A DNA stretch of 64,000 nucleotides, taken from assembly GCA_029261055.1 (NCBI GenBank), contig JAJDCA010000018.1, positions 18,197-82,196 of the forward strand, written 5' to 3'. Position numbers and translations under genes: made by a program. The DNA comes from Candidatus Omnitrophota bacterium (GTDB lineage Bacteria; Omnitrophota; Gorgyraeia; Zapsychrales; Zapsychraceae). The notes under the pieces are model-generated. The model had not been told where the DNA came from. It did no database searches and saw nothing but the letters and a program-made list of their open reading frames with translations. How positions within the stretch are numbered: the first letter of the stretch is position 1; every line of letters starts with the position of its first letter. Positions 1-64,000 of this stretch are shown piece after piece.

Positions 1-586
1 CTTCCTTTATTTTCCCTTTATGGCGTCCTGCAATAACAATAGCCTCAGGTTCTGGAAAATCATAAGGGTAAGACCTGGCAAAAACACTAATCAACCGTCG
101 ATTTATACATCGAAAACCTGACGTTGGATCCGTGACCTTGCAATCCGTCAAGAAACTAATTAAATGCGCAAAGAAATTAATCCCGATACGTCGAATAAAA
201 GAAGATTGATACCCCAGATGCGGCGGAATAAACCGACTCCCAATAGTCATATCGGCTTCTTTATTAATCACTGGCTCAATAAGAGATTTAAGAAAAATAA
301 CATCATGCTGCCCATCTCCATCTACCTGAACAGCTAAATCAAAACCCTCTTCATAAGCAAACTGAAATCCTGTCTGCACGGCCCCGCCGATTCCCAGATT
401 AAAAGGATGTGTGATTAACTTAACCCCACTCTGCCTTGCCTCTTCGGCAGTAGCATCTTGTGACCCATCATTAACAACAAGAATATCTACCCCTAAAAGA
501 TTCAAAGAACGTATTTCATCAACAACATTTTGAATGTTACCTTGTTCATTGTAAGCTGGAATGATAATAAGAATTTTTTTGTTCAT
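1..586 (-). CDS. Glycosyltransferase family 2, polyprenyl-phosphate sugar transferase-like (DPM1/GtrB-like); C-terminus cut by window edge
   Basis: Reverse-strand translation from the ATG at 586: MNKKILIIIPAYNEQGNI...VVNDGSQD...QVDGDGQHD, the classic GT2 DxD and Q/DGD motifs. Start lies 2 bp from the stop of the next gene. Confidence 0.7.
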   Translation of the reverse strand, partial: MNKKILIIIPAYNEQGNIQNVVDEIRSLNLLGVDILVVNDGSQDATAEEARQSGVKLITHPFNLGIGGAVQTGFQFAYEEGFDLAVQVDGDGQHDVIFLKSLIEPVINKEADMTIGSRFIPPHLGYQSSFIRRIGINFFAHLISFLTDCKVTDPTSGFRCINRRLISVFARSYPYDFPEPEAIVIAGRHKGKIKE

Positions 587-587
587 A

Positions 588-1859
588 TCAATTCAACCCT
601 TTGATATTCACATAATAAAGATACTTCATGGCATAATCGATTAAATCAATATTTTCCTCTTTAATAATACGATCCGGCTCTACACCGCTAAAACTAAAAA
701 CAGTCCCATCCGGATGATACCCACGGCCTGTAATAAGTAACGCCATAGTGCCATCACTAAAATTGAACATACTCTTAAGCATCACCTGACCAGCCGTATT
801 GACGCCCATCACAATGGCCCTTTCACGACGTTGCATAGCCCCAGAAAATAACTCCGATGCACTCCCACTGCCTTTATTAACCAAAATCACCATGGGCCCT
901 TCATAATGAACCTTATCAAACATCTTCGGCACATCAAGCTCTGCTTTGGGCTGATTTTTTCTTTTAAAATAGACAAAATCTTCTCCAGCTGTCAAAAAAA
1001 ATGCAGACATCTCACGCGCCGCTAAAGGAGGCCCACCAGGATTACCTCGCAAATCCAAAACAAGTCCTTTAATGTCCCCACTATCATAAAAAAGCTTCAA
1101 ATGACGATAAAAATCCTCAGCCGTTTTACGGTTAAATTTAGGAATTTCAAGACAGTACAAACCAGGCCGTTGTGTAGGACACATAAAGACGGTTTGCTTA
1201 AAATACTCCTTAGGCTCTACCACTATTTTTTCAGTTCTGCCCTCTTCTTCTCTTAAATATTCAATCGTAACTGTTGTCCCCATAAGAGGCGTAAGCATGT
1301 CCTTAACATTATTTTCCTCAAGAGCTGTAACCTCTTGATAATCAATGGTTAATATAATATCGTCATTCCGTAATCCTTTCGCATAAGCATCTGCGCGCGG
1401 TTCTACATGAGTTACCTTATATCCCCTCTCTACAACCTCACCATCAATCCCCAAATCCTTACGCACCCCAAGGGCAGTCTGCTTGTATTTCTGCGCGGGT
1501 TTTGGCGGATAAAATTCGGAAAAAATATCTTCTTCAGACTTAAGATGCTCAATCAAAAAGGACGCACTTCGCCAGCGTACAAAGTCATTCGACTTTCCTT
1601 TTTCCTTTAATTGAGCGTAAATTTTCGTATTAAATTTTTCAATAAATTGATCATATTTAGCCCGCGGAACCGGCTTATAATAATGCTGATCCATGGTTTC
1701 ATAAACCTCTTCAAAAAAATCAAGGTATTGCTGATAATTTTTTTGCTCTCTGGTTTTGCGGAAAGATTCAATATGTTGGCAGGATGTGAGAATAACTAGA
1801 CAGGTCAAAACAAACATACCCTGAATAAAAGAAAATGTTTTACGCTTCATCTCAAACAT
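588..1859 (-). CDS. S41 family C-terminal processing peptidase (CtpA/tail-specific protease-like)
   Basis: ORF-track protein carries LVLDLRGNPGG (S41 signature) and PDZ-like region; N-terminal hydrophobic signal. Confidence 0.8.
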   Translation of the reverse strand: MFEMKRKTFSFIQGMFVLTCLVILTSCQHIESFRKTREQKNYQQYLDFFEEVYETMDQHYYKPVPRAKYDQFIEKFNTKIYAQLKEKGKSNDFVRWRSASFLIEHLKSEEDIFSEFYPPKPAQKYKQTALGVRKDLGIDGEVVERGYKVTHVEPRADAYAKGLRNDDIILTIDYQEVTALEENNVKDMLTPLMGTTVTIEYLREEEGRTEKIVVEPKEYFKQTVFMCPTQRPGLYCLEIPKFNRKTAEDFYRHLKLFYDSGDIKGLVLDLRGNPGGPPLAAREMSAFFLTAGEDFVYFKRKNQPKAELDVPKMFDKVHYEGPMVILVNKGSGSASELFSGAMQRRERAIVMGVNTAGQVMLKSMFNFSDGTMALLITGRGYHPDGTVFSFSGVEPDRIIKEENIDLIDYAMKYLYYVNIKGLN

Positions 1860-1900
1860 GGATGCATTATAACGAAATTATTAATAATTAATAATATTAT

Positions 1901-2647
1901 TTATGAATATACTACATTCAACAATGCCAATCCTTGTGGTTTAGCCGTAGGACCAGCATAAATACGATTTTTTTTGGATAAAATTTGTTTGATACTTCCT
2001 TTAGATAATTTTCCACTGCCGATTTCCAAAAGCGTCCCTACAATATTACGCACCATTTTGTACAAAAAGCCGTTCGCTTCAACTTCAATAAAAATATATT
2101 CTCCTCGTTTCTTGATATCGACACGCTTAATGGTGCGGACTGTCTCCGTAGGGTTAGATTTATTAGCACTTTGAAAAGATTTAAAATCTTTGCACCCGAC
2201 AAACACCTTCGCCTCTCCCCTCATTTTCTGAAAATTCAACTTATTCCGATAAAACAAACAAAAATGACGCTGCTGTGCCGGACGGACTTCACGATAAAGG
2301 ATTGTGTACCGATAAGCCTTAGATTTTACACTATATTGGGAATGAAACTCTAAAGGAACTTCTTCGACTTTTAATATGGCAACATCTGGTGGCAGGTTGG
2401 CATTAAGGGCATTGCGTATTTCCCGTAGAGACATAAGAGATTTTGTATGAAAATTGGCCACCTGGCCTAAGGCATGAACTCCGGCGTCTGTCCTTCCGGA
2501 ACCGATCAAACGAGTTTTTTCTTTAAAAATCGTGGTAAGGGCTTTTGTGATTTCGCCTTGAATCGTACGCACACCTTTAGGTTGAATTTGCCACCCATTA
2601 AAATCTGTTCCGTCATATTCAATAGTGAGTCTGATGTTACGCGGCAT
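1901..2647 (-). CDS. truA: tRNA pseudouridine(38-40) synthase
   Basis: GSGRTDAGVHALGQV catalytic-Asp motif of TruA; length 248 aa. Confidence 0.85.
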   Translation of the reverse strand: MPRNIRLTIEYDGTDFNGWQIQPKGVRTIQGEITKALTTIFKEKTRLIGSGRTDAGVHALGQVANFHTKSLMSLREIRNALNANLPPDVAILKVEEVPLEFHSQYSVKSKAYRYTILYREVRPAQQRHFCLFYRNKLNFQKMRGEAKVFVGCKDFKSFQSANKSNPTETVRTIKRVDIKKRGEYIFIEVEANGFLYKMVRNIVGTLLEIGSGKLSKGSIKQILSKKNRIYAGPTAKPQGLALLNVVYS

Positions 2648-3638
2648 CTTGCTTGATCAATTCTTCAGCAATTTGAATCGCATTTAAGGCAGCGCCTTTG
2701 CGGAGGTTGTCAGCCACAATCCAAAGGTTAAGACCATTATCAATAGTCTCATCTTCTCGAATACGGCCAACGAAGGTATCATCCTTGCCTTCAGCATCTA
2801 AAGGTACGGGATATTTATTTTGAGATAAATCATCAATCACGGTTACACCCGGCGCTTGACTTAATAATTCAAGAGCTTTTTCTCGGGTAATCTTTTTAGT
2901 CGTTTCAATATTAACTGATTCCGAATGCGCCTTTAACACAGGGACACGCACGCATGTCGCTGTGACTTTAACATTATCATCTTTCATAATCTTGCAGGTT
3001 TCTTGAACCATTTTGACTTCTTCTTTGGTATAAAAATTATCCTGAGGCACATCAATATGAGGAATTACGTTAAAGGCAATGGGATATTGAAATTTATCCG
3101 GTGGAAATGATCTATCTGCGGTTTGCTTTTCTAATTCAGCTATAGCTGGAGCCCCAGCTCCGGAAACAGACTGATAAGTCGAAACAACAACACGTTTGAT
3201 GGGCGCATAATCATGCAACGGTTTTAAAGCCACCACCATTTGAATCGTAGAACAATTTGGATTAGCAATAATCCCTTTATGTGACTTAATATCTTCCGGA
3301 TTAACTTCAGGAACAACCAAAGGCACATCAGGATCCATACGGAATTGGCTTGTATTATCAATCACCACACACCCATCTTTAACGGCATGCGGAACAAATT
3401 CTTTACTTATTGATGCTCCTGGAGAAAATAAACCGATATCAATACCTTTAAAAGCATCATGCGCCAGCTTTGTCGCTTTAATTTCCCGGCCTTGAAAATG
3501 ATACACCGGGCATTCATCAGGATTAGAAGACATTACACGTAATTCACCGACAGGAAAATTTCTTTCTTGAAGAATTTCTAACATGCACTGTCCAACAGCC
3601 CCTCTGATACCAACAATAGCTACATTATATTTTTTCAT
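2637..3638 (-). CDS. asd: Aspartate-semialdehyde dehydrogenase
   Basis: MKKYNVAIVGIRGAVGQ Rossmann N-terminus, NPNCSTI active-site Cys region. Start refined to the internal ATG at 3638, which abuts the upstream gene stop. Confidence 0.85.
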   Translation of the reverse strand: MKKYNVAIVGIRGAVGQCMLEILQERNFPVGELRVMSSNPDECPVYHFQGREIKATKLAHDAFKGIDIGLFSPGASISKEFVPHAVKDGCVVIDNTSQFRMDPDVPLVVPEVNPEDIKSHKGIIANPNCSTIQMVVALKPLHDYAPIKRVVVSTYQSVSGAGAPAIAELEKQTADRSFPPDKFQYPIAFNVIPHIDVPQDNFYTKEEVKMVQETCKIMKDDNVKVTATCVRVPVLKAHSESVNIETTKKITREKALELLSQAPGVTVIDDLSQNKYPVPLDAEGKDDTFVGRIREDETIDNGLNLWIVADNLRKGAALNAIQIAEELIKQDAA

Positions 3639-3639
3639 T

Positions 3640-4740
3640 TTATAAACCTGCCACGACCATATCGCCAATTTCTGAAGTCGAATATCCCATTTGCTCGACC
3701 AGCATAGATTTCATTTTCTTAATTGTCTCCCGCATAGCCGCTTCAACATTTTCAGCTGCTTTTACTTCTCCTAAACGTGCCAACATCATGTGAACCGTTG
3801 CAATCGCGGCAATAGGATTAATCACATTTTTTCCAGTAAACTGAGGCGCACTCCCATGAACCGGCTCAAACATACTCACACCTTCAGGATTAATGTTTCC
3901 ACTCGGCGCCACACCCATACCTCCTTGTGTCACCGCAGCCAAATCTGTAATGATATCCCCGAACATATTGCCTGTTACAATATAATTAAACCGTTCCGGA
4001 GACTCAATCATGTAAATACACATGGCATCCACATGCACATAATCTGTTTTAATATTTGAATATTCTTTAGCTACTTCGTTTAACGTTCTCTCCCATAAAT
4101 CATACACATACGTCAAAACATTCGTTTTCCCACAAAGCGTAAGCTTACCAATAAAACCCTGATCTATTTCTTCACGTGTTAACCCCGACCAAGGATTATC
4201 TTGATGCGCTGTCGTTATCGCCTGAAATGCAAACCGAATACATCGCTCTACCTGCTTACGGGAATAAATCATTTTCTGCACAGCAACCTCGTCCAAAGTT
4301 CCTTTATGCTCAAAGCTGCCTTCTCCCGTATAAAGCCCACCGGTATTCTCACGAACAACAACATAATTAATATCTTCCGGTTTTTTATTCTTGATCGGCG
4401 TGGCTATATTCTCATAAAGTTTCACGGGTCTCAAATTGATGTATTGCTCTAAATCAAACCTAAGCTTCAATAAAATTCCTTTTTCCAGAATACCAGGCTT
4501 TACATCCGGATGCCCGACCGCACCTAAATAAATCGCATCAAATTTCTTAAAATTTTCAACAGCTGAATCAGGAAGCACTTCGCCTGTTTTAAGATAATGC
4601 GCTCCACCAAAATCAAATGTTGTGGTTTCAACTTTAAACTGATACTTTTGTGAAACGGCATCCAACACCTTCAAACCTTCACGAACCACTTCTGGCCCTA
4701 TGCCATCCCCAGGAATTATTGCTATTTTGTAATTATTCAT
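3640..4740 (-). CDS. Isopropylmalate/isocitrate/tartrate dehydrogenase family protein (LeuB-like)
   Basis: N-terminal IAIIPGDGIGPEV; GSAPQFTGKNVINPIAAI and NLRP motifs typical of the beta-decarboxylating dehydrogenase family; 366 aa. The exact member (LeuB, IDH or tartrate DH) cannot be decided from sequence alone. Confidence 0.6.
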   Translation of the reverse strand: MNNYKIAIIPGDGIGPEVVREGLKVLDAVSQKYQFKVETTTFDFGGAHYLKTGEVLPDSAVENFKKFDAIYLGAVGHPDVKPGILEKGILLKLRFDLEQYINLRPVKLYENIATPIKNKKPEDINYVVVRENTGGLYTGEGSFEHKGTLDEVAVQKMIYSRKQVERCIRFAFQAITTAHQDNPWSGLTREEIDQGFIGKLTLCGKTNVLTYVYDLWERTLNEVAKEYSNIKTDYVHVDAMCIYMIESPERFNYIVTGNMFGDIITDLAAVTQGGMGVAPSGNINPEGVSMFEPVHGSAPQFTGKNVINPIAAIATVHMMLARLGEVKAAENVEAAMRETIKKMKSMLVEQMGYSTSEIGDMVVAGL

Positions 4741-4748
4741 ATTTATTT

Positions 4749-5993
4749 TTATTCTTGAAATTTCTTAACGATAACACTCGCATTATGCCCACCAAAACCA
4801 AGCGAATTGGACATCGCCGATGCAACCTCTACCTTTCTGGCTACATTTGGAACATAATCTAAATCACAATCAGGATCAGGATTATCACAATTAATCGTTG
4901 GCGGTATCATACTGTCCCGCATGGCCAAAACACAAGCAGCAAATTCAATACCTCCTGCCGCACCCAATAAATGTCCCGTCATAGATTTAATAGAACTAAT
5001 AGGAACTTTAGAAGCGTAATCTTTAAATACACTTTTAATCGCCATGGTTTCTACTTTATCATTAAGCTTTGTTGATGTCCCATGCGCATTAATGTAAGAA
5101 ATATCCTGCGGTTGCAATCCGGAATCCTGCAAAGCAAGACTCATAGCTCTCGAAGCTCCTTCTCCCGTAGATTCCGGAGCTGTAATGTGATACGCATCTG
5201 AGGTTCGTCCATATCCTACCAATTCAGCCAAAATAGGAGCTTTACGTTGTTTGGCATGTTCAAGTGTTTCCAATATAACAACGCCAGCGCCTTCCGCCAT
5301 AACAAAGCCATCACGATTTACATCAAAGGGGCGTGAAGCTTTTTGCGGTTCATCATTACGCTTTGATAAAGCTTTTAAGGCACAAAATCCGCCAACAGCT
5401 AAAGCTGTTGTCGCACTTTCCGTACCACCCGCAATCATAACATCTGCATCACCGTATTGAATACATCGAAAGGCATCGCCAATCGCATTCGTCGCTGTCG
5501 AACACGCGGTCGCCACACAAGTGGCCGGTCCTTTAGCGCCTGTTTCAATAGATACTTGCCCTGCCGCTTCATTAATAATAATTCGAGGAATAAAATGTGG
5601 AGCAATTCGCTTAGGCCCTTTTTCTAAATATTTAGAATACTCCTTTTCAAGCGTTCCAATACTCCCAATCCCTGATCCAATAAGAACCCCTACACGATTA
5701 GCATCAACCGCTTTCATATCTAACTGAGCTTTACTTACGGCTTCACGACTGGCAACAGAGGCAAATTGAACAAATCTTGCTAAATGACGAGCATGTTTGG
5801 AAGAAAAATAGTCTAACGGATCATAATCATTCACTTGACCTGCGATGCGGGAATCAAAGGCTGCCGCATCAAAACGCGTTATCGGACCAATCCCACTTTT
5901 TCCTTCTAAAAGAGAAGCCCAAAACTTCTCTACACCTATGCCAACAGGAGATATAACTCCCATCCCTGTAACAACAACCCTTCGCTTTTCCAT
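4749..5993 (-). CDS. fabF: 3-oxoacyl-ACP synthase II
   Basis: RRVVVTGMGVISPVG N-terminus, active-site Cys region ATACSTAT, HGTST and GHLLGAAG motifs. Start set at MEKRR (ATG 5993), preceded by AAGAGG. Confidence 0.85.
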   Translation of the reverse strand: MEKRRVVVTGMGVISPVGIGVEKFWASLLEGKSGIGPITRFDAAAFDSRIAGQVNDYDPLDYFSSKHARHLARFVQFASVASREAVSKAQLDMKAVDANRVGVLIGSGIGSIGTLEKEYSKYLEKGPKRIAPHFIPRIIINEAAGQVSIETGAKGPATCVATACSTATNAIGDAFRCIQYGDADVMIAGGTESATTALAVGGFCALKALSKRNDEPQKASRPFDVNRDGFVMAEGAGVVILETLEHAKQRKAPILAELVGYGRTSDAYHITAPESTGEGASRAMSLALQDSGLQPQDISYINAHGTSTKLNDKVETMAIKSVFKDYASKVPISSIKSMTGHLLGAAGGIEFAACVLAMRDSMIPPTINCDNPDPDCDLDYVPNVARKVEVASAMSNSLGFGGHNASVIVKKFQE

Positions 5994-6098
5994 AAAATAA
6001 CCTCTTGAATTAAGCCTCGCTTTGCTCGGCAATTTTAGTGGTAAGTAAAAGTTTTTCTTACAACTTACCTCTTATCACTTAACACTTTATAATACAAC

Positions 6099-6119
6099 GC
6101 CCCGATGTATTATCGGGGC
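6099..6119. terminator. Hairpin in the acpP-fabF spacer (possible partial terminator/attenuator)
   Basis: gccccgatgtattatcggggc sits directly after the acpP stop on the minus strand; the U-tract is weak. Confidence 0.3.
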
Positions 6120-6150
6120 ATAATAATAAAATTCATAAAAGAAAAAAACT

Positions 6151-6393
6151 TTACTCTTCTTTAGGCGCTTTTTCAGAAACATACTTCATTGCATCACCAA
6201 CTGTAGTCATTTTTTCAGCATCTTCATCAGGAATTTCAACATTAAACTCTTCTTCCAATGCCATAATAAGCTCAACAGTGTCTAATGAATCTGCACCGAG
6301 ATCATCGATAAAAGATGCTTCAGGTGTAACTTCGTCTGCTTTGACGCCTAATTGTTCTGCAATGATGGACTTGATTTTTTCTTCAACTGCCAT
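6151..6393 (-). CDS. acpP: Acyl carrier protein
   Basis: 80 aa; [20 protein letters not shown] phosphopantetheine-attachment motif; AGGAGG RBS upstream. Confidence 0.9.
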
Positions 6394-6486
6394 GGATTAT
6401 CCTCCTTAATTAAATACGACCTCGCAAAAAATGCTCGGTATTTATGTGTCGCGTCACGCGCGACGAGCCACTTTAAAATTAACTCA

Positions 6487-7227
6487 TTATATCGCCATAC
6501 CGCCATCTACGACGATTGTTTGTCCAGTAATGTAGCTGGCTTCTTCTGAAGCAAGAAACAAACATACATTAGAAATATCATCTGTCTTCCCTAAACGTCT
6601 CAATGGAATATTTTTAAGAATGCCATCTCGTGCGGCATCCTTTAACTGGGCTGTCATGTCGGTTTCAATATAGCCTGGGGCTACAGCATTAACCGTAATA
6701 CCTCGTGAAGCCATTTCAATGGCGACAGATTTCGTAAAACCAATCACGCCGGCCTTACTTGCGGCATAATTAGATTGACCAGTATTTCCTGTTATTCCAA
6801 TGATCGAGGATATATTAACTATCCTGCCTTTTTTGGCTCTCAGCATCACCTTTGTTACAACTTTTGTACAGTTAAAAACTCCTCGAAGATTCACATTCAT
6901 GACGTCATCCCAGTCACTTTCGCTCATCCGAAGGAGTAAATTATCCTTTGTGATGCCCGCATTGTTAATTAATATATCAATGGTCTTATATTTGTCAAGA
7001 ATTTTGTTGACGATTTCTTGTACTTTTTTAAGGTCGGTCACGTCGCAATCAAAGCTTTCAGCCCGATGCCCTGCAGAAATAATTTCATCGCGTATTTTGT
7101 CAGTCGATTCTTTATTCCGACCAACAACAATCACAATAGCCCCTTCTTTAGCAAAAGTTACGGCAATCGCCTTCCCTATGCCACGTGATGCTCCCGTGAC
7201 TAAAACAACTTGATCTTTAAATCTCAT
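6487..7227 (-). CDS. fabG: 3-oxoacyl-ACP reductase (SDR)
   Basis: VTGASRGIGKAIA Rossmann motif, NNAGI, YAASKAG catalytic motif; 246 aa; in a fabG-acpP-fabF arrangement. Confidence 0.8.
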   Translation of the reverse strand: MRFKDQVVLVTGASRGIGKAIAVTFAKEGAIVIVVGRNKESTDKIRDEIISAGHRAESFDCDVTDLKKVQEIVNKILDKYKTIDILINNAGITKDNLLLRMSESDWDDVMNVNLRGVFNCTKVVTKVMLRAKKGRIVNISSIIGITGNTGQSNYAASKAGVIGFTKSVAIEMASRGITVNAVAPGYIETDMTAQLKDAARDGILKNIPLRRLGKTDDISNVCLFLASEEASYITGQTIVVDGGMAI

Positions 7228-7655
7228 ATATCAATATCCTCATATTTCTGATTATTTTGATGAAAACCAGGGGCATTAACGACTTGTCCCTTTCTAACCA
7301 TAGATTCAAATTTTTTCTGCACAAAAAGTTTAATCGCCGCTCTTGTCAAAGGAATCAATAATAAAAACCCTAAAGCATCAGTCACAAATCCCGGTGTTAA
7401 TAATACAATCCCACCCACCAAAATCATTAATCCATCCAAAAGCTGAGCACTGGGCATCGCCCCACGATTAAGCTCAGATTGAATTTTACGTAAAATAAGA
7501 AAACCTTGCAAACGTGCAAGATAAGCACCTAAAACGCCGGTAAAAATAATTAAAAGCAGAGTATTCCCTGCGCCAATGTGTCCACCGACTTTAATTAGGA
7601 GAACGAGTTCTAAGGCAGGCAAAACTGTAAAAAGAATAACTAGGTAAGCAAACAT
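7224..7655 (-). CDS. fxsA: FxsA family inner-membrane protein
   Basis: 143 aa; hydrophobic N-terminus LELVLLIKVGGHIGAGNTLLLII and PGFVTDALGFLLLIP typical of FxsA. Confidence 0.55.
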   Translation of the reverse strand: MFAYLVILFTVLPALELVLLIKVGGHIGAGNTLLLIIFTGVLGAYLARLQGFLILRKIQSELNRGAMPSAQLLDGLMILVGGIVLLTPGFVTDALGFLLLIPLTRAAIKLFVQKKFESMVRKGQVVNAPGFHQNNQKYEDIDI

Positions 7656-7667
7656 CTCTCGAGAGCC

Positions 7668-9317
7668 TTAATAAAAATCCAAATCTTCATCTTCATCGAT
7701 AGCCATAAGGTCGGCCATATCTAATAAAGGCTGCTCCTGATGCAACATGCCTTCCCCTGTGACAATTTTCGGTTTTATAAAAATAACCAATTCACTTTTA
7801 TCATACAATTTATGAACATTACCAAAGGCTCGGCCCACAACAGGAACCTTACTTAAGAAAGGCAATCTTTTTTGTGTTTTTTCGTTTCTATCCTTAATCA
7901 ATCCCCCAATAACTATCGTCGCTCCGTCTTTAACGACAACGACAGTTTCCGCCTCTGAAGTTTCTACAACCGGAATTTTATTTACGTTGCCCACGCGATC
8001 TGTAACCGCACTAACTTCCGGTTTTATTTTCATAGTAATAAAATTGTCAGGATGAATAGTTGGTGTGACGTATAATTTAACTCCAACTTCAACAAAATTT
8101 ACAGTTTCAGAAGTTGTGGGTGCTCCTGCTGCTGGCGTTATTGTTGTTTCTGTAATATACGGTTCCGTAGAACCAACCAAAATTTTGGCATCCTGATTAT
8201 TGAGAACAGTAATCCTTGGATTAGAAAGAATATTTGTTTTACCTGCAGTCTCAATCGCTTCTATAAAAGCAGTATACCCTGAAGTATCTCCGTCACTTAA
8301 CGTACCGACGCTGATTTTACCTCTTTTATCACCGTCATCTAAATCATTAAAATCACTTGTAAGCCTCAGACTGTTTGTTTTTGAAATAATAGCTTCCCAG
8401 TCTATGCCCATTTTATATTCATCTTTAAGCAAAACCTGAATAATTTTTGCTTCGATAAGGACTTCTTTTTCTTTAACATCCAAAGCCATAATCAATCTTT
8501 CAATCTTCGACATTTTTCTAGGAATATCGGTTACGATCAATTTATTGGTACGCTCATCAACCTCAACCCTGCCTATATTCTTTGTTAAAGATTCCGCAAT
8601 CCTCTCTGACACATCTGCGGCTTTCGCGTAATAAAGTTCAAAAATTCTAGTCCTTCGCGGGACATCAACTTGACTGATAATTCCCTCTAATAAATCTACC
8701 TGTCCCAGTGTATCTTTAATGATAATCGAATTGGAACTCTTGTCGACGATAATTCGCCCTACAATACTTTTCATTTGATTAAGAATCCCGTTAATCTCTA
8801 CCGCGTCCGCATAAACCAATTGCACAATACGTGTTTCCAGATTTTCTCCGAATTTATATCCATACTTTAACTGAAAATCCTTTGCTGTCATAACACGAAT
8901 GCTACCGTTCTCCTCAACAAACGTTAAGTTATGCGATTCTAAAATCATACCTAACGCTTCTCGTACCTCAACCTCGTTAAGATAAATGCTCACCTTACCT
9001 TTCACATCTCGACCCGCCACAATATTCAAACCACTTTTCTTGGCAACCAACTTTAAGACATCAATGATATCCATATTTTTCAAATCCAACACATCTATCA
9101 TGATATCTTCTTGCGAAGGAGTACGCCTAAAACTAGAATGCCTCCCCTGCAAAGAATGCCCATTATCAATATTCCTTAACGCTGTGTTACTTTCAAAATA
9201 ATCTAAAGGGGAGTCTGCAGACAATCCATAACTACCTGCGGCATAGAGAGGGGGCGCTCCAAGAAAAAGACTACAAATACTTATTATCAATAAAAAAAAT
9301 ATTCTATTAATTGACAT
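7668..9317 (-). CDS. Secretin (type IV pilus PilQ / type II secretion GspD family)
   Basis: C-terminal secretin domain with VVVVKDGATIVIGGLIKDR...RLPFLSKVPVVGRAFG; N-terminal signal peptide. Confidence 0.75.
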   Translation of the reverse strand: MSINRIFFLLIISICSLFLGAPPLYAAGSYGLSADSPLDYFESNTALRNIDNGHSLQGRHSSFRRTPSQEDIMIDVLDLKNMDIIDVLKLVAKKSGLNIVAGRDVKGKVSIYLNEVEVREALGMILESHNLTFVEENGSIRVMTAKDFQLKYGYKFGENLETRIVQLVYADAVEINGILNQMKSIVGRIIVDKSSNSIIIKDTLGQVDLLEGIISQVDVPRRTRIFELYYAKAADVSERIAESLTKNIGRVEVDERTNKLIVTDIPRKMSKIERLIMALDVKEKEVLIEAKIIQVLLKDEYKMGIDWEAIISKTNSLRLTSDFNDLDDGDKRGKISVGTLSDGDTSGYTAFIEAIETAGKTNILSNPRITVLNNQDAKILVGSTEPYITETTITPAAGAPTTSETVNFVEVGVKLYVTPTIHPDNFITMKIKPEVSAVTDRVGNVNKIPVVETSEAETVVVVKDGATIVIGGLIKDRNEKTQKRLPFLSKVPVVGRAFGNVHKLYDKSELVIFIKPKIVTGEGMLHQEQPLLDMADLMAIDEDEDLDFY

Positions 9318-9331
9318 TATTCTTCTCGATA

Positions 9332-9856
9332 CTAATTTTTTAAAACAACCTGCTGCCCGTTATAATTAAAAATAACTTGACCTTCTCGAATATCTTCCAC
9401 AACAGCTTCTTTATATCGATCACCTACACGCAAAAAAAGCGTTTGTTTTGATGCTATATCTTCAACAATAGCCTCAGGATTATTATCTAAGACTATGCCC
9501 ACTAATTTTAAAGTTTGATTTAACTTTAGCACATTTTTTGGGGTTTTTATCACGTTTTTTTGAATTTTTTTCCGTGGAGGTGGCTTCGGAGGTGGAATTT
9601 GTTTCTTGGCAGGCAATAAAAACATATCTTTTGTCTGCAATTGTTGAGCGTAATCGCGATAAGATTTTGATACCCCGGAAGTTAATCGACTAACCGTTGA
9701 ATCCGTCTGCATCTCTTCATCTGTTTCTATCGAAGGATTTACCATAGGCTTATGCGTGTAAAAAATTTTGTACCCGAAATAAATGGACAGCCCAATAATC
9801 AAAAAAATAAAAAATTTATTAATACGCGACAATATGAAATTTTTATTATTTGTCAT
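9332..9856 (-). CDS. Membrane-anchored Pro-rich protein, possibly a PilP/GspC-like secretin partner
   Basis: One N-terminal TM helix, PPPKPPPRKK linker, C-terminal beta-rich domain; sits immediately upstream of the secretin gene. Homology is not verifiable here. Confidence 0.3.
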   Translation of the reverse strand: MTNNKNFILSRINKFFIFLIIGLSIYFGYKIFYTHKPMVNPSIETDEEMQTDSTVSRLTSGVSKSYRDYAQQLQTKDMFLLPAKKQIPPPKPPPRKKIQKNVIKTPKNVLKLNQTLKLVGIVLDNNPEAIVEDIASKQTLFLRVGDRYKEAVVEDIREGQVIFNYNGQQVVLKN

Positions 9857-9857
9857 A

Positions 9858-12032
9858 CTATTTTATCAATCTATTAATATACCCTTGATCAACATTATAC
9901 CCAAAAGATTTAGCTTTTAGGGCATCTTGCAAGGCTTTTTCTCTCTGATTTTTTGCTTTATAAATCAAAGATCTTTTATAATATACCAAACCGTTTTGAG
10001 AATTCAACTTTATTATATTATTATAATCTTTTAATACATCTTCCATCCGATTCATTGCTAAATAAATATTGGCTCTTTGCCAATAGGCCCCTTCAAACCT
10101 GGGATTCATTTGAATGACTTTATCATAATCCGCTAACGCGAGCTGATATTTCCTTGTATTAAAATACGCAATGCCCCTATTGTAATACGCCTCCCAAAAA
10201 TGGGGGTTTAACTTTAAGGCATTTTTATAATCCTCTAAAGCGAGGGCATATTTTTTCATTTCAACATAGGCCGTACCTCTATTGCTGTAGGCCTTGATAT
10301 ACGTCGGGTTGATTTCCAGGGCTTTATTGTAATCGGCTAAAGCCGCATCATACTGTCCTTGTATTTTGTAAATGACACCTCTATTGCTGTAAGCGTCCTC
10401 TAAACGTGGATTGATTTCAATCGCTTTGTCATAGTCCGCCAAAGCCAAATTATTTTGTCCCATATGCCGATAGGCATTGCCTCTATTATTGTAGGCCTCA
10501 TCAAAATCAGGATTAAGCATTAACGCTTGATTAAAATTTTCTAAAGCGGTGTTGTATTGTTTTTTTGCACCGTAAGCCACACCCCGATTATTGTAAGCCT
10601 TAGCATGTTGCGAATCGATCGTAAGCGCTTTTGTGAAATACTCAATCGCTTGATTAAAATTACCATGCCTCAAAAAAGCCCCGCCCAAATTCATATGCGG
10701 CCTCAGCCTATGAGGTGATTTTTTCAATACGTCCTGCCAAAGAGTTACGCCATCCTGCCAAACGCTATTTCTCTGAAATGTTAAAAATGAACATGTCCCT
10801 ACAATCAAACTCAATACAATGACATATTTTTTGTAATCTTTCATCACATGCCGTAATCCCACCACCAACGCTATGGCAAAACCAACCATCGGTAAATAAA
10901 GCTTGTGTTCAAATATAACGTGACGTCGGGGAATAAAATTAGGTGCCAGCGTGAAAACAAACCAAAACATACCAAAAGCCATAAGTGTATTATATTTTTT
11001 AAACCTGATCGCAGCGACTAAAACACCTATCCAAGTGATCAAACTCAAACTCGTTGATAAGTCAAAAATATTTTGCGATAAAGAAAAATCATAATCGGGA
11101 TTCAAACCTATGGGGAAAAAAGAAATCCGCAAAAAAACCATCATCACGCGAAATTGCGTAAGAACATATTTTCCAAAAGTAATAACGTCTCCTACATGAG
11201 ATTCGGACATCTTCTGCGCGAACAACATACTCTTAACATTAAATGAAAATACTGCAGGAATGATAAGACAAAATAATAGTATCGTCCCCCAACCATACAC
11301 AGACCTCCGAGGTCTGTGTGCGGTTTCAGATGGCCGCAAAAACATAAACTCAATTAACAAAATCATCAACGGCAATGTAATCACAATCTCTTTCGTAAAC
11401 ATGCCAAGCACACCTGCAACAACGGCCCCGATAAAAAAATAATATTTGTACAGACGTGCCGATGCATCCTCCCTACCTTTCATGTACAAACACACGGCAA
11501 GAAGATAGAACATCGTCGCTAATGAAGCAAAACGTTGTGTAACATACGTCACCGCTTGCGTCTGCACTGGATGAGCGACGAAGATCAAAGCGACAAACAA
11601 TGCGACGGTCGAACCGTAAACAGACCTCGGGGGTCTGTTTGTAATTTTTTGTTGCAAACAGACCCCCGAGGTCTGTTTACGGCTTAAATTCCCCACAAGC
11701 ATCCCCACCAGCCACCACACCAACACCCCGCTCATTAAGTGAATCACCACGTTCGTCACATGATATCCGAAAACATCCAATTGATGAAAATGATAATTAA
11801 GGGCAAAAGAATAAAATGCCACAAAACGGGACGGTTGACTGAGCATACCCCATATCGAATCAAGGTGTGTAACATCACGAATGGCAGGATTACTGACGAT
11901 AAATATCAAGTCGTCAAAAACAAACTCATTTCGAAAAGTATTTGAATAAAGACCGATACCTAAAAAACATATCAGTAAAATAGGAAGAATTCTTGAGATA
12001 AAAATATTACTTATTTGGGGTGACTTCATCAA
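9858..12032 (-). CDS. Paralog 1 of 12: polytopic membrane PMT/TMTC-like (DUF1736-type, putative GT-C glycosyltransferase) protein with C-terminal TPR repeats
   Basis: N-terminal FVFDD...SQPSRFVAFYSFALNYHFH followed by more than 8 hydrophobic helices, then tandem 34-aa TPR units (AYNNRG..Y...G.Y..AL.DY.KAL.INP). Start uncertain; the ORF overlaps the next paralog. Confidence 0.6.
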   Translation of the reverse strand: MMKSPQISNIFISRILPILLICFLGIGLYSNTFRNEFVFDDLIFIVSNPAIRDVTHLDSIWGMLSQPSRFVAFYSFALNYHFHQLDVFGYHVTNVVIHLMSGVLVWWLVGMLVGNLSRKQTSGVCLQQKITNRPPRSVYGSTVALFVALIFVAHPVQTQAVTYVTQRFASLATMFYLLAVCLYMKGREDASARLYKYYFFIGAVVAGVLGMFTKEIVITLPLMILLIEFMFLRPSETAHRPRRSVYGWGTILLFCLIIPAVFSFNVKSMLFAQKMSESHVGDVITFGKYVLTQFRVMMVFLRISFFPIGLNPDYDFSLSQNIFDLSTSLSLITWIGVLVAAIRFKKYNTLMAFGMFWFVFTLAPNFIPRRHVIFEHKLYLPMVGFAIALVVGLRHVMKDYKKYVIVLSLIVGTCSFLTFQRNSVWQDGVTLWQDVLKKSPHRLRPHMNLGGAFLRHGNFNQAIEYFTKALTIDSQHAKAYNNRGVAYGAKKQYNTALENFNQALMLNPDFDEAYNNRGNAYRHMGQNNLALADYDKAIEINPRLEDAYSNRGVIYKIQGQYDAALADYNKALEINPTYIKAYSNRGTAYVEMKKYALALEDYKNALKLNPHFWEAYYNRGIAYFNTRKYQLALADYDKVIQMNPRFEGAYWQRANIYLAMNRMEDVLKDYNNIIKLNSQNGLVYYKRSLIYKAKNQREKALQDALKAKSFGYNVDQGYINRLIK
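11297..11319. repeat. 23-bp perfect palindrome, site 2 of paralog 1
   Basis: acacagacctc c gaggtctgtgt; encodes HRPRRSVYG. Confidence 0.8.
11614..11682. repeat. In-frame hairpin cassette, site 1 of paralog 1 (27-bp perfect stem, 15-nt loop)
   Basis: ccgtaaacagacctcgggggtctgttt / gtaattttttgttgc / aaacagacccccgaggtctgtttacgg; encodes NRPPRSVYGS loop. Confidence 0.85.
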
Positions 12033-14616
12033 AATATCGTTGATTAACTTGATAACCTAAAGATTGTGCCATAAGGGCATCCTCAAGAGCTTTTTCATTA
12101 TCACCTTTACTCTTATACGCAAGCGACCGTGCAAAATACCCCATACCTATCGTAGGGTTGATCTTTAAAAATTGCGTAAATTCTTCAATCGCCAGGTCAA
12201 ACTCCCCTCTTTCCCCATAAATGTTCCCCTTATTAAGATAGGTCACATAATTATTAGGATCAATATCCACCGCCTTATTAAATTCTTCTAAGGCCAAATC
12301 ATACTGTTTTTGCATTTTATAAATAACACCGCGGTTATTATAGGCCATCGCGTATTGTGGATTTAGTTCAACCGCTTTTGTGTAATCCTGCAAAGCCTTA
12401 TCCAGCATACCTTTTGATTTGTACACGACACCACGATTATTGTAAATTTCGCTGGCGTTTGGATCTATTTCCAAAGCCTTATCACAATTGGCCAAGGCCA
12501 AATCATACTGTTTCGTAGACTCAAACAAAACACACCGATTACTGTAAGACTCCATATATGTAGGATCAATCTCCAAAGCCTTGTCAAAATCATTCAAGGC
12601 GTCTTCATACTGACCTCTCATTTTATAAATAACACCACGATTATTGTAGGCCATAACATACTGAGAATCAATCTGGATGGCTTTATTGTAGTCCAAAAGA
12701 GCCAAATCATATTCTCCCTTTTTCTCATAAATAACGCCGCGGTTATAATACGCCTCTGTAAACCTAGGGTTAATACTCAAGGCCTTCTTGTAATCTTCAA
12801 GGATCAAATCATACTGGCCGGTTTCTTCATAAAGATTACTGCGGTTGCTGTACGCTTCTTCAAAATCAGGGTCGATCGCTAATGCTTTGTTAAAATCTTT
12901 AAGAGCCAACCCATGATTACCTTTTTTTTGATACACAATTCCCCGATTATTGTATGTTTTCACATAACTTCCATTAAACTCCAACGCCTTATTGTAATCA
13001 TCTAATGCCAAATCATCCTTATCCAAAGCTTCATAAACCACACCCCGGTCATTGTAAATTTCCGCAATGCTTGAATCCAAAGACATAGCTTTATTCAAAT
13101 CGGCAAGTGCAAGGTCATATTGTTTTTTATGACGATACGCATTCCCTCGATGATTGTAGGCCATGGTGTATTGACCATCCATTTCAATCACTTGGGTAAA
13201 ATGATCAATGGCATCGTCATATCGATCATATTCCAAATAAGCACTGCCTAAATTAATTTTCGGCCGTAACCGATTCGGCGATTTCTTCAAGGCATCCTCC
13301 CATAATGTAATGGGTGTCTGCCAAACCTTATTTCTTTGATAAGTCAAATAAGACAATATGATAAGAAAAATGCTCATACCTACGACAAATTTTTTAACGT
13401 CGCGAACATACTGAAAAAAACCAACACTTAAAACTAAAGAAAACCCAACCATAGGCAAATAAAGCTTGTGTTCAAAAATAACATGCCGCCGGGGAATAAA
13501 ATTTGGCGCTAAAGCCAGAAAAAACCAAAAAATCCCAAAAGCAATTAATAAACGCCGGGCCTTTATCTTCACGGCAAAGAGGAGACTGCCCATTACTAAA
13601 AGAAAACTTAACAACGTAGGCCATTCAAAAAAACTTTGGGACAATGGAAAATCATAATCGATATTCTGCCCCATCGGGAAAACGGCAAGCCGCAGAAAGG
13701 TTACCATCACACGAAACTGTGTCATCACATATTTCCCAAACGTAATCGTATCTCCTATGTGCGATTCCGACATTCGAGATGCAAACAAAGCATCTGAAAT
13801 ATTAAAAGAAAATACCGCGGGGATAATAAGCAAAAAAACCAAAACAACACTTATCAAAATTTTATTAACATGCTTCTTCTTGCTTTGGGCATCATAAAAA
13901 AACAAACCCTCAATTAAAAGAATCATCAAAGGCAAAGTAATGACAATTTCCTTAGAAAACATACCTAAAACAGCCGCCACAGCCGCTCCGAAAAAATAAA
14001 ATACAGACCTGCGACGCTTAGCCACCAATCGTCCGCTATCAGGCGTCAATATTTTAACTTTTTCTGAAGGCTGATGCCTGATGCCTGATATCTGACGCAT
14101 ACGCCCACTCACATACAAACAGACCGCTAATAAATAAAACAAGGTCGCTAAAGAAGCAAATCGTTGCGTAATATACGTCACCGCCTGCGTCTGCACCGGA
14201 TGGGCTACGAATATCAAGGCCGCAAACAACGGAATACTCGAACCGCCTCCGAACCTCGGGGGTTCGGATTTCCGAACCCCCGAGGTTCGTTTACGGTTAA
14301 GCGTCTCCATAAGCATCTTCACAAACCACCACACAAGCGTGGCCGTTATTAAATGAATCAGCAAATTTGTCAAATGATACGCAAATGCATCCAATTTATG
14401 AAAATGATAATTCAACGCAAATGAATAAAAAGCAACAAAACGGGACGGCTGACTGAGAAGATTCCAAATTTCTTTAACATTGCCTAAATTCTGAATAGGC
14501 TTATTGTTAACAATAAAAGGAATGTCATCAAATTGAAATGTGCTATGCAGCGTATTAGAGTAAAGAACGGCTCCTAAAAGCCATATGAGAAGAATAGGCC
14601 AATATTTTTTAATCAT
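12007..14616 (-). CDS. Paralog 2: PMT/TMTC-like membrane domain + TPR repeats
   Basis: Same architecture; TFQFDD, SQPSRFVAFYSFALNYHFH; about 14 TPR units. Confidence 0.6.
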   Translation of the reverse strand: MIKKYWPILLIWLLGAVLYSNTLHSTFQFDDIPFIVNNKPIQNLGNVKEIWNLLSQPSRFVAFYSFALNYHFHKLDAFAYHLTNLLIHLITATLVWWFVKMLMETLNRKRTSGVRKSEPPRFGGGSSIPLFAALIFVAHPVQTQAVTYITQRFASLATLFYLLAVCLYVSGRMRQISGIRHQPSEKVKILTPDSGRLVAKRRRSVFYFFGAAVAAVLGMFSKEIVITLPLMILLIEGLFFYDAQSKKKHVNKILISVVLVFLLIIPAVFSFNISDALFASRMSESHIGDTITFGKYVMTQFRVMVTFLRLAVFPMGQNIDYDFPLSQSFFEWPTLLSFLLVMGSLLFAVKIKARRLLIAFGIFWFFLALAPNFIPRRHVIFEHKLYLPMVGFSLVLSVGFFQYVRDVKKFVVGMSIFLIILSYLTYQRNKVWQTPITLWEDALKKSPNRLRPKINLGSAYLEYDRYDDAIDHFTQVIEMDGQYTMAYNHRGNAYRHKKQYDLALADLNKAMSLDSSIAEIYNDRGVVYEALDKDDLALDDYNKALEFNGSYVKTYNNRGIVYQKKGNHGLALKDFNKALAIDPDFEEAYSNRSNLYEETGQYDLILEDYKKALSINPRFTEAYYNRGVIYEKKGEYDLALLDYNKAIQIDSQYVMAYNNRGVIYKMRGQYEDALNDFDKALEIDPTYMESYSNRCVLFESTKQYDLALANCDKALEIDPNASEIYNNRGVVYKSKGMLDKALQDYTKAVELNPQYAMAYNNRGVIYKMQKQYDLALEEFNKAVDIDPNNYVTYLNKGNIYGERGEFDLAIEEFTQFLKINPTIGMGYFARSLAYKSKGDNEKALEDALMAQSLGYQVNQRYFDEVTPNK
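14038..14098. repeat. Heptamer (ctgaNNN) repeat / inverted-repeat cassette, site 0 of paralog 2
   Basis: ctgatgc ctgatgc ctgatat ctgacgc preceded by an inverted copy (cgctatcaggcgtca); encodes PSEKVKILTPDSGRL. Confidence 0.55.
14249..14289. repeat. In-frame hairpin cassette, site 1 of paralog 2
   Basis: ccgaacctcgggggttcgga tt tccgaacccccgaggttcg; encodes SEPPRFGG. Confidence 0.8.
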
Positions 14617-16981
14617 GCATTAACTCCCAAATCTTTAAACGTTGTTGTTCGGCAGGAACAAAACCTGGTTTAAGCTCCAAAACTTTTTCAAAACTTTTTA
14701 AAGCCTCTGGATATTTCTCTAAATTTATAAAAACAATGCCCTTATTGTAATACACTTCCAGGAAATCAGGATTAATTTCTAAAGCCTTCGCATAATCCGC
14801 CAGCGCAGCCTCATATTCTTTTTTCTCCACATAAGCCGTGCCCCGATTACTGTACGCCTGCGCATAGTTAGGATTAAGCGCTATGGCTTGTGTGTAATCC
14901 GCCAGGGCTAAATCATATTGCCTCTTCTTTCCGTAAACAATGCCGCGGTTATAATAAACGGTTTCAAATCCAGAATCAAGCTCTAAGGCTTTATTGTAAT
15001 CTGCTAAGGCTAAATCAAGTTGGCCCATTTTTTCATACACAAGCCCACGATTACTGTAAGAACTTTTATCATCCGGATCAAACGCCAAAGCTTTTTGATA
15101 ATCCGTTAGCGCCTTATCAAACTTTCCCTGTTTTCCGTACACAATTCCCCTGTTCCCATAGGCTTTAGCATAGTTCGGATTAATCGCCAACGTCTTTTCA
15201 TACTCCTGTAAAGCTAAATCAAATCGGCCTTTTTTTTCATAAATAATCCCGATGTTATTGTACACTTCTTCCAGGCCGGAACGCGATGCCAGGGCTTTTT
15301 GATAATCCTTAAGGGCCAAATCATATTGGCCTCGCTGCCTAAAAATATTCCCACGATTATTAAAAATTTTGATGGAATCCGGTGTAAGCTCAAGCGCATG
15401 ATTAAAATCTGCCAGCGCCAAATCATACTGACCCATTTGATCGTACACAACGCCTCGATTACTGTAGGCCTCAGCATAATTGGGCTTAAGCTTTAAAGCC
15501 TGATTATGGTCGACGAGCGCAAGATCATACCGCCGCTTTTTTTCATGAACAACACCCCGATTTGTGTAGGCCTGCGCATAATATGGATTAAGACTTAAGG
15601 CCCGATCATAATGTTTAAACGCCAAAGAATATTCATTACCTTGAAAATACGCACTCCCCAAATTATTATGCGCCCTGGCTTTATTCGGCGATTTATGGAC
15701 GACGTCTTCCCACAAATTTATTTCATTACGCCAAACTTGATTTCTCTGAAACGTCAGATAAGACAATGTCACAATAATAAGACTAATCGTAACCATGCAC
15801 TTTTTAGGATTTTTAAAAATCTGAAACATCCCCCCACACATGAACAAGGCCGCCCCCACCATCGCCAAATAAAGTTTATGTTCAAAAATAACATGCCGCC
15901 GAGGAATAAAGTTTGGTGCCAAGGCAATAAAAAACCAAAACAGCCCAAAGGCCGCTAACATATTACGTTTGCGCAACCAGAATATCAACCACCCCATGAT
16001 GCCCAAAAGAAATACAAAACTCAAAAACGTCGATCCTTCAAAAAAAGTTTGAGACAACGGAAAATCATAATCTGCATTCTGCCCGATAGGAAAAAGGGTA
16101 AGTTTGATAAATGTCGTCATCACCCTAAACTGCGTCATCACATATTTACCAAATGTAATGACATCGCCGTAATGCGATTCCGACATCTTTTGTCCAAACA
16201 CTACGCCCTTAATGTTAAAAGAAAATACGGCCGGGACAATAAGACAGAATAATAAAATCGGAATCACATACCGTCGTTTTGCTTTTAGAAAAAAATACTC
16301 AATCAAGAGAATCATCAATGGCAAAGTGATAACGATTTCTTTGGTAAACATCCCTAATACCGCAGCAATCGCAGCACCTAAAAAATGTACAGACGCGATT
16401 AATCCTGCCTTGCCGGCAGGCAGGCGCGTCTCTACGCCTCGCCCTTTAATGTAAAAACACAACGAAAGCAAATAAAACATCGTTGCCAAAGAAGCAAACC
16501 GCTGTGTAATGTACGTCACCGCCTGCGTCTGCAACGGGTGCGCCACAAAAATCAACGCAACAAAAAGAGCAACACTCGAACCGTACACAAACCTCGGGGG
16601 TTTGTATGGGTTTAAACCCATACAAACCCCCGAGGTTTGTGTACGGTTACCGCGCTTCACAAGCATCCCCACCAACCACCACACCAACACCGCCGTGGTC
16701 AAATGAATCACCAAATTCGTCACGTGATACCAAAAAGCATCGTACTGATGCACATGATAATTCAGCGCAAACGAATAAAACGCTACAAACCGTGACGGCT
16801 GACTCAGCATATTCCAAAGACCAGAAACATTACTGATGTCTCGAATCGCCGGATTCCCCAGAATAAACTGATGATCATCAAAATGAAAAGCCTCGTGCAA
16901 CGTATTCGCATACACCACCGCACCTAAAAGGCAGATCAAAACCACCGGAAACCAATTTTTAATTTTTTGGGATATTACCAT
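14609..16981 (-). CDS. Paralog 3: PMT/TMTC-like membrane domain + TPR repeats
   Basis: AFHFDD, SQPSRFVAFYSFALNYHVH; TPR array. Confidence 0.6.
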   Translation of the reverse strand: MVISQKIKNWFPVVLICLLGAVVYANTLHEAFHFDDHQFILGNPAIRDISNVSGLWNMLSQPSRFVAFYSFALNYHVHQYDAFWYHVTNLVIHLTTAVLVWWLVGMLVKRGNRTQTSGVCMGLNPYKPPRFVYGSSVALFVALIFVAHPLQTQAVTYITQRFASLATMFYLLSLCFYIKGRGVETRLPAGKAGLIASVHFLGAAIAAVLGMFTKEIVITLPLMILLIEYFFLKAKRRYVIPILLFCLIVPAVFSFNIKGVVFGQKMSESHYGDVITFGKYVMTQFRVMTTFIKLTLFPIGQNADYDFPLSQTFFEGSTFLSFVFLLGIMGWLIFWLRKRNMLAAFGLFWFFIALAPNFIPRRHVIFEHKLYLAMVGAALFMCGGMFQIFKNPKKCMVTISLIIVTLSYLTFQRNQVWRNEINLWEDVVHKSPNKARAHNNLGSAYFQGNEYSLAFKHYDRALSLNPYYAQAYTNRGVVHEKKRRYDLALVDHNQALKLKPNYAEAYSNRGVVYDQMGQYDLALADFNHALELTPDSIKIFNNRGNIFRQRGQYDLALKDYQKALASRSGLEEVYNNIGIIYEKKGRFDLALQEYEKTLAINPNYAKAYGNRGIVYGKQGKFDKALTDYQKALAFDPDDKSSYSNRGLVYEKMGQLDLALADYNKALELDSGFETVYYNRGIVYGKKRQYDLALADYTQAIALNPNYAQAYSNRGTAYVEKKEYEAALADYAKALEINPDFLEVYYNKGIVFINLEKYPEALKSFEKVLELKPGFVPAEQQRLKIWELMHD
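16391..16432. repeat. ATTAAT-centred palindrome interrupted by a nested palindrome, site 0 of paralog 3
   Basis: agacgcgattaatc [ctgccttgccggcaggcagg] cgcgtct; encodes ETRL-PAGKAG-LIASV. Confidence 0.7.
16581..16646. repeat. 66-bp perfect palindrome, site 1 of paralog 3
   Basis: ccgtacacaaacctcgggggtttgtatgggttt|aaacccatacaaacccccgaggtttgtgtacgg; encodes GLNPYKPPRFVYG. Confidence 0.85.
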
Positions 16982-19499
16982 CTAATAATGCATTATCTAT
17001 TTTCTTACCCAACATTTTAAATTTTTGCAAATCTGCCTTTGCTTCTGACTCTCGGTTCTTTTGCTGATAAATACTCGCCCTGTTTTTGTACGCCATGGCA
17101 TAGTTGGGATTAATGGCCAGGGCCTTATTAAAATCTTCAAGGGCGCGCGCATATTTACCTTGTGACTTATAAATAGTCCCCCGATTATTATACGCGACAT
17201 AAAGCTGAGGATTAATTTCAACAGCCCGTGTAAAATCAGCCAAGGCTAAATCATCCTTGCCTTGCCTTTCATACACAGCGCCCCGATTAGTGTATGCCTT
17301 ATCATATTGCGGATTAATCACGATGGCCTGCGTTAAGTTTTCAAGCGCTAAATCATATTGCTGCTTTCGAATGTAAATAAGCCCACGATTATAATAGGCC
17401 TTATCGAGCTCCGGATTAATGGCCAAAGCTTTATTCAAGTCTTTCATCGCTAAATCATACTGTCCTTTCTTTCCATAAATAATGCCACGATTACTGTACG
17501 CCTCATCCAGTCGCGCATCAATTTCAATCGCCCTACTGTAATCAGCCAGCGCCATATCATCTTGATTTTGCACGGCATGCACGGCACCCCGGTTATTAAA
17601 CGCCATGGCATACTGCGGGTTCAACTCAACAGCTTTGCTGTAATCCTTCATCGCCAAATCATATTGCCCCTTCGCCTTGTACACAACCCCTCGATTATTG
17701 TAAACCTCTCCAATGCCCGGATTAATTTCTAAAGCCTTATTAAAATCTGCCAAGGCCAAATCATATCGCCCTGTCGCCTCATACACCATGCCCCTATTAC
17801 CGTAGACTTTGGCATACAATGGATTCAACGCAAGCGCCTTATTGTAATCATCCAAGGCCAAATCATACGACCCCTTCTTCTTATGAATAATGCCACGGTT
17901 GTGATACGCTTTATAAAAATACGGATTAATCTCTAACGCCTTATTAAAATCTTCCAAAGCCAAATCACTTTTATCGTCGGTACGATACACCGCCCCACGA
18001 TTGCTTCGCGCCCCATCCAAATCAGGATCAATTGCTAAGGCACGATTAAAATCTTTCAGCGCCAGCTCTTTTTGATTCGTTGCCCCATACACCGCCCCAC
18101 GATTATTGTAGGCATTCGCATCATCCGGCTCCATGGACACCGCTTTATCTAAATACACCATAGCCTTATCATACTGTCCCTGTTCAAAATACGCTCGTCC
18201 TAAATTAATTTGCGGACGCAATTTGTGGGGGGATTTCTGAACAACATCTTCCCAAAGCGTCACTTCATTCGTCCAAACTTTATTTCGTTGAAATGTTAAA
18301 TATGCCAACACACACACAATAATACTCAACACAACCGCACCTTTCTTAACATTTTTCATCAAACGAAATATGCCCATGCTCAACATTAAAGAAAAACCAA
18401 TCATCGGCAAATACAATTTATGTTCAAAAATAATATTTCTTCTTGGAATAAAATTAGGCAACAATGTAAGAAAAAACCAAAATATGCCAAAAGTAATCAA
18501 TGTGTAACGGGCCCGAATCTTAAAAGCAATGCCAAGCATAGCCCCTAATGCCAAAAAACTTAACAGTGTAGGAATTTCAAAGAAATGCTGTGACAAAGCA
18601 AAATCATATTCCACATTCTGCCCAATGGGAAAAAAAGAAAGTTTTACAAACGTCATCAACACCCTAAACTGCGTCATCACATATGTTCCAAACGTAATCA
18701 CATCCCCTGCATGCGATTCTGAAATCTTTGGAGCAAACAACATATCGGAAATATTAAATGAAAACAGCGCGGGGATAATCAATACAAATAGTAAAGCCGC
18801 GATTAATCGCGGCTCCTTAATTTTGCGTACCCCACCTAAAAACATACATTCAATCAAAAGGACCGTTAAAGGCAATGTAATCACGATTTCTTTGGTGAAC
18901 ATGCCGAGGATAGCAGAAACAGCAGCGCCAAGAAAGTATACAGACGAGATTAATCGCGTCTCTACGATCCTACCTTTAATGTAAAGACACACCGAGAGCA
19001 AATAAAACAACGTCGCCAACGACGCGAACCGCTGCGCGATGTACGTCACCGCCTGCGTCTGTACCGGATGCGCCACGAAAATCAGTGCGGTAAAAAGAGC
19101 AATAGTCGAACCGTAAACACACCCCGGGGGTGTGTATTTGGTATTTAACCTCATACACACCCCCGGGGTGTGTTTACGGTTACAAAGCCCCACAAGCATC
19201 CCCACAAACCACCACACAAGCATGGCCGTGATCAAATGAATCACGAAATTCGTCACATGATACCCAAACACATCCAACTGATGAAAATGATAATTCAGCG
19301 CGAATGAATAAAACGCCACAAAACGCGATGGCTGACTCAATAATTCCCCAATGCCCTTAATATTACCCAAATCTCGAATCGCAAAATTATCGATAATAAA
19401 AATATTATCATCAAACTGAAAATCACTATGGAAGGTATTAGAATAACTGATGATCCCTACCAGAATAATAATCGCCCACGCAAAAATTGGATACTTCAT
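16959..19499 (-). CDS. Paralog 4: PMT/TMTC-like membrane domain + TPR repeats
   Basis: DFQFDD, SQPSRFVAFYSFALNYHFH; TPR array. Start placed at MKYPIFAW (19499) to avoid a 44-bp overlap; the ORF-track start is 19547. Confidence 0.55.
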   Translation of the reverse strand: MKYPIFAWAIIILVGIISYSNTFHSDFQFDDNIFIIDNFAIRDLGNIKGIGELLSQPSRFVAFYSFALNYHFHQLDVFGYHVTNFVIHLITAMLVWWFVGMLVGLCNRKHTPGVCMRLNTKYTPPGCVYGSTIALFTALIFVAHPVQTQAVTYIAQRFASLATLFYLLSVCLYIKGRIVETRLISSVYFLGAAVSAILGMFTKEIVITLPLTVLLIECMFLGGVRKIKEPRLIAALLFVLIIPALFSFNISDMLFAPKISESHAGDVITFGTYVMTQFRVLMTFVKLSFFPIGQNVEYDFALSQHFFEIPTLLSFLALGAMLGIAFKIRARYTLITFGIFWFFLTLLPNFIPRRNIIFEHKLYLPMIGFSLMLSMGIFRLMKNVKKGAVVLSIIVCVLAYLTFQRNKVWTNEVTLWEDVVQKSPHKLRPQINLGRAYFEQGQYDKAMVYLDKAVSMEPDDANAYNNRGAVYGATNQKELALKDFNRALAIDPDLDGARSNRGAVYRTDDKSDLALEDFNKALEINPYFYKAYHNRGIIHKKKGSYDLALDDYNKALALNPLYAKVYGNRGMVYEATGRYDLALADFNKALEINPGIGEVYNNRGVVYKAKGQYDLAMKDYSKAVELNPQYAMAFNNRGAVHAVQNQDDMALADYSRAIEIDARLDEAYSNRGIIYGKKGQYDLAMKDLNKALAINPELDKAYYNRGLIYIRKQQYDLALENLTQAIVINPQYDKAYTNRGAVYERQGKDDLALADFTRAVEINPQLYVAYNNRGTIYKSQGKYARALEDFNKALAINPNYAMAYKNRASIYQQKNRESEAKADLQKFKMLGKKIDNALLDGNIPKN
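18942..18961. repeat. 20-bp ATTAAT palindrome (1 mismatch), site 0 of paralog 4
   Basis: agacgagattaatcgcgtct; encodes ETRLISSV. Confidence 0.6.
19111..19179. repeat. In-frame hairpin cassette, site 1 of paralog 4 (27-bp perfect stem)
   Basis: ccgtaaacacaccccgggggtgtgtat / 15-nt loop / atacacacccccggggtgtgtttacgg. Confidence 0.85.
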
Positions 19500-19503
19500 T
19501 AAA

Positions 19504-22026
19504 TTATTTAGATTGAATATTTTCAAGGTAAGTCTCATCCATAACAAAACCTAAGGCCTTTGCCGTACGGGCATCTTCTAAAGCCTTTTGCCGATCCCCT
19601 TTGGCTAAATAAATACGCGACCGCACATAATACCCCGCCCCAAAAGTAGGGTTAGCCTGTAAAAACACATCCACATCCTCAATCGCACGTTGATACTGCT
19701 TCAACTTCTCATACACGGTGGCTCTATTAAAAAGATAACTGTAATTCTGAGCATCAAATAACATAGCCTTTTGAAAATCTGCCAGGGCCAAATTCCATTG
19801 CTTTTTTACCTTGTAAACAGCCCCGCGGTTATTGTAAATTTCATGCAATTGCGGATTAATTTCCAACGCCTTCGTAAAATCAGCAATAGCCAAATCATAT
19901 TTTCCCTGCTCCTTGTAAACCACCCCACGATTACTGTAAGCTTCCACAAGATTAGGATTAACTTCTAAAGCTTTGCCATAATCTACAAGCGCACGATCAT
20001 ATTGCTTTTGCCGTTTGTACACAATACCCCGATTATTGTACGCCGTCGCATATTCAGGATTAATACGCAAAGCATGATTGTAATCGGCCAGAGCCAAATC
20101 CCATTGCCCTTTCATCTCATACACAATCCCCCGATTGTAATACCCATCCGCCATCTCCGCATTCAATGCCAAGGCCCTGCTGTAATCTGCCAAAGCTTCA
20201 TCCAGCTGCCCTTTAAGTTTATTAATCACCCCACGGTTACCATAAGCCTCAGCAAGATTTGGATTAATTTCAATCGCCTTATCATAATCAGCCAGAGCCT
20301 TATCATACTGCCCATTCATTTTATAAATAATGCCGCGATTGCTGTACACTTTGGCATATTTAGGATCAATATCCACGGCCTTATTCATATCCTTTAAAGC
20401 CAAATCATACCGACCTGTCTTTTCATAAATCACACCGCGATTGTAGTATGCCTCCTTGTAATTCGGATTAATCGATAGAGCCTTTTCATAATCGGCCAGG
20501 GCCAAATCCCATTGCCCGGCCTTCTCATAAATCACGCCACGATTGCTGTACACATCCTCTAAATAAGGATCGAGCTGCGTCGCCTTTTCATAATCCACCA
20601 AGGCCAAGTCATACAATCCCTTAGCCTCATACGCCACCCCTCGAGCACTGTACCCTTCGGCATAATCCGTATCAATATCCAATACCTTTTCAAAATGCTG
20701 CAAAGCCGTATCATACTGTTCATGCTTTAAATAGGCCGCCCCCAAATTTAAATGCGGACGCAATTTATGCGGTGATTTCTTAACGACATCCTCCCACAAT
20801 GTCACCTCATTCAGCCAAACCTTATTACGTTGATATGTCAAAAAAGATAAAACACAGACGATCAGACTTAAAGCCGCCACACATTTTCTAAAATTTTTAA
20901 AAAGACTAAAAAACCATGCCACTAAAAAAAGCGCCCCGCCCGCCATAGACAAATACAGTTTATGTTCAAATATCACATGCTGGCGCGGCACAAAATTCGG
21001 TGACAAAGTCAACAAAAACCAAAATATCCCAAACGAAATCCAAATATTACGCTGCTTAAATTTGAAAGCAGCCCCGATGACACCTAAGAGGACAATAAAA
21101 CTTACAAATACCGGCACCTCAAAGAAATTGTGCGACAGTGGAAAGTCATAATCCAGATTCTGTCCAATCGGGAAAAAAGACAATTTCAAAAATGTCGCCA
21201 TAACGCGAAACTGCGTAATAATGTATTTGCCAAATGTAATCACATCCCCTTGATGCGATAGCGAAGTTTTTTCCCCCAATAACATTCCTGAAATATCAAA
21301 CGAAAATATGGCAGGAACAATAAGAAAAAACAATAAAATCGGAATCACATACAGCTTTTTTGTCTTTAAAAAAAAATGCTCAATCAAAAGAATCATCAAC
21401 GGCAAGGTGATCACAATTTCTTTCGTGAACATGCCTAGGACAGCAGCAACTGCGGCTCCAAAAAAATGTACAAACGTAATTAATCGCGTCCCACCATAGC
21501 GGCCCTTTACGTAAAAGCACAACGAAAGCAAATAAAACAACGTCGCCAAAGACGCCATCCTCTGCGTAATGTACGTCACGGCTTGCGTCTGCACCGGATG
21601 CACCACAAAAATCAATGCGGCGAACAACGCGACGGTCGAACCGTAACCGTCTCCGAACCTCGGGGGTTCGGATTTCCGAACCCCCGAGGTTCGGAGACGG
21701 TTAAGCATCCTAACCAACCACCACACTAAACACGCCGTGATCAAATGAATCAAAAGATTCACGACATGATACCCCACCACATTCAACTCATGAAAATGAT
21801 GATTTAACGCAAAAGAATAAAACCCCACAAACCGCGACGGCTGACTCAGCATATCCCAAATAGGACCAATGCCTGCAATATTCTTTATGGCTGAATTCTG
21901 AACAATAAAAAGCTTATCATCAAACTGAAAAGGAACCTGAAATGTGTTGGAATAGACAACGATGCCTAAAAGGCATATCGCTAACAACGGAAGCACAATT
22001 TTTTTAAAATTTTTCTTTAATACCAT
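19504..22026 (-). CDS. Paralog 5: PMT/TMTC-like membrane domain + TPR repeats
   Basis: PFQFDD, SQPSRFVGFYSFALNHHFH; about 14 TPR units. Confidence 0.6.
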   Translation of the reverse strand: MVLKKNFKKIVLPLLAICLLGIVVYSNTFQVPFQFDDKLFIVQNSAIKNIAGIGPIWDMLSQPSRFVGFYSFALNHHFHELNVVGYHVVNLLIHLITACLVWWLVRMLNRLRTSGVRKSEPPRFGDGYGSTVALFAALIFVVHPVQTQAVTYITQRMASLATLFYLLSLCFYVKGRYGGTRLITFVHFFGAAVAAVLGMFTKEIVITLPLMILLIEHFFLKTKKLYVIPILLFFLIVPAIFSFDISGMLLGEKTSLSHQGDVITFGKYIITQFRVMATFLKLSFFPIGQNLDYDFPLSHNFFEVPVFVSFIVLLGVIGAAFKFKQRNIWISFGIFWFLLTLSPNFVPRQHVIFEHKLYLSMAGGALFLVAWFFSLFKNFRKCVAALSLIVCVLSFLTYQRNKVWLNEVTLWEDVVKKSPHKLRPHLNLGAAYLKHEQYDTALQHFEKVLDIDTDYAEGYSARGVAYEAKGLYDLALVDYEKATQLDPYLEDVYSNRGVIYEKAGQWDLALADYEKALSINPNYKEAYYNRGVIYEKTGRYDLALKDMNKAVDIDPKYAKVYSNRGIIYKMNGQYDKALADYDKAIEINPNLAEAYGNRGVINKLKGQLDEALADYSRALALNAEMADGYYNRGIVYEMKGQWDLALADYNHALRINPEYATAYNNRGIVYKRQKQYDRALVDYGKALEVNPNLVEAYSNRGVVYKEQGKYDLAIADFTKALEINPQLHEIYNNRGAVYKVKKQWNLALADFQKAMLFDAQNYSYLFNRATVYEKLKQYQRAIEDVDVFLQANPTFGAGYYVRSRIYLAKGDRQKALEDARTAKALGFVMDETYLENIQSK
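21647..21700. repeat. In-frame hairpin cassette, site 1 of paralog 5 (26-bp perfect stem, tt loop)
   Basis: ccgtctccgaacctcgggggttcgga tt tccgaacccccgaggttcggagacgg. Confidence 0.85.
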
Positions 22027-23989
22027 TTAAATACCCATCTTTAACCGGATAATCTAAAGACTTTGCCTTTTGCGCGTCACGATAGGCCCTGCGAAAATTC
22101 CCCTGCGATTTATAAAACAAAGACCGGTTAAAATACACCTCTTTTAAACTCGGGTCAATAGATAAGGCCTTGTCATAATCAGCCAACGCTTGGGCATATT
22201 GTTTTTTCTGGCTGTAAGCAATGCCTCTATTTCCATACACCTCAGCATACTGAGGATCAATATTTAAGGCCTCCCTGTAATCAGACAGAGCTGCATCATA
22301 TTGCCCTTTCTTTTCATAAAAAATACCTCTGTTATTGTAAGCCTCTTTAAGGTTCACATTGACTTTACGATAATCTTCAAATGCCAGATCATACCGCCCC
22401 TGCCGGTCATAAATACCAGCGCGGCTTACGTAAGCCTTGGTGTAATTCGATTTAATCTTTAATGTTTTATTAAATTCCTCCAGGGCTAAATCATATTGCC
22501 CTCTTCTCTCATACACAAGCCCCCGCCCGTAATAGGCCTTGAAATAATATTCAGGCAGCCTTTCCCGTTTTAAATCTTCATTCATATTATGCCGTAAAAA
22601 ATAGGCACAACGGTCTAAGACTTTATTCAAATGTTTCTCAGCGGCATCATATTTGCCTTCTCTTAAATACCCAATACCCAAATTCAAATGCCCACGTAAC
22701 TTATCCGGAGACTTTTTGACCACATCCCCCCAAAGCGTTACCCCGTTTTTCCACACCTGATTCCGCTTGTACGCCAGAAAAGAAAACAACACAACAATAA
22801 TACTCAAAGCGGCCATACATTTTCTTTTATCTTTAAATACACTGAACATCCCCATACATAAAGCCAGCGAAAGCCCCACAAGGGGCAAATAAAGTTTATG
22901 TTCAAAAATCACATGTCTTCGGGGAACAAAATTAGGCGTTAATGTCAGCAAAAACCATAATAAGCCAAAAGCGATTAACCTATGCCGGCGCTTGAGTTTT
23001 AAAGCCAACAAAAATACACTCAACAAAGCCATAAAACTCAACAATACTGGCCATTCAAAAAGATGATGCGATAAGGGAAAATCATAATCAAAGTTCTGCC
23101 CCAACGGCACAAAAAATAATCTAAAAAATGTGGCCAACACCCGAAACTGCGTCAAAATATACGGACCAAAAGTGATCATCTCAATATCATGCGAAGCCGA
23201 AGACCTTACCCCTGATAATATTCCCAAAAACCGAAATGAAAACACAGCGGGAATAATCAAAAAAAACAAACCTACCGGTGCAACAATAAATTTCCGAAAC
23301 CTCTTCTGCCCCTCAAAAAAGAAAACCTCCACCAAAAGAATCATCAACGGCAGAGTAATCACAATCTCCTTGCAAAACATACCAAGGACAGATGCAATGG
23401 CAGCCCCAATAAAACACAACACCGTCCCTTGCCTTCCCAGCCTTCCCTTAATGTAAAAGCACAACGAAAGCAAATAAAACAACGTTGCGAGCGACGCAAA
23501 CCTCTGCGTAATGTACGTCACCGCCTGCGTCTGCACCGGATGCGCCACAAAAATCAACGCGGCGAACAGCGCGACGATCGAACCGTAAACGAACCTCGGG
23601 GGTTCGGATTTCCGAACCCCCGAGGTTCGGAGACGGTTAAGCATCCTAACCAACCACCACACCAATACAGCCGTGACCAAATGAATCACAAAATTCGTCA
23701 GATGATACCCAAACACATCCATCCCATGAACATGATGATTCAACGCGAACGAATAAAACACCACAAACCGCGATGGCTGACTCAACATATCCCACATCGC
23801 CCGCAAATTCGTAATATCCCTTATCGCAGGATTACTTGTAATAAAAAACTCATCATCAAATTGAAAAAAATGCTGGAAGGTGTCTGAATAGACAAAAAAA
23901 CCTAAAAGGCAGATCAATAATACAGAAAAAATCTTGCCAACACTGCTTCGCCAGGAACAGATCGGTACCATAATGTCGAAGTATACCAT
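22004..23989 (-). CDS. Paralog 6: PMT/TMTC-like membrane domain + shorter TPR array
   Basis: FFQFDD, SQPSRFVVFYSFALNHHVH; 661 aa. Confidence 0.6.
   Translation of the reverse strand: MVYFDIMVPICSWRSSVGKIFSVLLICLLGFFVYSDTFQHFFQFDDEFFITSNPAIRDITNLRAMWDMLSQPSRFVVFYSFALNHHVHGMDVFGYHLTNFVIHLVTAVLVWWLVRMLNRLRTSGVRKSEPPRFVYGSIVALFAALIFVAHPVQTQAVTYITQRFASLATLFYLLSLCFYIKGRLGRQGTVLCFIGAAIASVLGMFCKEIVITLPLMILLVEVFFFEGQKRFRKFIVAPVGLFFLIIPAVFSFRFLGILSGVRSSASHDIEMITFGPYILTQFRVLATFFRLFFVPLGQNFDYDFPLSHHLFEWPVLLSFMALLSVFLLALKLKRRHRLIAFGLLWFLLTLTPNFVPRRHVIFEHKLYLPLVGLSLALCMGMFSVFKDKRKCMAALSIIVVLFSFLAYKRNQVWKNGVTLWGDVVKKSPDKLRGHLNLGIGYLREGKYDAAEKHLNKVLDRCAYFLRHNMNEDLKRERLPEYYFKAYYGRGLVYERRGQYDLALEEFNKTLKIKSNYTKAYVSRAGIYDRQGRYDLAFEDYRKVNVNLKEAYNNRGIFYEKKGQYDAALSDYREALNIDPQYAEVYGNRGIAYSQKKQYAQALADYDKALSIDPSLKEVYFNRSLFYKSQGNFRRAYRDAQKAKSLDYPVKDGYLNGIKEKF
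23590..23629. repeat. In-frame hairpin cassette, site 1 of paralog 6
   Basis: cgaacctcgggggttcgga tt tccgaacccccgaggttcg. Confidence 0.8.
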
Positions 23990-24105
23990 GCAGCTAAAAC
24001 ATAAAATAGAAAAATTTCAGAAGCTGTTAGGATAGAACAAACTCGTGTTTAGCATCGGGGAATTTCATGCTACAGCCCTCTTCCTTCAATAGCATCTCTC
24101 CGCTC

Positions 24106-26655
24106 TCAATGATAATCTGCTTCCACCGGGTACCCCAGAGACTTAGCTTTTTGAAGATCGGCGAGGGCTTGTTTTTTGTGGCCTAAGATAGAATGAGTTA
24201 GGGAACGTTGGTAATAAATCTTTGAAAAATTTGGGTTAATCGATAAAGCTTTATTGTAATCCGCCAAGGCCAATCGATACTGTTTGCGTCGCATGTACAC
24301 GACGCCCCGGTTACTGTAGGTGCCGGTGTAATAGGGGTTAATTTTGAGCGCCCGATTAAAATCGACAAGCGCTAAATCTTCTTCCCCTTTAATGCCATAC
24401 ACAATGCCGCGATTATTGTACGCTTCGGCGTAATTAGGATGCACCGCAATGGCTTTAGTGTAATGGGTGATGGCCACATCATATTGTTCGACTTGCCTAA
24501 ATACATTGCCGATATTGTAATACGCCTCCGCAAAGTTTGGACTAATGGACAATGCCATTTGAAAATCATTTAAGGCTAACTGAAACTGACCTAATTTCTT
24601 GTACACAAGTCCGCGATTGCTGTAGGCCTTTACGTACCGTGGATTAAGCGCCAGGGCTTTGTTGTAATCCGCTAAAGCCAATTCATGACTCCCCTGCATT
24701 TCGTACAGGATGCCGCGGTTATTGTAAAGCCCGGCCTCCTTGGGAGCGATCGACAATCCTTTATTGTAATCAATCAAGGCTAAATCATATTTACGCTGTG
24801 TCCTGTAAATATTGCCCCGATTATTGTACAGCTGTATTTTGTGAGGATTAATTTCCAGGGCCTTATTAAAATCAGCCAGGGCTAAATCATATTTACGCTG
24901 TTTGTCATAAATCACACCGCGATTACCTAAAGCCGCCACAAATCCAGGATTAATTTCCAGGGCCTTATTGTAATCTGCAATCGCTAAATCCGGCATCCCC
25001 TTGGCGTCATAACACAGCGCGCGGGAATTGTACGCTTCCAGATAAGTCGAATTCATACGTAAGGCCTTGCTTAAATCTTTAATCGCCAAATCATATTGCC
25101 CTTTAACCTTGTACACTAGCCCGCGATTAATGTAACCTTCAATGTAATTCTTATTGTACTTAACGGCATTGTTGTAACTTTGAAACGCCAAATCATACAT
25201 CTCCGCCTGATAATAGGCATTACCCATATTATTGTGCGACCGCGGCTTTCGGGGAGATTTACTAATAATGTCTCTCCACAATTTTACGGGTGTTTCCCAA
25301 ATTTTATTGCGTTGGACCGTTAAGTACGACAAAGTAAGGAAAATAATACTCATAACCGTTAAGAATTTCTTAAAGTTTTTCATGAGGTGATGCAGACCAA
25401 CGGACACCGCCAGAGAAAAACCCACCATTGGAAGATACATTTTATGTTCAAAAATAATATGCCGCCGTGGTACAAAATTTGGCGACAGTGTGAGAAAAAA
25501 CCAAAATATTCCGAAAGCACTTAATCCATACAGTATCTTTTTTTCTCTTTGTGTTGCGATCTGCGCACGCGTTAAATGATATCCACTTTTCGGTTTACCT
25601 GATCGTGAAAAAAGGTTACCCACTACCGCCAGCTTGACAGCACCTAAGAAAATCGCCAACAATAGGCTAAAACTAAAAAACACCGCTGGCTCAAAAAAGC
25701 TCTTTGACAAAGCGTAATCGTAGTCGACATTTTGGCCAATGGGTAAAATACACAATTTCAAAAATGTCATCATCACCCTAAACTGCGTAATAAAATAATT
25801 TCCAAACGTAATCACATCACCGGCATGGGAAGCCGAATATTTTATGCCAAACAGTTGGCCCATAAAATTAAATGAAAATATGAACGGAATAATCGCCATA
25901 AAAATGACAATGGGACTAAAATACAACAACTTCATCATGCCACGTGCCGTCTTTTTATTTTTCTTAGGCTTTTGAAGAAAAGCCCATTCCACAAGGATAA
26001 TCGTCAATGGCAGCGTAATCACAATTTCCTTGGTAAACATGCCGAGAACAGCGGCAATGGCTGCACCGACAAAATACAATACTGACCACGGATCACTGAC
26101 CACTGACCACTTATTACGCCCCTTAATGTAAAGACACAGGGACAACAAATAAAACAAGGTCGCCAAAGACGCCATCCGCTGCGTAATGTACGTCACCGCC
26201 TGCGTCTGCGCCGGGTGACACACAAAAATTAACGCCGCACACAGCGCAACGATCGAACCGTGTACAAACCCCCGAGGTTTGTATGCGGTTTTGTACCGCA
26301 TACAAACCTCGGGGGTTTGTACACGGTTAAGACTCTCCACTAACATCCCCACCAACCACCACACCAACACGGCATTCATCAAATGAATCACCATATTCGT
26401 GACATGATATCCAAAAGTATCCAACTGATGGAAATGGTAATTGACAGCAAAAGAAAAGAATCCAATAAACCGTGATGGCTGACTCAACATATCCCACATC
26501 GGCTTAATATCCATCACATCTTTAATGGTAGGATTATTGATAATAAAAATAAAATCATCAAACTGAAAGGAATGATGGAAGGTCTGCGAATACACCGTAA
26601 GGCCTACGAGGCAAATGAGCAATACGGGCAAGAATCGTGATAATTTTTTAATCAT
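24106..26655 (-). CDS. Paralog 7: PMT/TMTC-like membrane domain + TPR repeats
   Basis: SFQFDD, SQPSRFIGFFSFAVNYHFH; TPR array. Confidence 0.6.
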   Translation of the reverse strand: MIKKLSRFLPVLLICLVGLTVYSQTFHHSFQFDDFIFIINNPTIKDVMDIKPMWDMLSQPSRFIGFFSFAVNYHFHQLDTFGYHVTNMVIHLMNAVLVWWLVGMLVESLNRVQTPEVCMRYKTAYKPRGFVHGSIVALCAALIFVCHPAQTQAVTYITQRMASLATLFYLLSLCLYIKGRNKWSVVSDPWSVLYFVGAAIAAVLGMFTKEIVITLPLTIILVEWAFLQKPKKNKKTARGMMKLLYFSPIVIFMAIIPFIFSFNFMGQLFGIKYSASHAGDVITFGNYFITQFRVMMTFLKLCILPIGQNVDYDYALSKSFFEPAVFFSFSLLLAIFLGAVKLAVVGNLFSRSGKPKSGYHLTRAQIATQREKKILYGLSAFGIFWFFLTLSPNFVPRRHIIFEHKMYLPMVGFSLAVSVGLHHLMKNFKKFLTVMSIIFLTLSYLTVQRNKIWETPVKLWRDIISKSPRKPRSHNNMGNAYYQAEMYDLAFQSYNNAVKYNKNYIEGYINRGLVYKVKGQYDLAIKDLSKALRMNSTYLEAYNSRALCYDAKGMPDLAIADYNKALEINPGFVAALGNRGVIYDKQRKYDLALADFNKALEINPHKIQLYNNRGNIYRTQRKYDLALIDYNKGLSIAPKEAGLYNNRGILYEMQGSHELALADYNKALALNPRYVKAYSNRGLVYKKLGQFQLALNDFQMALSISPNFAEAYYNIGNVFRQVEQYDVAITHYTKAIAVHPNYAEAYNNRGIVYGIKGEEDLALVDFNRALKINPYYTGTYSNRGVVYMRRKQYRLALADYNKALSINPNFSKIYYQRSLTHSILGHKKQALADLQKAKSLGYPVEADYH
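26082..26110. repeat. Direct repeat cactgacca x3, site 0 of paralog 7
   Basis: actgaccacggatcactgaccactgaccac; encodes WSVVSDPWSV. Confidence 0.55.
26258..26326. repeat. In-frame hairpin cassette, site 1 of paralog 7 (32-bp perfect stem)
   Basis: ccgtgtacaaacccccgaggtttgtatgcggt tttgt accgcatacaaacctcgggggtttgtacacgg. Confidence 0.85.
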
Positions 26656-26690
26656 GCTTTATACCAATTCCAATAAATAATTACCAAAAA

Positions 26691-26766
26691 TTACTCTCGG
26701 TTTTCTCGAACGCTTTTACGAAAGAGACAACTCTGGTAGGATTGTCTCCTAGAATGCCGAGAGTAA
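26691..26766. promoter_or_regulatory. Compound hairpin in the 121-bp spacer between paralogs 8 and 7
   Basis: Outer arms ttactctcgg / ccgagagtaa flank an inner hairpin gagacaactctggtaggattgtctc. Confidence 0.35.
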
Positions 26767-26776
26767 ATCAGAAAAA

Positions 26777-28585
26777 TTATTTGTTGGATTTGGTTTCACT
26801 AAATATACCATTATTTAATGGCTTTGGTATTAACTGCTTGAGCACAAGCTTCCGATTGTAATGGGCCGCTGAAAATTGTGGATCAATTTGAATCGCTTTA
26901 TCAAAATCCTGCAAAGCCTTTTCCGCCTGATTCTGCATAAAAAATACAACCCCTCGACTGACATATGCCTCGGTTAAATAAACATCTAATTCCAAAGCCT
27001 TATTTAAATCGAACAATGCTTTGCCGAGCTGCCCTTGATCTTTGTAAACAATACCCCGATTGGCATACCCTTGAGCATAACTGGGATTAAGTTTAAGACC
27101 ATTGGAGTAATACATCAATGCCTTATCATAGTCTTTTTTACGTGCATACACCTGCCCCAGACTTGTATGCGCTTTAAAATATTTTGGGTTCAATTTTAAG
27201 GATTGCGTAAAATACTCAATAGCGACATCGTCTTCTCCTTTAAGCATGTACGCATATCCCAAATTATGATGCGCTCTTGATTTGTGCGGTGACTTTTGGA
27301 TTACATCCGTCCACAAAGTAATATCGTCCTTCCAAACTTTATTACGTTGAATTGTTAAATAAGAAAATAAACCAAGAATAATCAACATCGTTACGATAAA
27401 TTGCTTTCGATTCTTGATTAAATGATGCAAACCTACACTTACGACAATAGCAAACCCGACCATCGCCAAATAAAGTTTATGTTCATAAATAATATGCCGC
27501 CGGGGAATTAAGTTTGGCGCGAGTGTCAGAAAAAACCAAAATAGGCCAAACGCCACAAGCGAATACCGCCGCCGTATCTTTACCGCCACACCCAATAGGA
27601 CTGCAAGCAGCGCAAAACTTAATAATGTCGCCCGTTCAAACAAACTCTGAGACAAAGCAAAATCATAATCAAAATTCTGTCCAATGGGAAATACGGCTAA
27701 TTTCAAAAACGTTACAAATACACGTGCTTGAGTGAAAAAATATTTCCCAAATGTAATCACCTCCCCTTCGTGCGAGGCCGATATTTTGGGCGCAAATAAT
27801 AAACCTGAAAAATTGAATGAAAACAGGGCGGGGATGATCAAACAGAACAGTAATAAAACCGTAAACGAACCTCGTAGGTTCGGATTTCCGAACCTACGAG
27901 GTTCGTTTACGGTTAACTCCACCAAAATAATAGCTAAAGGCAACGTGATCACAATTTCTTTCGTGAACATGCCGAGGACGGCAGCCAACGCAGCTCCAAA
28001 GAAATGTACAGACGCGATTAATCGCGTCTCTACTCCTCGCCCCTTAATGTAAAGACACACCGAAAGCAAATAAAACAACGTCGCCAACGACGCCATCCGC
28101 TGCGCAATGTACGTCACCGCCTGCGTCTGCACCGGGTGACACACAAAAATCAACGCAGCACACAAAGCGACCGTCGAACCATGTACAAACCCCCGAGGTT
28201 TGTATGCGGTTTTGTACCGCATACAAACCTCGGGGGTTTGTACACGGTTAAGACTCCTCACAATCATCCCCACCAACCACCACACGAGCAAGGCATTCAT
28301 CAAATGGATCACCAAATTCGTGACATGATACCCCAACACATCCAACTGATGAAAATGATAATTCACGGCAAACGAAAGGAATCCCACAAACCGTGACGGC
28401 TGGCTCAACATATCCCACATCAACCCCACACGCGACACATCCTTAATCGCTGGGTTATTCACAATAAATGCGTAATCATCAAAATGGAAAGAATGCTGGA
28501 AGGTTTGAGAATAGACAACAATGCCTAAGAGGAAAATACATAAAATAGAAAAAAATTTACTGACCTTAATAGAAAAGAATCTCAT
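26777..28585 (-). CDS. Paralog 8: PMT/TMTC-like membrane domain + short TPR array
   Basis: SFHFDD, SQPSRFVGFLSFAVNYHFH; 602 aa. Confidence 0.6.
   Translation of the reverse strand: MRFFSIKVSKFFSILCIFLLGIVVYSQTFQHSFHFDDYAFIVNNPAIKDVSRVGLMWDMLSQPSRFVGFLSFAVNYHFHQLDVLGYHVTNLVIHLMNALLVWWLVGMIVRSLNRVQTPEVCMRYKTAYKPRGFVHGSTVALCAALIFVCHPVQTQAVTYIAQRMASLATLFYLLSVCLYIKGRGVETRLIASVHFFGAALAAVLGMFTKEIVITLPLAIILVELTVNEPRRFGNPNLRGSFTVLLLFCLIIPALFSFNFSGLLFAPKISASHEGEVITFGKYFFTQARVFVTFLKLAVFPIGQNFDYDFALSQSLFERATLLSFALLAVLLGVAVKIRRRYSLVAFGLFWFFLTLAPNLIPRRHIIYEHKLYLAMVGFAIVVSVGLHHLIKNRKQFIVTMLIILGLFSYLTIQRNKVWKDDITLWTDVIQKSPHKSRAHHNLGYAYMLKGEDDVAIEYFTQSLKLNPKYFKAHTSLGQVYARKKDYDKALMYYSNGLKLNPSYAQGYANRGIVYKDQGQLGKALFDLNKALELDVYLTEAYVSRGVVFFMQNQAEKALQDFDKAIQIDPQFSAAHYNRKLVLKQLIPKPLNNGIFSETKSNK
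27857..27914. repeat. In-frame hairpin cassette, site 2 of paralog 8 (28-bp perfect stem)
   Basis: aaccgtaaacgaacctcgtaggttcgga tt tccgaacctacgaggttcgtttacggtt; encodes NEPRRFGNPNLRGSF. Confidence 0.85.
28010..28029. repeat. 20-bp perfect ATTAAT palindrome, site 0 of paralog 8
   Basis: agacgcgattaatcgcgtct; encodes ETRLIASV. Confidence 0.75.
28183..28243. repeat. In-frame hairpin cassette, site 1 of paralog 8 (same type as paralog 7)
   Basis: gtacaaacccccgaggtttgtatgcggt tttgt accgcatacaaacctcgggggtttgtac. Confidence 0.85.
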
Positions 28586-28688
28586 TGTTTAAAGTTTAGA
28601 GATTCTGCTTATGATGTCAAGAAGAAATACGGCCAGAACTCCCCGAAAGCCCTAAAATAAACGGCAGTTGCGTGATAGGCAAATAGAA

Positions 28689-30611
28689 TTAATTTTGTGC
28701 TGCCACCGCTTTTTCGCGATTATCTTTAGCTTCTTGATTGGTAGGGTCGATTTGCAGGGCTTTATCAAAATCTTCAATAGCTAAATCAAGGCGGCCGCTG
28801 AGGCCGTGGGTCGCGCCGCGGTTGTTGTACGCCTGCAGGTAATTCGGCTTAATGGCTAAAGCTTGCGTGTAATCTTTAATGGCTAAATCGTATTTTTCCT
28901 TTAATCTTAATGTGTTTGCTCTATTGTAATAAGCTTCAGCGTAGTTGGGCTTAATCCTGATGGCACGGCTAAAATCAGCAATGGCCAGATTGTGGCGCGC
29001 CTGCAATCCATACACAAAACCGCGGTTATTAAATGCCTCATAATAATCACGATTAATTGTCACCGCCTTTGTAAAATCCGTAACGGCTTGATCGTAATCA
29101 TGCAGCTGATGATGCACATTGCCTCTATTATTGTAGGCCTCAGAATATTCGGGGTTAATGATGAGCGCCTGATCCAAATAATGCTTCGCCTGGGCATAGG
29201 CCCCGCGACTTAAATACGCGCAACCCAAATTAAAATGCGGTCGCGCTTTTTGGGGCGACTTCGCTACGACATCTGCCCACAAGGCCACTGGATCAGCCCA
29301 AATTTTATTACGTTGCACCGTCAAATAGGCAAAGACGGCAATGATCACGCAACATACTGCTACGTACTTTTTAATATTCTTCATCACCGCAAAAAGCCCT
29401 GCGCTTAGCGCAATAGAAAACCCGACTAACGGCAAATAAAGTTTGTGCTCAAAAATAATATTACGCCGCGGAATAAAATTGGGTGTCAGTGTCAGAAGAA
29501 ACCAAAATAGGCCAAAAGCCACCAGAGGATGCCGTTTGCGTATTTTCCAGGCAGCCACCAGGAGGCTGAAAATCAGGACGATGCTCAACAGAACCGACCA
29601 TTCAAAAATACTTTGCGACAAAGCAAAATCATAATCCAAATTTTGCCCGATGGGAAAAAGCGTTAGGCGAATAAACGTCGCCAACACACGAAACTGCGTT
29701 AGGACGTAAGGCCAAAACGTAATCACATCCCCAACGTGCGACTCCGACATTTTTGCTCCAAATAATAATCCGGAAATATTAAAAGAAAATACGGCGGGAA
29801 TGATTAGACAAAACAACAGTAGACAAACCGTAAACGAACCTCGTAGGTTCGGAAATCCGAACCTACGAGGTTCGTTTAGGGTTAACTCCACCCAAATAAT
29901 AGTCAACGGCAACGTAATCACAATTTCTTTAGTAAACATACCCAGAATAGCGGCAACGGCAGCTCCAAGAAAATAAGGAATACGTCTCCAAGTTTTAGTC
30001 ATCCGTCGTTTGTCATCAGTCGCCAGTATTTTGGCTTTTTCTGAAAGCTGAAGACTGACGTCTGATAGCTGATGGCTAACACGTCCCTTCATGTAAAGAC
30101 ACACCACCAACAAATAAAACATCGTCGCCAAAGATGCAAATCGCTGCGTAATGTACGCTACGGCTTGAGTCTGTACAGGATGACACAAAAAAATCAACGC
30201 GGCAAACAACGCGACGGTCGAACCGTAAACACACCCCGGGGGTCTGTTTACGGTACAAGACCTCAAACAGACCCCCGGGGTGTGTTTACGGTTACTAGCC
30301 CCAACAAGCATCCCCCCCAACCACCAGACCAACAGAGCATTAATCACATGAATCACGACATTCGTCATATGGTACCCAAACACATCCAGCCCATGAAAAT
30401 AATAATTCAACGCAAACGAATAAAAGGCCACAAACCTCGACGGCTGCTCCAAATATGTCGCAATCGATTTGACATTCCCTAAACTCCGAATACTTTCATT
30501 AGTGACAATAAAAACTTGATCATCAAATTGGAAAGGCGCCTGCAATGTATTGGCATACATCCATCCCCCTATGATCACAATAAGGGCGATGGCTAAAAAT
30601 TTCTTAATCAT
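28689..30611 (-). CDS. Paralog 9: PMT/TMTC-like membrane domain + TPR repeats
   Basis: PFQFDD, EQPSRFVAFYSFALNYYFH. Start refined to MIKKF (ATG 30611), preceded by GGAGG. Confidence 0.6.
   Translation of the reverse strand: MIKKFLAIALIVIIGGWMYANTLQAPFQFDDQVFIVTNESIRSLGNVKSIATYLEQPSRFVAFYSFALNYYFHGLDVFGYHMTNVVIHVINALLVWWLGGMLVGASNRKHTPGVCLRSCTVNRPPGCVYGSTVALFAALIFLCHPVQTQAVAYITQRFASLATMFYLLVVCLYMKGRVSHQLSDVSLQLSEKAKILATDDKRRMTKTWRRIPYFLGAAVAAILGMFTKEIVITLPLTIIWVELTLNEPRRFGFPNLRGSFTVCLLLFCLIIPAVFSFNISGLLFGAKMSESHVGDVITFWPYVLTQFRVLATFIRLTLFPIGQNLDYDFALSQSIFEWSVLLSIVLIFSLLVAAWKIRKRHPLVAFGLFWFLLTLTPNFIPRRNIIFEHKLYLPLVGFSIALSAGLFAVMKNIKKYVAVCCVIIAVFAYLTVQRNKIWADPVALWADVVAKSPQKARPHFNLGCAYLSRGAYAQAKHYLDQALIINPEYSEAYNNRGNVHHQLHDYDQAVTDFTKAVTINRDYYEAFNNRGFVYGLQARHNLAIADFSRAIRIKPNYAEAYYNRANTLRLKEKYDLAIKDYTQALAIKPNYLQAYNNRGATHGLSGRLDLAIEDFDKALQIDPTNQEAKDNREKAVAAQN
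29826..29883. repeat. In-frame hairpin cassette, site 2 of paralog 9 (same type as paralog 8 site 2; 1 mismatch)
   Basis: aaccgtaaacgaacctcgtaggttcgga aa tccgaacctacgaggttcgtttagggtt. Confidence 0.8.
30005..30083. repeat. Heptamer ctgaNNN repeat / inverted-repeat cassette, site 0 of paralog 9
   Basis: ...tcatcagtcgccag tattttggcttttt ctgaaag ctgaaga ctgacgt ctgatag ctgatgg...; encodes SEKAKILATDDKRR. Confidence 0.55.
30223..30291. repeat. In-frame hairpin cassette, site 1 of paralog 9 (27-bp stem, loop acggtacaagacctc)
   Basis: ccgtaaacacaccccgggggtctgttt ... aaacagacccccggggtgtgtttacgg. Confidence 0.85.
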
Positions 30612-32631
30612 TCGGTAAAACCTCCATGGCCTTACGCACCCAAGCACGTTGTTGCTGAGCTTTAGCGTAACCGGGATCAATCGCTAAAGCACGGTTGTAA
30701 TCTTCCAAGGCCAAGGCGTATTGTTTTTGGTGTGCATAAATATTACCCCGGTTAAAATACGCTTCTTTAAAATTCAGATTAATCGCAATCGCCTTATTGT
30801 AATCCCACAAAGCTAAATCCTGCAACTGTTGCGCCGCAAAAATACCACCACGATTGCTGTAAGCTTGCGCGTTACGCGGATCTATTTTAATCGCAGCACC
30901 ATAATCTTTAAGGGCCTTTTCATATTGCCCTAAAGAAAAATACACATTCGCCCGGTTAACGTATCGACTGGCATTCGCCGGATTCAAAACAATCGCCGCA
31001 TCAAAATCGACCAAAGCCAAATCATATTTCTTTTGTATCTGATAAATGACCCCCCGGTTATTATGTGCAATAGCCGATTCCGAATCAATCAAAAGCGCCT
31101 GCGTAAAATCAGCCAAAGCTAAATCATAACGTCGTTCCATTTGATAAACAGATCCCCGATTATTGTAGGCCGACACATTATTGGGATTAAGCATCAAAGC
31201 TTGATTGAGATGCGTCAAAGCCAAACCCGTATCCCTCCTCTGCAAATAATACACCTTCCCTAAATTATTATGCGGCCGCGATTTGTGCGGCGACTTTTGT
31301 ACCACATCTTCCCACAACGTAATTTCATTGTTCCAAACTTTATTTCGCTGAAACGTCAAACACGAAAAAATAATAATCACACCAGACACAACGGAAACAA
31401 ACATTCTGGAATTTCTAATTAAAGAATACATCCCTGCTGTCAACGCCAAACACAGCCCAACGCTTGGCAAATACATGCGATGTTCAAATATGACATCCGC
31501 AATCGGAATAAAACTGGACTCCACCGACAGCGTAAGGAAAAACCAAATAATGCCTAGTGTCACAAGCTTATTACGTGTACGCATCCAAATCGCAAATCCA
31601 AATAACACAATACATGTCAGCATACTTAACAAAGTCGGCCATTCAAAAATACTGTACGCCAAAGGAAAGTCATAATCAAGATTCTGTCCAACTGGAAACA
31701 GGAATAATTTTAAATACGTTACCAGCACTTTAAACTGCGTCAAAAAGTACACCGATCGTGTCATTGTCGCCACGCCACTGGCTTCAGACATACTTTCCTG
31801 AGCCAACACTCCCGACAAATTAAACGAATACAAACAAGGAATAATTACAGCAAATGACAATATCAAAACAATGTAATACCATGGGACATCAATAATTCTT
31901 TTCGATCCTTCCCTCCTAAAAAAATAAAACTCCAACACAAGAATCATAAACGGCAGCGTAAACACAATTTCCTTACTGAACATACCCAGCACAGCCGCGA
32001 TCGCAGCTCCCACAAAACGTACAGACGCGATTAATCGCGTCTCTGCACATCGTCCTTTCATGTAAAGACACACCGAAAGCAAATAAAACATCGTTCCCAA
32101 CAGCGTAAACCGCTGCGCAATGTACGTCACCGCCTGCGTCTGCACGGGGTGACACAAAAAAATAAACGTTGCACACAGAGCGACGGTCGAACCGTAAACA
32201 CACCTCGGGGGTGTGTTTTTGATTTTTCGCCGTAAACACACCCCCGAGGTGTGTTTACGGTTAATGCTCCGAACACCCATCCCCACCAACCACCACACAA
32301 GCAAAGCATTAATCACATGAATCCCCACATTCACCACATGATACCCAAACACATCCAACTTATGAAAATGGTAATTCACCGCAAAACTCAAATACGGAAT
32401 CAAGCGTCGCGCCGACACCCCGAGTGTATGATCCATCAAATGCTTCGTCGTATTGGTCCATGCAATTGCAATATTAAAAACATCCCTGATCTGCGGATTT
32501 TCCACAATGACACGCGTATCATCAAAATGGAAAGAACTATGAAAAGTGTTAGCGTAAATAGCTCCGCCTAAAATACAAATAATGAATACAAAAAATAATT
32601 TGTTAATTCTCATATTTAAATATTTAATCAT
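30604..32631 (-). CDS. Paralog 10: PMT/TMTC-like membrane domain + TPR repeats (divergent N-terminal motif SFHFDDTRVIVENPQIRD)
   Basis: Same architecture; shares long near-identical stretches with paralog 11 (SVESSFIPIADVIFEHRMYLPSVGLCLA). Start uncertain: 32631, 32613 or 32685. Confidence 0.55.
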   Translation of the reverse strand: MIKYLNMRINKLFFVFIICILGGAIYANTFHSSFHFDDTRVIVENPQIRDVFNIAIAWTNTTKHLMDHTLGVSARRLIPYLSFAVNYHFHKLDVFGYHVVNVGIHVINALLVWWLVGMGVRSINRKHTSGVCLRRKIKNTPPRCVYGSTVALCATFIFLCHPVQTQAVTYIAQRFTLLGTMFYLLSVCLYMKGRCAETRLIASVRFVGAAIAAVLGMFSKEIVFTLPFMILVLEFYFFRREGSKRIIDVPWYYIVLILSFAVIIPCLYSFNLSGVLAQESMSEASGVATMTRSVYFLTQFKVLVTYLKLFLFPVGQNLDYDFPLAYSIFEWPTLLSMLTCIVLFGFAIWMRTRNKLVTLGIIWFFLTLSVESSFIPIADVIFEHRMYLPSVGLCLALTAGMYSLIRNSRMFVSVVSGVIIIFSCLTFQRNKVWNNEITLWEDVVQKSPHKSRPHNNLGKVYYLQRRDTGLALTHLNQALMLNPNNVSAYNNRGSVYQMERRYDLALADFTQALLIDSESAIAHNNRGVIYQIQKKYDLALVDFDAAIVLNPANASRYVNRANVYFSLGQYEKALKDYGAAIKIDPRNAQAYSNRGGIFAAQQLQDLALWDYNKAIAINLNFKEAYFNRGNIYAHQKQYALALEDYNRALAIDPGYAKAQQQRAWVRKAMEVLPND
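32023..32042. repeat. 20-bp perfect ATTAAT palindrome, site 0 of paralog 10
   Basis: agacgcgattaatcgcgtct. Confidence 0.75.
32192..32260. repeat. In-frame hairpin cassette, site 1 of paralog 10 (27-bp perfect stem)
   Basis: ccgtaaacacacctcgggggtgtgttt / 15-nt loop / aaacacacccccgaggtgtgtttacgg. Confidence 0.85.
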
Positions 32632-34516
32632 ATCCACCCATACAATCTGCGTACATACTTTCAAGCATTTTACCCTTACGATCAATCTCTTTGACTTTAA
32701 CAGTGTTACCCAACGCTTGACAAGTATTCACAAGATGAAGATAAGATTTCTTGAAATCAGGATTTATTTTTAAAGCCTTTTTGTAATATTTCATTGCCAA
32801 TGCATGTTGATGTTTGGCGCCATAAATTAACCCAATATTATCGTAAGTCGTCGTCAAATTGGGATTTAACTTAACCGCCATTTCGTAATCAGCCAAGGCT
32901 TTGTCATACTGCTGCGTAAGATGATATGCCGTCCCTCGATTATTGTACGTTACGGCAGATGTTGGGTTTAAAACCAATGCCCGATCATAATCTCTAATGG
33001 CCAAACCATACCTCCCCTTTTTCTCAAAAAAATGCCCTCTATTGGTGTATGCTTTAACATGGTAAGGATCAATATGTAAGGCCTTATTGAAATGCGCTAG
33101 TGCTAAATCATATTTACTTTCTTTCAAATACGCGGCCCCTAAAATACCGTGACCTCTTGCTTTATTTGGCGATTTTTTCACCACATCTTCCCACAACGTC
33201 ATTTCATTGTTCCAAACTTTGTTTCGCTGAAACGTTAAATAAGAAAAAACAATCACAATCACACACGCAACCGTTACAAGCGCTCTGGAATTTTTTATGA
33301 AAACTAACAGCCCAGCTGTAAACGCCAAACACAGCCCAACGCTTGGCAAATACATGCGATGTTCAAATATGACATCCGCGATCGGAATAAAACTGGACTC
33401 CACCGACAACGTCAGAAAAAACCAAATAATGCCCAACGAAACAAGGCGATGACGTGAAAACAATTTTACGGCTGCACCTAACAATACAACGCACATCATC
33501 ATACTCAAAAAAGTCGACCATTCAAAAATACTTTGCGCCAAAGGAAAATCATAATCAAGATTTTGCCCGACTGGAAACAGGAATAACTTTAAATAAGCCA
33601 ACACCACTTTAAACTGCGTCAAAAAATAAACCGACCGCGTCATCGCCGCCACGCCACTGGATTCAGACACACTTTCCTGAGCCAACACTCCCGACAAATT
33701 AAACGAATACAAACAAGGAACAATTACAGCAAATGACAATATCAAAACAATGTAATACCACGGAACATCAATAATTCTTTTCGATCCTTCCTTTCTAAAA
33801 AAATAAAACTCCAACACAAGAATCATAAACGGCAGCGTAAACACAATTTCCTTACTGAACATACCCAGCACAGCCGCGACAGCAGCCCCCACAAAACGTA
33901 CAGACGCGATTAATCGCGTCTCTGCACATCGTCCTTTCATGTAAAGACACACCGAAAGCAAATAAAACATCGCCCCCAACAACGTAAACCGCTGCGCAAT
34001 GTACGTCACCGCCTGCGTCTGCAGAGGATGACACAGAAAAATCAAGGCTGCACACAAAGCGACTGTCGAACCGTAAACGAACCTCGGGGGTTCGGATTTC
34101 GGGAATTCAGATTTCCGAACCCCCGAGGTTCGTTTACGGTTAAAAATCTTCACCACCATCCCCACCAACCACCACACAAGCAAAGCATTCACCACATGAA
34201 TCCCTACATTCACCACATGATACCCAAACACATCCAACTTATGAAAATGGTAATTCACCGCAAACGTCAAAAACGGAATAAGCCGTCGTGCAGACAACCC
34301 CTGCGTATGCTCAAGCAAATGCTTGGTGGTATCCATCCACACAACCTTAATATTTTGAATATTTCTAATCTGCGGATTCTCCACAATGACACGCGTGTCG
34401 TCAAAATGAAAAGTGCTGTGGAAGGTGTTGGCGTAAATAATAATGCCGAGGCAAACAAGAAAAATAGCAGGAAAAAACTTTTTAATCCCCTGACATAATG
34501 TTAGATGGACTTTCAT
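32624..34516 (-). CDS. Paralog 11: PMT/TMTC-like membrane domain + TPR repeats
   Basis: TFHFDDTRVIVENPQIRN; close duplicate of paralog 10 in the membrane domain. Start uncertain: 34516, 34555 or 34576. Confidence 0.55.
   Translation of the reverse strand: MKVHLTLCQGIKKFFPAIFLVCLGIIIYANTFHSTFHFDDTRVIVENPQIRNIQNIKVVWMDTTKHLLEHTQGLSARRLIPFLTFAVNYHFHKLDVFGYHVVNVGIHVVNALLVWWLVGMVVKIFNRKRTSGVRKSEFPKSEPPRFVYGSTVALCAALIFLCHPLQTQAVTYIAQRFTLLGAMFYLLSVCLYMKGRCAETRLIASVRFVGAAVAAVLGMFSKEIVFTLPFMILVLEFYFFRKEGSKRIIDVPWYYIVLILSFAVIVPCLYSFNLSGVLAQESVSESSGVAAMTRSVYFLTQFKVVLAYLKLFLFPVGQNLDYDFPLAQSIFEWSTFLSMMMCVVLLGAAVKLFSRHRLVSLGIIWFFLTLSVESSFIPIADVIFEHRMYLPSVGLCLAFTAGLLVFIKNSRALVTVACVIVIVFSYLTFQRNKVWNNEMTLWEDVVKKSPNKARGHGILGAAYLKESKYDLALAHFNKALHIDPYHVKAYTNRGHFFEKKGRYGLAIRDYDRALVLNPTSAVTYNNRGTAYHLTQQYDKALADYEMAVKLNPNLTTTYDNIGLIYGAKHQHALAMKYYKKALKINPDFKKSYLHLVNTCQALGNTVKVKEIDRKGKMLESMYADCMGGYD
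33902..33921. repeat. 20-bp perfect ATTAAT palindrome, site 0 of paralog 11
   Basis: agacgcgattaatcgcgtct. Confidence 0.75.
34069..34141. repeat. In-frame hairpin cassette with internal partial duplication, site 1 of paralog 11
   Basis: aaccgtaaacgaacctcgggggttcgga tttcgggaattcagattt tccgaacccccgaggttcgtttacggtt; encodes KSEFPKSEPP (duplicated KSEP). Confidence 0.8.
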
Positions 34517-36935
34517 TATTGATTTGATATCCCAAAGATTGCGCCTTAAAAGCATTTTGCTGGGCCTGGGAAGCATTCCCCATTGCTTTGTAAATTAAGG
34601 CACGCTGGTAATAGGCCCCAGCATATTTCGGATTGATCGTTAAAACTTTACCATAATCAGCCAAGGCAAGACGGTATTTTTTCAACTGAGTGTACACAAC
34701 GGCACGGTTGTAATACGCCTCCCAAAAATCCGGATTAATTTTAATCGCTTTATGAAAATCTTTCAAGGCCGCAGCATGCTGCTTCAAGGCCAACTGAACC
34801 AATCCTCTATTATTGTACGCTCTCAAATACGATGAATTAATTTTAATAGCCTGGCTGTAATTTTCCAAAGCCGCGGCGTAATCTTTTTTTAATGTGTACA
34901 CAAGCCCACGATTACTCAAAAATTCTTCCTTTTTATTAGGAGACTGCCTTAATGCCTGGGTGTAATCAACCAAAGCTAAATCATATTGCCCTTGCGCTTT
35001 GTACATATTGCCCCGGTTACTGTAAAACTGGGGCATGTCCGGATTAATCGTAATCGCCTGCTTAAAATCCGCCGTCGCCAAATCATATTGACGTTTAACT
35101 TTGCGAATAATCCCGCGATTACTGTACGCCGACGCTAACAAAGGATCATTTTTAATCGCTTTATTGTAATCACTCAACGCCTGATCATACCGCCTTTGAT
35201 CCTTGTAAAAATTCCCGCGATTATTGTACGACTCAGCATTGTTGGGATCCAATTGAATACTTTGATTAAAATCTGCCAAAGCCAAATCATGCAGCCCCTT
35301 CTTTTGATACACAACGCCACGATTGTCATACCCTTTAACATTGCCAGCATCCATTTCAATGGACTTCGTCAAATATTCAAGAGCCAAATCATATTCACCT
35401 CTGGCAAAATAGGAATATCCTAAATTAAGATACGGCCGCATCTTACCGGGAGATTTCCGAACAACATCACTCCACAAAGAAACTGCATTTTGCCACACCC
35501 TGTTTCTTTGAATCGTTAAAGAAGAATAGACACTCAAAATAATCAACATGCTAACCACACATTTCTTTTTATTATTAAAACTTAAATACAATAAACACGG
35601 TAATATCATACAAAACCCGATGGATGCTAAATACAATTTATGCTCAAAAATAATATGCCGCCTTGGCACCAAATTGGCTGCCATCGTCAGGAAAAACCAA
35701 AATATCCCAAAAGAAATCACCGCATGCCGATGCCTTAATCTCATTGCTAACATTACCAACCCCGTCAAAAAAACAAAACTCAACACAACCGGCCATTCAA
35801 AGATTCCTTGCGACAATGGAAAATCATAATCAAGATTTTGCCCGATGGGAAAAACCAATAAACGAATAAAAACCACAAAAACACGTGCTTGCGTTAAAAA
35901 ATATTTCCCAAACGTAATCACATCCCCCGCATGCGACGCCGACATCTTTGGCCCGAACAATATCCCGAAAACATTAAACGAAAAAACGGCGGGGATGATC
36001 AAACAAAACAATAATAAAAATACCCAACCGTAAACCGTAAACACACCCCGGGGGTCTGTTTGAGGTCTTGTACCGTAAACAGACCCCCGGGGTGTGTTTA
36101 CGGTTCCAGTCGATCGCAAAAACATAAACTCAACAAGTAAAATCATCAAAGGCAACGTAATCACAATTTCTTTGGTGAACATCCCAAGGACAGCAGCCAC
36201 CGCAGCTCCGAAGAAATAAAAAATGGGCCGCCAATTCTTAGACGTCAGTCGTCTGCTATCAGCTGTCAGTATTTTGTTTTTTTCTGAAGACTGATGACTG
36301 ATGGCTGATGACTGATAGCTAATACGTCCCTTTATGTAAAAACACAACGAAAGTAAATAAAACAATGTCGCCAAAGACGCAAACCGCTGACTAATGTACG
36401 TCACCGCCTGAGTCTGAACAGGATGGGCCACAAAAAGCAATGCGGCAAACAAACCGTAAACGAACCCAGAAAGTTTGCGTTCGCAAACTCTCACGGTTCG
36501 TTTACGGTTAAAAGTCTTCACCAACATCCCCACCAACCACCACACCAACAAAGAATTAACCACATGAATCACAAGATTCGTCACATGATACCCAAAAACA
36601 TTTAACCCATGAAAATGATAATTTAACGCAAAGGTGAGAAAAGCGACATAACGTGAAGGCTGGCCGAGAATACTGCCAAACGTAGTAATATTTTTGAAAT
36701 CTTTAATGTAAGAATTACCAGCAACAAATTTTACATCATCAAATTGAAAAGGACTGTGGAGGGTATTTGCATAAAGGGCAACACCAAGAAGGCCTATGAC
36801 AAAAAAATAGTGACAGAAACCGTTTTTTAAAAAACCTTCACTTATTTTCTTAAAAAAGGGTCTGTCACTATTTTTTTGGCTGAACAATTTTTTGGGCCAA
36901 TCTCTTAATTCAAATAATTTTTTAACTCTGTCCAA
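34482..36935 (-). CDS. Paralog 12: PMT/TMTC-like membrane domain + TPR repeats
   Basis: PFQFDD, GQPSRYVAFLTFALNYHFH; about 12 TPR units; long N-terminal extension. Confidence 0.6.
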   Translation of the reverse strand: MDRVKKLFELRDWPKKLFSQKNSDRPFFKKISEGFLKNGFCHYFFVIGLLGVALYANTLHSPFQFDDVKFVAGNSYIKDFKNITTFGSILGQPSRYVAFLTFALNYHFHGLNVFGYHVTNLVIHVVNSLLVWWLVGMLVKTFNRKRTVRVCERKLSGFVYGLFAALLFVAHPVQTQAVTYISQRFASLATLFYLLSLCFYIKGRISYQSSAISHQSSEKNKILTADSRRLTSKNWRPIFYFFGAAVAAVLGMFTKEIVITLPLMILLVEFMFLRSTGTVNTPRGSVYGTRPQTDPRGVFTVYGWVFLLLFCLIIPAVFSFNVFGILFGPKMSASHAGDVITFGKYFLTQARVFVVFIRLLVFPIGQNLDYDFPLSQGIFEWPVVLSFVFLTGLVMLAMRLRHRHAVISFGIFWFFLTMAANLVPRRHIIFEHKLYLASIGFCMILPCLLYLSFNNKKKCVVSMLIILSVYSSLTIQRNRVWQNAVSLWSDVVRKSPGKMRPYLNLGYSYFARGEYDLALEYLTKSIEMDAGNVKGYDNRGVVYQKKGLHDLALADFNQSIQLDPNNAESYNNRGNFYKDQRRYDQALSDYNKAIKNDPLLASAYSNRGIIRKVKRQYDLATADFKQAITINPDMPQFYSNRGNMYKAQGQYDLALVDYTQALRQSPNKKEEFLSNRGLVYTLKKDYAAALENYSQAIKINSSYLRAYNNRGLVQLALKQHAAALKDFHKAIKINPDFWEAYYNRAVVYTQLKKYRLALADYGKVLTINPKYAGAYYQRALIYKAMGNASQAQQNAFKAQSLGYQINNESPSNIMSGD
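36035..36103. repeat. In-frame hairpin cassette, site 2 of paralog 12 (the paralog 9 site-1 element in inverted orientation)
   Basis: ccgtaaacacaccccgggggtctgttt gaggtcttgtaccgt aaacagacccccggggtgtgtttacgg; the loop is the reverse complement of the loop at 30250..30264. Confidence 0.85.
36241..36325. repeat. Heptamer ctgaNNN repeat with inverted copy, site 0 of paralog 12
   Basis: gtcagtcgtctgctatcagctgtcag tattttgttttttt ctgaaga ctgatga ctgatgg ctgatga ctgatag; encodes SEKNKILTADSRRL. Confidence 0.6.
36452..36509. repeat. Nested-palindrome cassette, site 1 of paralog 12
   Basis: aaccgtaaacgaacc cagaaagtttgcgttcgcaaactctca cggttcgtttacggtt. Confidence 0.75.
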
Positions 36936-37402
36936 GTTTTTTTGCCAATAATACCATCGGCCTTAAGTTCATGCTCTTTCTGAAATTTCTTAATAGCTCC
37001 ACGGGATTTACTCCCAAGTTTACCATCAATTGACCCCTCATAATACCCAGCATTTTTCAAAGCCGCCTGAACTTTTTTGGCACTCACAGCCACGCGAATA
37101 ATACGCAAACCATCTTTTTGGGCTTGTAATTTCGAAGGAGTCATTTTTAATCCTCTCCCTTCATAACTAGCCTCTTCAATCGGCTCAATAATCGGACCTG
37201 AATCCATACCTTCCACCTGACCAGCCAATTCCCGGACTTCATATCTCAATTCTTCAATCACCCGATCACGTTCGTCCACCTTCCGTTCTAACTGAGCAAC
37301 CTTAACCTGTACATTATTTGGTCCTACAGGCGGCATTGCTGTTGAACACCCCGCCGCTAATACCCCTACAATCATAACTCCGAATAATAATTTCCACTTC
37401 AT
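36905..37402 (-). CDS. Lipoprotein with coiled-coil and C-terminal peptidoglycan-binding (PG_binding_1-like) domain
   Basis: Signal and lipobox LAAGC; C-terminus GYYEGSIDGKLGSKSRGAIKKFQKEHELKADGIIGKKTW. Start ATG 37402 is preceded by an AAGGAG RBS. Confidence 0.6.
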   Translation of the reverse strand: MKWKLLFGVMIVGVLAAGCSTAMPPVGPNNVQVKVAQLERKVDERDRVIEELRYEVRELAGQVEGMDSGPIIEPIEEASYEGRGLKMTPSKLQAQKDGLRIIRVAVSAKKVQAALKNAGYYEGSIDGKLGSKSRGAIKKFQKEHELKADGIIGKKTWTELKNYLN

Positions 37403-37463
37403 ATCATTTCTCCTTTTTGTTTTCATTAATCTGAGGCGTATTTTTGGTGCCGACAGGAAAGGT

Positions 37464-39278
37464 TTATCCTTTCTTGTACGGCGAAAAAGCATCGCTCCAG
37501 TTGTAATCTGTTTCTAAAAGTAACGCCGATTGAATAAAAGCTAAATGAGAATACCCTTGAGGAAAATTCCCCGTTAACCGTCGGGTAGAAATTTCCACAT
37601 CTTCAGAAAATAATTTCAAATGATTCGCACAACTGCGAATATTGTCAAACATCTCTCGCGCTTTTTGCTCTTCTCCAATCAAATACAAAGCATTGATCAT
37701 CCAAAACGTACACACAATAAATGCATTCTCAGGCGCTCCAAATTCATCTTCGGCCACGTAACGAAATGTAAAATTATTCTTTACCAAATGCTTGTAATAC
37801 TCTTTTACCGTGCTAATCATGCGTGGATCCGTCGATGGCAAAAAACCGTAATGAAACATCAGCAAATTCGAAGCATCATAAATATCCGAACCGTAATACA
37901 TAGTAAAGGCTTGTAATTTTTCATTCCACCCATTTTTTAGAATATCCACTTTGATATCTTCGGCCATCTGCGTCCATTCCTTTACATATTGCGTTTTATT
38001 TACAAATTTTGCAATTTTCACCGCTCGGTCAATGGCCACCCAATTCATCATCTTTGAATGCACGTAATGCTGCATGGCCTCGCGCCGCTCCCAAATACCA
38101 CTGTCCTTTTCTTGCCAAATATCTCGCACACGATTAACGAGTGAACGTGTCATCGTCCAAATTTCTTCATTCACCTGAAAACTTGCGCGTTTGTTAATAA
38201 CAAAATACGTGTAAATGGTCTCAATAAGTTCCCCGTAAAGATCATTTTGTTTTTGCAGGTACGCTTCATTTCCAATGCGCACAGGAGCAGAATTTTTATA
38301 TCCGGGAAGATGGTCTAAAATACGTTCCGTCAAATCTTCTTCGCCATTAATGCCATACATGACACGAATATCTTCATGCTTTAATTGCATACGATTCAAA
38401 ATAAATTCAATAAACCCATCCGCCGACTGAATATGCCCGATGCGCACGTACAAATCAATGATCATCGCTGCATCCCGAATCCAACAATACCGGTAATCCC
38501 AATTACGATCCTTACCGATGATCTCCGGCAACGACGTGGTGACCGCCGCCAGGACAGCCCCTGTTCTTTGATACATCAATAGTTTTAATGTAACCGCAGA
38601 ACGCAAAACCTCTTCTTTGTATTTTTTAGGATACCGCGTCTTTTGTACCCAATCTAACCAATAAGACTTTGTTTTTTCATATTCCAAAAATAATTTATCA
38701 TTTTCCACAGGTTCCAATTTTTCGTGATACGAAAGCAAAAAATAAGAATATTCTTCCAACTCAATAGGCTCGCCATCCAAAACTTTTTGATAATCCAAAT
38801 TGCTGTACACGTAAAAACTATTGTAATGGCCCTTCCCTTCCTGAGACATTATTTTAATGTAATCATTTTGAATTTTACATATCGCATCGCTAAGGGCATA
38901 ATTGGGCTTCGGAATTAATTCCACTTTGATTTTTGGTTTCCCAGAAATCACTTTCAATTTCCGGTGAAGCTCCGATGGACAATAATAATTTCCACGGCTC
39001 GTTTCAAAGCGGGGCATGTAATCATTCACCTCAAAAATACCATCTTTAGTTGTAAAAATTGTTTTTAAAATAGCCGTGTGAATAATGTAATCTTGCTTCA
39101 CGGCTACCGTATCTACACCCGTTATTTTAAAATACCCCCCATTATTTTCATCAAGGATCCGCCCAAAAACAGAAGCCGAATCAAAATAAGGCAGACATAA
39201 CCATTCAACGCTACATTCAGAATTCACCAAAGCGGCACTGGAACAGTTGCCGATAATACCGTAATCATAATTATTCAT
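37464..39278 (-). CDS. Glycoside hydrolase family 15 (glucoamylase/trehalase-like)
   Basis: N-terminus MNNYDYGIIGNCSSAALV...EWLCLPYFDSASVFGRIL typical of GH15-related proteins; 604 aa. Confidence 0.65.
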   Translation of the reverse strand: MNNYDYGIIGNCSSAALVNSECSVEWLCLPYFDSASVFGRILDENNGGYFKITGVDTVAVKQDYIIHTAILKTIFTTKDGIFEVNDYMPRFETSRGNYYCPSELHRKLKVISGKPKIKVELIPKPNYALSDAICKIQNDYIKIMSQEGKGHYNSFYVYSNLDYQKVLDGEPIELEEYSYFLLSYHEKLEPVENDKLFLEYEKTKSYWLDWVQKTRYPKKYKEEVLRSAVTLKLLMYQRTGAVLAAVTTSLPEIIGKDRNWDYRYCWIRDAAMIIDLYVRIGHIQSADGFIEFILNRMQLKHEDIRVMYGINGEEDLTERILDHLPGYKNSAPVRIGNEAYLQKQNDLYGELIETIYTYFVINKRASFQVNEEIWTMTRSLVNRVRDIWQEKDSGIWERREAMQHYVHSKMMNWVAIDRAVKIAKFVNKTQYVKEWTQMAEDIKVDILKNGWNEKLQAFTMYYGSDIYDASNLLMFHYGFLPSTDPRMISTVKEYYKHLVKNNFTFRYVAEDEFGAPENAFIVCTFWMINALYLIGEEQKAREMFDNIRSCANHLKLFSEDVEISTRRLTGNFPQGYSHLAFIQSALLLETDYNWSDAFSPYKKG

Positions 39279-39283
39279 AACGA

Positions 39284-39360
39284 CCCCTTAATGGGCATGA
39301 TAAATCATGCCCCTACAAACGACACTCCTCGTACGGGCATGATTTATCATGCCCCTAAAA
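39284..39360. repeat. Two intergenic REP-like hairpins (gggcatgat NN atcatgccc) between GH15 and the BatC-like gene
   Basis: ccccttaatGGGCATGATaaATCATGCCCctac ... cgtacGGGCATGATttATCATGCCCctaaaa. Confidence 0.75.
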
Positions 39361-39371
39361 TAATTTTCTAT

Positions 39372-40346
39372 TTACCAATCCTTTAAAACCCGTTGCGCCT
39401 TTCCTTTTCGACGATAAAAGTTTAATAATCCTTTGGGTTCTTCACTCTGTTGATACCCATTTAATAACATTTGAGCTTCTTTTTCTGTCAATCCTTCGAT
39501 AATCTCAGGACTCTGTCCTTCTTTAGAGTCAGAACTTTGTTCTTCGGCAGACTCAGAACCCTGCTCTTTGTCTCCTTCATTTTCAGAGCCTTCTTCTCCT
39601 TGACTCTTTTGAGATTCTTCCTGCTCTGATTCTTGCTGTCCCGATTCTTGCTCTTGCTGCTTTTCGCCGTCTTGACTTTCTTGAGATTGTGGAGAGTTTT
39701 CTTCTTGCTCTTTTTTCTCTTGTTGAGAAGACTGATCTTGCTGGGACTTATTCTCTTGACCTTCTTTGTCTTCTTGCTGATCTTCTTGCGATTGTTTGTT
39801 TTGTTTTTGTCCTTGCTGTTGCTTTTGTTGTTGCTGTTTAACCTTTAAACGCTCAATTTCTTCTAAAACAAAATCATAATTCGATTTGGCATCTTCATCT
39901 TGAGGATCAATTTTTAAGGCATTGTCATACTGTGTTGTCGCATCTTCTAATAACGAAATGGCATTTTCAATCTTGTCATTTTCTTGTGAAGCGCCTAATT
40001 TGTAAAGTGCATTCCCTAAATTGTAATGCCCTTTTTCTTTTAGAATCTTATCTTCGGAAAGAAGAGATTTTTGCAGACGATAAATGGCCCTTTGATATTC
40101 TCCCTGCTTGTACAAAGCCGTTCCAAGGTCGAAGTTAATAATATCAGATTCCGAATCTTTTTCTACAGCTTGCTGATATTTTTCAAATGCCCCTGCGTAG
40201 TCCCCTTTTTCATACAATACATTACCTTCTTTAACGTTTTTCGCAGGCGAAGCAAATCCTAGGGTTGGAAAAAGAAATAAAAAACAAAGATGCAAGATGC
40301 AAGATGCAAGATACAACCAAATTTGACTATTATTTTTTTCTCTCAT
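39372..40346 (-). CDS. BatC-like TPR protein with acidic Q/E/K-rich C-terminal tail
   Basis: Signal peptide; TPR units (GDYAGAFEKYQQAVEKD...); low-complexity QQQKQQQGQKQNKQSQEDQQEDKEGQE tail; sits at the end of the MoxR-vWA operon. Confidence 0.55.
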   Translation of the reverse strand: MREKNNSQIWLYLASCILHLCFLFLFPTLGFASPAKNVKEGNVLYEKGDYAGAFEKYQQAVEKDSESDIINFDLGTALYKQGEYQRAIYRLQKSLLSEDKILKEKGHYNLGNALYKLGASQENDKIENAISLLEDATTQYDNALKIDPQDEDAKSNYDFVLEEIERLKVKQQQQKQQQGQKQNKQSQEDQQEDKEGQENKSQQDQSSQQEKKEQEENSPQSQESQDGEKQQEQESGQQESEQEESQKSQGEEGSENEGDKEQGSESAEEQSSDSKEGQSPEIIEGLTEKEAQMLLNGYQQSEEPKGLLNFYRRKGKAQRVLKDW

Positions 40347-40361
40347 TTTTTCTCTTATCTC

Positions 40362-41378
40362 TTACTTCTTGCTTCTTGTTTTTTTTGACCGTTCATCTCT
40401 CCTAGCCCCCAAACACGTTTCCCCCACCAACAATAAAAGGGCTAAAGCCAAAGGAATTTGAAACCGTTCGTAATATTTTTTCTCTCGTTTACTTTCAATA
40501 TCCCGTTTCTCCAACTTCGCTAACTCACGCTCGTAAATCAAATCTAAACCAAATTGCGCACCGCCAGCCTTAACGTAAGCACCACCGGTCGTCAAAGCGA
40601 TTTGCTGTAACAACTTTTCATTAAGTCGTGATTTAACGTAATTCCCTTGTTCATCTTTAAGAAATTCGCCATTACCGATTTGAATCAACTCTCCTTCTTG
40701 CGTCCCAATGCCCACCGTGTAAATTTTAATCCCCTCTTCTTTGGCCTTCTGCGCGACCTTCAAAGGTTCACCTTCCAAATTATCGCCGTCCGTCACCACA
40801 ATAATGGCCTTGTATTGATTCGATGTTTTGTCATACCCCTTCATGGCCTCGGTAACCGCCTTAGCAATATTGGTTCCCCCAACCGGAATAATGTCCGGGG
40901 CTAAATCATTAAGGCTTAGCATAAAACCATTGTAATCTACCGTTAACGGGCACAACAAAAAAGCATCTCCGGCAAAGGCCATCAAACCGATGCGATCCCC
41001 TTTCAATTTACGCAACAAATCTTTTACGGCTAATTTCGTTCGCTCCAGCCGATTTGGTTTCACATCCTGCGTCAACATACTTTTCGAAACATCCACCACC
41101 ACCAAAATATCAATCCCCTTACGTTTAACCTCTTCCCATTCAAAACCCCATCGCGGACGGCTTAGAGCCAGAATCGAAAACACAATCACAGCCAACAAAA
41201 GAATATTCTTCCACCGCCATCGTGAAACGTCAAAACCCAAAGCAACATCTTTAATAAGCTTAGTTTCCACAAAGCGTCCCATGATTTTTTTCCGACGGCT
41301 CACAGCCTTAAACAGCAAAAACCCCACCACCGGCACAAACCACAATAAATGTAATAATTGTCCCTGAACAAAATTCAT
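40362..41378 (-). CDS. vWA domain membrane protein (BatB-like)
   Basis: N-terminal TM helices; VVDVSKSM MIDAS-like motif. Confidence 0.7.
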   Translation of the reverse strand: MNFVQGQLLHLLWFVPVVGFLLFKAVSRRKKIMGRFVETKLIKDVALGFDVSRWRWKNILLLAVIVFSILALSRPRWGFEWEEVKRKGIDILVVVDVSKSMLTQDVKPNRLERTKLAVKDLLRKLKGDRIGLMAFAGDAFLLCPLTVDYNGFMLSLNDLAPDIIPVGGTNIAKAVTEAMKGYDKTSNQYKAIIVVTDGDNLEGEPLKVAQKAKEEGIKIYTVGIGTQEGELIQIGNGEFLKDEQGNYVKSRLNEKLLQQIALTTGGAYVKAGGAQFGLDLIYERELAKLEKRDIESKREKKYYERFQIPLALALLLLVGETCLGARRDERSKKTRSKK

Positions 41379-41396
41379 AATTTAAAAACCATTAAC

Positions 41397-41442
41397 GCAC
41401 CTCGTAGGTGTAATCGCACCTACGAGGTGCGTTTATTTACGG
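41397..41442. terminator. Intergenic hairpin between the two vWA genes (17-bp perfect stem)
   Basis: aacgcacctcgtaggtg taatcg cacctacgaggtgcgtt followed by tatttacgg; shares the CCTCGTAGG core with the site-2 cassettes. Confidence 0.4.
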
Positions 41443-42489
41443 TATTTTGAAAAATACTGTATTAACTAAAACAATTTCTAAAACCAACAATATTAACGCT
41501 GCTATTAAAAACATCCCAAACAATTCTTCATACTGAAAGTACCCGTACTCTTCAATCTCAATTTTTTCCATGGCATCAATAGCGTCATAAATCTCACGCA
41601 AAGACTTTTCATCTGTAGCACGAAAATATTGACCATCTGTAATCTGAGCTACTTCTTTAAGCATTTCCTCATCTAATCCAAAACGCGCAGGCTTGTAAAC
41701 CTTACGTCCCTTCCTATCTATCCCAACAGGATAAGGAACTGCCCCGTTAGTTCCGGCTCCGATGGTGTAAATTTTAATATCCAACGCCTTTGCTACACCA
41801 GCCATGGAAATAGGGTCAACTTTTGCTACCGTATTAACCCCATCCGTTAATAAAATAATAATTTTACTTTTAGCATCACTCGTTTTTAATCGTGCTACGG
41901 ATGAAGCAATAGCCGAACCCACAGCCGTACCATCATGAATTTGCCCTAATTCCACACGATCCAAATTTTCAATCAACCAGCTGAAATCTGTTGTCAAAGG
42001 GCACACCGTGTAAGCTAAACTAGCAAAGACAATAAGACCAATACGATCATGTTCCCTATTTCTAATAAATTCTTTAACTACGCTCTTAACAATTTCTAAG
42101 CGATTCACTCGTTCTTTTTTAATAAAAAAATCCTCGGATGCCATACTACTAGAAGAATCAATCGCCAGCACAATATCAACCCCCTCTGCTGTATGAACCG
42201 TCTCCTCCAATACAGACCGCGGCCCAGCCAACGCAACGACAAACAATGCTAAAGCTAGCAAGCGCACCCCAAAAGGAATCCACCCTAACCGAATTTTCCA
42301 TGATGGATCAACCGCCCCCAACAAATCCCCAGATGGAAACCGAAACGTCGAAACCTTCTGCCGTCTACGAAAAATAAAGACGCCTCCTAAAATAATTGGG
42401 AGTAGTAATAACATTAAGGGGCTTTTAAATACCATTGTTTTTCTAGAAGCAAGAGGCAAGAAACAAGAAGCAGAAAAACAAAGGAACAA
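41437..42489 (-). CDS. vWA domain membrane protein (BatA-like)
   Basis: LAIDSSSSM MIDAS motif; N- and C-terminal TM helices. Confidence 0.7.
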   Translation of the reverse strand: MFLCFSASCFLPLASRKTMVFKSPLMLLLLPIILGGVFIFRRRQKVSTFRFPSGDLLGAVDPSWKIRLGWIPFGVRLLALALFVVALAGPRSVLEETVHTAEGVDIVLAIDSSSSMASEDFFIKKERVNRLEIVKSVVKEFIRNREHDRIGLIVFASLAYTVCPLTTDFSWLIENLDRVELGQIHDGTAVGSAIASSVARLKTSDAKSKIIILLTDGVNTVAKVDPISMAGVAKALDIKIYTIGAGTNGAVPYPVGIDRKGRKVYKPARFGLDEEMLKEVAQITDGQYFRATDEKSLREIYDAIDAMEKIEIEEYGYFQYEELFGMFLIAALILLVLEIVLVNTVFFKIP

Positions 42490-42568
42490 GATGTAGAGAA
42501 AAAAACTAATTAACTAATTTCTTTACTTCTCTGACCTCTTACCTCTTTGCTTCTTACTTCTCTGCCTC

Positions 42569-43102
42569 TTACTTCTCAACTTCTCGTCTCTGTTTCGTTT
42601 CCTCTACAAGCTTCTTCGCCAATCCAAACCCCTTCTCCGCCTCTTCCGGTGGCGGGGCGTATTTGGCGAATTTGACCATGTCGCAGCAGGTTAAAAAATC
42701 TTTCAGAGATTCTTTCTGATTTGTATTAAGTTTTGGTGAATATTGCAATGAAAGCAAAAACTCTTCCGTCGTCATCTCTGGCGCGCGAATGGAAAAACGA
42801 TCCTCAATGTAATGGCGTACAATGTCGGACAAACGCTGGTAGTACTCCACCATTTTTCCCTGTGCCAAAAGATTTTCTTTTTGCAACTGGGCTAATAATT
42901 CAAAAGCCTTAATCCACGGAGGCTTGACGTCGACTTGCGGAACTGCAGCAGGTTTATTTTTGTATTTTTTCCACCAATAAAAAACCGCTCCCCCTACGGC
43001 TACCAACAAAAGGAAAATAAACAAATAACCCCAGCCAAATTCTAATGGCAAACCCACCGGGGCTTTTACATCTCTAAGTTCTTGGGCGTAAGCTGTTGTC
43101 AT
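42569..43102 (-). CDS. DUF4381-like small membrane protein of Bat/MoxR operons
   Basis: 177 aa with a single TM helix; lies between the DUF58 and vWA genes as in canonical MoxR-DUF58-DUF4381-vWA operons. Assignment is by context and architecture only. Confidence 0.4.
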   Translation of the reverse strand: MTTAYAQELRDVKAPVGLPLEFGWGYLFIFLLLVAVGGAVFYWWKKYKNKPAAVPQVDVKPPWIKAFELLAQLQKENLLAQGKMVEYYQRLSDIVRHYIEDRFSIRAPEMTTEEFLLSLQYSPKLNTNQKESLKDFLTCCDMVKFAKYAPPPEEAEKGFGLAKKLVEETKQRREVEK

Positions 43103-43109
43103 AAATAGT

Positions 43110-43169
43110 CGCTCGTCGCGCGTGTCGCGTGACTCGTTTTTTACGAGCCACGCGTCACGAGCGACGAGC
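43110..43169. repeat. Imperfect GC-rich hairpin (gtcgcgtgactcg...acgagccacgcg family) in the DUF58-DUF4381 spacer
   Basis: gctcgtcgcgcgtgtcgcgtgactcgt ttttttt acgagccacgcgtcacgagcgacgagc; a related motif (tgtgtcgcgtcacgcgcgacgagcc) sits at 6444..6468 in the fabG-acpP spacer. Confidence 0.5.
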
Positions 43170-43173
43170 CCCT

Positions 43174-44067
43174 TTATCCTTTCCTTTTCCGTCTCTTTAA
43201 AAAGAATTTCACCATCGCATCTACGTACGGCACGTCGGTTGACATGTCCATAAAATCCATGCCGATGGAATTAAATAATTTTTCCCGTTGTGCCAACCGC
43301 CTTTGATTGCTCACCCGGTATTGATTACGCACCCCCGCATCGGATGTATCAATATGAAATAAACTTCCACTTTCCGCATCATGTAATGCCAGAACGCCAC
43401 AATTCGGCAATTCTTTTTCCCGAGGATCATTCAGCGTAACTGCAATCATGTCGTGCCGTTTGTTGGCCGTCGTCAGTCGCTTTTTCAAAACAGGCCATGT
43501 ATTGACGCCGACAAAAAAATCTGAAATCAAAAATGAAATAGTTTTACGTGTGGTCACACGATTGAGATATTCCAAGGCATGCACAATATCGGTACCTTGA
43601 CCTTCTGGCTCAAAATACAATACCTCACGGATGACACGCAAAACATGTTTTAAGCCTTTCCGTGGAGCAATAAATTTCTCAATTTTGTCCGTAAAAATAA
43701 TCAGTCCAACCTTGTCATTATTACGAATCGCTGACGTAGCTAAAACGGCCGACACTTCCGCCGCCAACTGACTCTTCAACGCATGCGTTGAAGCAAACCG
43801 GCTGGACTGCGAAACATCCACCAAAATCATCACAGTCAGTTCCCGCTCCTCAACAAACTTCTTCACAAACGGCCGCCCATGCCGGGCTGTTACGTTCCAA
43901 TCAATCGTACGAATATCATCCCCAGGCTGGTATTCCCGCACCTCATCAAACTCAATTCCCTGCCCCTTAAACACACTGTGATACTGCCCGGCAAACACAT
44001 CCGAAACCATGCGCCCCGTCGTAATCTCAATCTGTTTAACCTTTTGTAATATTTCTTTTGGAATCAT
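43174..44067 (-). CDS. DUF58 domain protein (MoxR-associated)
   Basis: EFDEVREYQPGDDIRTIDWNVTAR motif typical of DUF58. Confidence 0.7.
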   Translation of the reverse strand: MIPKEILQKVKQIEITTGRMVSDVFAGQYHSVFKGQGIEFDEVREYQPGDDIRTIDWNVTARHGRPFVKKFVEERELTVMILVDVSQSSRFASTHALKSQLAAEVSAVLATSAIRNNDKVGLIIFTDKIEKFIAPRKGLKHVLRVIREVLYFEPEGQGTDIVHALEYLNRVTTRKTISFLISDFFVGVNTWPVLKKRLTTANKRHDMIAVTLNDPREKELPNCGVLALHDAESGSLFHIDTSDAGVRNQYRVSNQRRLAQREKLFNSIGMDFMDMSTDVPYVDAMVKFFLKRRKRKG

Positions 44068-45146
44068 TTGTCTAAGAATTCTTTTTCAATTTCTTCAACC
44101 GCAGGTAAAGAGGATTTTAAATTATCTGGTAAAGCACGTGTCAATTCATATTCAGACACTCCTATCGGTTTAGTAAACCCCCTTAATGAATACTCAGCAA
44201 CAATTTTGTTTTTATCCTGACAAAGAATAAGGCCAATAGTCTGGTTGTCTGCCTTCTGCTTTAATTTATCATCAACCACATTACAATAAAAATTCATCTT
44301 ACCGGCATAATCAGGTTTAAATGTCCCCTTTTTTAAATCAATGACAATAAAACATCTTAATGTAAGATGATAAAATAAAAGATCAATGTAAAAATCACTA
44401 TCTCCAATGTCCAAGTGGTACTGCCTGCCGACAAATGAAAATCCTTGCCCAAGTTCAAGTAAAAATTTTTCCAAATGTCGTACAAGACCTGTTTCAAGCT
44501 CCCTTTCATGAAAAGGTTCTTCAAGGGTCAAAAAATCAAATATGTAAGGATCTTTAAGAGTTTGTTTAGCAAGATCAGATTGAAATGCTGGTAAACGTTG
44601 CTCAAAATTTGTAATGGCTTGTCCTCCACGCTCATAGGTTTGATTATCAATCATCAATTGAAGGACATTCCGGCTCCATCCTTCTTTTATGGTCATATTC
44701 ATGTACCATAATCTAGCTGAAAAATTCTTAATCTTAGAAATTAATAATACATTATGCCCCCAAGGCAATTTTGCAACAGCCTGTTGCACTTTTGCAGAAA
44801 TGCTACTCGGATCTAATATTTTTTGTGTTTTCTTAATTTTTGCAACAGGCTGTTGCAAAATTGATAAATCTGGATATTCACGGGCAAATCGTATCATGTA
44901 CCCGATGTTCCTTTCTGAAAATCCCTTAATTTCGGGTAATTCATTTCGAAGATCTTTTGATAAATTTGGAATAATACCCGTGCCCCACCCTTCCATTTTT
45001 TGCCGCTTTTCAATCATCTGCCCAATATCCCAATAAAGATAGATTAATTCCGCATTAACAGACAAGGCCGCTTTGGTCTGCGCTGTTTGAATCCTACTTT
45101 TAATTTGCACTAAAAAACTTTGATATTCTTTTTTTGAAATTTTCAT
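44064..45146 (-). CDS. DUF1016/YhcG-family PD-(D/E)XK nuclease-like protein, embedded inside the MoxR operon
   Basis: N-terminus ...AELIYLYWDIGQMI...GWGTGIIPNLSKDL...GFSERNIGYMIRFAREYP (DUF1016_N pattern); C-terminus D..(E/D)LK-like region DLKKGTFKPDYAGKMNFY. Overlaps the DUF58 start by 4 bp and lies 20 bp from the MoxR stop. Confidence 0.55.
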   Translation of the reverse strand: MKISKKEYQSFLVQIKSRIQTAQTKAALSVNAELIYLYWDIGQMIEKRQKMEGWGTGIIPNLSKDLRNELPEIKGFSERNIGYMIRFAREYPDLSILQQPVAKIKKTQKILDPSSISAKVQQAVAKLPWGHNVLLISKIKNFSARLWYMNMTIKEGWSRNVLQLMIDNQTYERGGQAITNFEQRLPAFQSDLAKQTLKDPYIFDFLTLEEPFHERELETGLVRHLEKFLLELGQGFSFVGRQYHLDIGDSDFYIDLLFYHLTLRCFIVIDLKKGTFKPDYAGKMNFYCNVVDDKLKQKADNQTIGLILCQDKNKIVAEYSLRGFTKPIGVSEYELTRALPDNLKSSLPAVEEIEKEFLDK

Positions 45147-45165
45147 TTACAACAACCTCTTGTTA

Positions 45166-46161
45166 TTACGGCACTTCCACTTCATCTAATATTTTCTTAA
45201 TAATATCTTCCGGCGTCTTTTCCTCAGCTTCGGCTTCGTAGGTGATGATGACACGATGCCGAAGAACATCCATGCCGATGGATTTAACGTCCTGCGGGGT
45301 GACGTAACCTCGCCCCTGCACGAATGCGTAGGCCTTGGCGGCAATCGCTAAATTAATCGTCCCTCGCGGGGAAGCGCCGTATTGGATGAGGTCTTTAATG
45401 TCTTCAAGATTGTATTTCTCCGGATGTCGCGTGGCCTCAACAATGTCGACGATGTATTTTTGCACTTTTTCATCCACATAAATTTCATCGACCACTTCAC
45501 GTGCCCGCAAAATATCTTCCGGCTTAATAATTTTCTGCACATCTGTTTTGGCCTTCGTAAAAGACATGCGCTTGAGAATCTCGAGTTCTTCCTCTTTGGT
45601 CGGATATTCAATTTTGAGTTTAAACATAAATCGATCGACCTGCGCTTCAGGTAAAGGGTATGTCCCTTCCTGTTCAATCGGATTTTGCGTCGCTAAAACC
45701 ATAAACGGTTCATCCAATTTCATCGTCTCCTCCCCAATCGTCACTTGCCGCTCCTGCATGGATTCCAACAAAGCACTTTGCACTTTAGCCGGCGCGCGGT
45801 TAATCTCATCCGCCAAAATAATATTCGCAAAAATAGGCCCTTTTTTTACAGTAAACTCACTCTTCCTCTGATCATAAATCAGCGTCCCTACAATGTCCGC
45901 CGGCAGCATGTCCGGCGTAAACTGCAGGCGTTGAAACTTCGTTTGAATCGTCGACGAAAGCGTCTTGATTGACATCGTTTTAGCCAATCCCGGAACCCCT
46001 TCAAGCAAAATGTGCCCGTCTGCCAGAATACCAACAATCAATCGTTCCAACAAATACCTCTGCCCCACAATCACCTTCTGCGTCTCCAGCAAAAGTCCCT
46101 CAATAAATCCACTCGCCTTCTTCACCTTTTCATTAATCACCGTAATGTCACTGTGTGTCAT
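45166..46161 (-). CDS. MoxR-family AAA+ ATPase
   Basis: ILLEGVPGLAKT Walker A; QNPIEQEGTYPLPEAQVDRF; 331 aa. Confidence 0.85.
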   Translation of the reverse strand: MTHSDITVINEKVKKASGFIEGLLLETQKVIVGQRYLLERLIVGILADGHILLEGVPGLAKTMSIKTLSSTIQTKFQRLQFTPDMLPADIVGTLIYDQRKSEFTVKKGPIFANIILADEINRAPAKVQSALLESMQERQVTIGEETMKLDEPFMVLATQNPIEQEGTYPLPEAQVDRFMFKLKIEYPTKEEELEILKRMSFTKAKTDVQKIIKPEDILRAREVVDEIYVDEKVQKYIVDIVEATRHPEKYNLEDIKDLIQYGASPRGTINLAIAAKAYAFVQGRGYVTPQDVKSIGMDVLRHRVIITYEAEAEEKTPEDIIKKILDEVEVP

Positions 46162-46183
46162 AATTACTCCTCCTTTAAAATAA

Positions 46184-46212
46184 CTGTACGGGCGGTTCGC
46201 GAACCGCCCCTA
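46184..46212. repeat. REP-like GC-core hairpin between the moxR start and the upstream gene stop
   Basis: gtacgggcggttcgcgaaccgcccctac; a sister of the copy at 52722. Confidence 0.7.
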
Positions 46213-46224
46213 CTCCAATTTTTT

Positions 46225-47229
46225 TCATATCTTAAACCCCTGATCCACCAACTCCTGATTCAAAAACCGTCCCTCGGCGGCAACTTTGTGTGCGTCTGTC
46301 TCGCCGGGCAAATAGAAAATGTCAGCTAGCGGGCGATCATATTTGTCGTAGCCGTAGGTTTTGATTACCAAAAATTTAACATTTTTTAGCTGATTTTCTA
46401 CAAATTTTTTTGCTTTTTGCCCCTCTACTGTCTTTAATTCTGGAGCGTAAACATCACGAAGCCTGAGCCGCTGGGTGGACATGTTGTGAAATCCTAAATC
46501 AATATTCACACGAATGGTGTCTCCGTCGGTAATCTTGTCAATAAAGGCTTTGTAGGTGAATGTTTTATTCTTTGCCGTGGTGGTTCGTTTAAAGCGGTAG
46601 CCATCTTCTCCTGTCTTCGTACACACGAGAATATCCTTGGCTTTGGGCTGCGTGATGCCTGTGAGTGACTTGTATGCATAAAACTTAAACCCACAGTCTA
46701 CCTGCAAAACGCCATTAACGATTTTAAGGAAATAATGGTACAACTGCCCGCGAACAAGCTTCAAGGGTTCTGAAGAAATATTTATTTGGGAATGAAAAGA
46801 TCTGGAAGACGCATATTTTTCCGCACGAACAATTTGTCTAAGCTGACGGGTGTTAAGATTTTCTTTGACAATGCGTTCTTCCAACTTCCGGCGCATTTTT
46901 AAATCTTCGACCCTAAGCAAAGTACGGTAGTGATCCCAATTAAAGAGTCGACGCGCGCCGACTTTTGGATACTGCCGGTAAAATTTGAGCGCATTAAACA
47001 GTGTTGCACGGTCAACCTGCGTATCTTGACTCAAGCGATTGACCACAGCCTCCCCGTACCCAGCCCGCACTTTATTCTGCAAAAGATCCCTGGCAATATG
47101 CTGCCCAACCTTCCAATACATTGCCGCCGTCGCCTGCTCTACAGCCTTGCGTCCAACGGCGATCTCATCTTTTACAGACTTCAGAAGCTTATTGTAAGTC
47201 GACAATGCTTTTGACATTTTAAAAAGCAC
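46225..47229 (-). CDS. Fusion protein: DUF1016_N-like domain + staphylococcal-nuclease (SNase/thermonuclease) domain
   Basis: N-terminus ...AAMYWKVGQHIARDL...GYGEAVVNRLSQD...FYRQYPK parallels the DUF1016 N-domain of the 44064..45146 gene; C-terminus DGDTIRVN...LRLRDVYAPE...YDRPLADIF matches SNase catalytic motifs. Confidence 0.5.
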   Translation of the reverse strand: MLFKMSKALSTYNKLLKSVKDEIAVGRKAVEQATAAMYWKVGQHIARDLLQNKVRAGYGEAVVNRLSQDTQVDRATLFNALKFYRQYPKVGARRLFNWDHYRTLLRVEDLKMRRKLEERIVKENLNTRQLRQIVRAEKYASSRSFHSQINISSEPLKLVRGQLYHYFLKIVNGVLQVDCGFKFYAYKSLTGITQPKAKDILVCTKTGEDGYRFKRTTTAKNKTFTYKAFIDKITDGDTIRVNIDLGFHNMSTQRLRLRDVYAPELKTVEGQKAKKFVENQLKNVKFLVIKTYGYDKYDRPLADIFYLPGETDAHKVAAEGRFLNQELVDQGFKI

Positions 47230-47235
47230 CCCAGA

Positions 47236-47263
47236 AAAAAGTACGTACGCGCGTACGTACTTT
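47236..47263. repeat. 28-bp perfect palindrome between the SNase-fusion gene and the MNT gene
   Basis: aaaagtacgtacgcgcgtacgtactttt. Confidence 0.7.
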
Positions 47264-47586
47264 TAAAACACATTTTTATTCTTTTCTTTCACGTAAAATA
47301 TTTTCCCACATTGATCAATATGAGTTTTAAAGGCAGGATTCGTGGTGGTCGCATAATCAACTACGTCAAAAAAATACGGCAAATTTGTTTCTTCCTCTAA
47401 AATGGCTTTAACTTTAGCTGTAACATCAAGATTAATGTCCCCTTTGAGAGCTAGGTCAACGTCCGACCCTTTTTTGTGTGTATTCACAGCCCGAGAACCA
47501 AAAATGAGCACACTTTCTATTTCGTCAAATTGACGAAAAATATTTTTGACCTGAATAATTTCCTGCTCTGTTAAACCAAAATTCAT
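47263..47586 (-). CDS. Nucleotidyltransferase (MntA-like antitoxin, Pol-beta superfamily)
   Basis: IFGSRAVNTHKKGSDVDLAL = GS...D.D nucleotidyltransferase motif; 107 aa. Confidence 0.7.
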   Translation of the reverse strand: MNFGLTEQEIIQVKNIFRQFDEIESVLIFGSRAVNTHKKGSDVDLALKGDINLDVTAKVKAILEEETNLPYFFDVVDYATTTNPAFKTHIDQCGKIFYVKEKNKNVF

Positions 47587-47595
47587 TTTATTGAT

Positions 47596-47997
47596 TCATT
47601 CCGACTTTAAGGATTTAAAAAAACCATGCGTTTCCTGAATCACTTTAAAATATTTTTCCTTAATAAGATCCACGGCCTCCTGCACTCTGGCCTCATCGTA
47701 GGTATGCGTCATCAAATTACGCTTTTCAAGCATCTCAAGCCATGCCGTACCATCTGGAATGTATTGCGCCTGGTACGCTTGCTTAATAGTATCACGCGGA
47801 CTTGTAGCCGTGATACCGTTAAACTCCAAATAATCTTTCAACGTTTTCCAGGCAAGTTCAAAGGTAAATTCAAATGTTTGAATAAGGCCTGCCCGAATAA
47901 GTTTATCATTACCGGCTTCCCGTTCAACAGCCTCACACAATTGCCGAAAAGCCTTGTCAAAATTTACAAATCGTTGTTGCCATCGAAGTTCTGTCAT
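47596..47997 (-). CDS. HEPN-domain protein (HepT / HI0074-family nucleotidyltransferase substrate-binding toxin)
   Basis: 133 aa; R..MTHTYDE HEPN-like motif; located immediately upstream of the MNT gene. Confidence 0.65.
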   Translation of the reverse strand: MTELRWQQRFVNFDKAFRQLCEAVEREAGNDKLIRAGLIQTFEFTFELAWKTLKDYLEFNGITATSPRDTIKQAYQAQYIPDGTAWLEMLEKRNLMTHTYDEARVQEAVDLIKEKYFKVIQETHGFFKSLKSE

Positions 47998-48019
47998 AAA
48001 ATACCTACCTCACTTTTTC

Positions 48020-51000
48020 TCACTCAAAAAACACATCCACCCGCGCGATTTTTTTGCTGCGGACATCTTCGGCATAAGGAGCCGGGATTGATGGTGATGA
48101 AAATACAACTGGCTTTTTGCGGTCTGCATAGTGCAGCTGAATTTCTCTCACTTCCGCTTTATTAGGACCAAATGTGTCTTTGCGATTAGGATTGTGGTAA
48201 ACAACAAGAATGTGACCTAAAAATTTGAAGGCGTACGTATTTTCCGGCAAATCGCCGACAGCCTTGTTTGTAAATAACCATGCCGCTAAAGCCGGTTGAA
48301 AATTCAGAACAAGTTTTTTCTCGGGACTCAACGTAAACGGATTTTTTCCAACATTCATCATCAACCACATGTGCACAAATTCGGCGGTACTTCCGGAAAG
48401 ACGCGCCACAAACCCACGCCCATGCAAAGCCGCATCATCATTGGCACTACTGACAATAAAGGAAGAATTTTCTAACACACTACGCCCGTACGTCTCCGGA
48501 TTCAAAAAGGGAACAAACACATGACGAAAATTTTCATAAAATTCTTCATACAATTCAGAACGCAAAATCTCTAACATAAATTTGTATTCCATGTGCATCC
48601 AAATTGATTCGTTTTCTAACCAACCCCGAGGGAAAATACGCATGCGTCCGATTTCATCGGTTTCGCTGTTCAAATCAGCATTCAATTTGTACATCTTTAA
48701 CTTCTTGTCAAAAAGGTGACTATCCCTCACTTGCCGGTACAACTCTTTAGCCTTGTCATGATTCGTTTCTACTCTTAAGGCATGGACATACCCCTCCAAA
48801 AACAACGGCAGCGCATGTTTTTTAAACTGCGTCGGACGAACATAAACACCTGCGTCCTGATTAGTTTTGTCCAGACTTTGATACTCTGTAATGTCATGAT
48901 AAAAATACGTGGCCATCAAACCGTTGTCGGCCTTGGCCTGATCAACAGCCTTATTAACTCTGTCGATGACTAAACTGAGAAAGTTTTTAATCTCGGTAAC
49001 CTTCATAGCTTTTTCTGCCCCATCAATACCCTGACGGACACATTGGCGGTAACGCTCTTTGACATCATTAGCTTTATTCCAATACGCCTGCGGATCAGCT
49101 TCCAAAGATAAAATATGATTCAACCCGGAAACAAAGGTGGCCAGCTCTTCAAAAACCAAAATTTCCTCATTGTCTTCACAAGAAAGCTGCTTCAATGATT
49201 CGAGCAAAAACACACTAAAACGCTTCACTTCTAATGTTTCAGAAATGGCGGATCCCATGAGCCCCGGCAATCCGTTAAGCGAATCGCACCAGTTTGGCTT
49301 GTCAGCTTCCATCTCAACCCCGACGCCACTTGGATCTAAAGAAGAAATTTTATTTGCAATGAGACAAAGAAGCTTACATGCAAGATGCGTGTAATACACA
49401 GCCCCTTCCCCATTTCTTGTTTTCAACATGTGCCCATTATTTTCATCTGATTTTTCCTTAGACGCACATGCTACCGACTTGTATTGACGCACCCCGTGAT
49501 CTGTTAGCATGTAACGCTGATCACGCGGCAAAACATAATGGTCATTGTGGTAAAAATAAAACGGCTTTTTCTCAAGAAGCAATGACTTTAAATTTTCCGG
49601 ATAAAGCGTGAAATAACTGATGACCATGTCCATGTTGTATTTCCAATGGTCCGACCAAAAACCTTCACCATGATCTGCCAATTCCTGCTTACGGCACACT
49701 TCAAGGATGCGGCTCAGAAATTCCTTTACGCTTCCCTGCACAGAAAAATCATTTTCTGAAATAAAAAGAAGCAAATCTCCCGGAAGAAAAGTTTTTGTTA
49801 AAAATTCTTTCAATTTTGGCTGATCCTCTTCACCAAAATATGTCTGCAAAATACTTTTGCACTTTTCCTGATCCTCCACGGAAAAAGCCGTCCCCTTAAC
49901 CACAAGAGGATTGTACCCATCCGCCTGCACCAAATTCAAAAAACTAATCATATGATTGTCACCTACATCACCGTTAAACCAGACATCGTTGCGCCGATTC
50001 TGATTCACGTCACGGTAATTCCCATTACCCTGTGAATAATACGTCGCGGCAACAAAGAAATAATTGTAATCCCGTTCCAGATCTCCATGTTTTCGACTGT
50101 ACACGTTAAACGCCACATGCCCGTCATTGGTCTTCAACGAAACAGGAAGTCCTCCTCGCAAAATATTATCGAGGAACGTGTGCCCGCAATATTTGTCAAA
50201 CTCAGGCGAAGAACTGTGCGTTAACGCAAAACTTTTGATATCGTCAATGATCTCTTTATTTCTTTGCGCCTTATTCGCCAAAAAATCACCCGCCACAATA
50301 TTGTCCACAACCGCGTTTAACTGCTCAACACTCCGGGCAAACCCCAACACAGAAAAAATATCTTTCTTCGCCTTAGGGGCTACGGTAAAACGTCCGTAAC
50401 TCATGGCTGCCGGCGTACGATTGTCGGTCAATTGTTTGTCTGGTAAAGAAAAATCATCTTTCAGAAAATTAAGCGGAGCAATAAAATCATGGGCTTCGCC
50501 AAATACACGGGAAGCCTCGACAATAGGCTGCAATAATTTATCCCCCGACGCGTCCGGATCAAAACTAAAAAAGAAATTCCCTTCGGCGATCGGTGTTACC
50601 CGAGGCTTGTCAGACACTTCAACGTTCAGCTGAAAATACGGCGCCTTATTCTCAATATTACGCACCTTCACCCAGGCTTCAACCGTACGGGCAATAAATT
50701 TATTAAGCTCATCCGTAAGTCCAAACGGTACAATTAAAGGCAAACCATCGACCAATTCAATATCACGCTGTACAGTCCCTGTATTTTCTACCGTCAAGTG
50801 GCGAACCAGCCCGGCATACGGTTCATCCGGCAGGGTAAAATAATTAACCTTCACGGTTAAGCCTAAATCATGATTCACTTCTGTCAGCGTCAAATCATGC
50901 GCGGTCATGGACATGGTTTGTTTTGTGTCAAAATTTGTCCCGGTTAAATGCCGTTGAAATGGTTCCCAGTAAACAGGGTCACCCTTGCCGGAAGACACCT

Positions 51001-51277
51001 TAATAAAAGTACGAAATCCCTGCAACGCTGTGATCCGGTAAGACTTATTGGCCGGCTGAAATTCCATAATTGCATTATTCTTCGCTTCAATCCCGCAACT
51101 GGCAATACATTGCCCACGATTGACATAAAACGCCCACATCGGAATTCCCCACAATCCGGCAATGCCTGGAAAAAAGTTACTAAACGGTTTGCTCTCATTG
51201 TAATTTTCAATAACAAAACATCCCTTGTCGTCTAATTGATACTGTGCTTCTTGGGATGGTGATTTTTTCTTATTCAT
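48020..51277 (-). CDS. Large (1085 aa) uncharacterized protein, possibly a glycoside hydrolase/phosphorylase-like enzyme
   Basis: Long intact ORF with no signal peptide and no motifs I can place confidently; neighbours are GH15 and CE4 genes. Confidence 0.25.
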   Translation of the reverse strand: MNKKKSPSQEAQYQLDDKGCFVIENYNESKPFSNFFPGIAGLWGIPMWAFYVNRGQCIASCGIEAKNNAIMEFQPANKSYRITALQGFRTFIKVSSGKGDPVYWEPFQRHLTGTNFDTKQTMSMTAHDLTLTEVNHDLGLTVKVNYFTLPDEPYAGLVRHLTVENTGTVQRDIELVDGLPLIVPFGLTDELNKFIARTVEAWVKVRNIENKAPYFQLNVEVSDKPRVTPIAEGNFFFSFDPDASGDKLLQPIVEASRVFGEAHDFIAPLNFLKDDFSLPDKQLTDNRTPAAMSYGRFTVAPKAKKDIFSVLGFARSVEQLNAVVDNIVAGDFLANKAQRNKEIIDDIKSFALTHSSSPEFDKYCGHTFLDNILRGGLPVSLKTNDGHVAFNVYSRKHGDLERDYNYFFVAATYYSQGNGNYRDVNQNRRNDVWFNGDVGDNHMISFLNLVQADGYNPLVVKGTAFSVEDQEKCKSILQTYFGEEDQPKLKEFLTKTFLPGDLLLFISENDFSVQGSVKEFLSRILEVCRKQELADHGEGFWSDHWKYNMDMVISYFTLYPENLKSLLLEKKPFYFYHNDHYVLPRDQRYMLTDHGVRQYKSVACASKEKSDENNGHMLKTRNGEGAVYYTHLACKLLCLIANKISSLDPSGVGVEMEADKPNWCDSLNGLPGLMGSAISETLEVKRFSVFLLESLKQLSCEDNEEILVFEELATFVSGLNHILSLEADPQAYWNKANDVKERYRQCVRQGIDGAEKAMKVTEIKNFLSLVIDRVNKAVDQAKADNGLMATYFYHDITEYQSLDKTNQDAGVYVRPTQFKKHALPLFLEGYVHALRVETNHDKAKELYRQVRDSHLFDKKLKMYKLNADLNSETDEIGRMRIFPRGWLENESIWMHMEYKFMLEILRSELYEEFYENFRHVFVPFLNPETYGRSVLENSSFIVSSANDDAALHGRGFVARLSGSTAEFVHMWLMMNVGKNPFTLSPEKKLVLNFQPALAAWLFTNKAVGDLPENTYAFKFLGHILVVYHNPNRKDTFGPNKAEVREIQLHYADRKKPVVFSSPSIPAPYAEDVRSKKIARVDVFFE

Positions 51278-51323
51278 TTAATTCCCTTTCTAATTAACTA
51301 TTGTAGCCACTATTACTTTTTCT

Positions 51324-52106
51324 CTAATAAGGCTTTTTCGCTTTCCTAAACAAATTGTAATACCCAGAAAATTTAGCCCAAAGTTTGATCGGATGCTGAT
51401 CCCGATCACGCATACTTACACGATTTAACTCAAATACATCTTTATTAAAACGATCATACCCTCGATTCGTTGCACAAGCCCCTTTGTACCCGGCTTCTTT
51501 CAGCAGCCCCTTAACCTCCTCGCTGAATCCACCTATGGGGTAGGCAAAATAATCAATATCCGTCCCCAGCTCCCTTTCTAAAACACGCTTACTTTCAAAA
51601 ATTTCTTCCATTTGTAAAGCAACAGGTTTGTCCGGCAAATACATATGTTCATGCGTATGACTCCCGATGGACACATCATGCACCATCATATGTTTGATTT
51701 GAGCCCATGACATAAACCCTTCGGTATTCACCAGACCGGAAGGAACAAAAATAATCGCAGGAAATTGAAATTTGCGCAACACCCGAAAAGCCTGCATGTA
51801 ATTATCTTCATTTGCATCATCAAATGTAATCACAACGGTCTTTTTGGGTAACGTCTGCCCTGCCGTCGTGGCCGTGACCAACGCATCCAAACTAATCACA
51901 TTGTAATCATGCCGCTTCAAATACGCCATCTGCTTTTCAAAAACTTCCGGCGTCACCGTATTTGCTTCTGCCTGTTCAACGTGGTCAATATGGTGGTACA
52001 TCAAAATAGGAACAACATATTTATCCGAAAGCCAAACGTAAAAACCACCGCTGGCGAGAAGAATAATGACAAGAAATCCTAATAAAACTTTCTTAAAATT
52101 TACCAT
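51324..52106 (-). CDS. Polysaccharide deacetylase (CE4 family)
   Basis: ITFDDANEDNY and HTHEHMYL motifs; N-terminal TM helix. Start moved to ATG 52106 so that the tandem REP-like repeats are intergenic. Confidence 0.7.
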   Translation of the reverse strand: MVNFKKVLLGFLVIILLASGGFYVWLSDKYVVPILMYHHIDHVEQAEANTVTPEVFEKQMAYLKRHDYNVISLDALVTATTAGQTLPKKTVVITFDDANEDNYMQAFRVLRKFQFPAIIFVPSGLVNTEGFMSWAQIKHMMVHDVSIGSHTHEHMYLPDKPVALQMEEIFESKRVLERELGTDIDYFAYPIGGFSEEVKGLLKEAGYKGACATNRGYDRFNKDVFELNRVSMRDRDQHPIKLWAKFSGYYNLFRKAKKPY

Positions 52107-52130
52107 TTTGAATTGGGTTTGATAAATCAA

Positions 52131-52236
52131 ACCCCTACGCCCCATGTAAATTTGCCCTACGTACAGGCATGATTCATCATGCCCCTTATTGTAAACCTGC
52201 CCTACGTACGGGCATGATTCATCATGCCCCTTATTG
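52131..52236. repeat. Tandem (about 45-bp period) REP-like hairpin repeats between the CE4 deacetylase and YqeY genes
   Basis: gccctacgtacaggcatgattcatcatgccccttattg then gccctacgtacgggcatgattcatcatgccccttattg, preceded by a partial cccctacg. Confidence 0.75.
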
Positions 52237-52695
52237 ATTCAAAGCTGCCTTAACCAACCCACTAACAACCTTATTATCTGCACTACCGGCGGCTTTCGCC
52301 AAAACTACCTTCATCACCGTCCCCATGTCTTTCATCGAACCGGCACTGGTTTCTTTAATCGCTTCATCGACCAAGGCTTTTAGAGCATCCTCCGACATTT
52401 CTTCAGGCAAATACGACTTTAAAACAACGAGCTCTGCAGCTTCTTTTTCAACCAAATCCTTGCGTCCACCCTTTTCAAATTGTTCAATAGAATCCTGACG
52501 CTGCTTGATCTGTTTTTTAATCACAACAATCACATCGGCATCTTCCAATTTCGGCGGCTGCTCAGCCCCTGCTGTTCTTTTCTCAATAAGAATATTCTTG
52601 AGCTGTGCCCGTAAAAAACTCAACGTCCCCGACTTCACCGCATCCTTAGCCTTCATCGCCTGAATGTAATCCTTATTAATCTGTTCTTCTAACAT
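52231..52695 (-). CDS. GatB/YqeY domain protein
   Basis: MLEEQINKDYIQAMKAKD...LSFLRAQL is the typical YqeY start. Confidence 0.7.
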   Translation of the reverse strand: MLEEQINKDYIQAMKAKDAVKSGTLSFLRAQLKNILIEKRTAGAEQPPKLEDADVIVVIKKQIKQRQDSIEQFEKGGRKDLVEKEAAELVVLKSYLPEEMSEDALKALVDEAIKETSAGSMKDMGTVMKVVLAKAAGSADNKVVSGLVKAALNQ

Positions 52696-52721
52696 TTCAT
52701 CTCCTATGTTTACTGTACGGG

Positions 52722-52750
52722 CGGCTCGCGAGCCGCCCCTACGTTAAAGG
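52722..52750. repeat. REP-like GC-core hairpin (gggcggctcgcgagccgccc) with tacgg/cctacg flanks
   Basis: ctgtacGGGCGGCTCGCGAGCCGCCCctacg lies between the YqeY and DUF167 genes; a near-identical copy occurs at 46184..46212 (gtacgggcggttcgcgaaccgcccctac). Confidence 0.7.
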
Positions 52751-52963
52751 ACGTATCTTAATCACTTTTTCCCTAGATTTCAACCCCTTTGTAATCGTCA
52801 CCTGACGCTTACGCACATCGAAATGTTCGGCCAAAACCTTGATCAAAGCCTTATTCGCCTTACCATCCACCGCCGGCGCAGTCAAATAAACCTTCAACAC
52901 CTTATCTTCAACCTTAACTAAATCCCTCTTAGCTTGGGGGATAACTTTAATAGAATATTGCAT
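52739..52963 (-). CDS. DUF167 (YggU-like) protein
   Basis: 74 aa; KVYLTAPAVDGKANKALIKVLAEHF pattern. Confidence 0.65.
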   Translation of the reverse strand: MQYSIKVIPQAKRDLVKVEDKVLKVYLTAPAVDGKANKALIKVLAEHFDVRKRQVTITKGLKSREKVIKIRPLT

Positions 52964-52990
52964 GTTGGAAGGGTTTCAAAAGGAATCGTA

Positions 52991-53428
52991 TTATGGCGAA
53001 ATAATAAATTCTTCGTTCTCAGGCAAAATACGCACAAAATCTTTCACATTAAAAGTCAAAATTTGATCTACCTTTGCCTTCTGTGCAGCTGTCACAATAA
53101 GGGCATCATACATAACAGCGCCTGACAGGTTAAGATCAACCATTCTTTTCATTGCTGATTTGTAATCAGATAATGATAAATTAACGATTTTCGCGACACT
53201 TTCAATATTATCCCCAATAAGACGCTGTGCCATACCGGGTGATATTTTAGGACTCAATGGCATGGCTGTTAATACAGCAAATAACTCTGCCAAACTATGA
53301 TTGGAAAGCATAAGAGTAAACTCTTTCGCCTTTGCACGCTTGAACCACGGAAAAGCAAGATTGTGTTTTGGATGAGCCTTAACCATGGCCGCCACCATAA
53401 CAGAAGTGTCGAAACAAATCGTTTTCAT
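52991..53428 (-). CDS. PIN-domain toxin (VapC-like)
   Basis: ICFDTSVMV acidic start, 145 aa; 4-bp overlap with the upstream antitoxin gene. Confidence 0.65.
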   Translation of the reverse strand: MKTICFDTSVMVAAMVKAHPKHNLAFPWFKRAKAKEFTLMLSNHSLAELFAVLTAMPLSPKISPGMAQRLIGDNIESVAKIVNLSLSDYKSAMKRMVDLNLSGAVMYDALIVTAAQKAKVDQILTFNVKDFVRILPENEEFIISP

Positions 53429-53676
53429 AATCTTGTATCTTTCAAACGTGTTTTACGTAAAGACCCTACGGCATCTTCCAAATCTCCCGTTGCTTCTCCT
53501 TTAAATATAAGAACACCCTCTCTGCTACTCAAAGAATTTCCTGACTCAACACGCTTAATAATCACTTGATCCTCATGCTCCTCAATACCGACTCGTACAC
53601 CAGGCGCCAACCCAAGATCTTTGCGGATGTTCTGCGGAATAACAATCCTGCCAAATTTATCAATCACTGTGACCAT
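53425..53676 (-). CDS. AbrB/SpoVT-MazE-type antitoxin (VapB-like)
   Basis: FGRIVIPQNIRKDLGL swapped-hairpin motif; 83 aa. Confidence 0.65.
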   Translation of the reverse strand: MVTVIDKFGRIVIPQNIRKDLGLAPGVRVGIEEHEDQVIIKRVESGNSLSSREGVLIFKGEATGDLEDAVGSLRKTRLKDTRL

Positions 53677-53744
53677 GATTTCCCCTCCCCTCTAACTAGA
53701 AGTATAACATGCCAATTGGCAATATTCAATGGCAATTTTTAAAC

Positions 53745-56700
53745 TTAATTATCTCTACCTAATATAATCGGAAGCTCAGCCGCCGGGACAGGAGTTATTT
53801 GAAAAATGAACGGTGTCAGGCCGTTGAGAGGCTGCTGCAGATCAATGTTCGGCGTACAGCCGGCATCATCTTCGTCAAGGCAAGGAACAAATCCCTCAGG
53901 CCAATCAAACCCCACCGCATCCCCACTCGTCTGCAAATCCAGCCCAGCCGGGTTAAAATCAATCCCACCAGTCTTATTGGTAATCATGGAATCATCCTCC
54001 GATAACTCGACGGATTTGGGGATATCCAAATATTTAAAAACTTGGGGGATATCATCTTCATCTAACAGATGCTCATGCCACTCTCTGATAATTACTCTTT
54101 TTATTTTATCGAAATCATTTATTAAACCTGTTAACTTCTCTGACGCCTCAGAAACTTTTGTTAAGAGTTCTTCAGTTAAATCTGCATGAGCTTCAATTAC
54201 ATTTAATAACCAACTCAAAGATACAATAGGATTCACGAAATCCGACGCAATATTTTCTGGATTATCTGCCGTGTTAAAGACAGCCAATGCATTGTAAACT
54301 GGGTCAAAATCTTCGAAACCTTTTTCTAACTGCTTATTCTTTAAAATAACCCTAAATTGTTCGAACTGATCCCCTAGCGTCGTAGCCCTTTCTTTTACTG
54401 TTTTATTGTTTTCTTTTTTTTCATACGCTGCCCTTAATTGATGAACCGACAGCTCGATATTTTTCACCAAATCACGCATACCACCATTTAACCATTCGTT
54501 CATAACCTTAAAAAAATCACGACGTTTCTGCCCAGTGAACTCCCAATATTCACCTTTTTCATCTTTCTTTTTTACCATCATTAAAAAATTAGCGGATGTT
54601 TCTGCTTCCGATGACAATTTAAGAGAAGCCGGAATATTCCAATATGCTACATTACCCGCATCGCTGCTTTTAATTACACCTAAAACAATTTTTTTTATTT
54701 TATTAATATCGTTAAGCGGCTGCCTCAACTTGGGTAATCCTCGTTTAAAATTATTGATATTATCTATTAATATTTTTTTATTCTTCTTTTCTTTATCCTT
54801 TTGCTCCTCTATGTCTAACTTTACCATCACAAACCATGAAATTATCGACTCTTTTCTCCTTGGCAATATGCGCACAAAAGTATTTTGCAAGGCATTAAAA
54901 TCTTCACCCTGAGCACTAAGACCGTACCAGCGTTTTGGTACTATTCCCATCACCTTAACTATCTGATCTATTTGGTATGATATCTCCGGACCATCAACAT
55001 CCGAAGTCTCCAGCATCTCCTCTAAGCCAAGCATCAACACATTCACTTTTTTTAAATCATCCTTCATGCCCTTAACCCACTTTTTCTTGTAATCTATTTT
55101 TTGTGCCGATAACTTTGTCGTTTGCGCAGCCTCTTCCTTTTGTTTATTTACCATCATTGAAGGATTAACAGATGCTTTAACAGATCCTTCAATGTCAAGC
55201 TCTCGATAATTCTCAAGCACCGCCTTCATCTCATCAACATGCTCTTTTAGTTTCCCTGTTTCATACTTCTTTAACTGCTGCTCAATTTCCTCCTTTGACT
55301 TTTTCTTAAGTATCACCTTTTTTATTTTCTGAAGAGAGTCCGTCAAGAGCGATATCTTTTGAGATGTCTCGGAAAGAACGTCCCATGTAGATTGCTGTAA
55401 ACTTCCTGTTTGTTGAGAAACCCCCATTGCAAAAGCCAGCCCTGTAACAGCTTGCATTTCGTTATTATTTATTGCGTTAAATAACGGAACCAAAACGTTA
55501 TCTTTTTGAATACTTGTAGCGATATACATAAGCTTTTGCAACAAAATAGTTTGCGCACCTGCCATGCTTTTTATTTTTCCTTTCTTACTTTTCACTTCTC
55601 CATTTCTCAAAACTTCCTCAAGCTGATTTGTATTTTTTTGAATATCGCTAACCACAGGTGCAACTTTCTCTAGCCAGTCATCTTTAGCTGTGAGAAAGGT
55701 CTCTAATCTATCTCCTTCCAATTCAACAATGTTGCTTGCCATTGACAAATCATTCTCAACCATAGCAACTTCTACACCTTTTGACGAAATCACAGCCGCT
55801 TCTACTTTGTCCATATCATGATTAATAGACTCGGTCAATTTAGCTAAATCCACGAATGTTTCATTATATTGCATCATCGAAAAACCTGTCAGAGCCATTC
55901 CCCCCGAAAAATATTTCCGTGGGACGATTGTTTGGGTAACGGGGTCGTAGTCTTCGCGGATGGTGTCGTAGACGCCTTTTTTGAAGGCGTCGAGGTATTG
56001 TTGGTAAATTTTTTCGTTGGCGTTTTTGTCAGCAATGTCTACACCGTTGACTTTGTTTTGGCCGACGTAGTTTTTTCCCAGGAAACTCTCTTTGAGGTTG
56101 CGCTTGTACCATGTGGCGAGGATGAGGGAATGGTAAATTTGGCGGAGCTGGGTGAAGTTGGCGCCTTCGTTGACTTCTTGTTCGATTTCGGGGAGGATGA
56201 TATCGCGAATGATTGATGTTGTAATATTGGAATACGTAGGGGCAGCCCCCTGTGGCTGCCCTTTCACCGGGCGGGCACGGGGGCCCGCCCCTACGTTATT
56301 TGACATGGCGACATAATCCTCCTCCAACATGACCTTCAACCGCGACGCCACCACAAACGCCACATTGTCATACACGTAAACTTCTGCGGTCTCCGGCACG
56401 ATCCAAACCTTGTTAAAAGTGTCGACCGGCACATCAGTTATCCCGTACTTTGCATACGCCTCTTCGTGCACACGATCCCAAAATTCTCCCCCTAACGCAT
56501 CCTCCGGATACATCAACGTGGCGGTCAACTGCTTAAGCAAATAATCCTGAGCCAGAAGGTCCCGCCCCATTTCCGTATGTCCGAATTTCTCAGGAATAAC
56601 GCGATCAGCTTCATACGGTGAAAGGTTCACCCACAAATCTTCTTCAGGCACGGTCAATGCTGCCAAAAAATATTTAATCAGCTTATTGTATTCATCCTTC

Positions 56701-56963
56701 ACGGCCTCCCCGGCTAATCCCGCCTCGCCTTGCTCCATAAAAAAGTTAAACCGAAACGGATTCTCCGGAAATACCTTTACCCCCTTCATCATCGCAGGCG
56801 CAAACATTTCACTTGGCCGCACCATGGTCCCCGGCACCGGCATCATACTCTCTTGAGCCTGCACCTTTGGTAAAGGCCCCATCGTACCGAATGCAAATAC
56901 AAAAATTACACCCCACACGATGGCCCGAGAAAAACGCGCACATTTTATCCTAGGACTGTTCAC
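53745..56963 (-). CDS. Giant secreted protein A (paralog of 60561..64000), function unknown
   Basis: Signal peptide; shares long identical blocks with paralog B (LSPYEAD..IPE.FG.TEMGRDLLAQDYLLKQLTA.LMYPE); coiled-coil-rich centre; carries an in-frame REP-like insert at 56233..56295. Confidence 0.5.
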   Translation of the reverse strand: MNSPRIKCARFSRAIVWGVIFVFAFGTMGPLPKVQAQESMMPVPGTMVRPSEMFAPAMMKGVKVFPENPFRFNFFMEQGEAGLAGEAVKDEYNKLIKYFLAALTVPEEDLWVNLSPYEADRVIPEKFGHTEMGRDLLAQDYLLKQLTATLMYPEDALGGEFWDRVHEEAYAKYGITDVPVDTFNKVWIVPETAEVYVYDNVAFVVASRLKVMLEEDYVAMSNNVGAGPRARPVKGQPQGAAPTYSNITTSIIRDIILPEIEQEVNEGANFTQLRQIYHSLILATWYKRNLKESFLGKNYVGQNKVNGVDIADKNANEKIYQQYLDAFKKGVYDTIREDYDPVTQTIVPRKYFSGGMALTGFSMMQYNETFVDLAKLTESINHDMDKVEAAVISSKGVEVAMVENDLSMASNIVELEGDRLETFLTAKDDWLEKVAPVVSDIQKNTNQLEEVLRNGEVKSKKGKIKSMAGAQTILLQKLMYIATSIQKDNVLVPLFNAINNNEMQAVTGLAFAMGVSQQTGSLQQSTWDVLSETSQKISLLTDSLQKIKKVILKKKSKEEIEQQLKKYETGKLKEHVDEMKAVLENYRELDIEGSVKASVNPSMMVNKQKEEAAQTTKLSAQKIDYKKKWVKGMKDDLKKVNVLMLGLEEMLETSDVDGPEISYQIDQIVKVMGIVPKRWYGLSAQGEDFNALQNTFVRILPRRKESIISWFVMVKLDIEEQKDKEKKNKKILIDNINNFKRGLPKLRQPLNDINKIKKIVLGVIKSSDAGNVAYWNIPASLKLSSEAETSANFLMMVKKKDEKGEYWEFTGQKRRDFFKVMNEWLNGGMRDLVKNIELSVHQLRAAYEKKENNKTVKERATTLGDQFEQFRVILKNKQLEKGFEDFDPVYNALAVFNTADNPENIASDFVNPIVSLSWLLNVIEAHADLTEELLTKVSEASEKLTGLINDFDKIKRVIIREWHEHLLDEDDIPQVFKYLDIPKSVELSEDDSMITNKTGGIDFNPAGLDLQTSGDAVGFDWPEGFVPCLDEDDAGCTPNIDLQQPLNGLTPFIFQITPVPAAELPIILGRDN
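56233..56295. repeat. 63-bp REP-like double hairpin inserted in-frame inside giant protein A
   Basis: tacgtaGGGGCAGCCccctgtGGCTGCCCtttcaccGGGCGGGCacgggGGCCCGCCCctacg has the same tacg/ctacg flanks as the intergenic REP-like family; it encodes GAGPRARPVKGQPQGAAPTY, which is absent at the equivalent position of paralog B. Confidence 0.7.
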
Positions 56964-56989
56964 ACGGTAAGTATAACATTTAATATTAC

Positions 56990-57871
56990 TTATTGACGTG
57001 GATTTCCCGCCAACTCTGAAACAGCAGGGGGCATCTGTAGATGAATATCCCGCTGCGGGAATGGGATGGTGATGTCGGCTTTGCGGAATGCGGCATCAAT
57101 GGCGTAGTTCATTTCACTGTGAACCGTGGGTTTGCGCGCAGGATCATTGATCCAGGCTAAGAGGTCAAAATCTAATGAGGAATCCCCAAACGCACAAAAT
57201 TTAACTTGCGGGGCAGGATCCTTTAATACTTCCGGATGTTCTGCCGCCACGGAAAGGAGCACTTCTTTTACTTTCGGAACATCTGATCCGTACGCCACAC
57301 CGACCGGACAATGGATGCGCAGGCGAGTGTCTTCACGCGACCAGTTCACGACCTGACTTTCAATCAGTTGAGAATTGGGGACAATAATCGTGACATTATC
57401 CATGGTCATCACAATGGTGGCCCGCATGCTAATTTTCAAAACCCGCCCGAAGCGGCCCTCGACCTCGATCAAGTCTCCGACAGAAACCGGCCTTTCCACC
57501 AACAAAATTAAACCGGAAATAAAATTAGATGTAATATTTTTTAGTCCAAAACCGATGCCCACGCTTAAAAACCCAAAAACAACCGCCAGACTGCCCAGAT
57601 TAAGCCCTATCGTCTGCGCCGCCACAATAACTCCCAGGGCAATAACAGTGTAATGGACAAAACGTTTCACCGTGTAAATCAGACCGGTTTCCATCTGAAA
57701 TTTTTTCGTCAGATTCACCTCGACCGCCCGCTGAAGAATACGCGAAATAACCAGGGCAACCCACACAATGCCCAATGATACAAAAAGCCCACTGAGCGTA
57801 ACAGGCGATTCGCCTACTTGCAGAATAGGATAATTAATCCATTTAATCATCATTTCCCAATTAAATTCCAT
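56990..57871 (-). CDS. Mechanosensitive ion channel, MscS family
   Basis: Three TM helices followed by a beta domain; GDLIEVEGRFGRVLKISMRATIV. Confidence 0.75.
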   Translation of the reverse strand: MEFNWEMMIKWINYPILQVGESPVTLSGLFVSLGIVWVALVISRILQRAVEVNLTKKFQMETGLIYTVKRFVHYTVIALGVIVAAQTIGLNLGSLAVVFGFLSVGIGFGLKNITSNFISGLILLVERPVSVGDLIEVEGRFGRVLKISMRATIVMTMDNVTIIVPNSQLIESQVVNWSREDTRLRIHCPVGVAYGSDVPKVKEVLLSVAAEHPEVLKDPAPQVKFCAFGDSSLDFDLLAWINDPARKPTVHSEMNYAIDAAFRKADITIPFPQRDIHLQMPPAVSELAGNPRQ

Positions 57872-57913
57872 AATGGTGGCTCCTTTTTAAATTTAAGGCA
57901 GGATCAGTTGTAA

Positions 57914-59053
57914 TTATTTTATAAACTTTCCATCCCACAGCTGGAGAAAAAAATCTTTCCAAGGAAGGATATGGATATTATTAACAACACGCGGACGCTG
58001 TTCCAAAGAAACGATGACATAATGTGACAGTTTATGCTCTTCCTGCAACGCTTTGATACCGCGCATATCTTTAGGTGTAATATTTTGCTTGGCCTTGACT
58101 TCCACAGCCAGAGCGTCATTGACAATAAAGTCTACTTCAAACCCTGATTTCGACCTCCAATAGCAAAGCTCTCCGAAAGAGTGATAATCAATAAAAGATT
58201 TTAATTCATGCGCCATGTATGTTTCAAAAGCATCCCCGAATTCAGGAGATTTTTCTTTAAAAGGAGATTTATTTTGTAAAAATCGGACAACCCCGCCGTC
58301 AAAAAAATAAAATTTTGAAGTACTGATCGGCTTTCGCTTGATACTTTTTTTCCACGCAGGAACGTCAAAACCAATCAAGGTGTCGCGTAGAATTTGAAAA
58401 TATTCCTGAACGGTGCTGCTGGGGACTTGTGCATCATTGGCAATGCTGGTGTAATTGATTAATAAACCGTTGCACAAAGCAGCCACTTGTAAAAAACGAC
58501 TGAAAGCAGGAACATTACGTGTTAGCCCTTCTGTGGCTATCTCTTCTTTTAAATAATCTCCGGCGTACGCCTGCAAATCTTCTTCAGGAGCATCAGAAAA
58601 ATAAATAGATGGAAGTAACCCATAATTGAGCGCCTTTAATAAATCAAAATGCTCCTTAAGTTCATTAAAAATAAACGGATGCAAATGGCACGAACGCGCC
58701 CTTCCCCCCAGTAAATTCACTCCTCCTCTGCGTAATTTTCGCGCACTCGATCCGGTCAATAAAAAATGGATGCCATGTAGCTCAATCAATCGATGCACTT
58801 CATCCAAAAGCGAGGGCAGTTTCTGAATTTCATCAATAACAATGATCTTGTCTTGTGACTGAATTTCCTGCTCTAATCTTTTCGGGTTTTGGTTCAATAA
58901 AAGGTAGGTTTCGCTGTCTAAAAGGTCATAAATTCTGCAATCATGAAAATGCTTTCTAATCAGCCAGGACTTTCCGGTCTGCCTAGGTCCAAACAAAAAT
59001 AATGATTTCTTATTAAGCGATTTGCGAAGATCAACACATCTTTGAATATCCAT
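57914..59053 (-). CDS. AAA ATPase with DUF4143-type C-terminal domain
   Basis: LFLFGPRQTGKSW Walker A; start placed at MDIQ (ATG 59053), which has GGAGG 5 nt upstream. Confidence 0.65.
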   Translation of the reverse strand: MDIQRCVDLRKSLNKKSLFLFGPRQTGKSWLIRKHFHDCRIYDLLDSETYLLLNQNPKRLEQEIQSQDKIIVIDEIQKLPSLLDEVHRLIELHGIHFLLTGSSARKLRRGGVNLLGGRARSCHLHPFIFNELKEHFDLLKALNYGLLPSIYFSDAPEEDLQAYAGDYLKEEIATEGLTRNVPAFSRFLQVAALCNGLLINYTSIANDAQVPSSTVQEYFQILRDTLIGFDVPAWKKSIKRKPISTSKFYFFDGGVVRFLQNKSPFKEKSPEFGDAFETYMAHELKSFIDYHSFGELCYWRSKSGFEVDFIVNDALAVEVKAKQNITPKDMRGIKALQEEHKLSHYVIVSLEQRPRVVNNIHILPWKDFFLQLWDGKFIK

Positions 59054-59254
59054 AAATGCCTCCAATCAGCAACTAATCCGGTGATTATCCTAACAATCAC
59101 CGGGTTAATTGTCAATTAAATATTTTATTATTTCATTATTACGCCTTTTCACTTACTTTGGTACACGTTTTATTAAATTTATGATTGACTTTATGGCACG
59201 TTTAGTATATTTTATGGTTGACTATTGACGACTTTAAATAAAGAAAGAAACAAC

Positions 59255-60622
59255 ATGTTTAATAGAGCGATAATTAAGGAATTAGAGTCTTGGGCAAAGA
59301 AAGTATCCCGAAAACCTCTTATTTTACGTGGAGCTCGCCAAGTCGGCAAAACAACCGCCGTAGAAATATTTGCCAAACAGTTTAAGCAGTACATTTATTT
59401 AAATCTTGATCTGGCCGCCGACCGTGATTTATTTGAAAAAGGCTACCCTATTGAAGAACTGATTCAGGCCATATTCTTTCAAAAAGATAAAAAATACGGC
59501 ATAAAGAATACATTAATATTTATTGATGAAATACAAAATTCTCCCCAGGCCGTTTCCTCATTGCGATATTTTTATGAGCACACAAACGATCTGTTTATTA
59601 TCGCAGCCGGGTCATTGTTAGAGTCATTAATAGACACTCACATAAGCTTTCCGGTCGGACGTGTAGAATATCTTTACATGAAACCATTAACATTTTATGA
59701 ATATCTCGAGGCTATTGAAGATAACGCCTGCCTCAAAGCCGTAAAAGAAATCCCCTGCCCACGCATTGCTCAGGAAAAACTAATAAAAAAGTTTTATCAA
59801 TACACCCTCATAGGTGGAATGCCTGAGGTAGTGCGCACTTATGTTGAAACCGGAGGGTTGCAAGAGTTAAAATCTATCTATGAATCCTTATTGCGATCAT
59901 ATCTTGACGATGTCGAAAAGTACGCGCGTAGCAAATCCATCGCACCGCTCATCCGACACGCCATCGAAAGTTCTTTTTATGAAGCCGGCAGCAGAATACG
60001 ATTTGAAGGATTTGGAAAATCATCTTACAAATCACGCGAGATGTCCGAAGCCCTTAAAACACTCGAAAAAGCCATGTTGATTCATTTAATGTATCCATCA
60101 ACCGCTGTAAAGCTTCCCATTATTGCTGATCATAAAAAATCCCCAAGACTGCATATCCTCGATACAGGTCTGGTTAATTATTTTGTTGGTTTACAAAAAG
60201 AGATTTTCGGCACACAGGATTTACACAGTATTTATGCCGGAAAAATTGCTGAACACATCGTAGGGCAAGAGCTTTTGGCTCATTGTCAAAATCTTAATGA
60301 AAAAGTACAATTCTGGGTCAGAGAAAAAAAGCAGTCCAATGCCCAAGTAGATTACATTATTTCATTTGAAAAATATGTGATACCTATTGAAGTAAAACTG
60401 GGAAGCTCCGGACGTTTGCGTTCTTTGCACGAATTTATCGACCGGGCCCCGCATAATTATGCGGTAAGGGTGTATGCAGGAGAGTTAAAAATTGATGCTG
60501 TAAAAACCCTTAAAGGAAAACCTTTCTTTCTCCTAAATCTTCCTTTTTATTTGGTAGGATCTATCCGACAGTATCTAGCCTGGTTCTTAGAAAATACTCC
60601 CGCTCATCCATCCAAAAACTGA
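59255..60622 (+). CDS. AAA ATPase with DUF4143-type C-terminal domain
   Basis: LILRGARQVGKTT Walker A, IFIDEIQ Walker B; the ORF track begins at a TTG (59225), so the first ATG (59255) is taken as start. Confidence 0.65.
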   Translation: MFNRAIIKELESWAKKVSRKPLILRGARQVGKTTAVEIFAKQFKQYIYLNLDLAADRDLFEKGYPIEELIQAIFFQKDKKYGIKNTLIFIDEIQNSPQAVSSLRYFYEHTNDLFIIAAGSLLESLIDTHISFPVGRVEYLYMKPLTFYEYLEAIEDNACLKAVKEIPCPRIAQEKLIKKFYQYTLIGGMPEVVRTYVETGGLQELKSIYESLLRSYLDDVEKYARSKSIAPLIRHAIESSFYEAGSRIRFEGFGKSSYKSREMSEALKTLEKAMLIHLMYPSTAVKLPIIADHKKSPRLHILDTGLVNYFVGLQKEIFGTQDLHSIYAGKIAEHIVGQELLAHCQNLNEKVQFWVREKKQSNAQVDYIISFEKYVIPIEVKLGSSGRLRSLHEFIDRAPHNYAVRVYAGELKIDAVKTLKGKPFFLLNLPFYLVGSIRQYLAWFLENTPAHPSKN

Positions 60623-63600
60623 TATCGTGCGAGAAGGTGTTGCTATTGTCAAGAGGTAAGGTATCCGCAAAACCAAGAAGCTGGGGTAAATTAACAGGTA
60701 ACACGCGAAGAATAATCGGCAAGAATCCCAACACCCTCATACTCAAATCCACATCCTGATCCATCATCGGCAACGGCACCCCATTCCCATCGCGCTTAAT
60801 CTCCAAATCCAACATCGCCGAATCAAGATTAATCCCCCCGACGACCTCAGCTTTGTCAATGGGTTCGGCGTCGGCAAGAACGGCCAAATCATCCTTCTTA
60901 CCGTCAAAAAGCTTAAGAATATCATTTAAATCCTGGACGCTCAGTCCTGACGGCGTTAAAACATTCTTAAATGTTGCAATAATATTGCTAATTGTTTTCT
61001 GATCATAAAATTTAAAATTAGGTTTCTTGAGCCCCGCTGATATTATTTCATTCTCAAATATTTTCAGCATTTCAGAATACGAGAGACTATTCACTATTGA
61101 GCGCCCCCTTCTCACGTCATTTTCCAGTTCACTTGTTAAATCTTTCATCACACCCCATACATCCTCCGCCTTTTTTTTCTTATCCCCCGACAACTCATTA
61201 ATATGTCGCTCAATTTTCTCTGCTTCCTCCACCGCCATGGATGAATCAAAACGAGATTTAAAATCCTTTATTTCTTTCAAACTATCCTCAGTAAGCGTTC
61301 CTTGAGACTGAAGTTCGTTTTCAACGTCCTGAACTAATTTCTTATTTTCCTCCTTATTATCCTCCCCCAAATTAATTTCTTTCTTACCAATGCTAAGAAA
61401 GCCATCTCCTTTTTTAACAACCATTTTCACCTTTTCAGAGAAAACCTTCTTAGGCCCTTGATAATTGACATCTCTAGAACCTCTCCTTTGAGAAGAAGTA
61501 TCTCTATCTCTTATCGATCCTAAATGACGCTCAACGTTAACGGTAATGAAAAACGGAGTCTCTGTTAAAAAAGTCACAGTCTCTTCCTGGGAAATCATGG
61601 CATCATCAGCTGCAAGCATTTCAATCCCTGCAAAGACAACAAATAAAGTTTTATCGAAGCGATCTGGAACGTATGTAATTTTAACCTGCATGGATCTCGT
61701 AATATCCTTAATGAACTTTACCATGAACTCATCCCTAGACCTTACATCCATGTCTAACTTACCCATATCGTGACTTTCAGATTGTGTAATAATATCACCT
61801 TTTGCATCTTTAAAAAAATGTTGTACTCTACCCGTCTCTTTATTAACCTGCTTTTCTATTGACCATATTAAGTTTTTACCTTTAAAAATTTCAAATTTAT
61901 ACCCTTCACTTTCATTCATTGGCACTTTCTTTGCTACAGCGATCCTCTCATTATTTTTATTGAGATAAATAATTTCACCATTTTCCTCCATAACCACACC
62001 CTTTTTCGTGCCATTATCAGTAAGATTAAAGCCGTACTTTTCACCTCTAAATACTGGATTATTCAATGAAAAATTTCTTCCTAACTCAGGAGCACTTGCA
62101 TTTTCGACTATTTTAACCTCTGGCACATGATGATAATAACTTGCCGAATTCACACCCACCAATATCACTCCTGCAGCAATCCCAACAATTGCAACTATAT
62201 TCATCAAACTCAGCATGGCTAAATCATAGTTCTCATCTAAACTTTCAGGCATCTCGTCTAATGCCTGCTCAGCGAGCGTTTTTACATCCGATTTTTTACT
62301 CTTATTCTTAATGGACGTAAACGTAAACTCAAACCGAGCTTGAACAAAGTCATTTGATTGTTCTTTAAATTGACCATAAATATTGATCAATTCCTGCAGA
62401 TCATTTAGCGTAAAAGTCCCGTTCTCCAAACCGTCCAAAACAATCGAAGATATGGAGGCTGCCGTTGTTTCAACATCTTCAAATCTTAAGGCCTTATGCA
62501 TCCGTTGCACGACAGTAAGCCCCTTAAGCTTTGGCCTGGTACCCTTTAAATTAAAGTAGTCAATAATCGTCGAGGGCGCTTTCGTGTAAAGACCCTCTTC
62601 TGCATATTTTGCCCCCTTGTCTGTAAACTGTATGGTTTCCAGTGTTTTCTGATTTATAACCATAATAATATCTTCTGCTATTGAATCCCGCCCCATATTT
62701 GTACTCAAAACGGACCTTGCGCGTGAAAACACTTCATACTCACTCCCATTGAACGAAAATTCCTCCTTCTTCTTATTAGCCACCGCCTTCAACAAAGGCT
62801 CCGCTAATTGTTCATGACTTAATCCTTGCTCCTTCACATATTCCGTATGTTTGTCTAAAACATCCTGTAAATTTTCGCCATACTTTACAAGACCTTTTCG
62901 CCGTGCATACGTTTCAAGCTCTTCCCTGGAAACCATAGAGTCGTCTTGATCCTCCGTTAAAAATGGAGCTCTTTTTACTTCTTCTACCAAATAAGCATTG
63001 TCACTAGAAATTCCCGAAAGTCTAACTTCCACTACAAGCGCGTCGTCTTTTGCTGATGTAATCGCAGCCTTATTTGCAAAACTTAACATGCTAGGATTAA
63101 AAATATTGCTGCCAAGAGCTACACTCATTCCTCCCGAGAAATATTTGCGTGGGACGATTTGCTGGCTGGTTGGATCGTAGTCTTCCTTAATGTAGTCGTA
63201 CACGCCTTTTTTGAAGGATTCGACGTACTGATTGTAAATTTTTTGATTAATTTGTTTGTCTTGTGTATCTACGCCTTTGGTTTTATTTTGATCAACGTAC
63301 ACTTGTCCCAATAAAGTCCGAGAATTTTCAACTCCTACGGTTAATTTTTTCTTGTACCAGGTAGCTAAAATGACGGAATGATAAATTTGACGGAGGATGG
63401 CAAATGTCTCACCTTCATTGACTTCACGTTCGATTTCAGGAATGAGAATTTCACGAATTACGTCCGAAGAAACGCCACTGATAATTTCTGTATTATTCTG
63501 ATTTAAATAATCCAAACCATATTGTTCGCTGCCTAAATTTTTCTCCATGGCCACGTAGTCTTCTTCCAACATGACCTTAAGATGACTATCCACCAAATAC

Positions 63601-64000
63601 GCCGTTGCACTTTCTTCGTGTTCATACACCGCTGCTTTTTCAGGTACAATCCAAATTTTATTAAACGTGTTCATCGGGATGTCGGTGGTGCCAAATTTTG
63701 CGTATGCTTTTTCATGCACACGCGTCCAAAATGTTTCGCCTAATTCTTCTTCGGGATACATCAAACTGGCAGTCAATTGTTTAAGCAAATAATCTTGCGC
63801 AAGAAGGTCTCGGCCCATTTCGGTATCTCCAAAACCTTCGGGAATAATGCGGTCGGCTTCATACGGACTAAGGTTGACCCACATCTCTTTTTCCGGCACA
63901 GTTAATCCGGCCATGAAATATTTAATCAGCGTATTCGCCTCCGCCTTTAAAGCATCGCCTTCTAAATGGGTATCCCCTTTATTAATAATAAAATCAAACA
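60561..64000 (-). CDS. Giant secreted protein B (paralog of A); N-terminus lies beyond the window
   Basis: The reading frame stays open from 63914 to 64000 and the translation (..EANTLIKYFMAGLTVPEKEMWVNLSPYEAD) aligns to residues about 65-100 of paralog A. Confidence 0.5.
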   Translation of the reverse strand, partial: FDFIINKGDTHLEGDALKAEANTLIKYFMAGLTVPEKEMWVNLSPYEADRIIPEGFGDTEMGRDLLAQDYLLKQLTASLMYPEEELGETFWTRVHEKAYAKFGTTDIPMNTFNKIWIVPEKAAVYEHEESATAYLVDSHLKVMLEEDYVAMEKNLGSEQYGLDYLNQNNTEIISGVSSDVIREILIPEIEREVNEGETFAILRQIYHSVILATWYKKKLTVGVENSRTLLGQVYVDQNKTKGVDTQDKQINQKIYNQYVESFKKGVYDYIKEDYDPTSQQIVPRKYFSGGMSVALGSNIFNPSMLSFANKAAITSAKDDALVVEVRLSGISSDNAYLVEEVKRAPFLTEDQDDSMVSREELETYARRKGLVKYGENLQDVLDKHTEYVKEQGLSHEQLAEPLLKAVANKKKEEFSFNGSEYEVFSRARSVLSTNMGRDSIAEDIIMVINQKTLETIQFTDKGAKYAEEGLYTKAPSTIIDYFNLKGTRPKLKGLTVVQRMHKALRFEDVETTAASISSIVLDGLENGTFTLNDLQELINIYGQFKEQSNDFVQARFEFTFTSIKNKSKKSDVKTLAEQALDEMPESLDENYDLAMLSLMNIVAIVGIAAGVILVGVNSASYYHHVPEVKIVENASAPELGRNFSLNNPVFRGEKYGFNLTDNGTKKGVVMEENGEIIYLNKNNERIAVAKKVPMNESEGYKFEIFKGKNLIWSIEKQVNKETGRVQHFFKDAKGDIITQSESHDMGKLDMDVRSRDEFMVKFIKDITRSMQVKITYVPDRFDKTLFVVFAGIEMLAADDAMISQEETVTFLTETPFFITVNVERHLGSIRDRDTSSQRRGSRDVNYQGPKKVFSEKVKMVVKKGDGFLSIGKKEINLGEDNKEENKKLVQDVENELQSQGTLTEDSLKEIKDFKSRFDSSMAVEEAEKIERHINELSGDKKKKAEDVWGVMKDLTSELENDVRRGRSIVNSLSYSEMLKIFENEIISAGLKKPNFKFYDQKTISNIIATFKNVLTPSGLSVQDLNDILKLFDGKKDDLAVLADAEPIDKAEVVGGINLDSAMLDLEIKRDGNGVPLPMMDQDVDLSMRVLGFLPIILRVLPVNLPQLLGFADTLPLDNSNTFSHDISFWMDEREYFLRTRLDTVG

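Follow-up and report, generated by a model that had tools for sequence, protein, structure and literature searches.

A DUF1016 nuclease gene as a probable horizontally acquired guest in the moxR-DUF58 spacer of an Omnitrophota Bat-type operon

Introduction

In a contig of a Candidatus Omnitrophota bacterium (JAJDCA010000018.1, assembly GCA_029261055.1), a gene for a YhcG/DUF1016 nuclease lies between moxR and the DUF58 gene of a MoxR-vWA operon. Is this gene a working part of the operon, or a guest that happened to land there? A preliminary description of the analysed stretch of 64,000 nucleotides (the window) offered both readings, i.e. the insertion of a selfish or defence-related gene that left the operon unbroken, or an operon that couples the MoxR/vWA machinery to a nuclease. 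It proposed to compare synteny, to search with HMMs and to compare GC content and codon usage.

The host operon and its relatives

The gene order on the minus strand is moxR, DUF1016/YhcG, DUF58, DUF4381, vWA, vWA and TPR, and both the ORF coordinates and Pfam agree with the order described earlier. The first host gene, moxR (45166-46161), is intact (AAA_3, 2.6e-66, and AAA_lid_2), and residues 1-331 of its product align to 80 loci, most of them from Omnitrophota, with 66-79% identity. The DUF58 gene (43174-44067, minus strand; 4.9e-75) is also intact, as the alignment of its 297 residues with relatives spans residue 1 to about 281-297. It is followed on the same strand by a DUF4381-like membrane protein (42569-43102), whose Pfam match of 1.9e-06 is barely over the cut-off and whose position is conserved in relatives, and by a protein with BatA_N and VWA domains (41437-42489). 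The latter probably starts at the ATG at 42438 rather than at the listed TTG, because its relatives align from residue about 16-19. A second vWA protein (40362-41378, minus strand; VWA_2, 1.2e-21) and the final gene, a TPR protein (39372-40346, minus strand; Pfam TPR families) with an acidic Q/E/S-rich tail after the repeats, are assigned by Pfam and synteny.

The host is thus an otherwise canonical housekeeping operon of the Bat type, MoxR-DUF58-DUF4381-vWA-vWA-TPR. The Bacteroides-type Bat aerotolerance operon consists of moxR, DUF58 and batA-E, and the families and their order are the same here (MoxR AAA_3, DUF58, DUF4381, BatA_N-vWA, vWA, TPR). However, neither the canonical form nor any of the 80 related loci has a nuclease at the moxR-DUF58 junction, where the two genes are -4 to ~300 nt apart in most of the 80.

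The inserted gene

The guest gene (44064-45146, minus strand) encodes a full-length PD-(D/E)XK nuclease of the YhcG/DUF1016 family with 360 residues. Both expected Pfam domains were found. DUF1016_N (PF17761, 6.4e-44) covers residues 14-173 (44628-45107, minus strand); it is alpha-helical, and a variable linker breaks it at about residues 95-127. An AlphaFold2 model, poor overall, has helices in this region and pLDDT <50 for residues 95-134. The nuclease domain YhcG_C (PF06250, 4.8e-67) covers residues 194-348 (44103-44567, minus strand). The family motif is E-D-E(I/L/V)K, in a core that resembles archaeal Holliday-junction resolvases (PMC1189080). All motif residues (E218, D255, D270 and K272) are present in the guest protein; an alignment of homologues (A1) shows no variation at D255 and K272 and either E or D at position 270. 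The PADLOC profile PDC-S02 matches at 6.3e-149. Homologues from many phyla are 65-82% identical to the guest protein, and dN/dS against the nearest ones is about 0.09-0.10. The gene has been shaped by purifying selection and retains its catalytic motif and its full length.

Its composition is foreign to its surroundings. The GC content is 0.343 and GC3 is 0.277, the lowest GC3 among the 41 ORFs of the window, far below moxR (0.461/0.530) and DUF58 (0.446/0.466); within the window the GC content is not extreme (z about -2), and a few native genes have a similar GC3. At 68 homologue loci the GC content of the gene tracks that of its flanks (r = 0.92, difference 0.002 +/- 0.039), and the present copy is therefore un-ameliorated. 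With 82% identity (dS about 1.3), even the closest known homologue is too distant to point to a donor or to a date of acquisition.

Junctions

The spacer between moxR and the guest gene, TAACAAGAGGTTGTTGTAA (45147-45165, minus strand), is 19 nt long and not 20 bp as described earlier, with the moxR stop at 45166-45168 and the guest ATG at 45144-45146. It holds a Shine-Dalgarno-like AAGAGG (45156-45161), 9 nt ahead of the ATG. At the other end, the TGA stop of the guest shares ATGA with the ATG of DUF58 (44064-44067), the 4-nt overlap already noted in the preliminary description. In some relatives (L019, L026, L050 and L057) moxR itself overlaps DUF58 by ATGA, and the DUF58 of relatives begins ATGAT. 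The spacers of relatives at this junction measure -4 to 171 nt. The 19 nt may represent the stretch that once separated moxR from DUF58; the guest would now use it and would have captured its Shine-Dalgarno sequence.

In blastn, similarity to the closest homologues (78% at the nucleotide level) begins with the ATG (45146) and breaks off at 44077, 13 nt short of the stop. This leaves a 3' junction (44064-44076, minus strand) in which the final codons (..FLDK*) pass into the ATGA with which DUF58 begins, and homologues have 3-29 additional, non-conserved C-terminal residues past the end of the guest protein, typically about 10. Two near-identical homologues (99%; L091 and L092) in different contexts have in common only the ORF and about 33 nt per side. 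The unit common to the guest and its relatives is essentially the ORF alone. No direct or inverted repeats flanking the guest gene were found, Pfam detected no transposase or integrase domains in the neighbouring genes, and the junctions leave no room for an attC site. Regarding the mechanism of insertion, no recombinase, target duplication or shared ends are visible.

Family context

The earlier description of DUF1016 genes as usually solitary is inaccurate. They are single-gene units, yet most are nested co-directionally, with a co-directional neighbour upstream in 54/63 cases (86%) and downstream in 55/66 (83%), and with a neighbour within 30 nt in 35/63 and 31/66, respectively. The commonest context, accounting for about a quarter of the genes, is nesting between hsdM and hsdS (HsdM upstream in 15 loci, HsdS downstream in 17). 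Type III mod/res, Cas1, RAMP and hsdR are further contexts, and housekeeping hosts include carA (4-nt overlap, L085), folD (L082) and aguB|DUF1016|aguA (L171). Homologues are carried by 533 plasmids, spread over >100 genera, and appear in 15 phage records. DUF1016 genes have been reported amid type I R-M core genes (PMC9881135) and, in a Rickettsia conjugative element, between traU and traW (PMC4316617). PADLOC files the family as the candidate defence system PDC-S02; the PDC candidates go back to Payne et al. (bioRxiv 10.1101/2024.01.29.577857), who drew them from genes lying inside BREX, DISARM and type I R-M systems, and one PDC-S02 representative that was assayed gave no protection against T4, T5 and T7 (PMC12881386). 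YhcG/DUF1016 is a widespread, horizontally moving family, for which co-directional nesting in the operons of others is the normal lifestyle.

Compared with the R-M-embedded DUF1016 genes of Payne et al., the guest belongs to the same family and shows the same tight co-directional nesting inside a multi-gene operon. However, its host is a MoxR-vWA operon without a known defence role, in contrast to the R-M, BREX and DISARM hosts, and the embedding is therefore not readable as cooperation between defence systems. YhcG of E. coli K-12 (b3220), the uncharacterised protein after which the family is named, has the same two-domain architecture and aligns over its full length, but is clearly divergent, and its gene stands alone with yhc fimbrial genes on one side and the nan operon on the other.

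The gene for the anticodon nuclease PrrC, which lies within the EcoprrI type Ic R-M operon and shares its expression, is likewise a stand-alone nuclease gene wedged into a host operon. However, PrrC has an ABC-ATPase plus HEPN-like nuclease fold and is restrained by the host R-M proteins, while nothing suggests such restraint by MoxR/vWA. Free-standing phage homing endonuclease genes, such as seg and mob of T4, are also ORF-sized nuclease genes placed precisely in the spacer of conserved genes and absent from relatives. Here, in contrast, recurrent occupation of the site is seen in 0/80 loci and cleavage of the empty site is not evidenced. To our knowledge, YhcG/DUF1016 is not a recognised homing-endonuclease family.

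A conserved palindrome within the coding sequence

The guest gene carries a palindrome, TGCAACAG-N-CTGTTGCA, in two copies. Palindrome 1, TTTTGCAACAG-C-CTGTTGCAAAA (44838-44860), has 11-bp arms and encodes ILQQPVAK in the linker, while palindrome 2, TGCAACAG-G-CTGTTGCA (44772-44788), has 8-bp arms, encodes VQQAVAK and sits immediately ahead of the conserved LPWGHN motif. Jointly, the two can form a long-range stem of 22-23 bp (z = -5.4). In 71 genes, the stem homologous to palindrome 1 shows 92.4% pairing, with compensatory changes at 11/11 pairs. The yhcG gene of E. coli K-12 has a perfect 33-nt palindrome, AAAGATTTGGCAGAC-GCT-GTCTGCCAAATCTTT, at the homologous position, i.e. the palindrome is kept at the same place in the linker from Omnitrophota to E. 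coli K-12. Pairing at the DNA level is suggested because G.U-type pairs are few and strand bias is absent. We found no published report of a conserved palindrome within the YhcG/DUF1016 coding sequence.

Some pairs of homologues are mosaic, with a break between N- and C-terminal identity at the palindrome (e.g. 84% vs 94% for L085 and L092). The mosaicism is modest, with a mean C-minus-N identity difference of 0.047 +/- 0.038 and outliers 1.5-4 sd off.

A second insertion upstream of moxR

A separate three-gene insertion (46225-47997, minus strand) lies upstream of moxR. According to Pfam it comprises, all on the minus strand, a HEPN-type NTase_sub_bind gene (47596-47997), an MNT nucleotidyltransferase gene (47263-47586) and a fusion of DUF1016_N with a staphylococcal nuclease (46225-47229), after which a terminator-like hairpin follows (46177-46222). 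In five relatives (L002, L003, L005, L007 and L046) a GH149-like gene of 1085 aa adjoins moxR directly, with a gap of 25-112 nt. The DUF1016_N-SNase fusion family is rare (36 matches, best non-self identity 48%).

Guest, partner, relic or artefact

The coupling of the nuclease to MoxR/vWA, as an effector recruited in the manner of the MoxR-vWA NTP-dependent conflict systems, might be read from the tight packing of the operon (19-nt spacer, 4-nt overlap), from the bpMoxR profile (PF20030), which the ATPase matches weakly as a secondary hit (2.5e-14), and from the DUF1016_N-containing nuclease gene on the other side of moxR. However, the DUF1016 family packs tightly in any host operon, the ATPase belongs to the classical AAA_3 type of MoxR (222 vs 53 bits for bpMoxR) with no beta-propeller protein present, and the upstream nuclease gene has a terminator-like hairpin of its own behind it. 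The pairing occurs in 0/80 related operons, and MoxR, DUF58, DUF4381 and vWA are missing among the neighbours of DUF1016 homologues at all 91 loci, while the foreign composition indicates a recent arrival. The coupling proposed in the preliminary description thus finds no support and we regard it as very improbable; lineage-specific functional recruitment keeps some small room because MoxR identity to the sampled relatives does not exceed 79%. An ancestral operon member, lost from every other sampled lineage, would fit an intact gene under purifying selection, but many independent precise losses would be needed across the 80 loci, GC3 lies 0.19-0.25 under that of the neighbours, the nearest relatives occupy unrelated contexts and phyla, and the match list suggests that the guest nests within homologues of other phyla. 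This origin is, if anything, still less probable. The sequence is metagenomic and the arrangement is seen in one sample only, so a chimeric join in assembly or binning has to be considered as well. However, the identical 9.1-kb arrangement is present in L001, from a Logan assembly of SRR15505515, a run that possibly represents the same sample as the window, and both junctions are in-frame, functional gene boundaries with a native-looking Shine-Dalgarno sequence and ATGA, which a random chimera would not yield; an artefact is the least probable explanation of all.

It can also be speculated that DUF1016 genes are autonomous, homing-like or addiction-like invaders of operons, with the palindrome serving in cis, for instance as a cruciform that the resolvase-like nuclease encoded by these genes would recognise, so that the embedding would reflect a mode of spread and neither cooperation with the host operon nor defence. 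The precise placement of the ORF amid conserved genes, both in the present operon and in carA, folD, aguB-aguA, R-M, CRISPR and conjugation loci, fits this idea, as do the mobile unit of about the ORF +/- 33 nt, the covarying palindrome with its apparent DNA-level pairing, the resolvase-like core, the mosaic breaks and the failure of one PDC-S02 representative to protect. However, all 80 other genomes have an empty moxR-DUF58 site, which gives no hint of site-specific homing, and a palindrome internal to the gene cannot mark the ends of an element. Moreover, the mosaicism is modest, and one negative assay with three phages weighs little against defence. We consider this scenario rather unlikely.

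The insertion of a selfish or defence-related gene into an unbroken operon, the other reading offered earlier, is instead strongly supported by the 0/80 junctions, the foreign composition and the intact flanks. We suggest that the DUF1016 gene is, in all likelihood, a horizontally acquired single-gene guest in the moxR-DUF58 spacer of an Omnitrophota Bat-type operon, and that its nuclease is probably unconnected in function with the MoxR/vWA machinery; an insertion without coupling is, overall, well favoured.

Proposed mechanism

The guest would have inserted into the short moxR-DUF58 spacer, leaving both flanking genes intact. From the spacing, it would have no promoter of its own and be transcribed from that of moxR. 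Its translation would start from what was probably the ribosome-binding site of DUF58, and DUF58 would be translationally coupled to the guest via the ATGA overlap, as to moxR in some relatives. The product most likely works alone, as a DNA nuclease that targets foreign or structured DNA, and would act either as an innate-defence factor (candidate PDC-S02) or as a selfish, addiction-like element. Given an uncoupled insertion, a role in defence is a serious possibility, if short of an even chance, while a selfish or addiction role and some other role are each a more doubtful, minority prospect. For a family that makes a habit of nesting in operons, the landing of a DUF1016 gene in a MoxR-vWA operon is nothing unusual.

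A nuclease gene inside a standard MoxR operon

The minus strand between 39372 and 46161 carries seven ORFs, all co-directional. By Pfam they encode a MoxR ATPase (45166-46161; AAA_3 2.6e-66, AAA_lid_2), a two-domain YhcG/DUF1016 protein (44064-45146), DUF58 (43174-44067; 4.9e-75), a DUF4381-like protein (42569-43102), a BatA_N-vWA protein (41437-42489), a second vWA protein (40362-41378) and a TPR protein with an acidic, Q-rich tail (39372-40346), i.e., the gene order given in the preliminary description. The host operon thus has the Bat-type families in the Bat-type order (MoxR AAA_3, DUF58, DUF4381, BatA_N-vWA, vWA, TPR). The stop of the DUF1016 gene and the start of DUF58 overlap by 4 nt (ATGA), as described earlier, while the moxR stop is separated from the DUF1016 gene by a 19-nt spacer, TAACAAGAGGTTGTTGTAA, with an SD-like AAGAGG, and not by 20 bp. 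The same arrangement is found in L001, the Logan assembly of run SRR15505515.

A MoxR-vWA-beta-propeller ternary conflict system (bpMoxR) was considered and rejected, as the ATPase scores 222 bits with AAA_3 vs 53 bits with bpMoxR (PF20030), and Pfam finds no beta-propeller protein among the operon genes. PADLOC gives a marginal DolB match for MoxR (E 0.0037) and no match for DUF58. The spacer between the two vWA genes contains a strong hairpin (41394-41433) whose 17-bp stem has 10 G-C pairs; with the T-run behind it, it resembles a terminator on the operon strand, and it lies mid-operon. The TTG start listed for the BatA_N-vWA gene is probably too far upstream; the likely start is ATG 42438, because the alignments to relatives and to the BatA_N profile begin at residue about 16-19.

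The DUF1016 assignment of the inserted gene, here called the guest, is confirmed by HMM search. Both domains are well over their cut-offs: DUF1016_N (PF17761) with 6.4e-44 and 149.8 bits (cut-off 32.8), and the C-terminal YhcG_C PD-(D/E)XK domain (PF06250) with 4.8e-67 and 225 bits (cut-off 32.5), over the full profile 1-157. The E...D...(D/E)xK motif, as defined for the YhcG family (PMC1189080), is intact (E218, D255, D270-L-K272). D255 and K272 are invariant in the homologue alignment, while position 270 is E in homologues and D in the guest. The nuclease core of the family is nearest to YraN-like proteins, archaeal Holliday-junction resolvases and DUF91, and its N-terminal domain of roughly 200 aa is helical with an unknown fold (Kosinski et al., PMC1189080). 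Against the five nearest homologues, dN/dS is about 0.09-0.10 at dS about 1.3 (Nei-Gojobori), and the guest is functional-looking. A phmmer search of PDB sequences gave no matches, and the AlphaFold2 model, from a 10-sequence alignment, is poor (pLDDT 45, pTM 0.37). The best PADLOC match is PDLC04795 of the candidate defence family PDC-S02 (6.3e-149, residues 3-357).

Synteny in both directions

The MoxR query retrieved 80 loci from one-genome-per-species contigs, mostly from Candidatus Omnitrophota at 66-79% identity, and all proteins of the window were searched against them with tblastn. In most of the loci that reach far enough, the moxR-DUF58-DUF4381-vWA-vWA-TPR order is kept. None of the 80 has a DUF1016 match, so the canonical operon lacks a nuclease, as had been assumed, and the gene order with DUF1016 is not a conserved one. 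The distance from moxR to DUF58 in these relatives is usually -4 to about 170 nt, and in four of them (L019, L026, L050, L057) moxR itself overlaps DUF58 through the same ATGA. The overlap is therefore inherent in the DUF58 start (ATG ATy CC).

In the reverse direction, the guest protein has thousands of homologues at 63-82% identity, annotated as coming from WS2, Elusimicrobia, Nitrospirae, Geobacteraceae, Kiritimatiellaeota and others. We collected 91 loci around DUF1016 homologues, and a MoxR, DUF58, DUF4381 or vWA gene is found in the flanks of none of them. Among the 80 and 91 loci examined, the pairing of the MoxR operon with DUF1016 is unique in both directions.

How the gene may have entered the operon

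The composition of the guest sets it apart. Its GC is 0.343 and its GC3 of 0.277 is the lowest among the 41 ORFs of the window, below both flanking genes: moxR (0.461/0.530) has the highest GC3, and DUF58 has 0.446/0.466. In 68 homologue loci, the GC of DUF1016 genes tracks that of the flanks (r = 0.92, mean difference 0.002 +/- 0.039), and the closest relatives of the guest lie in contexts of 31-39% GC. From the offset of -0.10 GC to its immediate neighbours, the guest copy is un-ameliorated.

The preliminary description offered two readings, a nuclease gene inserted without breaking the operon, or an operon that couples the MoxR/vWA machinery to a nuclease. The first is right, given the synteny, the foreign GC, and the integrity of the flanking genes: relatives align to the full length of MoxR and to nearly the whole of DUF58. 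Coupling finds no support in either set of loci.

The boundaries of the insertion are tight. Nucleotide similarity to the closest homologues (76-78%) extends from ATG 45146 to 44077, 13 nt short of the stop. Homologues run 3-29 non-conserved C-terminal residues, typically about 10, past the end of the guest, which has ..FLDK* in place of this tail and reads into the DUF58 start. The DUF1016 genes of L091 and L092, two comparison loci, are 99% identical and lie in different contexts; they share only the ORF and about 33 nt on each side, so the mobile unit is little more than the ORF.

A transposon, IS or integron cassette is rejected as the vehicle. No flanking repeats (target duplication, terminal inverted or direct) were found in 43800-48100, and no duplicated moxR 3' or DUF58 5' ends around the guest. 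The neighbouring genes (39372-47997) carry no transposase or integrase domains by Pfam, and the 4-nt overlap and the 19-nt spacer leave no room for an attC. A free-standing homing endonuclease would leave the same site sporadically occupied, a pattern that the 80 related junctions, none with a DUF1016 gene, do not show. Duplicated DUF58 5' ends in Verrucomicrobia loci prompted the idea that the N-terminus of the guest (MKISKKEYQS) was borrowed from the DUF58 start (MIPKEILQKV); this was rejected, as homologues elsewhere start alike (MRIAKREYQKF, MMKIVKREYQKF). The simplest reading is that the guest DNA entered by illegitimate or micro-homology insertion into a short spacer, and the insertion could have been retained because it left the operon undisrupted. 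The two ORF starts share AAATGA, the sole microhomology, and in AT-rich sequence such a match could be due to chance. The moxR-DUF58 spacers of relatives (-4 to 171 nt) are too variable in length and sequence to define an ancestral one, and scans for promoters and terminators around the insertion found sites no more frequent than in shuffled sequence.

Nesting is the habit of the family

For a neighbour census of the 91 DUF1016 loci, neighbours of at least 80 aa were counted. The neighbour is co-directional in 54 of 63 cases upstream and 55 of 66 downstream, and it overlaps or lies within 30 nt in 35 of 63 and 31 of 66, respectively; 16 of 51 DUF1016 genes are tightly packed on both sides. Nesting in operons is thus the rule, and the premise that DUF1016 proteins are usually solitary is wrong. 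By Pfam, the upstream neighbour is HsdM in 15 loci, and the downstream neighbour is HsdS in 17. DUF1016 genes are also hosted by type III mod/res (L158), hsdR (L127), Cas1 (L103) and a RAMP gene (L121), and others are in integrase or ORF6N contexts. Housekeeping hosts include carA, with a 4-nt overlap (L085), folD (L082), and L171, where DUF1016 lies between an aguB-like CN_hydrolase and an aguA-like agmatine deiminase. A position between carA and carB in L085 was rejected, as the downstream gene, judged from its translation, does not look like carB and appears methyltransferase-like. Paired DUF1016-type genes occur in L091 and L149.

DUF1016 genes have been reported between core genes of type I R-M (PMC9881135), in a Rickettsia conjugative element between traU and traW (PMC4316617), and on ICEs and prophages. 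Homologues were found on 533 plasmids, which come from >100 genera, and in 15 phage records.

The PDC systems are candidates still to be tested, proposed because their genes are embedded in BREX, DISARM and type I R-M systems ('guilt by embedding'). With PADLOC, no known defence system adjoins the guest, its flanks being moxR and DUF58; an MNT/HEPN pair and a DUF1016_N-SNase gene lie 1-3 kb upstream. Another PDC-S02 representative gave no protection when challenged with T4, T5 and T7 (PMC12881386).

Other insertions around moxR

A second insertion is found on the other side of moxR. In five related loci (L002, L003, L005, L007, L046), of which the first four rank among the nearest by MoxR identity, 25-112 nt separate moxR from an adjoining GH149-like gene of 1085 aa. 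The window has three genes between the two, none of which is present there in these five loci. Two form a pair of MNT nucleotidyltransferase and HEPN-type NTase_sub_bind (47263-47997, minus strand; Pfam), toxin-antitoxin-like with a weak match to PADLOC PDC-S09. The third is a fusion of DUF1016_N to a staphylococcal nuclease (SNase) domain in place of PD-(D/E)XK (46225-47229, minus strand; Pfam). Thus moxR is flanked by two separate insertions, the guest on one side and the three-gene block on the other. The SNase-fusion family is rare, with 36 database matches, some in Omnitrophota, and a best non-self identity of 48%. Its member here is 22% identical to the N-domain of the guest, has a host-like GC of 0.442, and lacks the linker and palindrome; a terminator-like hairpin (46177-46222) follows it. 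The fusion suggests that DUF1016_N may be a portable targeting module.

The GH149-like gene itself (48020-51277, minus strand) matches GH149 beta-1,3-glucan phosphorylase only weakly and in part (115 bits; cut-off 1150), and is kept beside moxR in several Omnitrophota relatives.

The moxR-DUF58 junction of other loci holds guests of other kinds. These are 23S_rRNA_IVP four-helix-bundle genes in L013:6982-7359 (Pfam) and L049:5146-5526 (sequence resemblance only), a PIN gene (Pfam) after two small ribbon-helix-helix-antitoxin-like ORFs in L067:2950-4053, and a KilA-N gene (Pfam) with an IS200/RAYT-type-transposase-like ORF in L074. Among the 66 downstream neighbours of DUF1016 genes, 23S_rRNA_IVP occurs once. 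Gene cassettes occupy the junction in L074:6900-11000 and in Verrucomicrobia (L075:8600-9330, L078:7990-9245, L080:6900-9235); their ORFs resemble addiction-module, NTase, TPR, KilA-N and IS200-like genes, of which Pfam confirmed KilA-N only. In all four loci, direct repeats of the DUF58 5' end, 68-93 nt long, enclose the cassettes, and in L074 and L080 so do 71-83-nt repeats of the moxR 3' end, at 85-96% identity. This looks like an integration hotspot that would regenerate gene ends. The junction in the window has no such DUF58-5' or moxR-3' repeats. Separately, the moxR (ends 6993)-DUF58 spacers of the Omnitrophota relatives L006, L008, L010 and L014 consist of runs of short tandem or palindromic motifs, e.g., GAGTT-rich, GTCACA/TGTGAC, AGGTGTTAGGTT and GTCGATAGTC repeats.

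A covarying palindrome in the linker

Within its coding sequence the guest holds two copies of the palindrome TGCAACAG-N-CTGTTGCA, at 44841-44857, where it extends to 11-bp arms (44838-44860), and at 44772-44788. The window has no further match, and none would be expected by chance. The two copies encode ..LQQPVAK.. and ..VQQAVAK.. in the N-domain, within a variable linker of low model confidence and immediately ahead of the conserved LPWGHN motif.

When 83 homologues are codon-aligned with the proteins as guide, the codons of the stem prove nearly invariant (Leu TTG 39/39, Lys AAA 53/53, Ile ATT 56/59, Ala GCA 58/76), while in columns outside the stem all synonymous codons are in use. At least 15 distinct, perfectly palindromic variants occur at the linker position, for example TGCCACAG.CTGTGGCA, TGCCGCAG.CTGCGGCA, CGCCACCG.CGGTGGCG and GGCAACAG.CTGTTGCC. 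The density of perfect 8-N-8 palindromes in DUF1016 genes is about ten times that outside them (0.51/kb vs about 0.05/kb), and 46 of 48 lie at gene nt 251-422. In the 71 ungapped sequences, the 11-bp stem pairs in 92.4%, vs 78.6% for shuffles and 28-47% for slid partners. Double-sided changes are seen in all 11 stem pairs, in 84 cells vs 22.7 expected, and none of 500 shuffles reached this number. The helix is also the one that RNAalifold predicts.

Shared GC pressure could mimic such covariation, and the common variants do all raise GC in both arms; yet it is judged insufficient because of the nearly fixed stem codons, the many perfect variants and the low pairing of slid partners. No strand bias is seen in the pairing: G.U pairs are rare in the stem (8 of 781 cells), and A.C mismatches, which would read as G.U in the complementary strand, are no rarer. 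Nothing thus favours a sense RNA; pairing at the DNA level is suggested, and a DNA hairpin or cruciform seems no less likely than an RNA structure.

The palindrome is widespread but not universal. At the homologous position, E. coli K-12 yhcG (L173:12828-13955) has a perfect palindrome of 33 nt with 15-bp arms; the arms measure 13 bp in a paralogue in L091 (34% identical), 12 bp in a Salmonella phage fragment and only 7 bp in a copy on a Deinococcus plasmid. No palindrome is present at the linker in Wolbachia phage WO orf3 or in the L149 paralogue. The feature was also placed at L082-L172, L091:2335-3396 and L176. An Rfam search of the gene region found no family, and its far-sub-threshold, miRNA-precursor-like matches reflect a long hairpin rather than a known family. 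Of the 15 papers ranked highest for yhcG/DUF1016 combined with palindrome, hairpin or cruciform, none mentions yhcG or DUF1016.

There are weak hints that the palindrome may be a point of recombination or truncation. In some homologue pairs, identity switches at the linker between the N- and C-terminal parts (84% vs 94% in L085/L092, 79% vs 91% in L086/L087), and L128/L161 likewise differ before vs after it. Six PDC-S02 sub-models (PDLC04794, 04797, 04800, 04805, 04808 and 04821) are 107-133 positions long and match up to residues about 92-109. Given the Holliday-junction-resolvase-like core, it may be conjectured that a cruciform in the gene is a cis-site for the encoded nuclease.

Implications for the YhcG/DUF1016 family

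The insertion is an ordinary case of the known lifestyle of a known but uncharacterised family. The MoxR-vWA system is standard and the nuclease is its passenger, so there is no new MoxR-nuclease system to infer. The guest is a clean example of a PDC-S02 'guilt-by-embedding' candidate, a family that nests in non-defence operons (moxR-DUF58, carA, folD, aguB-aguA). The embedding is therefore partly the lifestyle of the gene itself and no proof of defence, and the modest value of the guest is as a counter-example to embedding as defence evidence.

The palindrome, with its abundant compensatory changes, is a concrete handle on the action and control of YhcG/DUF1016, a very common family. A much wider reading, which we consider rather improbable, is that YhcG/DUF1016 genes form a very large class of minimal, self-contained guests of any operon (R-M, CRISPR, conjugation, housekeeping), carrying within the gene a conserved, cis-acting cruciform or hairpin palindrome that could serve as a site for their own nuclease, in autoregulation, in recombination of N- and C-modules, or in spread. 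If true, 'guilt by embedding' would misassign YhcG/DUF1016 as defence, and the idea could be tested directly on the perfect 33-nt palindrome of E. coli K-12 yhcG.

What the first reader, a model, noticed from the sequence alone, without database searches (positions are those of the whole stretch)
46225..47229. DUF1016 N-terminal-like domain fused to a staphylococcal-nuclease domain
Seen directly:
- The N-terminal 90 aa parallel the N-domain of the neighbouring DUF1016 protein (..A.MYWKVGQHI...GYGEAVVNRLSQD...FYRQYPK versus ..LIYLYWDIGQMI...GTGIIPNLSKDL...FAREYPD).
- The C-terminus is instead an SNase fold (DGDTIRVN, LRLRDVYAPE).
- Two DUF1016_N-containing genes with different nuclease effector domains flank moxR.

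Inference: DUF1016_N acts as a shared sensor or targeting module on interchangeable nuclease effectors, as in defence-system domain shuffling.
Basis: partly seen in the sequence, partly recalled or inferred. Interest (0 to 1): 0.55.

Follow-up and report, generated by a model that had tools for sequence, protein, structure and literature searches.

The report
DNA-binding domain fused to SNase nuclease
This is a real, intact gene for a nuclease built from a ParB-like DNA-binding domain (DUF1016_N) and a compact phage-type staphylococcal-nuclease domain. It belongs to a fairly large, unstudied family of solitary accessory genes and sits here as a recent insertion next to moxR. It is interesting as a variant, but not a new kind of system.

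Summary

- **N-domain:** it resembles the ParB/KorB/Spo0J DNA-binding domain, so it is a DNA-targeting module rather than a sensor.
- **Middle region:** a short beta domain between the two halves looks like a degenerate partial copy of the first SNase strands.
- **Family size:** about 400 clusters at 50% identity and 258 loci in GTDB species genomes (Omnitrophota, Planctomycetes, Latescibacterota, Leptospirales and others). Genomes often carry 2-3 divergent copies. No neighbour is conserved.
- **moxR link:** it is incidental. Close relatives have P1085-moxR-DUF58 contiguous. This window carries two independent accessory insertions: HEPN-MNT plus this gene, and YhcG.
- **Domain history:** SNase-linked N-domains form their own clade, and the two local N-domains share only 22% identity. 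That points to an old fusion, not local shuffling.
- **Function:** a defence or selfish-nuclease role is plausible but untested. The window copy carries Tyr at the Ca2+-ligand position D40.

Interest is moderate to low.

The parts
46225..47217 (-). The gene itself (330 aa plus stop): DUF1016_N, short beta domain and SNase-like nuclease. An alternative GTG start lies at 47229.
   Evidence: ORF list. The identical 330-aa database protein P0001 supports the ATG start. Pfam hits. AF2 model with mean pLDDT 90.1.
46789..47217 (-). Residues 1-143: all-helical DUF1016_N domain, resembling the ParB/KorB/Spo0J HTH DNA-binding domain. Inferred to be the DNA-targeting module.
46573..46764 (-). Residues 152-215: small four-stranded beta domain with the conserved motifs RG (156-157) and D-C/L-G-F (174-177). 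It is probably a degenerate partial duplicate of the first SNase strands and lacks the DGDT motif.
   Evidence: Strands at 161-167, 170-174, 196-201 and 207-211. Invariant or near-invariant R156, G157, D174, G176 and F177. hhalign of this domain against the SNase domain gives probability 88%, E 3e-6 over 34 columns.
46228..46566 (-). Residues 218-330: compact SNase-like nuclease domain of the phage phrog_452 type. It carries D231/D233/T234, R252, E260 and R295, has Tyr257 in place of SNase D40, and lacks the C-terminal helix 3 with Y113/Y115.
47241..47260 (.). Perfect 20-nt palindrome GTACGTACGCGCGTACGTAC followed by TTTTTT on the coding (minus) strand, lying between the MNT gene and this gene. 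It is terminator-like.
   Evidence: Sequence. Terminator scan. Unique in the window.
46190..46209 (.). Perfect 20-nt palindrome GGGCGGTTCGCGAACCGCCC between this gene's stop codon and the moxR ribosome-binding site.
   Evidence: Sequence. A second copy with compensatory changes lies at 52719-52738. It is absent from the P1085-moxR spacer of relatives.
47263..47997 (-). HEPN-like gene (NTase_sub_bind, 47596-47997) and MNT nucleotidyltransferase gene (47263-47586). This toxin-antitoxin pair lies in the same 1.86-kb insert as the target gene.
   Evidence: Pfam. The insert is absent from all 80 moxR relatives.
44064..45146 (-). Neighbouring full YhcG protein (DUF1016_N + YhcG_C PD-(D/E)XK; PADLOC PDC-S02). 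It is a separate 1.08-kb insertion between moxR and DUF58.
   Evidence: Pfam. PADLOC E 6e-149. phrog_22762. In most relatives the moxR-DUF58 gap is 0-200 nt.
45166..46161 (-). moxR (AAA_3), first gene of a conserved moxR-DUF58-vWA (Bat-like) operon. It is the resident gene that the two insertions flank.
   Evidence: Pfam. Synteny in 80 metagenome relatives.

Best explanation
**What it is.** The gene encodes a cytoplasmic, modular DNA nuclease that stands alone rather than being part of a multi-gene system. It has three parts:
- An N-terminal helical DUF1016_N domain, related to the ParB/KorB/Spo0J DNA-binding domain. It is inferred to dock the protein on DNA and set target preference.
- A short beta domain, apparently a degenerate half-copy of the SNase N-terminal strands.
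- A compact SNase-type catalytic domain of the kind found as roughly 110-150-aa stand-alone endonucleases in phages (phrog_452). It is inferred to cut the bound DNA.

**Family behaviour.** The gene belongs to a sizeable, uncharacterised, patchily distributed family. Members behave like accessory or conflict genes:
- They occur as solitary genes.
- A genome often has 2-3 divergent copies.
- The N-domain evolves fast while the nuclease domain is conserved.
- They are inserted in variable spots beside toxin-antitoxin and defence-candidate singletons.

**In this window.** The gene arrived with, or next to, a HEPN-MNT pair between two genes that are adjacent in relatives. The YhcG on the other side of moxR is an independent insertion.

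**Most likely role.** This step is inferred, not shown: a restriction-like, anti-mobile-element or selfish nuclease, parallel to YhcG (PDC-S02) but with a different catalytic fold.
For: **Shown.**
- Domain identities.
- The architecture is conserved in 80 of the 80 best GTDB loci, out of 258 loci found.
- 88 of the 142 closest N-domain relatives carry SNase. About 402 cluster representatives match the N-domain profile at E<=1e-30.
- Catalytic residues D21, R35 and R87 are invariant and E43 is present in 28 of 32 members of the A1 alignment of homologues, which was not selected on active-site motifs.
- Stand-alone phage homologues share the same DGDT...IDLGF...RLRL.GI(D/N)APE...KYGR motifs and the short C-terminus.
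- There is no conserved neighbour. The largest neighbour cluster covers 5 of 79 loci, and 143 adjacent proteins hit 176 Pfam families.
- Adjacent genes include AAA_14/DUF4143, Bro-N, ORF6N, MNT, DUF4172-Fic, ParE and Cas3, and give PADLOC PDC hits.
- 19 of 57 genomes have 2-3 copies at 32-87% identity. In paralogue pairs, homology is confined to the gene itself.
- Mean pairwise identity is about 30% for the N-domain against about 50% for the SNase domain.
- Synteny shows two insertions into P1085-moxR-DUF58. The same moxR|DUF58 junction in other relatives holds AbiEi/AbiEii, ParE and HNH_2 genes.

**From the literature.** YhcG/DUF1016 is found on mobile elements and next to restriction-modification loci (PMC4316617, PMC9881135, PMC1189080).
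Against: - No biochemical or genetic data exist for any member.
- The window copy has Tyr at the Ca2+-ligand position D40. In alignment A1 that position is D in 22 members, N in 8 and Y in 2. The whole family also lacks SNase helix 3 and Y113/Y115, so activity and metal dependence are uncertain.
- DNA binding by DUF1016_N rests on fold and profile similarity only. Pfam HTH_ParB is below its cut-off.
- Several family loci sit among housekeeping genes.
- No formal defence-island enrichment test with a control set was run.
- The one PDC-S02 (YhcG) representative tested elsewhere gave no protection against T4, T5 or T7.
- AF2 pTM is 0.57, so the relative placement of the domains is not reliable.
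Confidence: 0.6

Rival explanations
1. It is a selfish, homing-endonuclease-like or addiction-type nuclease gene. It spreads as a single-gene unit into intergenic junctions and persists because of its own nuclease activity, not because it protects the host.
For: - It is a solitary gene with no conserved partner.
- Duplications cover the gene alone, without transposase or long flanks.
- It is inserted between genes that are adjacent in relatives.
- Genomes carry several divergent copies.
- Three 5' stubs of family genes lie within 247-nt repeats in one Omnitrophota genome.
- The nuclease domain is shared with phage stand-alone endonucleases.
Against: - No near-identical copies exist anywhere. 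The nearest homologue of the window gene is 48% identical, so there is no sign of recent mobility.
- No target-site repeats or conserved insertion site were found.
- Contexts differ in every locus.
- This reading is not mutually exclusive with defence.
Confidence: 0.2
2. It is a catalytically dead or weak SNase-fold protein that serves as a DNA- or RNA-binding regulator or nucleoid protein. SN domains of eukaryotic Tudor-SN act this way. The SNase-like part would bind nucleic acid rather than cut it.
For: - The window copy has D40 replaced by Tyr, and T41 is Ala.
- In alignment A1, which was not selected on active-site motifs, D40 is N or Y in 10 of 32 members and E43 is lost in 4 of 32.
- The C-terminal helix is missing.
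- A second, clearly inactive SNase-like half-domain precedes it.
Against: - D19, D21, T22, R35 and R87 are invariant, and E43 is kept in the window copy. Such conservation is not expected in a dead domain.
- The SNase domain is the most conserved part of the protein.
Confidence: 0.12
3. It works together with the adjacent genes, either as a third component of the HEPN-MNT module or as an accessory of the MoxR-DUF58-vWA (Bat-like) operon. The two DUF1016_N genes would then form a functional pair around moxR.
For: - All these genes are co-directional with short spacers.
- MNT-type genes are adjacent in 3 of the other family loci.
Against: - None of 80 moxR relatives carries a homologue of the target, YhcG, MNT or HEPN.
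- Among 484 neighbours of 79 family loci, phmmer with the window's MNT, HEPN, DUF58 and P1085 finds nothing, and finds only one weak AAA+ hit.
- A terminator-like hairpin separates MNT from the target gene.
- The two N-domains share only 22% identity.
Confidence: 0.05

Closest known systems
YhcG / DUF1016 family (COG4804; Pfam DUF1016_N + YhcG_C; PADLOC candidate PDC-S02)
   Same: - It has the same N-terminal domain family and a similar size of about 330-360 aa.
- It has the same overall logic: an N-terminal helical DNA-binding-like domain followed by a C-terminal nuclease.
- It has the same lifestyle: solitary, patchy, on or near mobile and defence loci.
- A member sits 1 kb away in this window.
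   Different: - The catalytic domain is an SNase/OB fold instead of PD-(D/E)XK, and there is no YhcG_C hit.
- An extra beta domain is present.
- The N-domains form a separate clade, with only 2 of 142 nearest relatives carrying YhcG_C.
- Identity to the local YhcG is only 22%.
- YhcG itself has no demonstrated function.
Staphylococcal nuclease / thermonuclease (Pfam PF00565; PDB 1sta)
   Same: - It shares the DGDT Ca2+-site motif and the R35, E43, Y85 and R87 equivalents.
   Different: - It is cytoplasmic and fused to other domains, not a secreted single-domain enzyme.
- D40 is Tyr in this copy.
- It lacks about 35 C-terminal residues, including helix 3 and Y113/Y115.
- It has a family-specific 'IDLGF' hairpin and an invariant Asp at the Y91 position.
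Phage stand-alone SNase-like endonucleases (PHROG phrog_452; 'TNase-like domain-containing protein' in uncultured Caudovirales)
   Same: - This is the closest sequence family for the C-terminal domain (E 6.7e-26; 32-43% identity in at least 520 IMG/VR loci).
- It shares the motifs and the short C-terminus.
   Different: - The phage proteins are 107-147 aa with no DUF1016_N and no middle domain.
- None of the 80 best viral loci matched the N-terminal half.
- Their function is also untested.
ParB / Spo0J / Noc / KorB HTH DNA-binding domain (Pfam HTH_ParB PF17762)
   Same: - Profile similarity covers the LS.GH.R.LL...lsVR.L segment (E 2.5e-5 to Spo0J).
   Different: - It has no ParB N-terminal CTPase domain and no C-terminal dimerisation domain.
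- The Pfam HTH_ParB score is below its cut-off.
- Neither a parS-like site nor DNA binding has been shown.
RP4/RK2 ParB of the parCBA multimer-resolution region: a Ca2+-dependent SNase homologue on a plasmid (recalled from my own knowledge of the literature, not checked here)
   Same: - It is an intracellular SNase-family nuclease carried by a mobile element.
   Different: - It is a single-domain protein that is part of a three-gene operon.
- No DUF1016_N is present.

Membership tests
Pfam DUF1016_N (PF17761) | Match to the family HMM above the gathering score | tested here: met
   53.9 bits against a cut-off of 32.8, E 2.6e-14, residues 28-139. All 142 closest relatives also match.
Pfam SNase (PF00565) / thermonuclease fold | HMM match above the gathering score, and the SNase OB fold | tested here: met
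   [not shown]
Pfam SNase (PF00565) / thermonuclease fold | Complete catalytic and Ca2+ site: D21, D40, T41, R35, E43, R87 | tested here: inconclusive
   D233, R252, E260 and R295 are present. D40 is Tyr257 and T41 is Ala258 in the window copy. Across the family, D40 is D in 22, N in 8 and Y in 2 members, and E43 is kept in 28 of 32. The 76-sequence census is biased, because the search pattern included this motif.
Pfam SNase (PF00565) / thermonuclease fold | Full-length domain including C-terminal helix 3 and Y113/Y115 | tested here: not met
   Only profile positions 1-73 of 107 are matched. Family members end a median of 4 residues after the 'GLA' motif.
YhcG / DUF1016 family proper (PF06250; PADLOC PDC-S02) | C-terminal YhcG_C PD-(D/E)XK nuclease domain | tested here: not met
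   There is no YhcG_C hit in the target. PDC-S02 models match residues 1-147 only. The neighbour 44064-45146 does meet this feature (E 4.8e-67).
PHROG phrog_452 endonuclease | HMM match to the family profile | tested here: met
   E 6.7e-26, 92.3 bits, residues 211-328. The match covers the C-terminal domain only, and the phage members are stand-alone proteins of 107-147 aa.
ParB/KorB-type HTH DNA-binding domain (PF17762) | HMM match above cut-off, or clear fold match to the ParB DNA-binding domain | tested here: inconclusive
   [not shown]
ParB/KorB-type HTH DNA-binding domain (PF17762) | DNA binding | not testable with these tools
   This needs EMSA, SELEX or ChIP.
Restriction-modification system (Type I-III) | Cognate methyltransferase encoded alongside | tested here: not met
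   No methyltransferase is adjacent in the window. No methyltransferase family recurs among the 143 flanking proteins. One locus (P0017) lies in an island with MmeI-type and N6_N4 methyltransferase genes.
Validated anti-phage defence system | Protection against phage when expressed | not testable with these tools
   Only a candidate label exists, for the YhcG relatives (PADLOC PDC-S02). One tested PDC-S02 representative gave no protection against T4, T5 or T7.
HEPN-MNT toxin-antitoxin module (as a third component) | Conserved co-occurrence with the module | tested here: not met
   No homologue of the window's MNT or HEPN lies within +-4 genes in 79 family loci. Distant MNT-type genes are adjacent in 3 loci only.

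The most novel reading that the evidence does not exclude
The DUF1016_N-SNase proteins may be a previously unrecognised class of single-protein, methyltransferase-independent restriction-like defence nucleases. In this reading a fast-evolving ParB-like domain supplies target specificity, for example for modified or foreign DNA. Genomes would keep small repertoires of divergent copies. The nuclease domain would have been captured from a phage endonuclease. YhcG (PDC-S02) would then be the PD-(D/E)XK sister class that uses the same targeting domain.
Probability: 0.25. Interest if true: 0.6.

Novelty: new variant of a known kind. Interest (0 to 1): 0.35.

Why it matters
- **The DUF1016_N domain.** It is very common: about 23,600 cluster representatives match this family's N-domain profile. 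No function has been shown for it. Finding it on two unrelated nuclease folds, and finding that it resembles the ParB/KorB DNA-binding domain, gives a concrete, testable hypothesis for both YhcG (PDC-S02) and this family. The hypothesis is a DNA-targeting module that steers a non-specific nuclease.
- **The phage link.** The family ties a widespread phage endonuclease family (phrog_452) to a cellular fusion protein.
- **The genomic setting.** The locus illustrates how small accessory nuclease and toxin-antitoxin genes wedge into junctions of a conserved operon.
- **The limits.** None of this changes current concepts. Its value is as a lead for experiments on an abundant domain of unknown function.

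Tried and rejected
- **Gene-fusion artefact or frameshift.** Rejected, because the architecture is conserved in hundreds of loci.
- **Local duplication or shuffling between the two DUF1016_N genes.** Rejected. They share 22% identity, and their N-domains fall in different clades.
- **Functional link with moxR or the Bat-like operon.** Rejected on synteny.
- **Link with the HEPN-MNT pair.** Not conserved.
- **Conserved partner gene.** None found. Clustering 484 neighbours gave a largest cluster of 5 of 79 loci.
- **Insertion scars.** No direct repeats flank either insert, and no transposase or integrase is present. The flanking palindromes are not present in relatives' spacers. A similar palindrome occurs elsewhere in the window, so these are probably ordinary intergenic hairpins.
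- **5' gene stubs like those seen in L146.** None found in the window.
- **Other family members in the window.** None.
- **Word-indexed protein searches with each half alone.** These returned only a few mostly fragmentary hits and were uninformative.
- **Genome-collection scan with the 32-sequence alignment.** It failed for lack of a conserved stretch and was repeated with 13 sequences.
- **Foldseek against afdb50.** Unavailable, so I could not list UniProt or AlphaFold entries with this architecture.
- **Cluster look-up.** It gave no names or accessions.
- **Literature.** Searches found no paper on DUF1016_N or on an SNase fusion.
Full report
**1. What is in the sequence**

The minus strand carries an ORF at 46225..47229 (334 aa from GTG). 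An identical protein in the public collection starts at the ATG four codons downstream (330 aa). I therefore take 46225..47217 as the gene.

Pfam gives these matches:
- DUF1016_N at residues 28-139 (E 2.6e-14, 53.9 bits against a cut-off of 32.8).
- SNase at 254-332 in the numbering of the 334-aa GTG ORF, about 250-328 in the 330-aa numbering used elsewhere (25.7 bits against a cut-off of 21, but only profile positions 1-73 of 107).
- A sub-threshold HTH_ParB hit at 92-137.

The neighbour 44064..45146(-) is a complete YhcG protein: DUF1016_N at E 6.4e-44 and the YhcG_C PD-(D/E)XK domain at E 4.8e-67. moxR (AAA_3, 45166..46161) lies between the two genes. A profile built from the family's N-domains hits only these two ORFs in the whole window.

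**2. Anatomy**

An AlphaFold2 model built on 32 homologues is confident (mean pLDDT 90.1). Its pTM of 0.57 means the orientation between domains is not reliable. The model shows three parts:
- Helices spanning residues 2-143.
- A disordered hinge at 143-152.
- A four-stranded beta unit at 161-211, followed by an alpha/beta domain at 221-325.

*Middle beta unit.* It carries the conserved motifs RG and D-C/L-G-F. hhalign aligns it to the first strands of the family's own SNase domain at probability 88% and E 3e-6, but without the DGDT metal-binding motif. It looks like a degenerate partial duplication.

**3. The nuclease site**

In a 32-member alignment not selected on the active site:
- The equivalents of SNase D19, D21, T22, R35 and R87 are invariant.
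- E43 is present in 28 of 32 members.
- D40 is D in 22, N in 8 and Y in 2 members.

The window protein is one of the two with Tyr (LRLRDVYAPE against the consensus LRLRGIDxPE). All members end a few residues after the 'LNQxLLDxGLA' helix. They therefore lack SNase helix 3 and Y113/Y115. The census shows D40 and E43 nearly invariant. It is biased, because the genome scan used that very motif as its search pattern.

By my recollection of the classical SNase mutagenesis literature (not checked here), D40 substitutions reduce activity much less than changes at D21, R35 or R87. I therefore regard the window copy as probably active, but this needs an assay.

**4. Relatives of each half**

*C-terminal domain.*
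- It matches the phage family phrog_452 'endonuclease' far better than Pfam SNase (E 6.7e-26).
- A scan of IMG/VR found at least 520 viral loci that match only residues about 215-330, at 32-43% identity.
- In the 33 I inspected, these are stand-alone ORFs of 107-147 aa with the same motifs and the same short C-terminus.
- BFVD structures agree: 'TNase-like domain-containing protein', uncultured Caudovirales.

*N-terminal domain.*
- Its profile finds 23,587 cluster representatives at E<=1e-3, 7,762 at E<=1e-10 and 402 at E<=1e-30 among 1.84 billion.
- Of the 142 best new hits, all have DUF1016_N. 88 have a Pfam SNase hit, 74 hit HTH_ParB, only 2 carry YhcG_C, and single members hit HSDR_N or NucS_C.
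- The SNase-linked N-domains thus form their own clade. This points to one old fusion and not to ongoing shuffling.

**5. Distribution and genomic behaviour**

A scan of one genome per GTDB species found 258 loci. The 80 best all cover nearly the full protein. They come from Omnitrophota (most), Planctomycetales, Latescibacterota, Gemmatimonas, Leptospirales/Spirochaetota, Marinamargulisbacteria and Lysobacterales.

- **Copy number.** Among these 80 loci, 19 of 57 genomes contribute 2-3 copies, at 32-87% identity to each other. In five paralogue pairs examined, nucleotide homology is confined to the gene plus at most about 130 nt upstream.
- **Neighbours.** I called ORFs in all loci and clustered 484 neighbours within +-4 genes. 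The largest cluster spans 5 of 79 loci. The 143 immediately flanking proteins hit 176 different Pfam families.
- **Most frequent neighbour families (3 each).** AAA_14(/DUF4143), Bro-N and MNT-type nucleotidyltransferases. These are followed by ORF6N, DUF4172-Fic, ParE, DEAD/ResIII/Cas3 and ordinary housekeeping genes.
- **PADLOC hits among neighbours.** These include PDC-S13, PDC-M05A, SoFic, PDC-S04, PDC-S09, PDC-S01, PDC-S05 and Cas3.
- **Individual contexts.** They range from a restriction-modification and defence island (P0017: MmeI-type enzyme, HTH-M78 peptidase, DUF4411, N6_N4 methyltransferase) to plain housekeeping surroundings.
- **Domain conservation.** Mean pairwise identity is about 30% for the N-domain, about 25% for the middle unit and about 50% for the SNase domain, in two independently gathered sets. 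In recent paralogues the N-domain has often diverged most, for example 60% against 93% in L146/L151 and 41% against 76% in L157/L167.

This is the pattern expected of a variable targeting domain on a constant catalytic domain. I did not run a selection test.

**6. Why the two genes flank moxR**

A metagenome scan with MoxR returned 80 relatives at 66-79% identity.
- In the closest ones, the 1085-aa protein encoded at 48020..51277 lies directly upstream of moxR, with spacers of about 57-150 nt.
- In most relatives, DUF58 follows moxR within 0-200 nt.
- None of the 80 loci contains a homologue of the target, YhcG, MNT or HEPN.

This window therefore carries two separate insertions into a conserved neighbourhood:
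- A 1.86-kb block (HEPN-like NTase_sub_bind, then MNT, then the target gene) between P1085 and moxR.
- A 1.08-kb YhcG gene between moxR and DUF58.

In roughly ten other relatives the moxR|DUF58 junction holds 0.4-2 kb of other cargo, including AbiEi/AbiEii, ParE and an HNH_2 endonuclease. This junction is a recurrent landing place for small toxin-antitoxin and nuclease genes.

The target gene is bracketed by two perfect 20-nt palindromes. The one at 47241-47260 is followed by T6 and is terminator-like. The other lies at 46190-46209. Neither is present in relatives' spacers. A variant of the second occurs elsewhere in the window. I treat them as ordinary hairpins, not as recombination sites. 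No flanking direct repeats, transposase or integrase were found.

**7. Mechanism**

*Shown.*
- The domain composition, the conservation of the catalytic core and the family's size.
- Its solitary, multi-copy and patchy occurrence.
- The insertional nature of this locus.

*Inferred.*
- The N-domain binds DNA and sets target preference.
- The SNase domain cleaves.
- The protein acts as a restriction-like, anti-mobile-element or selfish nuclease, in parallel with YhcG.

*Background on YhcG.* YhcG/DUF1016 has long been predicted to be a PD-(D/E)XK nuclease with an N-terminal domain of unknown fold (PMC1189080). It is enriched beside invertible restriction-modification genes (PMC9881135). It rides on conjugative elements (PMC4316617). 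It is PADLOC candidate PDC-S02. The single representative tested did not protect E. coli against T4, T5 or T7 (bioRxiv 10.1101/2024.09.26.614923).

*Open question.* With no methyltransferase partner, self-DNA must be spared by target specificity (for example modified DNA), by regulation, or by low activity. None of these can be tested here.

**8. Comparison with known families and novelty**

The protein is a member of Pfam DUF1016_N. By fold and HMM it is a member of the SNase superfamily, and within that of the phrog_452 subfamily. It is not a member of the YhcG family proper, because the defining YhcG_C domain is absent.

It works like YhcG in outline, but with a different catalytic fold and an extra half-domain. 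Sources already label members 'thermonuclease family protein', 'endonuclease YncB' or 'DUF1016 N-terminal domain-containing protein'. No paper in the searchable library mentions DUF1016_N or this fusion.

I rate it a new variant of a known, and itself uncharacterised, kind. A specialist would find it a sensible domain swap rather than a surprise. The most useful outcomes are the ParB-like reading of DUF1016_N and the link to phage mini-SNases, both of which can be tested directly.

**9. Verdict**

The protein is a modular nuclease with a shared N-terminal module, but that module is for DNA targeting rather than sensing. The fusion is old and not a case of local shuffling. The moxR adjacency is coincidental. 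A defence role is unproven.
- Interest: 0.35.

Noticed in passing
window 44766-44788 and 44841-44863: A perfect 23-nt inverted repeat lies inside the YhcG coding region, in an insertion within its DUF1016_N domain. Each arm is itself nearly palindromic (TGCAACAGCCTGTTGCA) (I1 and D1).
   Followed up: no
window 46190-46209, 47241-47260 and 52719-52738: Perfect 20-nt palindromes bracket the target gene. A variant of the GGGCGG..CCGCCC one, with compensatory changes, lies at 52719-52738. They are probably a genome-wide class of intergenic hairpin.
   Followed up: partly
window 52145-52234: Two tandem 45-nt repeats (93% identical), each containing a GGGCATGATGAATCATGCCC-type hairpin, lie in the spacer between the polysaccharide-deacetylase gene and the next ORF (D2).
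   Followed up: no
window 9858-36935 (minus strand): About a dozen consecutive, co-directional 600-870-aa ORFs lie downstream of the Bat-like operon. The seven I scanned all have C-terminal TPR arrays behind an N-terminal region of about 450 aa with no Pfam match. This looks like a large tandem paralogue array.
   Followed up: partly
window 48020-51277 (minus strand): This 1085-aa protein has no Pfam hit. It is nonetheless conserved at 48-59% identity directly upstream of moxR in the closest relatives, so it is a syntenic partner of the moxR-DUF58-vWA operon with unknown function.
   Followed up: partly
moxR|DUF58 junction in L211, L220, L222, L225, L227, L228, L230, L236, L242, L243: In relatives, the spacer between moxR and DUF58 is repeatedly occupied by 0.4-2 kb of unrelated cargo, including AbiEi/AbiEii, ParE and an HNH_2 endonuclease. 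It is an insertion hot spot inside an operon.
   Followed up: partly
L146 (Omnitrophota JBFWOS010000001) 11149-11395, 12661-12907, 16943-17189: Three copies of a 247-nt repeat each contain the start codon and first 18 or so codons of a family gene (MPKSNLPSTYK...), followed by unrelated sequence. They lie just downstream of an intact family gene (9995-11020), with a Bro-N-like ORF in between. They may be remnants of repeated replacement or recombination at the gene's 5' end. No such stubs occur in the window.
   Followed up: partly
L102 9365-9988 and L141 9983-11017: In L102, a 207-aa partial family copy lies directly upstream of the full gene. In L141, the gene is split into two ORFs, which suggests a frameshift or pseudogene.
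   Followed up: no
P0053 (338 aa, from the representative library): The best hit of the N-domain profile is a protein with two tandem DUF1016_N domains and no nuclease domain.
   Followed up: no

Follow-up and report, generated by a model that had tools for sequence, protein, structure and literature searches.

A probable GTAG-tagged REP dimer lying in frame within a hypervariable loop of an Omnitrophota protein

How a double hairpin resembling those of the neighbouring spacers comes to lie inside a long open reading frame is the question raised by gene A, which is located in a 64-kb stretch of Omnitrophota DNA (the window). An earlier note on this DNA placed a 63-bp double hairpin in frame within the coding sequence and read it as a REP-like element that had colonised the gene; the position and the frame were confirmed by the sequence and the ORF. 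The layout of the gene product includes a signal-peptide-like N-terminus, an N-terminal domain of Omnitrophota type, conserved and about 370 aa long, for which there are roughly 1,366 homologs, and a unique C-terminal region; the doublet encodes residues V224-Y244, (N)VGAGPRARPVKGQPQGAAPTY. It is likely that the segment is a GTAG-tagged REP dimer of REPIN architecture, sharing one repeat population with the neighbouring intergenic hairpins, and that it was transposed into a permissive loop or replaced the occupant of that loop. The features are listed in Table 1.

Table 1. Positions of gene A, its in-frame doublet, the intergenic hairpin units and the equivalent loop of paralog B in the window
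Feature	Position	Strand	Description
Gene A	53745..56963	-	Uninterrupted ORF of 1072 codons, 1072 aa; hosts the doublet
In-frame REP dimer (REPIN-like)	56233..56295	-	63 bp, TACGTAGGGGCAGCCCCCTGTGGCTGCCCTTTCACCGGGCGGGCACGGGGGCCCGCCCCTACG; in gene A
REP unit 1	56236..56261	+	GTAG tag (56236-56239) and hairpin (56240-56261) GGGCAGCC/ccctgt/GGCTGCCC
REP unit 2	56269..56294	-	GTAG tag (56294-56291, minus strand) and hairpin (56269-56290) GGGCGGGC/ccccgt/GCCCGCCC
Two intergenic REP units	39289..39357	-	Core GGGCATGAT-nn-ATCATGCCC; hairpins 39293-39312 and 39335-39354
Intergenic REP unit	46186..46213	-	GTAC-GGGCGGTTCGCGAACCGCCC-CTAC; GTAG on the minus strand; hairpin 46190-46209; 63-nt spacer
Three REP units	52115..52233	-	52115-52138, 52161-52188 and 52206-52233; hairpins 52115-52134, 52166-52183 and 52210-52229
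Intergenic REP unit	52715..52742	-	GTAC-GGGCGGCTCGCGAGCCGCCC-CTAC; hairpin 52719-52738; the GTAG tag gives the TAG stop of a 74-aa ORF (52739..52963)
Equivalent loop of paralog B	63465..63560	-	DYVAMEKNLGSEQYGLDYLNQNNTEIISGVSS; AT-rich, no hairpin (-13.8 kcal/mol)

The doublet is composed of a GTAG-hairpin, a 7-nt spacer and a hairpin-CTAC, and its coding strand reads C-GTAG-GGGCGGGC-ccccgt-GCCCGCCC-ggtgaaa-GGGCAGCC-acaggg-GGCTGCCC-CTAC-GTA. Both hairpins have 8-bp stems, and the two units form an inverted pair with outward tags, which folds as a single 63-nt hairpin. Direct comparison showed the units to be identical at 21 of 26 positions; four of the five differences constitute two compensatory stem pairs, and the remaining one falls in the loop. 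The GC content of the element is 76% versus 42% for gene A; no other 63-mer of the window is as GC-rich, and nowhere else in it do 63 nt reach 70% GC. Its predicted folding as RNA yields -48.8 kcal/mol (z -5.9) and its folding as DNA a z of -4.8, with 0 of 200 shuffles folding as well; this is the strongest 66-nt structure of the 3.2-kb gene, the next best reaching -26.5. A search for an identical copy of either hairpin found none elsewhere, the closest sequence being a compensatory variant in L045. No recorded product matches protein A exactly, and a genome-contig scan with the 26-nt pattern hit one MAG contig, an unrelated one. Another GTAG-plus-hairpin of gene A (55968-55991) is family-like but was treated as a chance occurrence, because it encodes the conserved motif YLDAFKKGVYD.

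The spacer hairpins listed in the earlier note are real, although two of its coordinates were a few bases off, the tagged units occupying 46186-46213 and 52715-52742. All nine units of the window are GC-rich palindromes with perfect stems of 8-10 bp and loops of 0-6 nt. Seven of them lie in spacers bordered by co-directional genes: the pair at 39289..39357 fills a 93-nt spacer between two such genes, and the group at 52115..52233, in which units 52161-52188 and 52206-52233 represent a tandem duplication of about 45 bp, is found upstream of a deacetylase gene or within its doubtful N-terminal extension. The GTAG tag adjoins both hairpins of gene A and the units at 39316, 46213, 52138 and 52742, and three window units possess degenerate tags (CTAA, CTTA). 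In all four GTAG-tagged intergenic singlets the tag is on the transcribed strand. The window copies also carry an extra conserved GTAC beyond the hairpin, the transcribed strand having the form GTAG-hairpin-GTAC. The intergenic copies are arranged in tandem in the same orientation and not inverted, unlike the gene A doublet. The 13-nt right flank CGCCCCTACGTTA is identical in the doublet and in the 52715-52742 unit. The pattern GGGC-N8-24-GCCCCTA matches seven times in the window, compared with 0.09 matches expected by chance; GTAGGGGC matches five times (0.59 expected) and GTACGGGC seven times (0.69 expected). The Rfam search of the window returned zero family matches.

Since GC-rich stem-loops immediately 3' of co-directional genes could be intrinsic transcription terminators or attenuators, the gene A copy might be regarded as an internal attenuator. 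This is very improbable: the transcribed minus strand shows no T-run after any of the family hairpins, for which reason the terminator reading was rejected. A terminator scan flagged family members on the antisense strand only (52166-52183, 52210-52229 and a 5-pair stem at 56279-56292 within REP unit 2), and the conserved GTAG and GTAC flanks are foreign to terminators.

The relation of these hairpins to REP sequences is indicated by metagenomic data. At least 120 metagenome contigs, whose GC content spans 33-69%, contain the intergenic core GGCATGAT-NN-ATCATGCC, and 131 of 132 copies have GTAG on at least one side. Only 12 of 133 copies are located inside long open frames, compared with 49% of random positions; thus, 91% of copies lie outside such frames, versus 51% of random positions. 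In two contigs, L037 and L043, the core hairpins surround genes of RAYT-like Y1 transposases. The products of these genes match Pfam Y1_Tnp (23.5 and 22.1 bits, respectively) and NCBIfam REP_Tyr_transpos (66 and 65 bits), and their homologs bear the JGI name RayT; the best PDB match, TnpA-REP 4ER8, is non-significant (E = 0.12, 15 bits). Both contigs probably originate from phyla other than Omnitrophota, the named homologs belonging to Anaerolineae. The RAYT gene of L043 contains a GTAG dimer with the same architecture as the gene A doublet. RAYT genes of the family tied to these hairpins may nearly always carry their own REP in frame. No RAYT gene was found in the 64-kb window or in the 6.8 kb past its left end, and the 10.4-kb Logan contig of SRR15505515 (L130) contains neither further REPs nor a RAYT gene. 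The region covered thus totals about 71 kb, with nine units in the window and none in the further 6.8 kb.

REP units would be non-autonomous. The tyrosine transposases associated with REPs (Y1/HuH) are believed to act on single-stranded DNA, recognising the tag together with its hairpin and mobilising the unit without target duplication. A RAYT encoded by this genome is presumably responsible for the movement of the gene A element, which would have arrived by transposition in this lineage. The suggestion that the terminal tacg is a target duplication was not upheld. The repeat occurs at both ends because the ends of the element are inverted, ACGTAG...CTACGT, and the apparent duplication is a by-product of this inversion and of the self-complementary ACGT. 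CTACGT(AC) is also present at intergenic copies and tandem junctions, and no target duplication was seen at the loop elements of homologs. Transposition of the Y1/HuH type leaves no target duplication.

The host segment, delimited by the anchors EEDYVAM and IIREI, is hypervariable. AlphaFold (pTM 0.76) models residues 226-244 as a coil with a pLDDT of 56-65 that links helices 214-225 and 245-266, and the element sits in frame within a variable, low-confidence loop. Measured from LKVMLEEDY to EVNEG, a wider pair of anchors, the loop of 122 proteins ranges from 45 to 76 residues with a mode of 57, and the loop of paralog B is of this commonest type. The sequence of paralog B in this place is indeed unrelated and shorter, as had been claimed, but by two residues only; since the two loops are of near-equal length, the statement that the doublet adds 21 codons misdescribes the difference between the paralogs. 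The closest homolog of protein A is only 60% identical, which makes an empty-site comparison impossible, and neither a close ortholog nor an empty site defining the insertion was found. Without the 21 codons, the loop would be shorter than in any homolog. Taken with the missing empty site, this means that a simple insertion is not what happened, and that the element occupies a hypervariable loop in the manner of a replacement, not of a clean addition relative to paralog B. An artefact or chimera of assembly, which might be considered given that the window apparently comes from a fragmented short-read assembly and that the Logan contig measures 10.4 kb, is hardly credible: the frame and the homology run seamlessly through both sides, and analogous in-loop hairpins are present in independent ENA, JGI and NCBI assemblies.

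The best 120 homologs do not contain the peptide encoded by the gene A element. Palindromic elements of at least three kinds, belonging to different families, were found in the equivalent loop DNA of nine homologs, which were picked for suspicious-looking peptides and give a biased estimate of occupancy frequency. Four of these loops bear GTAG REPs: L123, L124 and L126 have GTAG-hairpin-spacer-hairpin-CTAC dimers with the architecture of A, and L122 has a singlet. The loop of L125 contains the very GGGCATGATaaATCATGCCC hairpin in a different frame, while both paralogs of L127, as well as L128 and L129, contain other palindromic elements, one of which occurs twice within a single gene (L127b). 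The left junction and frame AAY|GTA GGG, encoding N|VG, are common to A, L123, L124 and L126. In the clade of loops ending in 'LGSQ', empty loops interleave with loops bearing different elements. Placements of a GC-rich 9-bp stem that could encode the peptide number 3.3 per 100 loop residues versus 1.7 elsewhere, but this peptide-only estimate misses known cases, is too unspecific and was dropped.

Two further explanations must be weighed against these data. The hairpin might be a selected structure and not a selfish one, such as an mRNA element involved in translation pausing between subdomains, in transcript stabilisation or processing, or in protein binding, kept by compensatory change. The two compensatory stem pairs, the many homologs with strong hairpins at the same loop, the shared left junction and frame and the uniform strand of the tags in the intergenic singlets agree with such a function. 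It is unlikely, however, as most homologs, paralog B included, have no hairpin there, the occupants come from at least three unrelated element families in differing frames (for example, L125), the same hairpin types are largely extragenic and RAYT-associated, and no Rfam family matches. The palindromes could also have formed locally; template switching or slippage, for instance, might have produced them in a loop of low complexity that evolves fast, and their likeness to the intergenic hairpins would then be convergent. The loop is hypervariable in both length and sequence, neither a target duplication nor an identical donor copy is seen, and a likeness to the GTAGG tag is already present in the ancestral motif N-[VLM]-G (AAY GTN GGN). 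This origin is improbable as well, because exact family tags stand at both ends, 13 nt are identical to the flank of an intergenic unit, the same dimer architecture lies within the L043 RAYT gene, an element occurs twice in L127b, as copies would, and the tagged pattern is hardly expected by chance. The reading of a REP-like element colonising the gene in frame is supported by the shared tag-plus-GC-clamp architecture, the common flank, the GTAG-tagged core and the hairpins in the loops of homologs. Neither of the observations that, by the earlier note, would weaken this reading was made: the peptide is absent from the best 120 homologs, and the family is present elsewhere.

It seems that a REP copy would arrive in the hypervariable inter-helix surface loop of the N-terminal domain of A, or displace an earlier occupant. 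Its retention may reflect a length of 21 codons with no stop in frame, and a product in the form of a Gly/Ala/Pro/Arg-rich coil tolerated by the fold; the encoded peptide is probably neutral. Singlets and dimers of REPs, along with unrelated long palindromes, would have filled the equivalent loop of homologs repeatedly, making it a permissive sink in which hairpin elements collect. A bolder suggestion, which can be made only tentatively, is that one or two loops of an Omnitrophota-wide multi-copy extracytoplasmic domain are preferred landing pads for GTAG REP singlets and dimers and at least two unrelated long-hairpin families, where a string of ancestral codons mimicking the REP tag, AAC-GTA-GG (N-V-G), may guide the landing.

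GTAG-tagged REPs, their BIME and REPIN dimers and the RAYT (TnpA-REP) transposases have been described in detail (Nunvar 2010, PMC2817692; Bertels & Rainey 2011, PMC3116915; Di Nocera 2013, PMC3733652; Corneloup 2021, PMC8266576). The family described here resembles them in having a GC-rich palindrome of 20-26 nt with a GTAG tag, no target duplication, a mainly extragenic location with co-directional genes on either side, dimers of inverted units and several variants of the stem per genome, and in that the core of the window hairpins surrounds RAYT-like genes in other genomes. It differs in the host phylum, Omnitrophota, in being known without the RAYT of its own genome, and in the extra GTAC and the short, perfect stems of the window copies. 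In-frame GTAG REPs within genes, over half of them in dimers or groups, encode 20-30 residues, and intragenic GTAG or CGTC REPs are found, for example, in uvrA and DNA-repair genes of Opitutus terrae (Di Nocera 2013, PMC3733652). Like the gene A element, such REPs form in-frame dimers encoding 20-30 residues in otherwise intact genes, and they were argued to occupy tolerant loops or linkers; here, in contrast, a single loop of a multi-copy, phylum-wide domain is refilled by REP variants and non-REP palindromes.

Protein genes also harbour Rickettsia palindromic elements (RPEs) within their reading frame (Ogata et al. 2000, as cited in PMC3733652), and intragenic CGTC repeats of R. conorii were equated with RPE-4 and RPE-6 (Di Nocera 2013, PMC3733652), whereas the gene A dimer has the GTAG tag. 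In both cases selfish palindromic DNA is translated as an additional surface peptide of functional proteins. RPEs are longer, about 100-150 bp versus the 63-bp dimer, and are mostly Rickettsia-specific. Bacterial MITEs in coding regions (Correia/NEMIS, Nezha, ERIC) are likewise small non-autonomous repeats that at times extend or interrupt ORFs. MITEs are larger, and as products of DDE transposases they are bounded by terminal inverted repeats and target duplications; the gene A element has neither MITE-type terminal inverted repeats nor a target duplication. In-frame GTAG REP dimers and RPEs having been described before, the gene A case is another instance of a known phenomenon, and it is the repeated occupancy of one loop across a protein family that looks new.

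In-frame REP colonisation, reported for Rickettsia, Opitutus and a few others, is thereby extended to Omnitrophota, and gene A provides a clear natural example of a tolerant loop gathering translated selfish DNA. For annotators, it explains odd Gly/Ala/Pro/Arg-rich metagenomic peptides such as VGAG..P.PT, GQPQG..APT and GMIHHAPT. The repeated occupancy of the loop offers a tractable system for distinguishing targeted REP insertion from insertion merely filtered by selection. If the loops do serve as landing pads, coding novelty and length variation in surface loops would arise systematically from selfish hairpins.

The doublet inside gene A comprises two hairpins with 8-bp stems separated by 7 nt, each with a GTAG tag on its outer side (left on the plus strand, right on the minus strand). 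It is enclosed by an intact ORF of 1072 codons (53745..56963, minus strand) and encodes the peptide V224–Y244, VGAGPRARPVKGQPQGAAPTY. The GC content of the doublet is 76% versus 42% for gene A and about 40% for the window, where no other 63-nt segment reaches 70%. It folds as a single long hairpin (RNA −48.8 kcal/mol, z −5.9; DNA z −4.8). Nothing else in the gene comes close: the runner-up among 66-nt windows reaches −26.5 kcal/mol. The two units are identical at 21 of 26 positions; of the five mismatches, one falls in the loop and the other four make up two compensatory pairs in the stem. The right flank, CGCCCCTACGTTA, shares a 13-nt identity with the right flank of the intergenic unit 52715-52742. 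The open frame, the tags and the fold confirm the observation of the earlier note that a hairpin related to the intergenic family is placed here in frame, and the doublet is probably an in-frame dimer of GTAG REPs, short GC-rich hairpin units carrying that tag.

Repeat and palindrome features of the window and of other contigs
Feature	Position	Sequence or architecture
In-gene doublet (plus-strand reading)	56233..56295	TAC-GTAG-GGGCAGCC-ccctgt-GGCTGCCC-tttcacc-GGGCGGGC-acgggg-GCCCGCCC-CTAC-G
Intergenic hairpins	39293-39312, 39335-39354, 52210-52229	GGGCATGAT-nn-ATCATGCCC
Intergenic hairpins	46190-46209, 52719-52738	GGGCGGYTCG/CGARCCGCCC
Intergenic hairpin	52115-52134	GGGTTTGAT-aa-ATCAAACCC
Intergenic hairpin	52166-52183	GGCATGAT-tc-ATCATGCC
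Other intergenic palindrome	47237-47264	AAAAGTACGTACGCGCGTACGTACTTTT; 28 nt, perfect, terminator-like on both strands
Other intergenic palindrome	41394-41433	AACGCACCTCGTAGGTG-6-CACCTACGAGGTGCGTT; T-runs follow on minus strand
58-73-nt palindromes (examples)	14241-14298, 16579-16648, 21644-21703, 26256-26328, 27857-27914	AACCGTAAACGAACCTCGGGGGTTCGGA tt TCCGAACCCCCGAGGTTCGTTTACGGTT and variants
20-nt palindrome and variant	28006-28033, 32019-32046, 33898-33925, 18795-18814	AGACGCGATTAATCGCGTCT, flanks GTAC...CT[AG]C; variant AGCCGCGATTAATCGCGGCT
RAYT-like genes	L037 1628-2242 (−); L043 712-1284 (−)	
Loops of L123, L124, L126		GTAG-hairpin-spacer-hairpin-CTAC dimers, own stems
Loop of L122		GTAG-GGACACGGCATGCCGTGCCC-CTAC singlet
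Loop of L125		GGGCATGATaaATCATGCCC, intergenic core of the window, different frame, without GTAG
Loops of L127 (both paralogs)		Other palindromes
Loop of L128		60-nt hairpin, GTCATTCTGAGCGAAGCGAAG type
Loop of L129		75-nt hairpin, GGTCAGTGGTCAG type
L127a hairpin, ~residue 70 and loop	L127 3734-3754, 4201-4222	CCCTCCCC/GGGGAGGG
L127b palindrome, loop and before IYQQYL motif	within L127 10703-12200	~50 nt, twice
L128 hairpin, ~residue 75	L128 10225-10243	GTAG hairpin

Nearly all genes of the window are on the minus strand, and homologs of their products bear the names Candidatus Omnitrophica or Omnitrophota. Seven further hairpins of 18–20 nt, with perfect stems and G/C clamps, occupy short spacers between co-directional genes, and the earlier note placed them with an error of no more than a few bases. 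Along the transcribed strand, the order in the best-preserved units is GTAG-hairpin-GTAC. Tag-based patterns occur 7, 5 and 7 times in the window versus 0.09, 0.59 and 0.69 expected by chance, respectively. In the window no T-run follows the family hairpins 3′ on the transcribed strand, and an Rfam search returned no match for them. The GTAG tag of unit 52715-52742 (tag 52739-52742) provides the TAG stop of an adjoining 74-residue ORF (52739..52963), setting the 3′ end of that gene. The two other intergenic palindromes both include GTAC or GTAG motifs.

The exact pattern GGCATGATNNATCATGCCCCT was found in at least 120 metagenome contigs with a GC content of 33–69%, and one genome contig (L001) contains tandem GTAG-hairpin-GTAC units with differing stems. 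GTAG flanks at least one side in 131 of the 132 metagenome copies listed, which the search pattern partly forced, and both sides in 36. Only 12 of 133 listed copies sit in long open frames, which here means 60 or more open codons on both sides, versus 49% of random positions. In two contigs, L037 and L043, several core copies surround a Y1/HuH transposase gene. The products match Pfam Y1_Tnp (23.5 and 22.1 bits) and the NCBIfam model ‘REP-associated tyrosine transposase’ (RAYT; 66 and 65 bits, under the equivalog cut-off of 80 bits); among PDB entries, E. coli TnpA-REP 4ER8 ranks first without reaching significance (E = 0.12, 15 bits), and many homologs are named RayT by JGI. With its GTAG tags, extragenic bias and nearby RAYT-like genes, the core family has the traits that define the GTAG REP superfamily and its RAYTs (PMC3733652, PMC2817692, PMC3116915). 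No RAYT gene was seen within the window or the 6.8 kb past its left end, so the transposase link in this particular genome is one we infer.

A REP-encoded peptide also lies in frame in nearly all of the best 120 RAYT-like Y1 transposase homologs (P0121–P0240), in the loop immediately past the HuH motif (e.g., RGMIHHAPT, RGMACHAPT, VGARHAVPLQ, VGAQCIAPLP, VGATHASPLQ, VGATRRVAPT); some contain 2–6 tandem copies, giving loops of 55–205 residues. DNA confirms a single hairpin in L037 and, in L043, a dimer with the layout GTAG-hairpin-19 nt-hairpin-CTAC. Each transposase gene seems to contain its own REP variant; no mention of a REP inside a RAYT gene was found in the literature searched.

Genes A and B have about 370 N-terminal residues in common (48% identity). 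The earlier note described 21 codons added relative to a shorter, unrelated sequence in B. The sequence in B is indeed unrelated and AT-rich, but it is of nearly equal length, and a BLASTP gap of 2 residues suffices across the doublet; this is not a clean insertion. The EEDYVAM–IIREI segment is hypervariable among the best 120 homologs, all at most 60% identical. When the loop is delimited by the outer anchors LKVMLEEDY and EVNEG, homologs have 45–76 residues (mode 57) and A has 59; removal of the 21 codons would leave 38, fewer than in any homolog. The event was replacement-like or came after earlier occupants of the loop. In an AlphaFold model of A residues 1–380 (pTM 0.76), the doublet is a coil (pLDDT 56–65) flanked by helices 214–225 and 245–266. 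The suggested ‘tacg’ target duplication was rejected: the repeat is a consequence of the inverted ends ACGTAG...CTACGT, and further REP copies and tandem junctions also show CTACGT(AC). No target duplication was found in the homolog loop elements examined in DNA; its absence is expected for Y1 transposition. In-frame colonisation of coding sequence by hairpins is nevertheless supported.

By tblastn, A residues 45–331 match 63998..63120, including the region 63915-64000 upstream of the listed ATG of B (63914); B therefore leaves the window, and 60561..63914 is less than its full length. Between A and B (57914-60622) are two divergent genes for AAA_14 + DUF4143 ATPases and one for an MscS channel, and a PIN/MazE-type antitoxin pair lies directly downstream of A (52991-53676).

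The same loop is occupied in homologs of A. The gene's strongest structure lies in the loop in A and in seven of eight homolog genes, which were selected by the hairpin-like look of their loop peptides; the exception, L129, has it at the 3′ end. B and L127b, which served as unselected controls, have it outside the loop. Given this selection bias, what can be said is that hairpin elements were confirmed in DNA in at least nine loops and that, by peptide appearance, about 15 of 122 are occupied. In a neighbour-joining ordering with the loop excluded, empty loops (QKHEGIQSKQAQSKDTNQLGSQ) adjoin relatives with differing elements at the same place, which argues for repeated gains and not a single ancient gain. 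The junction AAY|GTA GGG (N|VG) is common to A, L123, L124 and L126, and N-[VLM]-G occurs there in many homologs without a hairpin; the shared junction may reflect either insertion targeted to a string resembling GTAG or a tag kept by shared ancestry. Permissive sites beyond the loop exist in L127a, L127b and L128.

About 13 paralogous genes in tandem (9858..39278) each contain a perfect or near-perfect palindrome of 58–73 nt (within 11614-36509), placed at a point that is conserved among them; some of these palindromes have a GTAG-hairpin-CTAC core. They lie 107–146 codons into the maximal ORFs, and since a conserved ATG (MLV...) directly precedes and a hydrophobic segment follows, they may mark true 5′ ends or leaders and not mid-gene insertions. 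A 20-nt perfect palindrome with the unit architecture of the intergenic family is in frame at equivalent positions in four paralogs (peptide ETRLIAS).

The Omnitrophota genome papers searched make no mention of palindromes, hairpins or RAYTs. The classic precedent is that of the RPEs of Rickettsia. Intragenic REPs with GTAG or CGTC tags have also been described, with the highest numbers in Opitutus terrae and Rickettsia conorii; over half of them were dimers or groups encoding 20–30 residues, and they were argued to occupy tolerant loops (Di Nocera et al. 2013, PMC3733652). Given these precedents, the in-gene doublet represents a known class of mechanism in a new phylum, to which the repeated use of a single loop by elements of several families adds an apparently undescribed feature.
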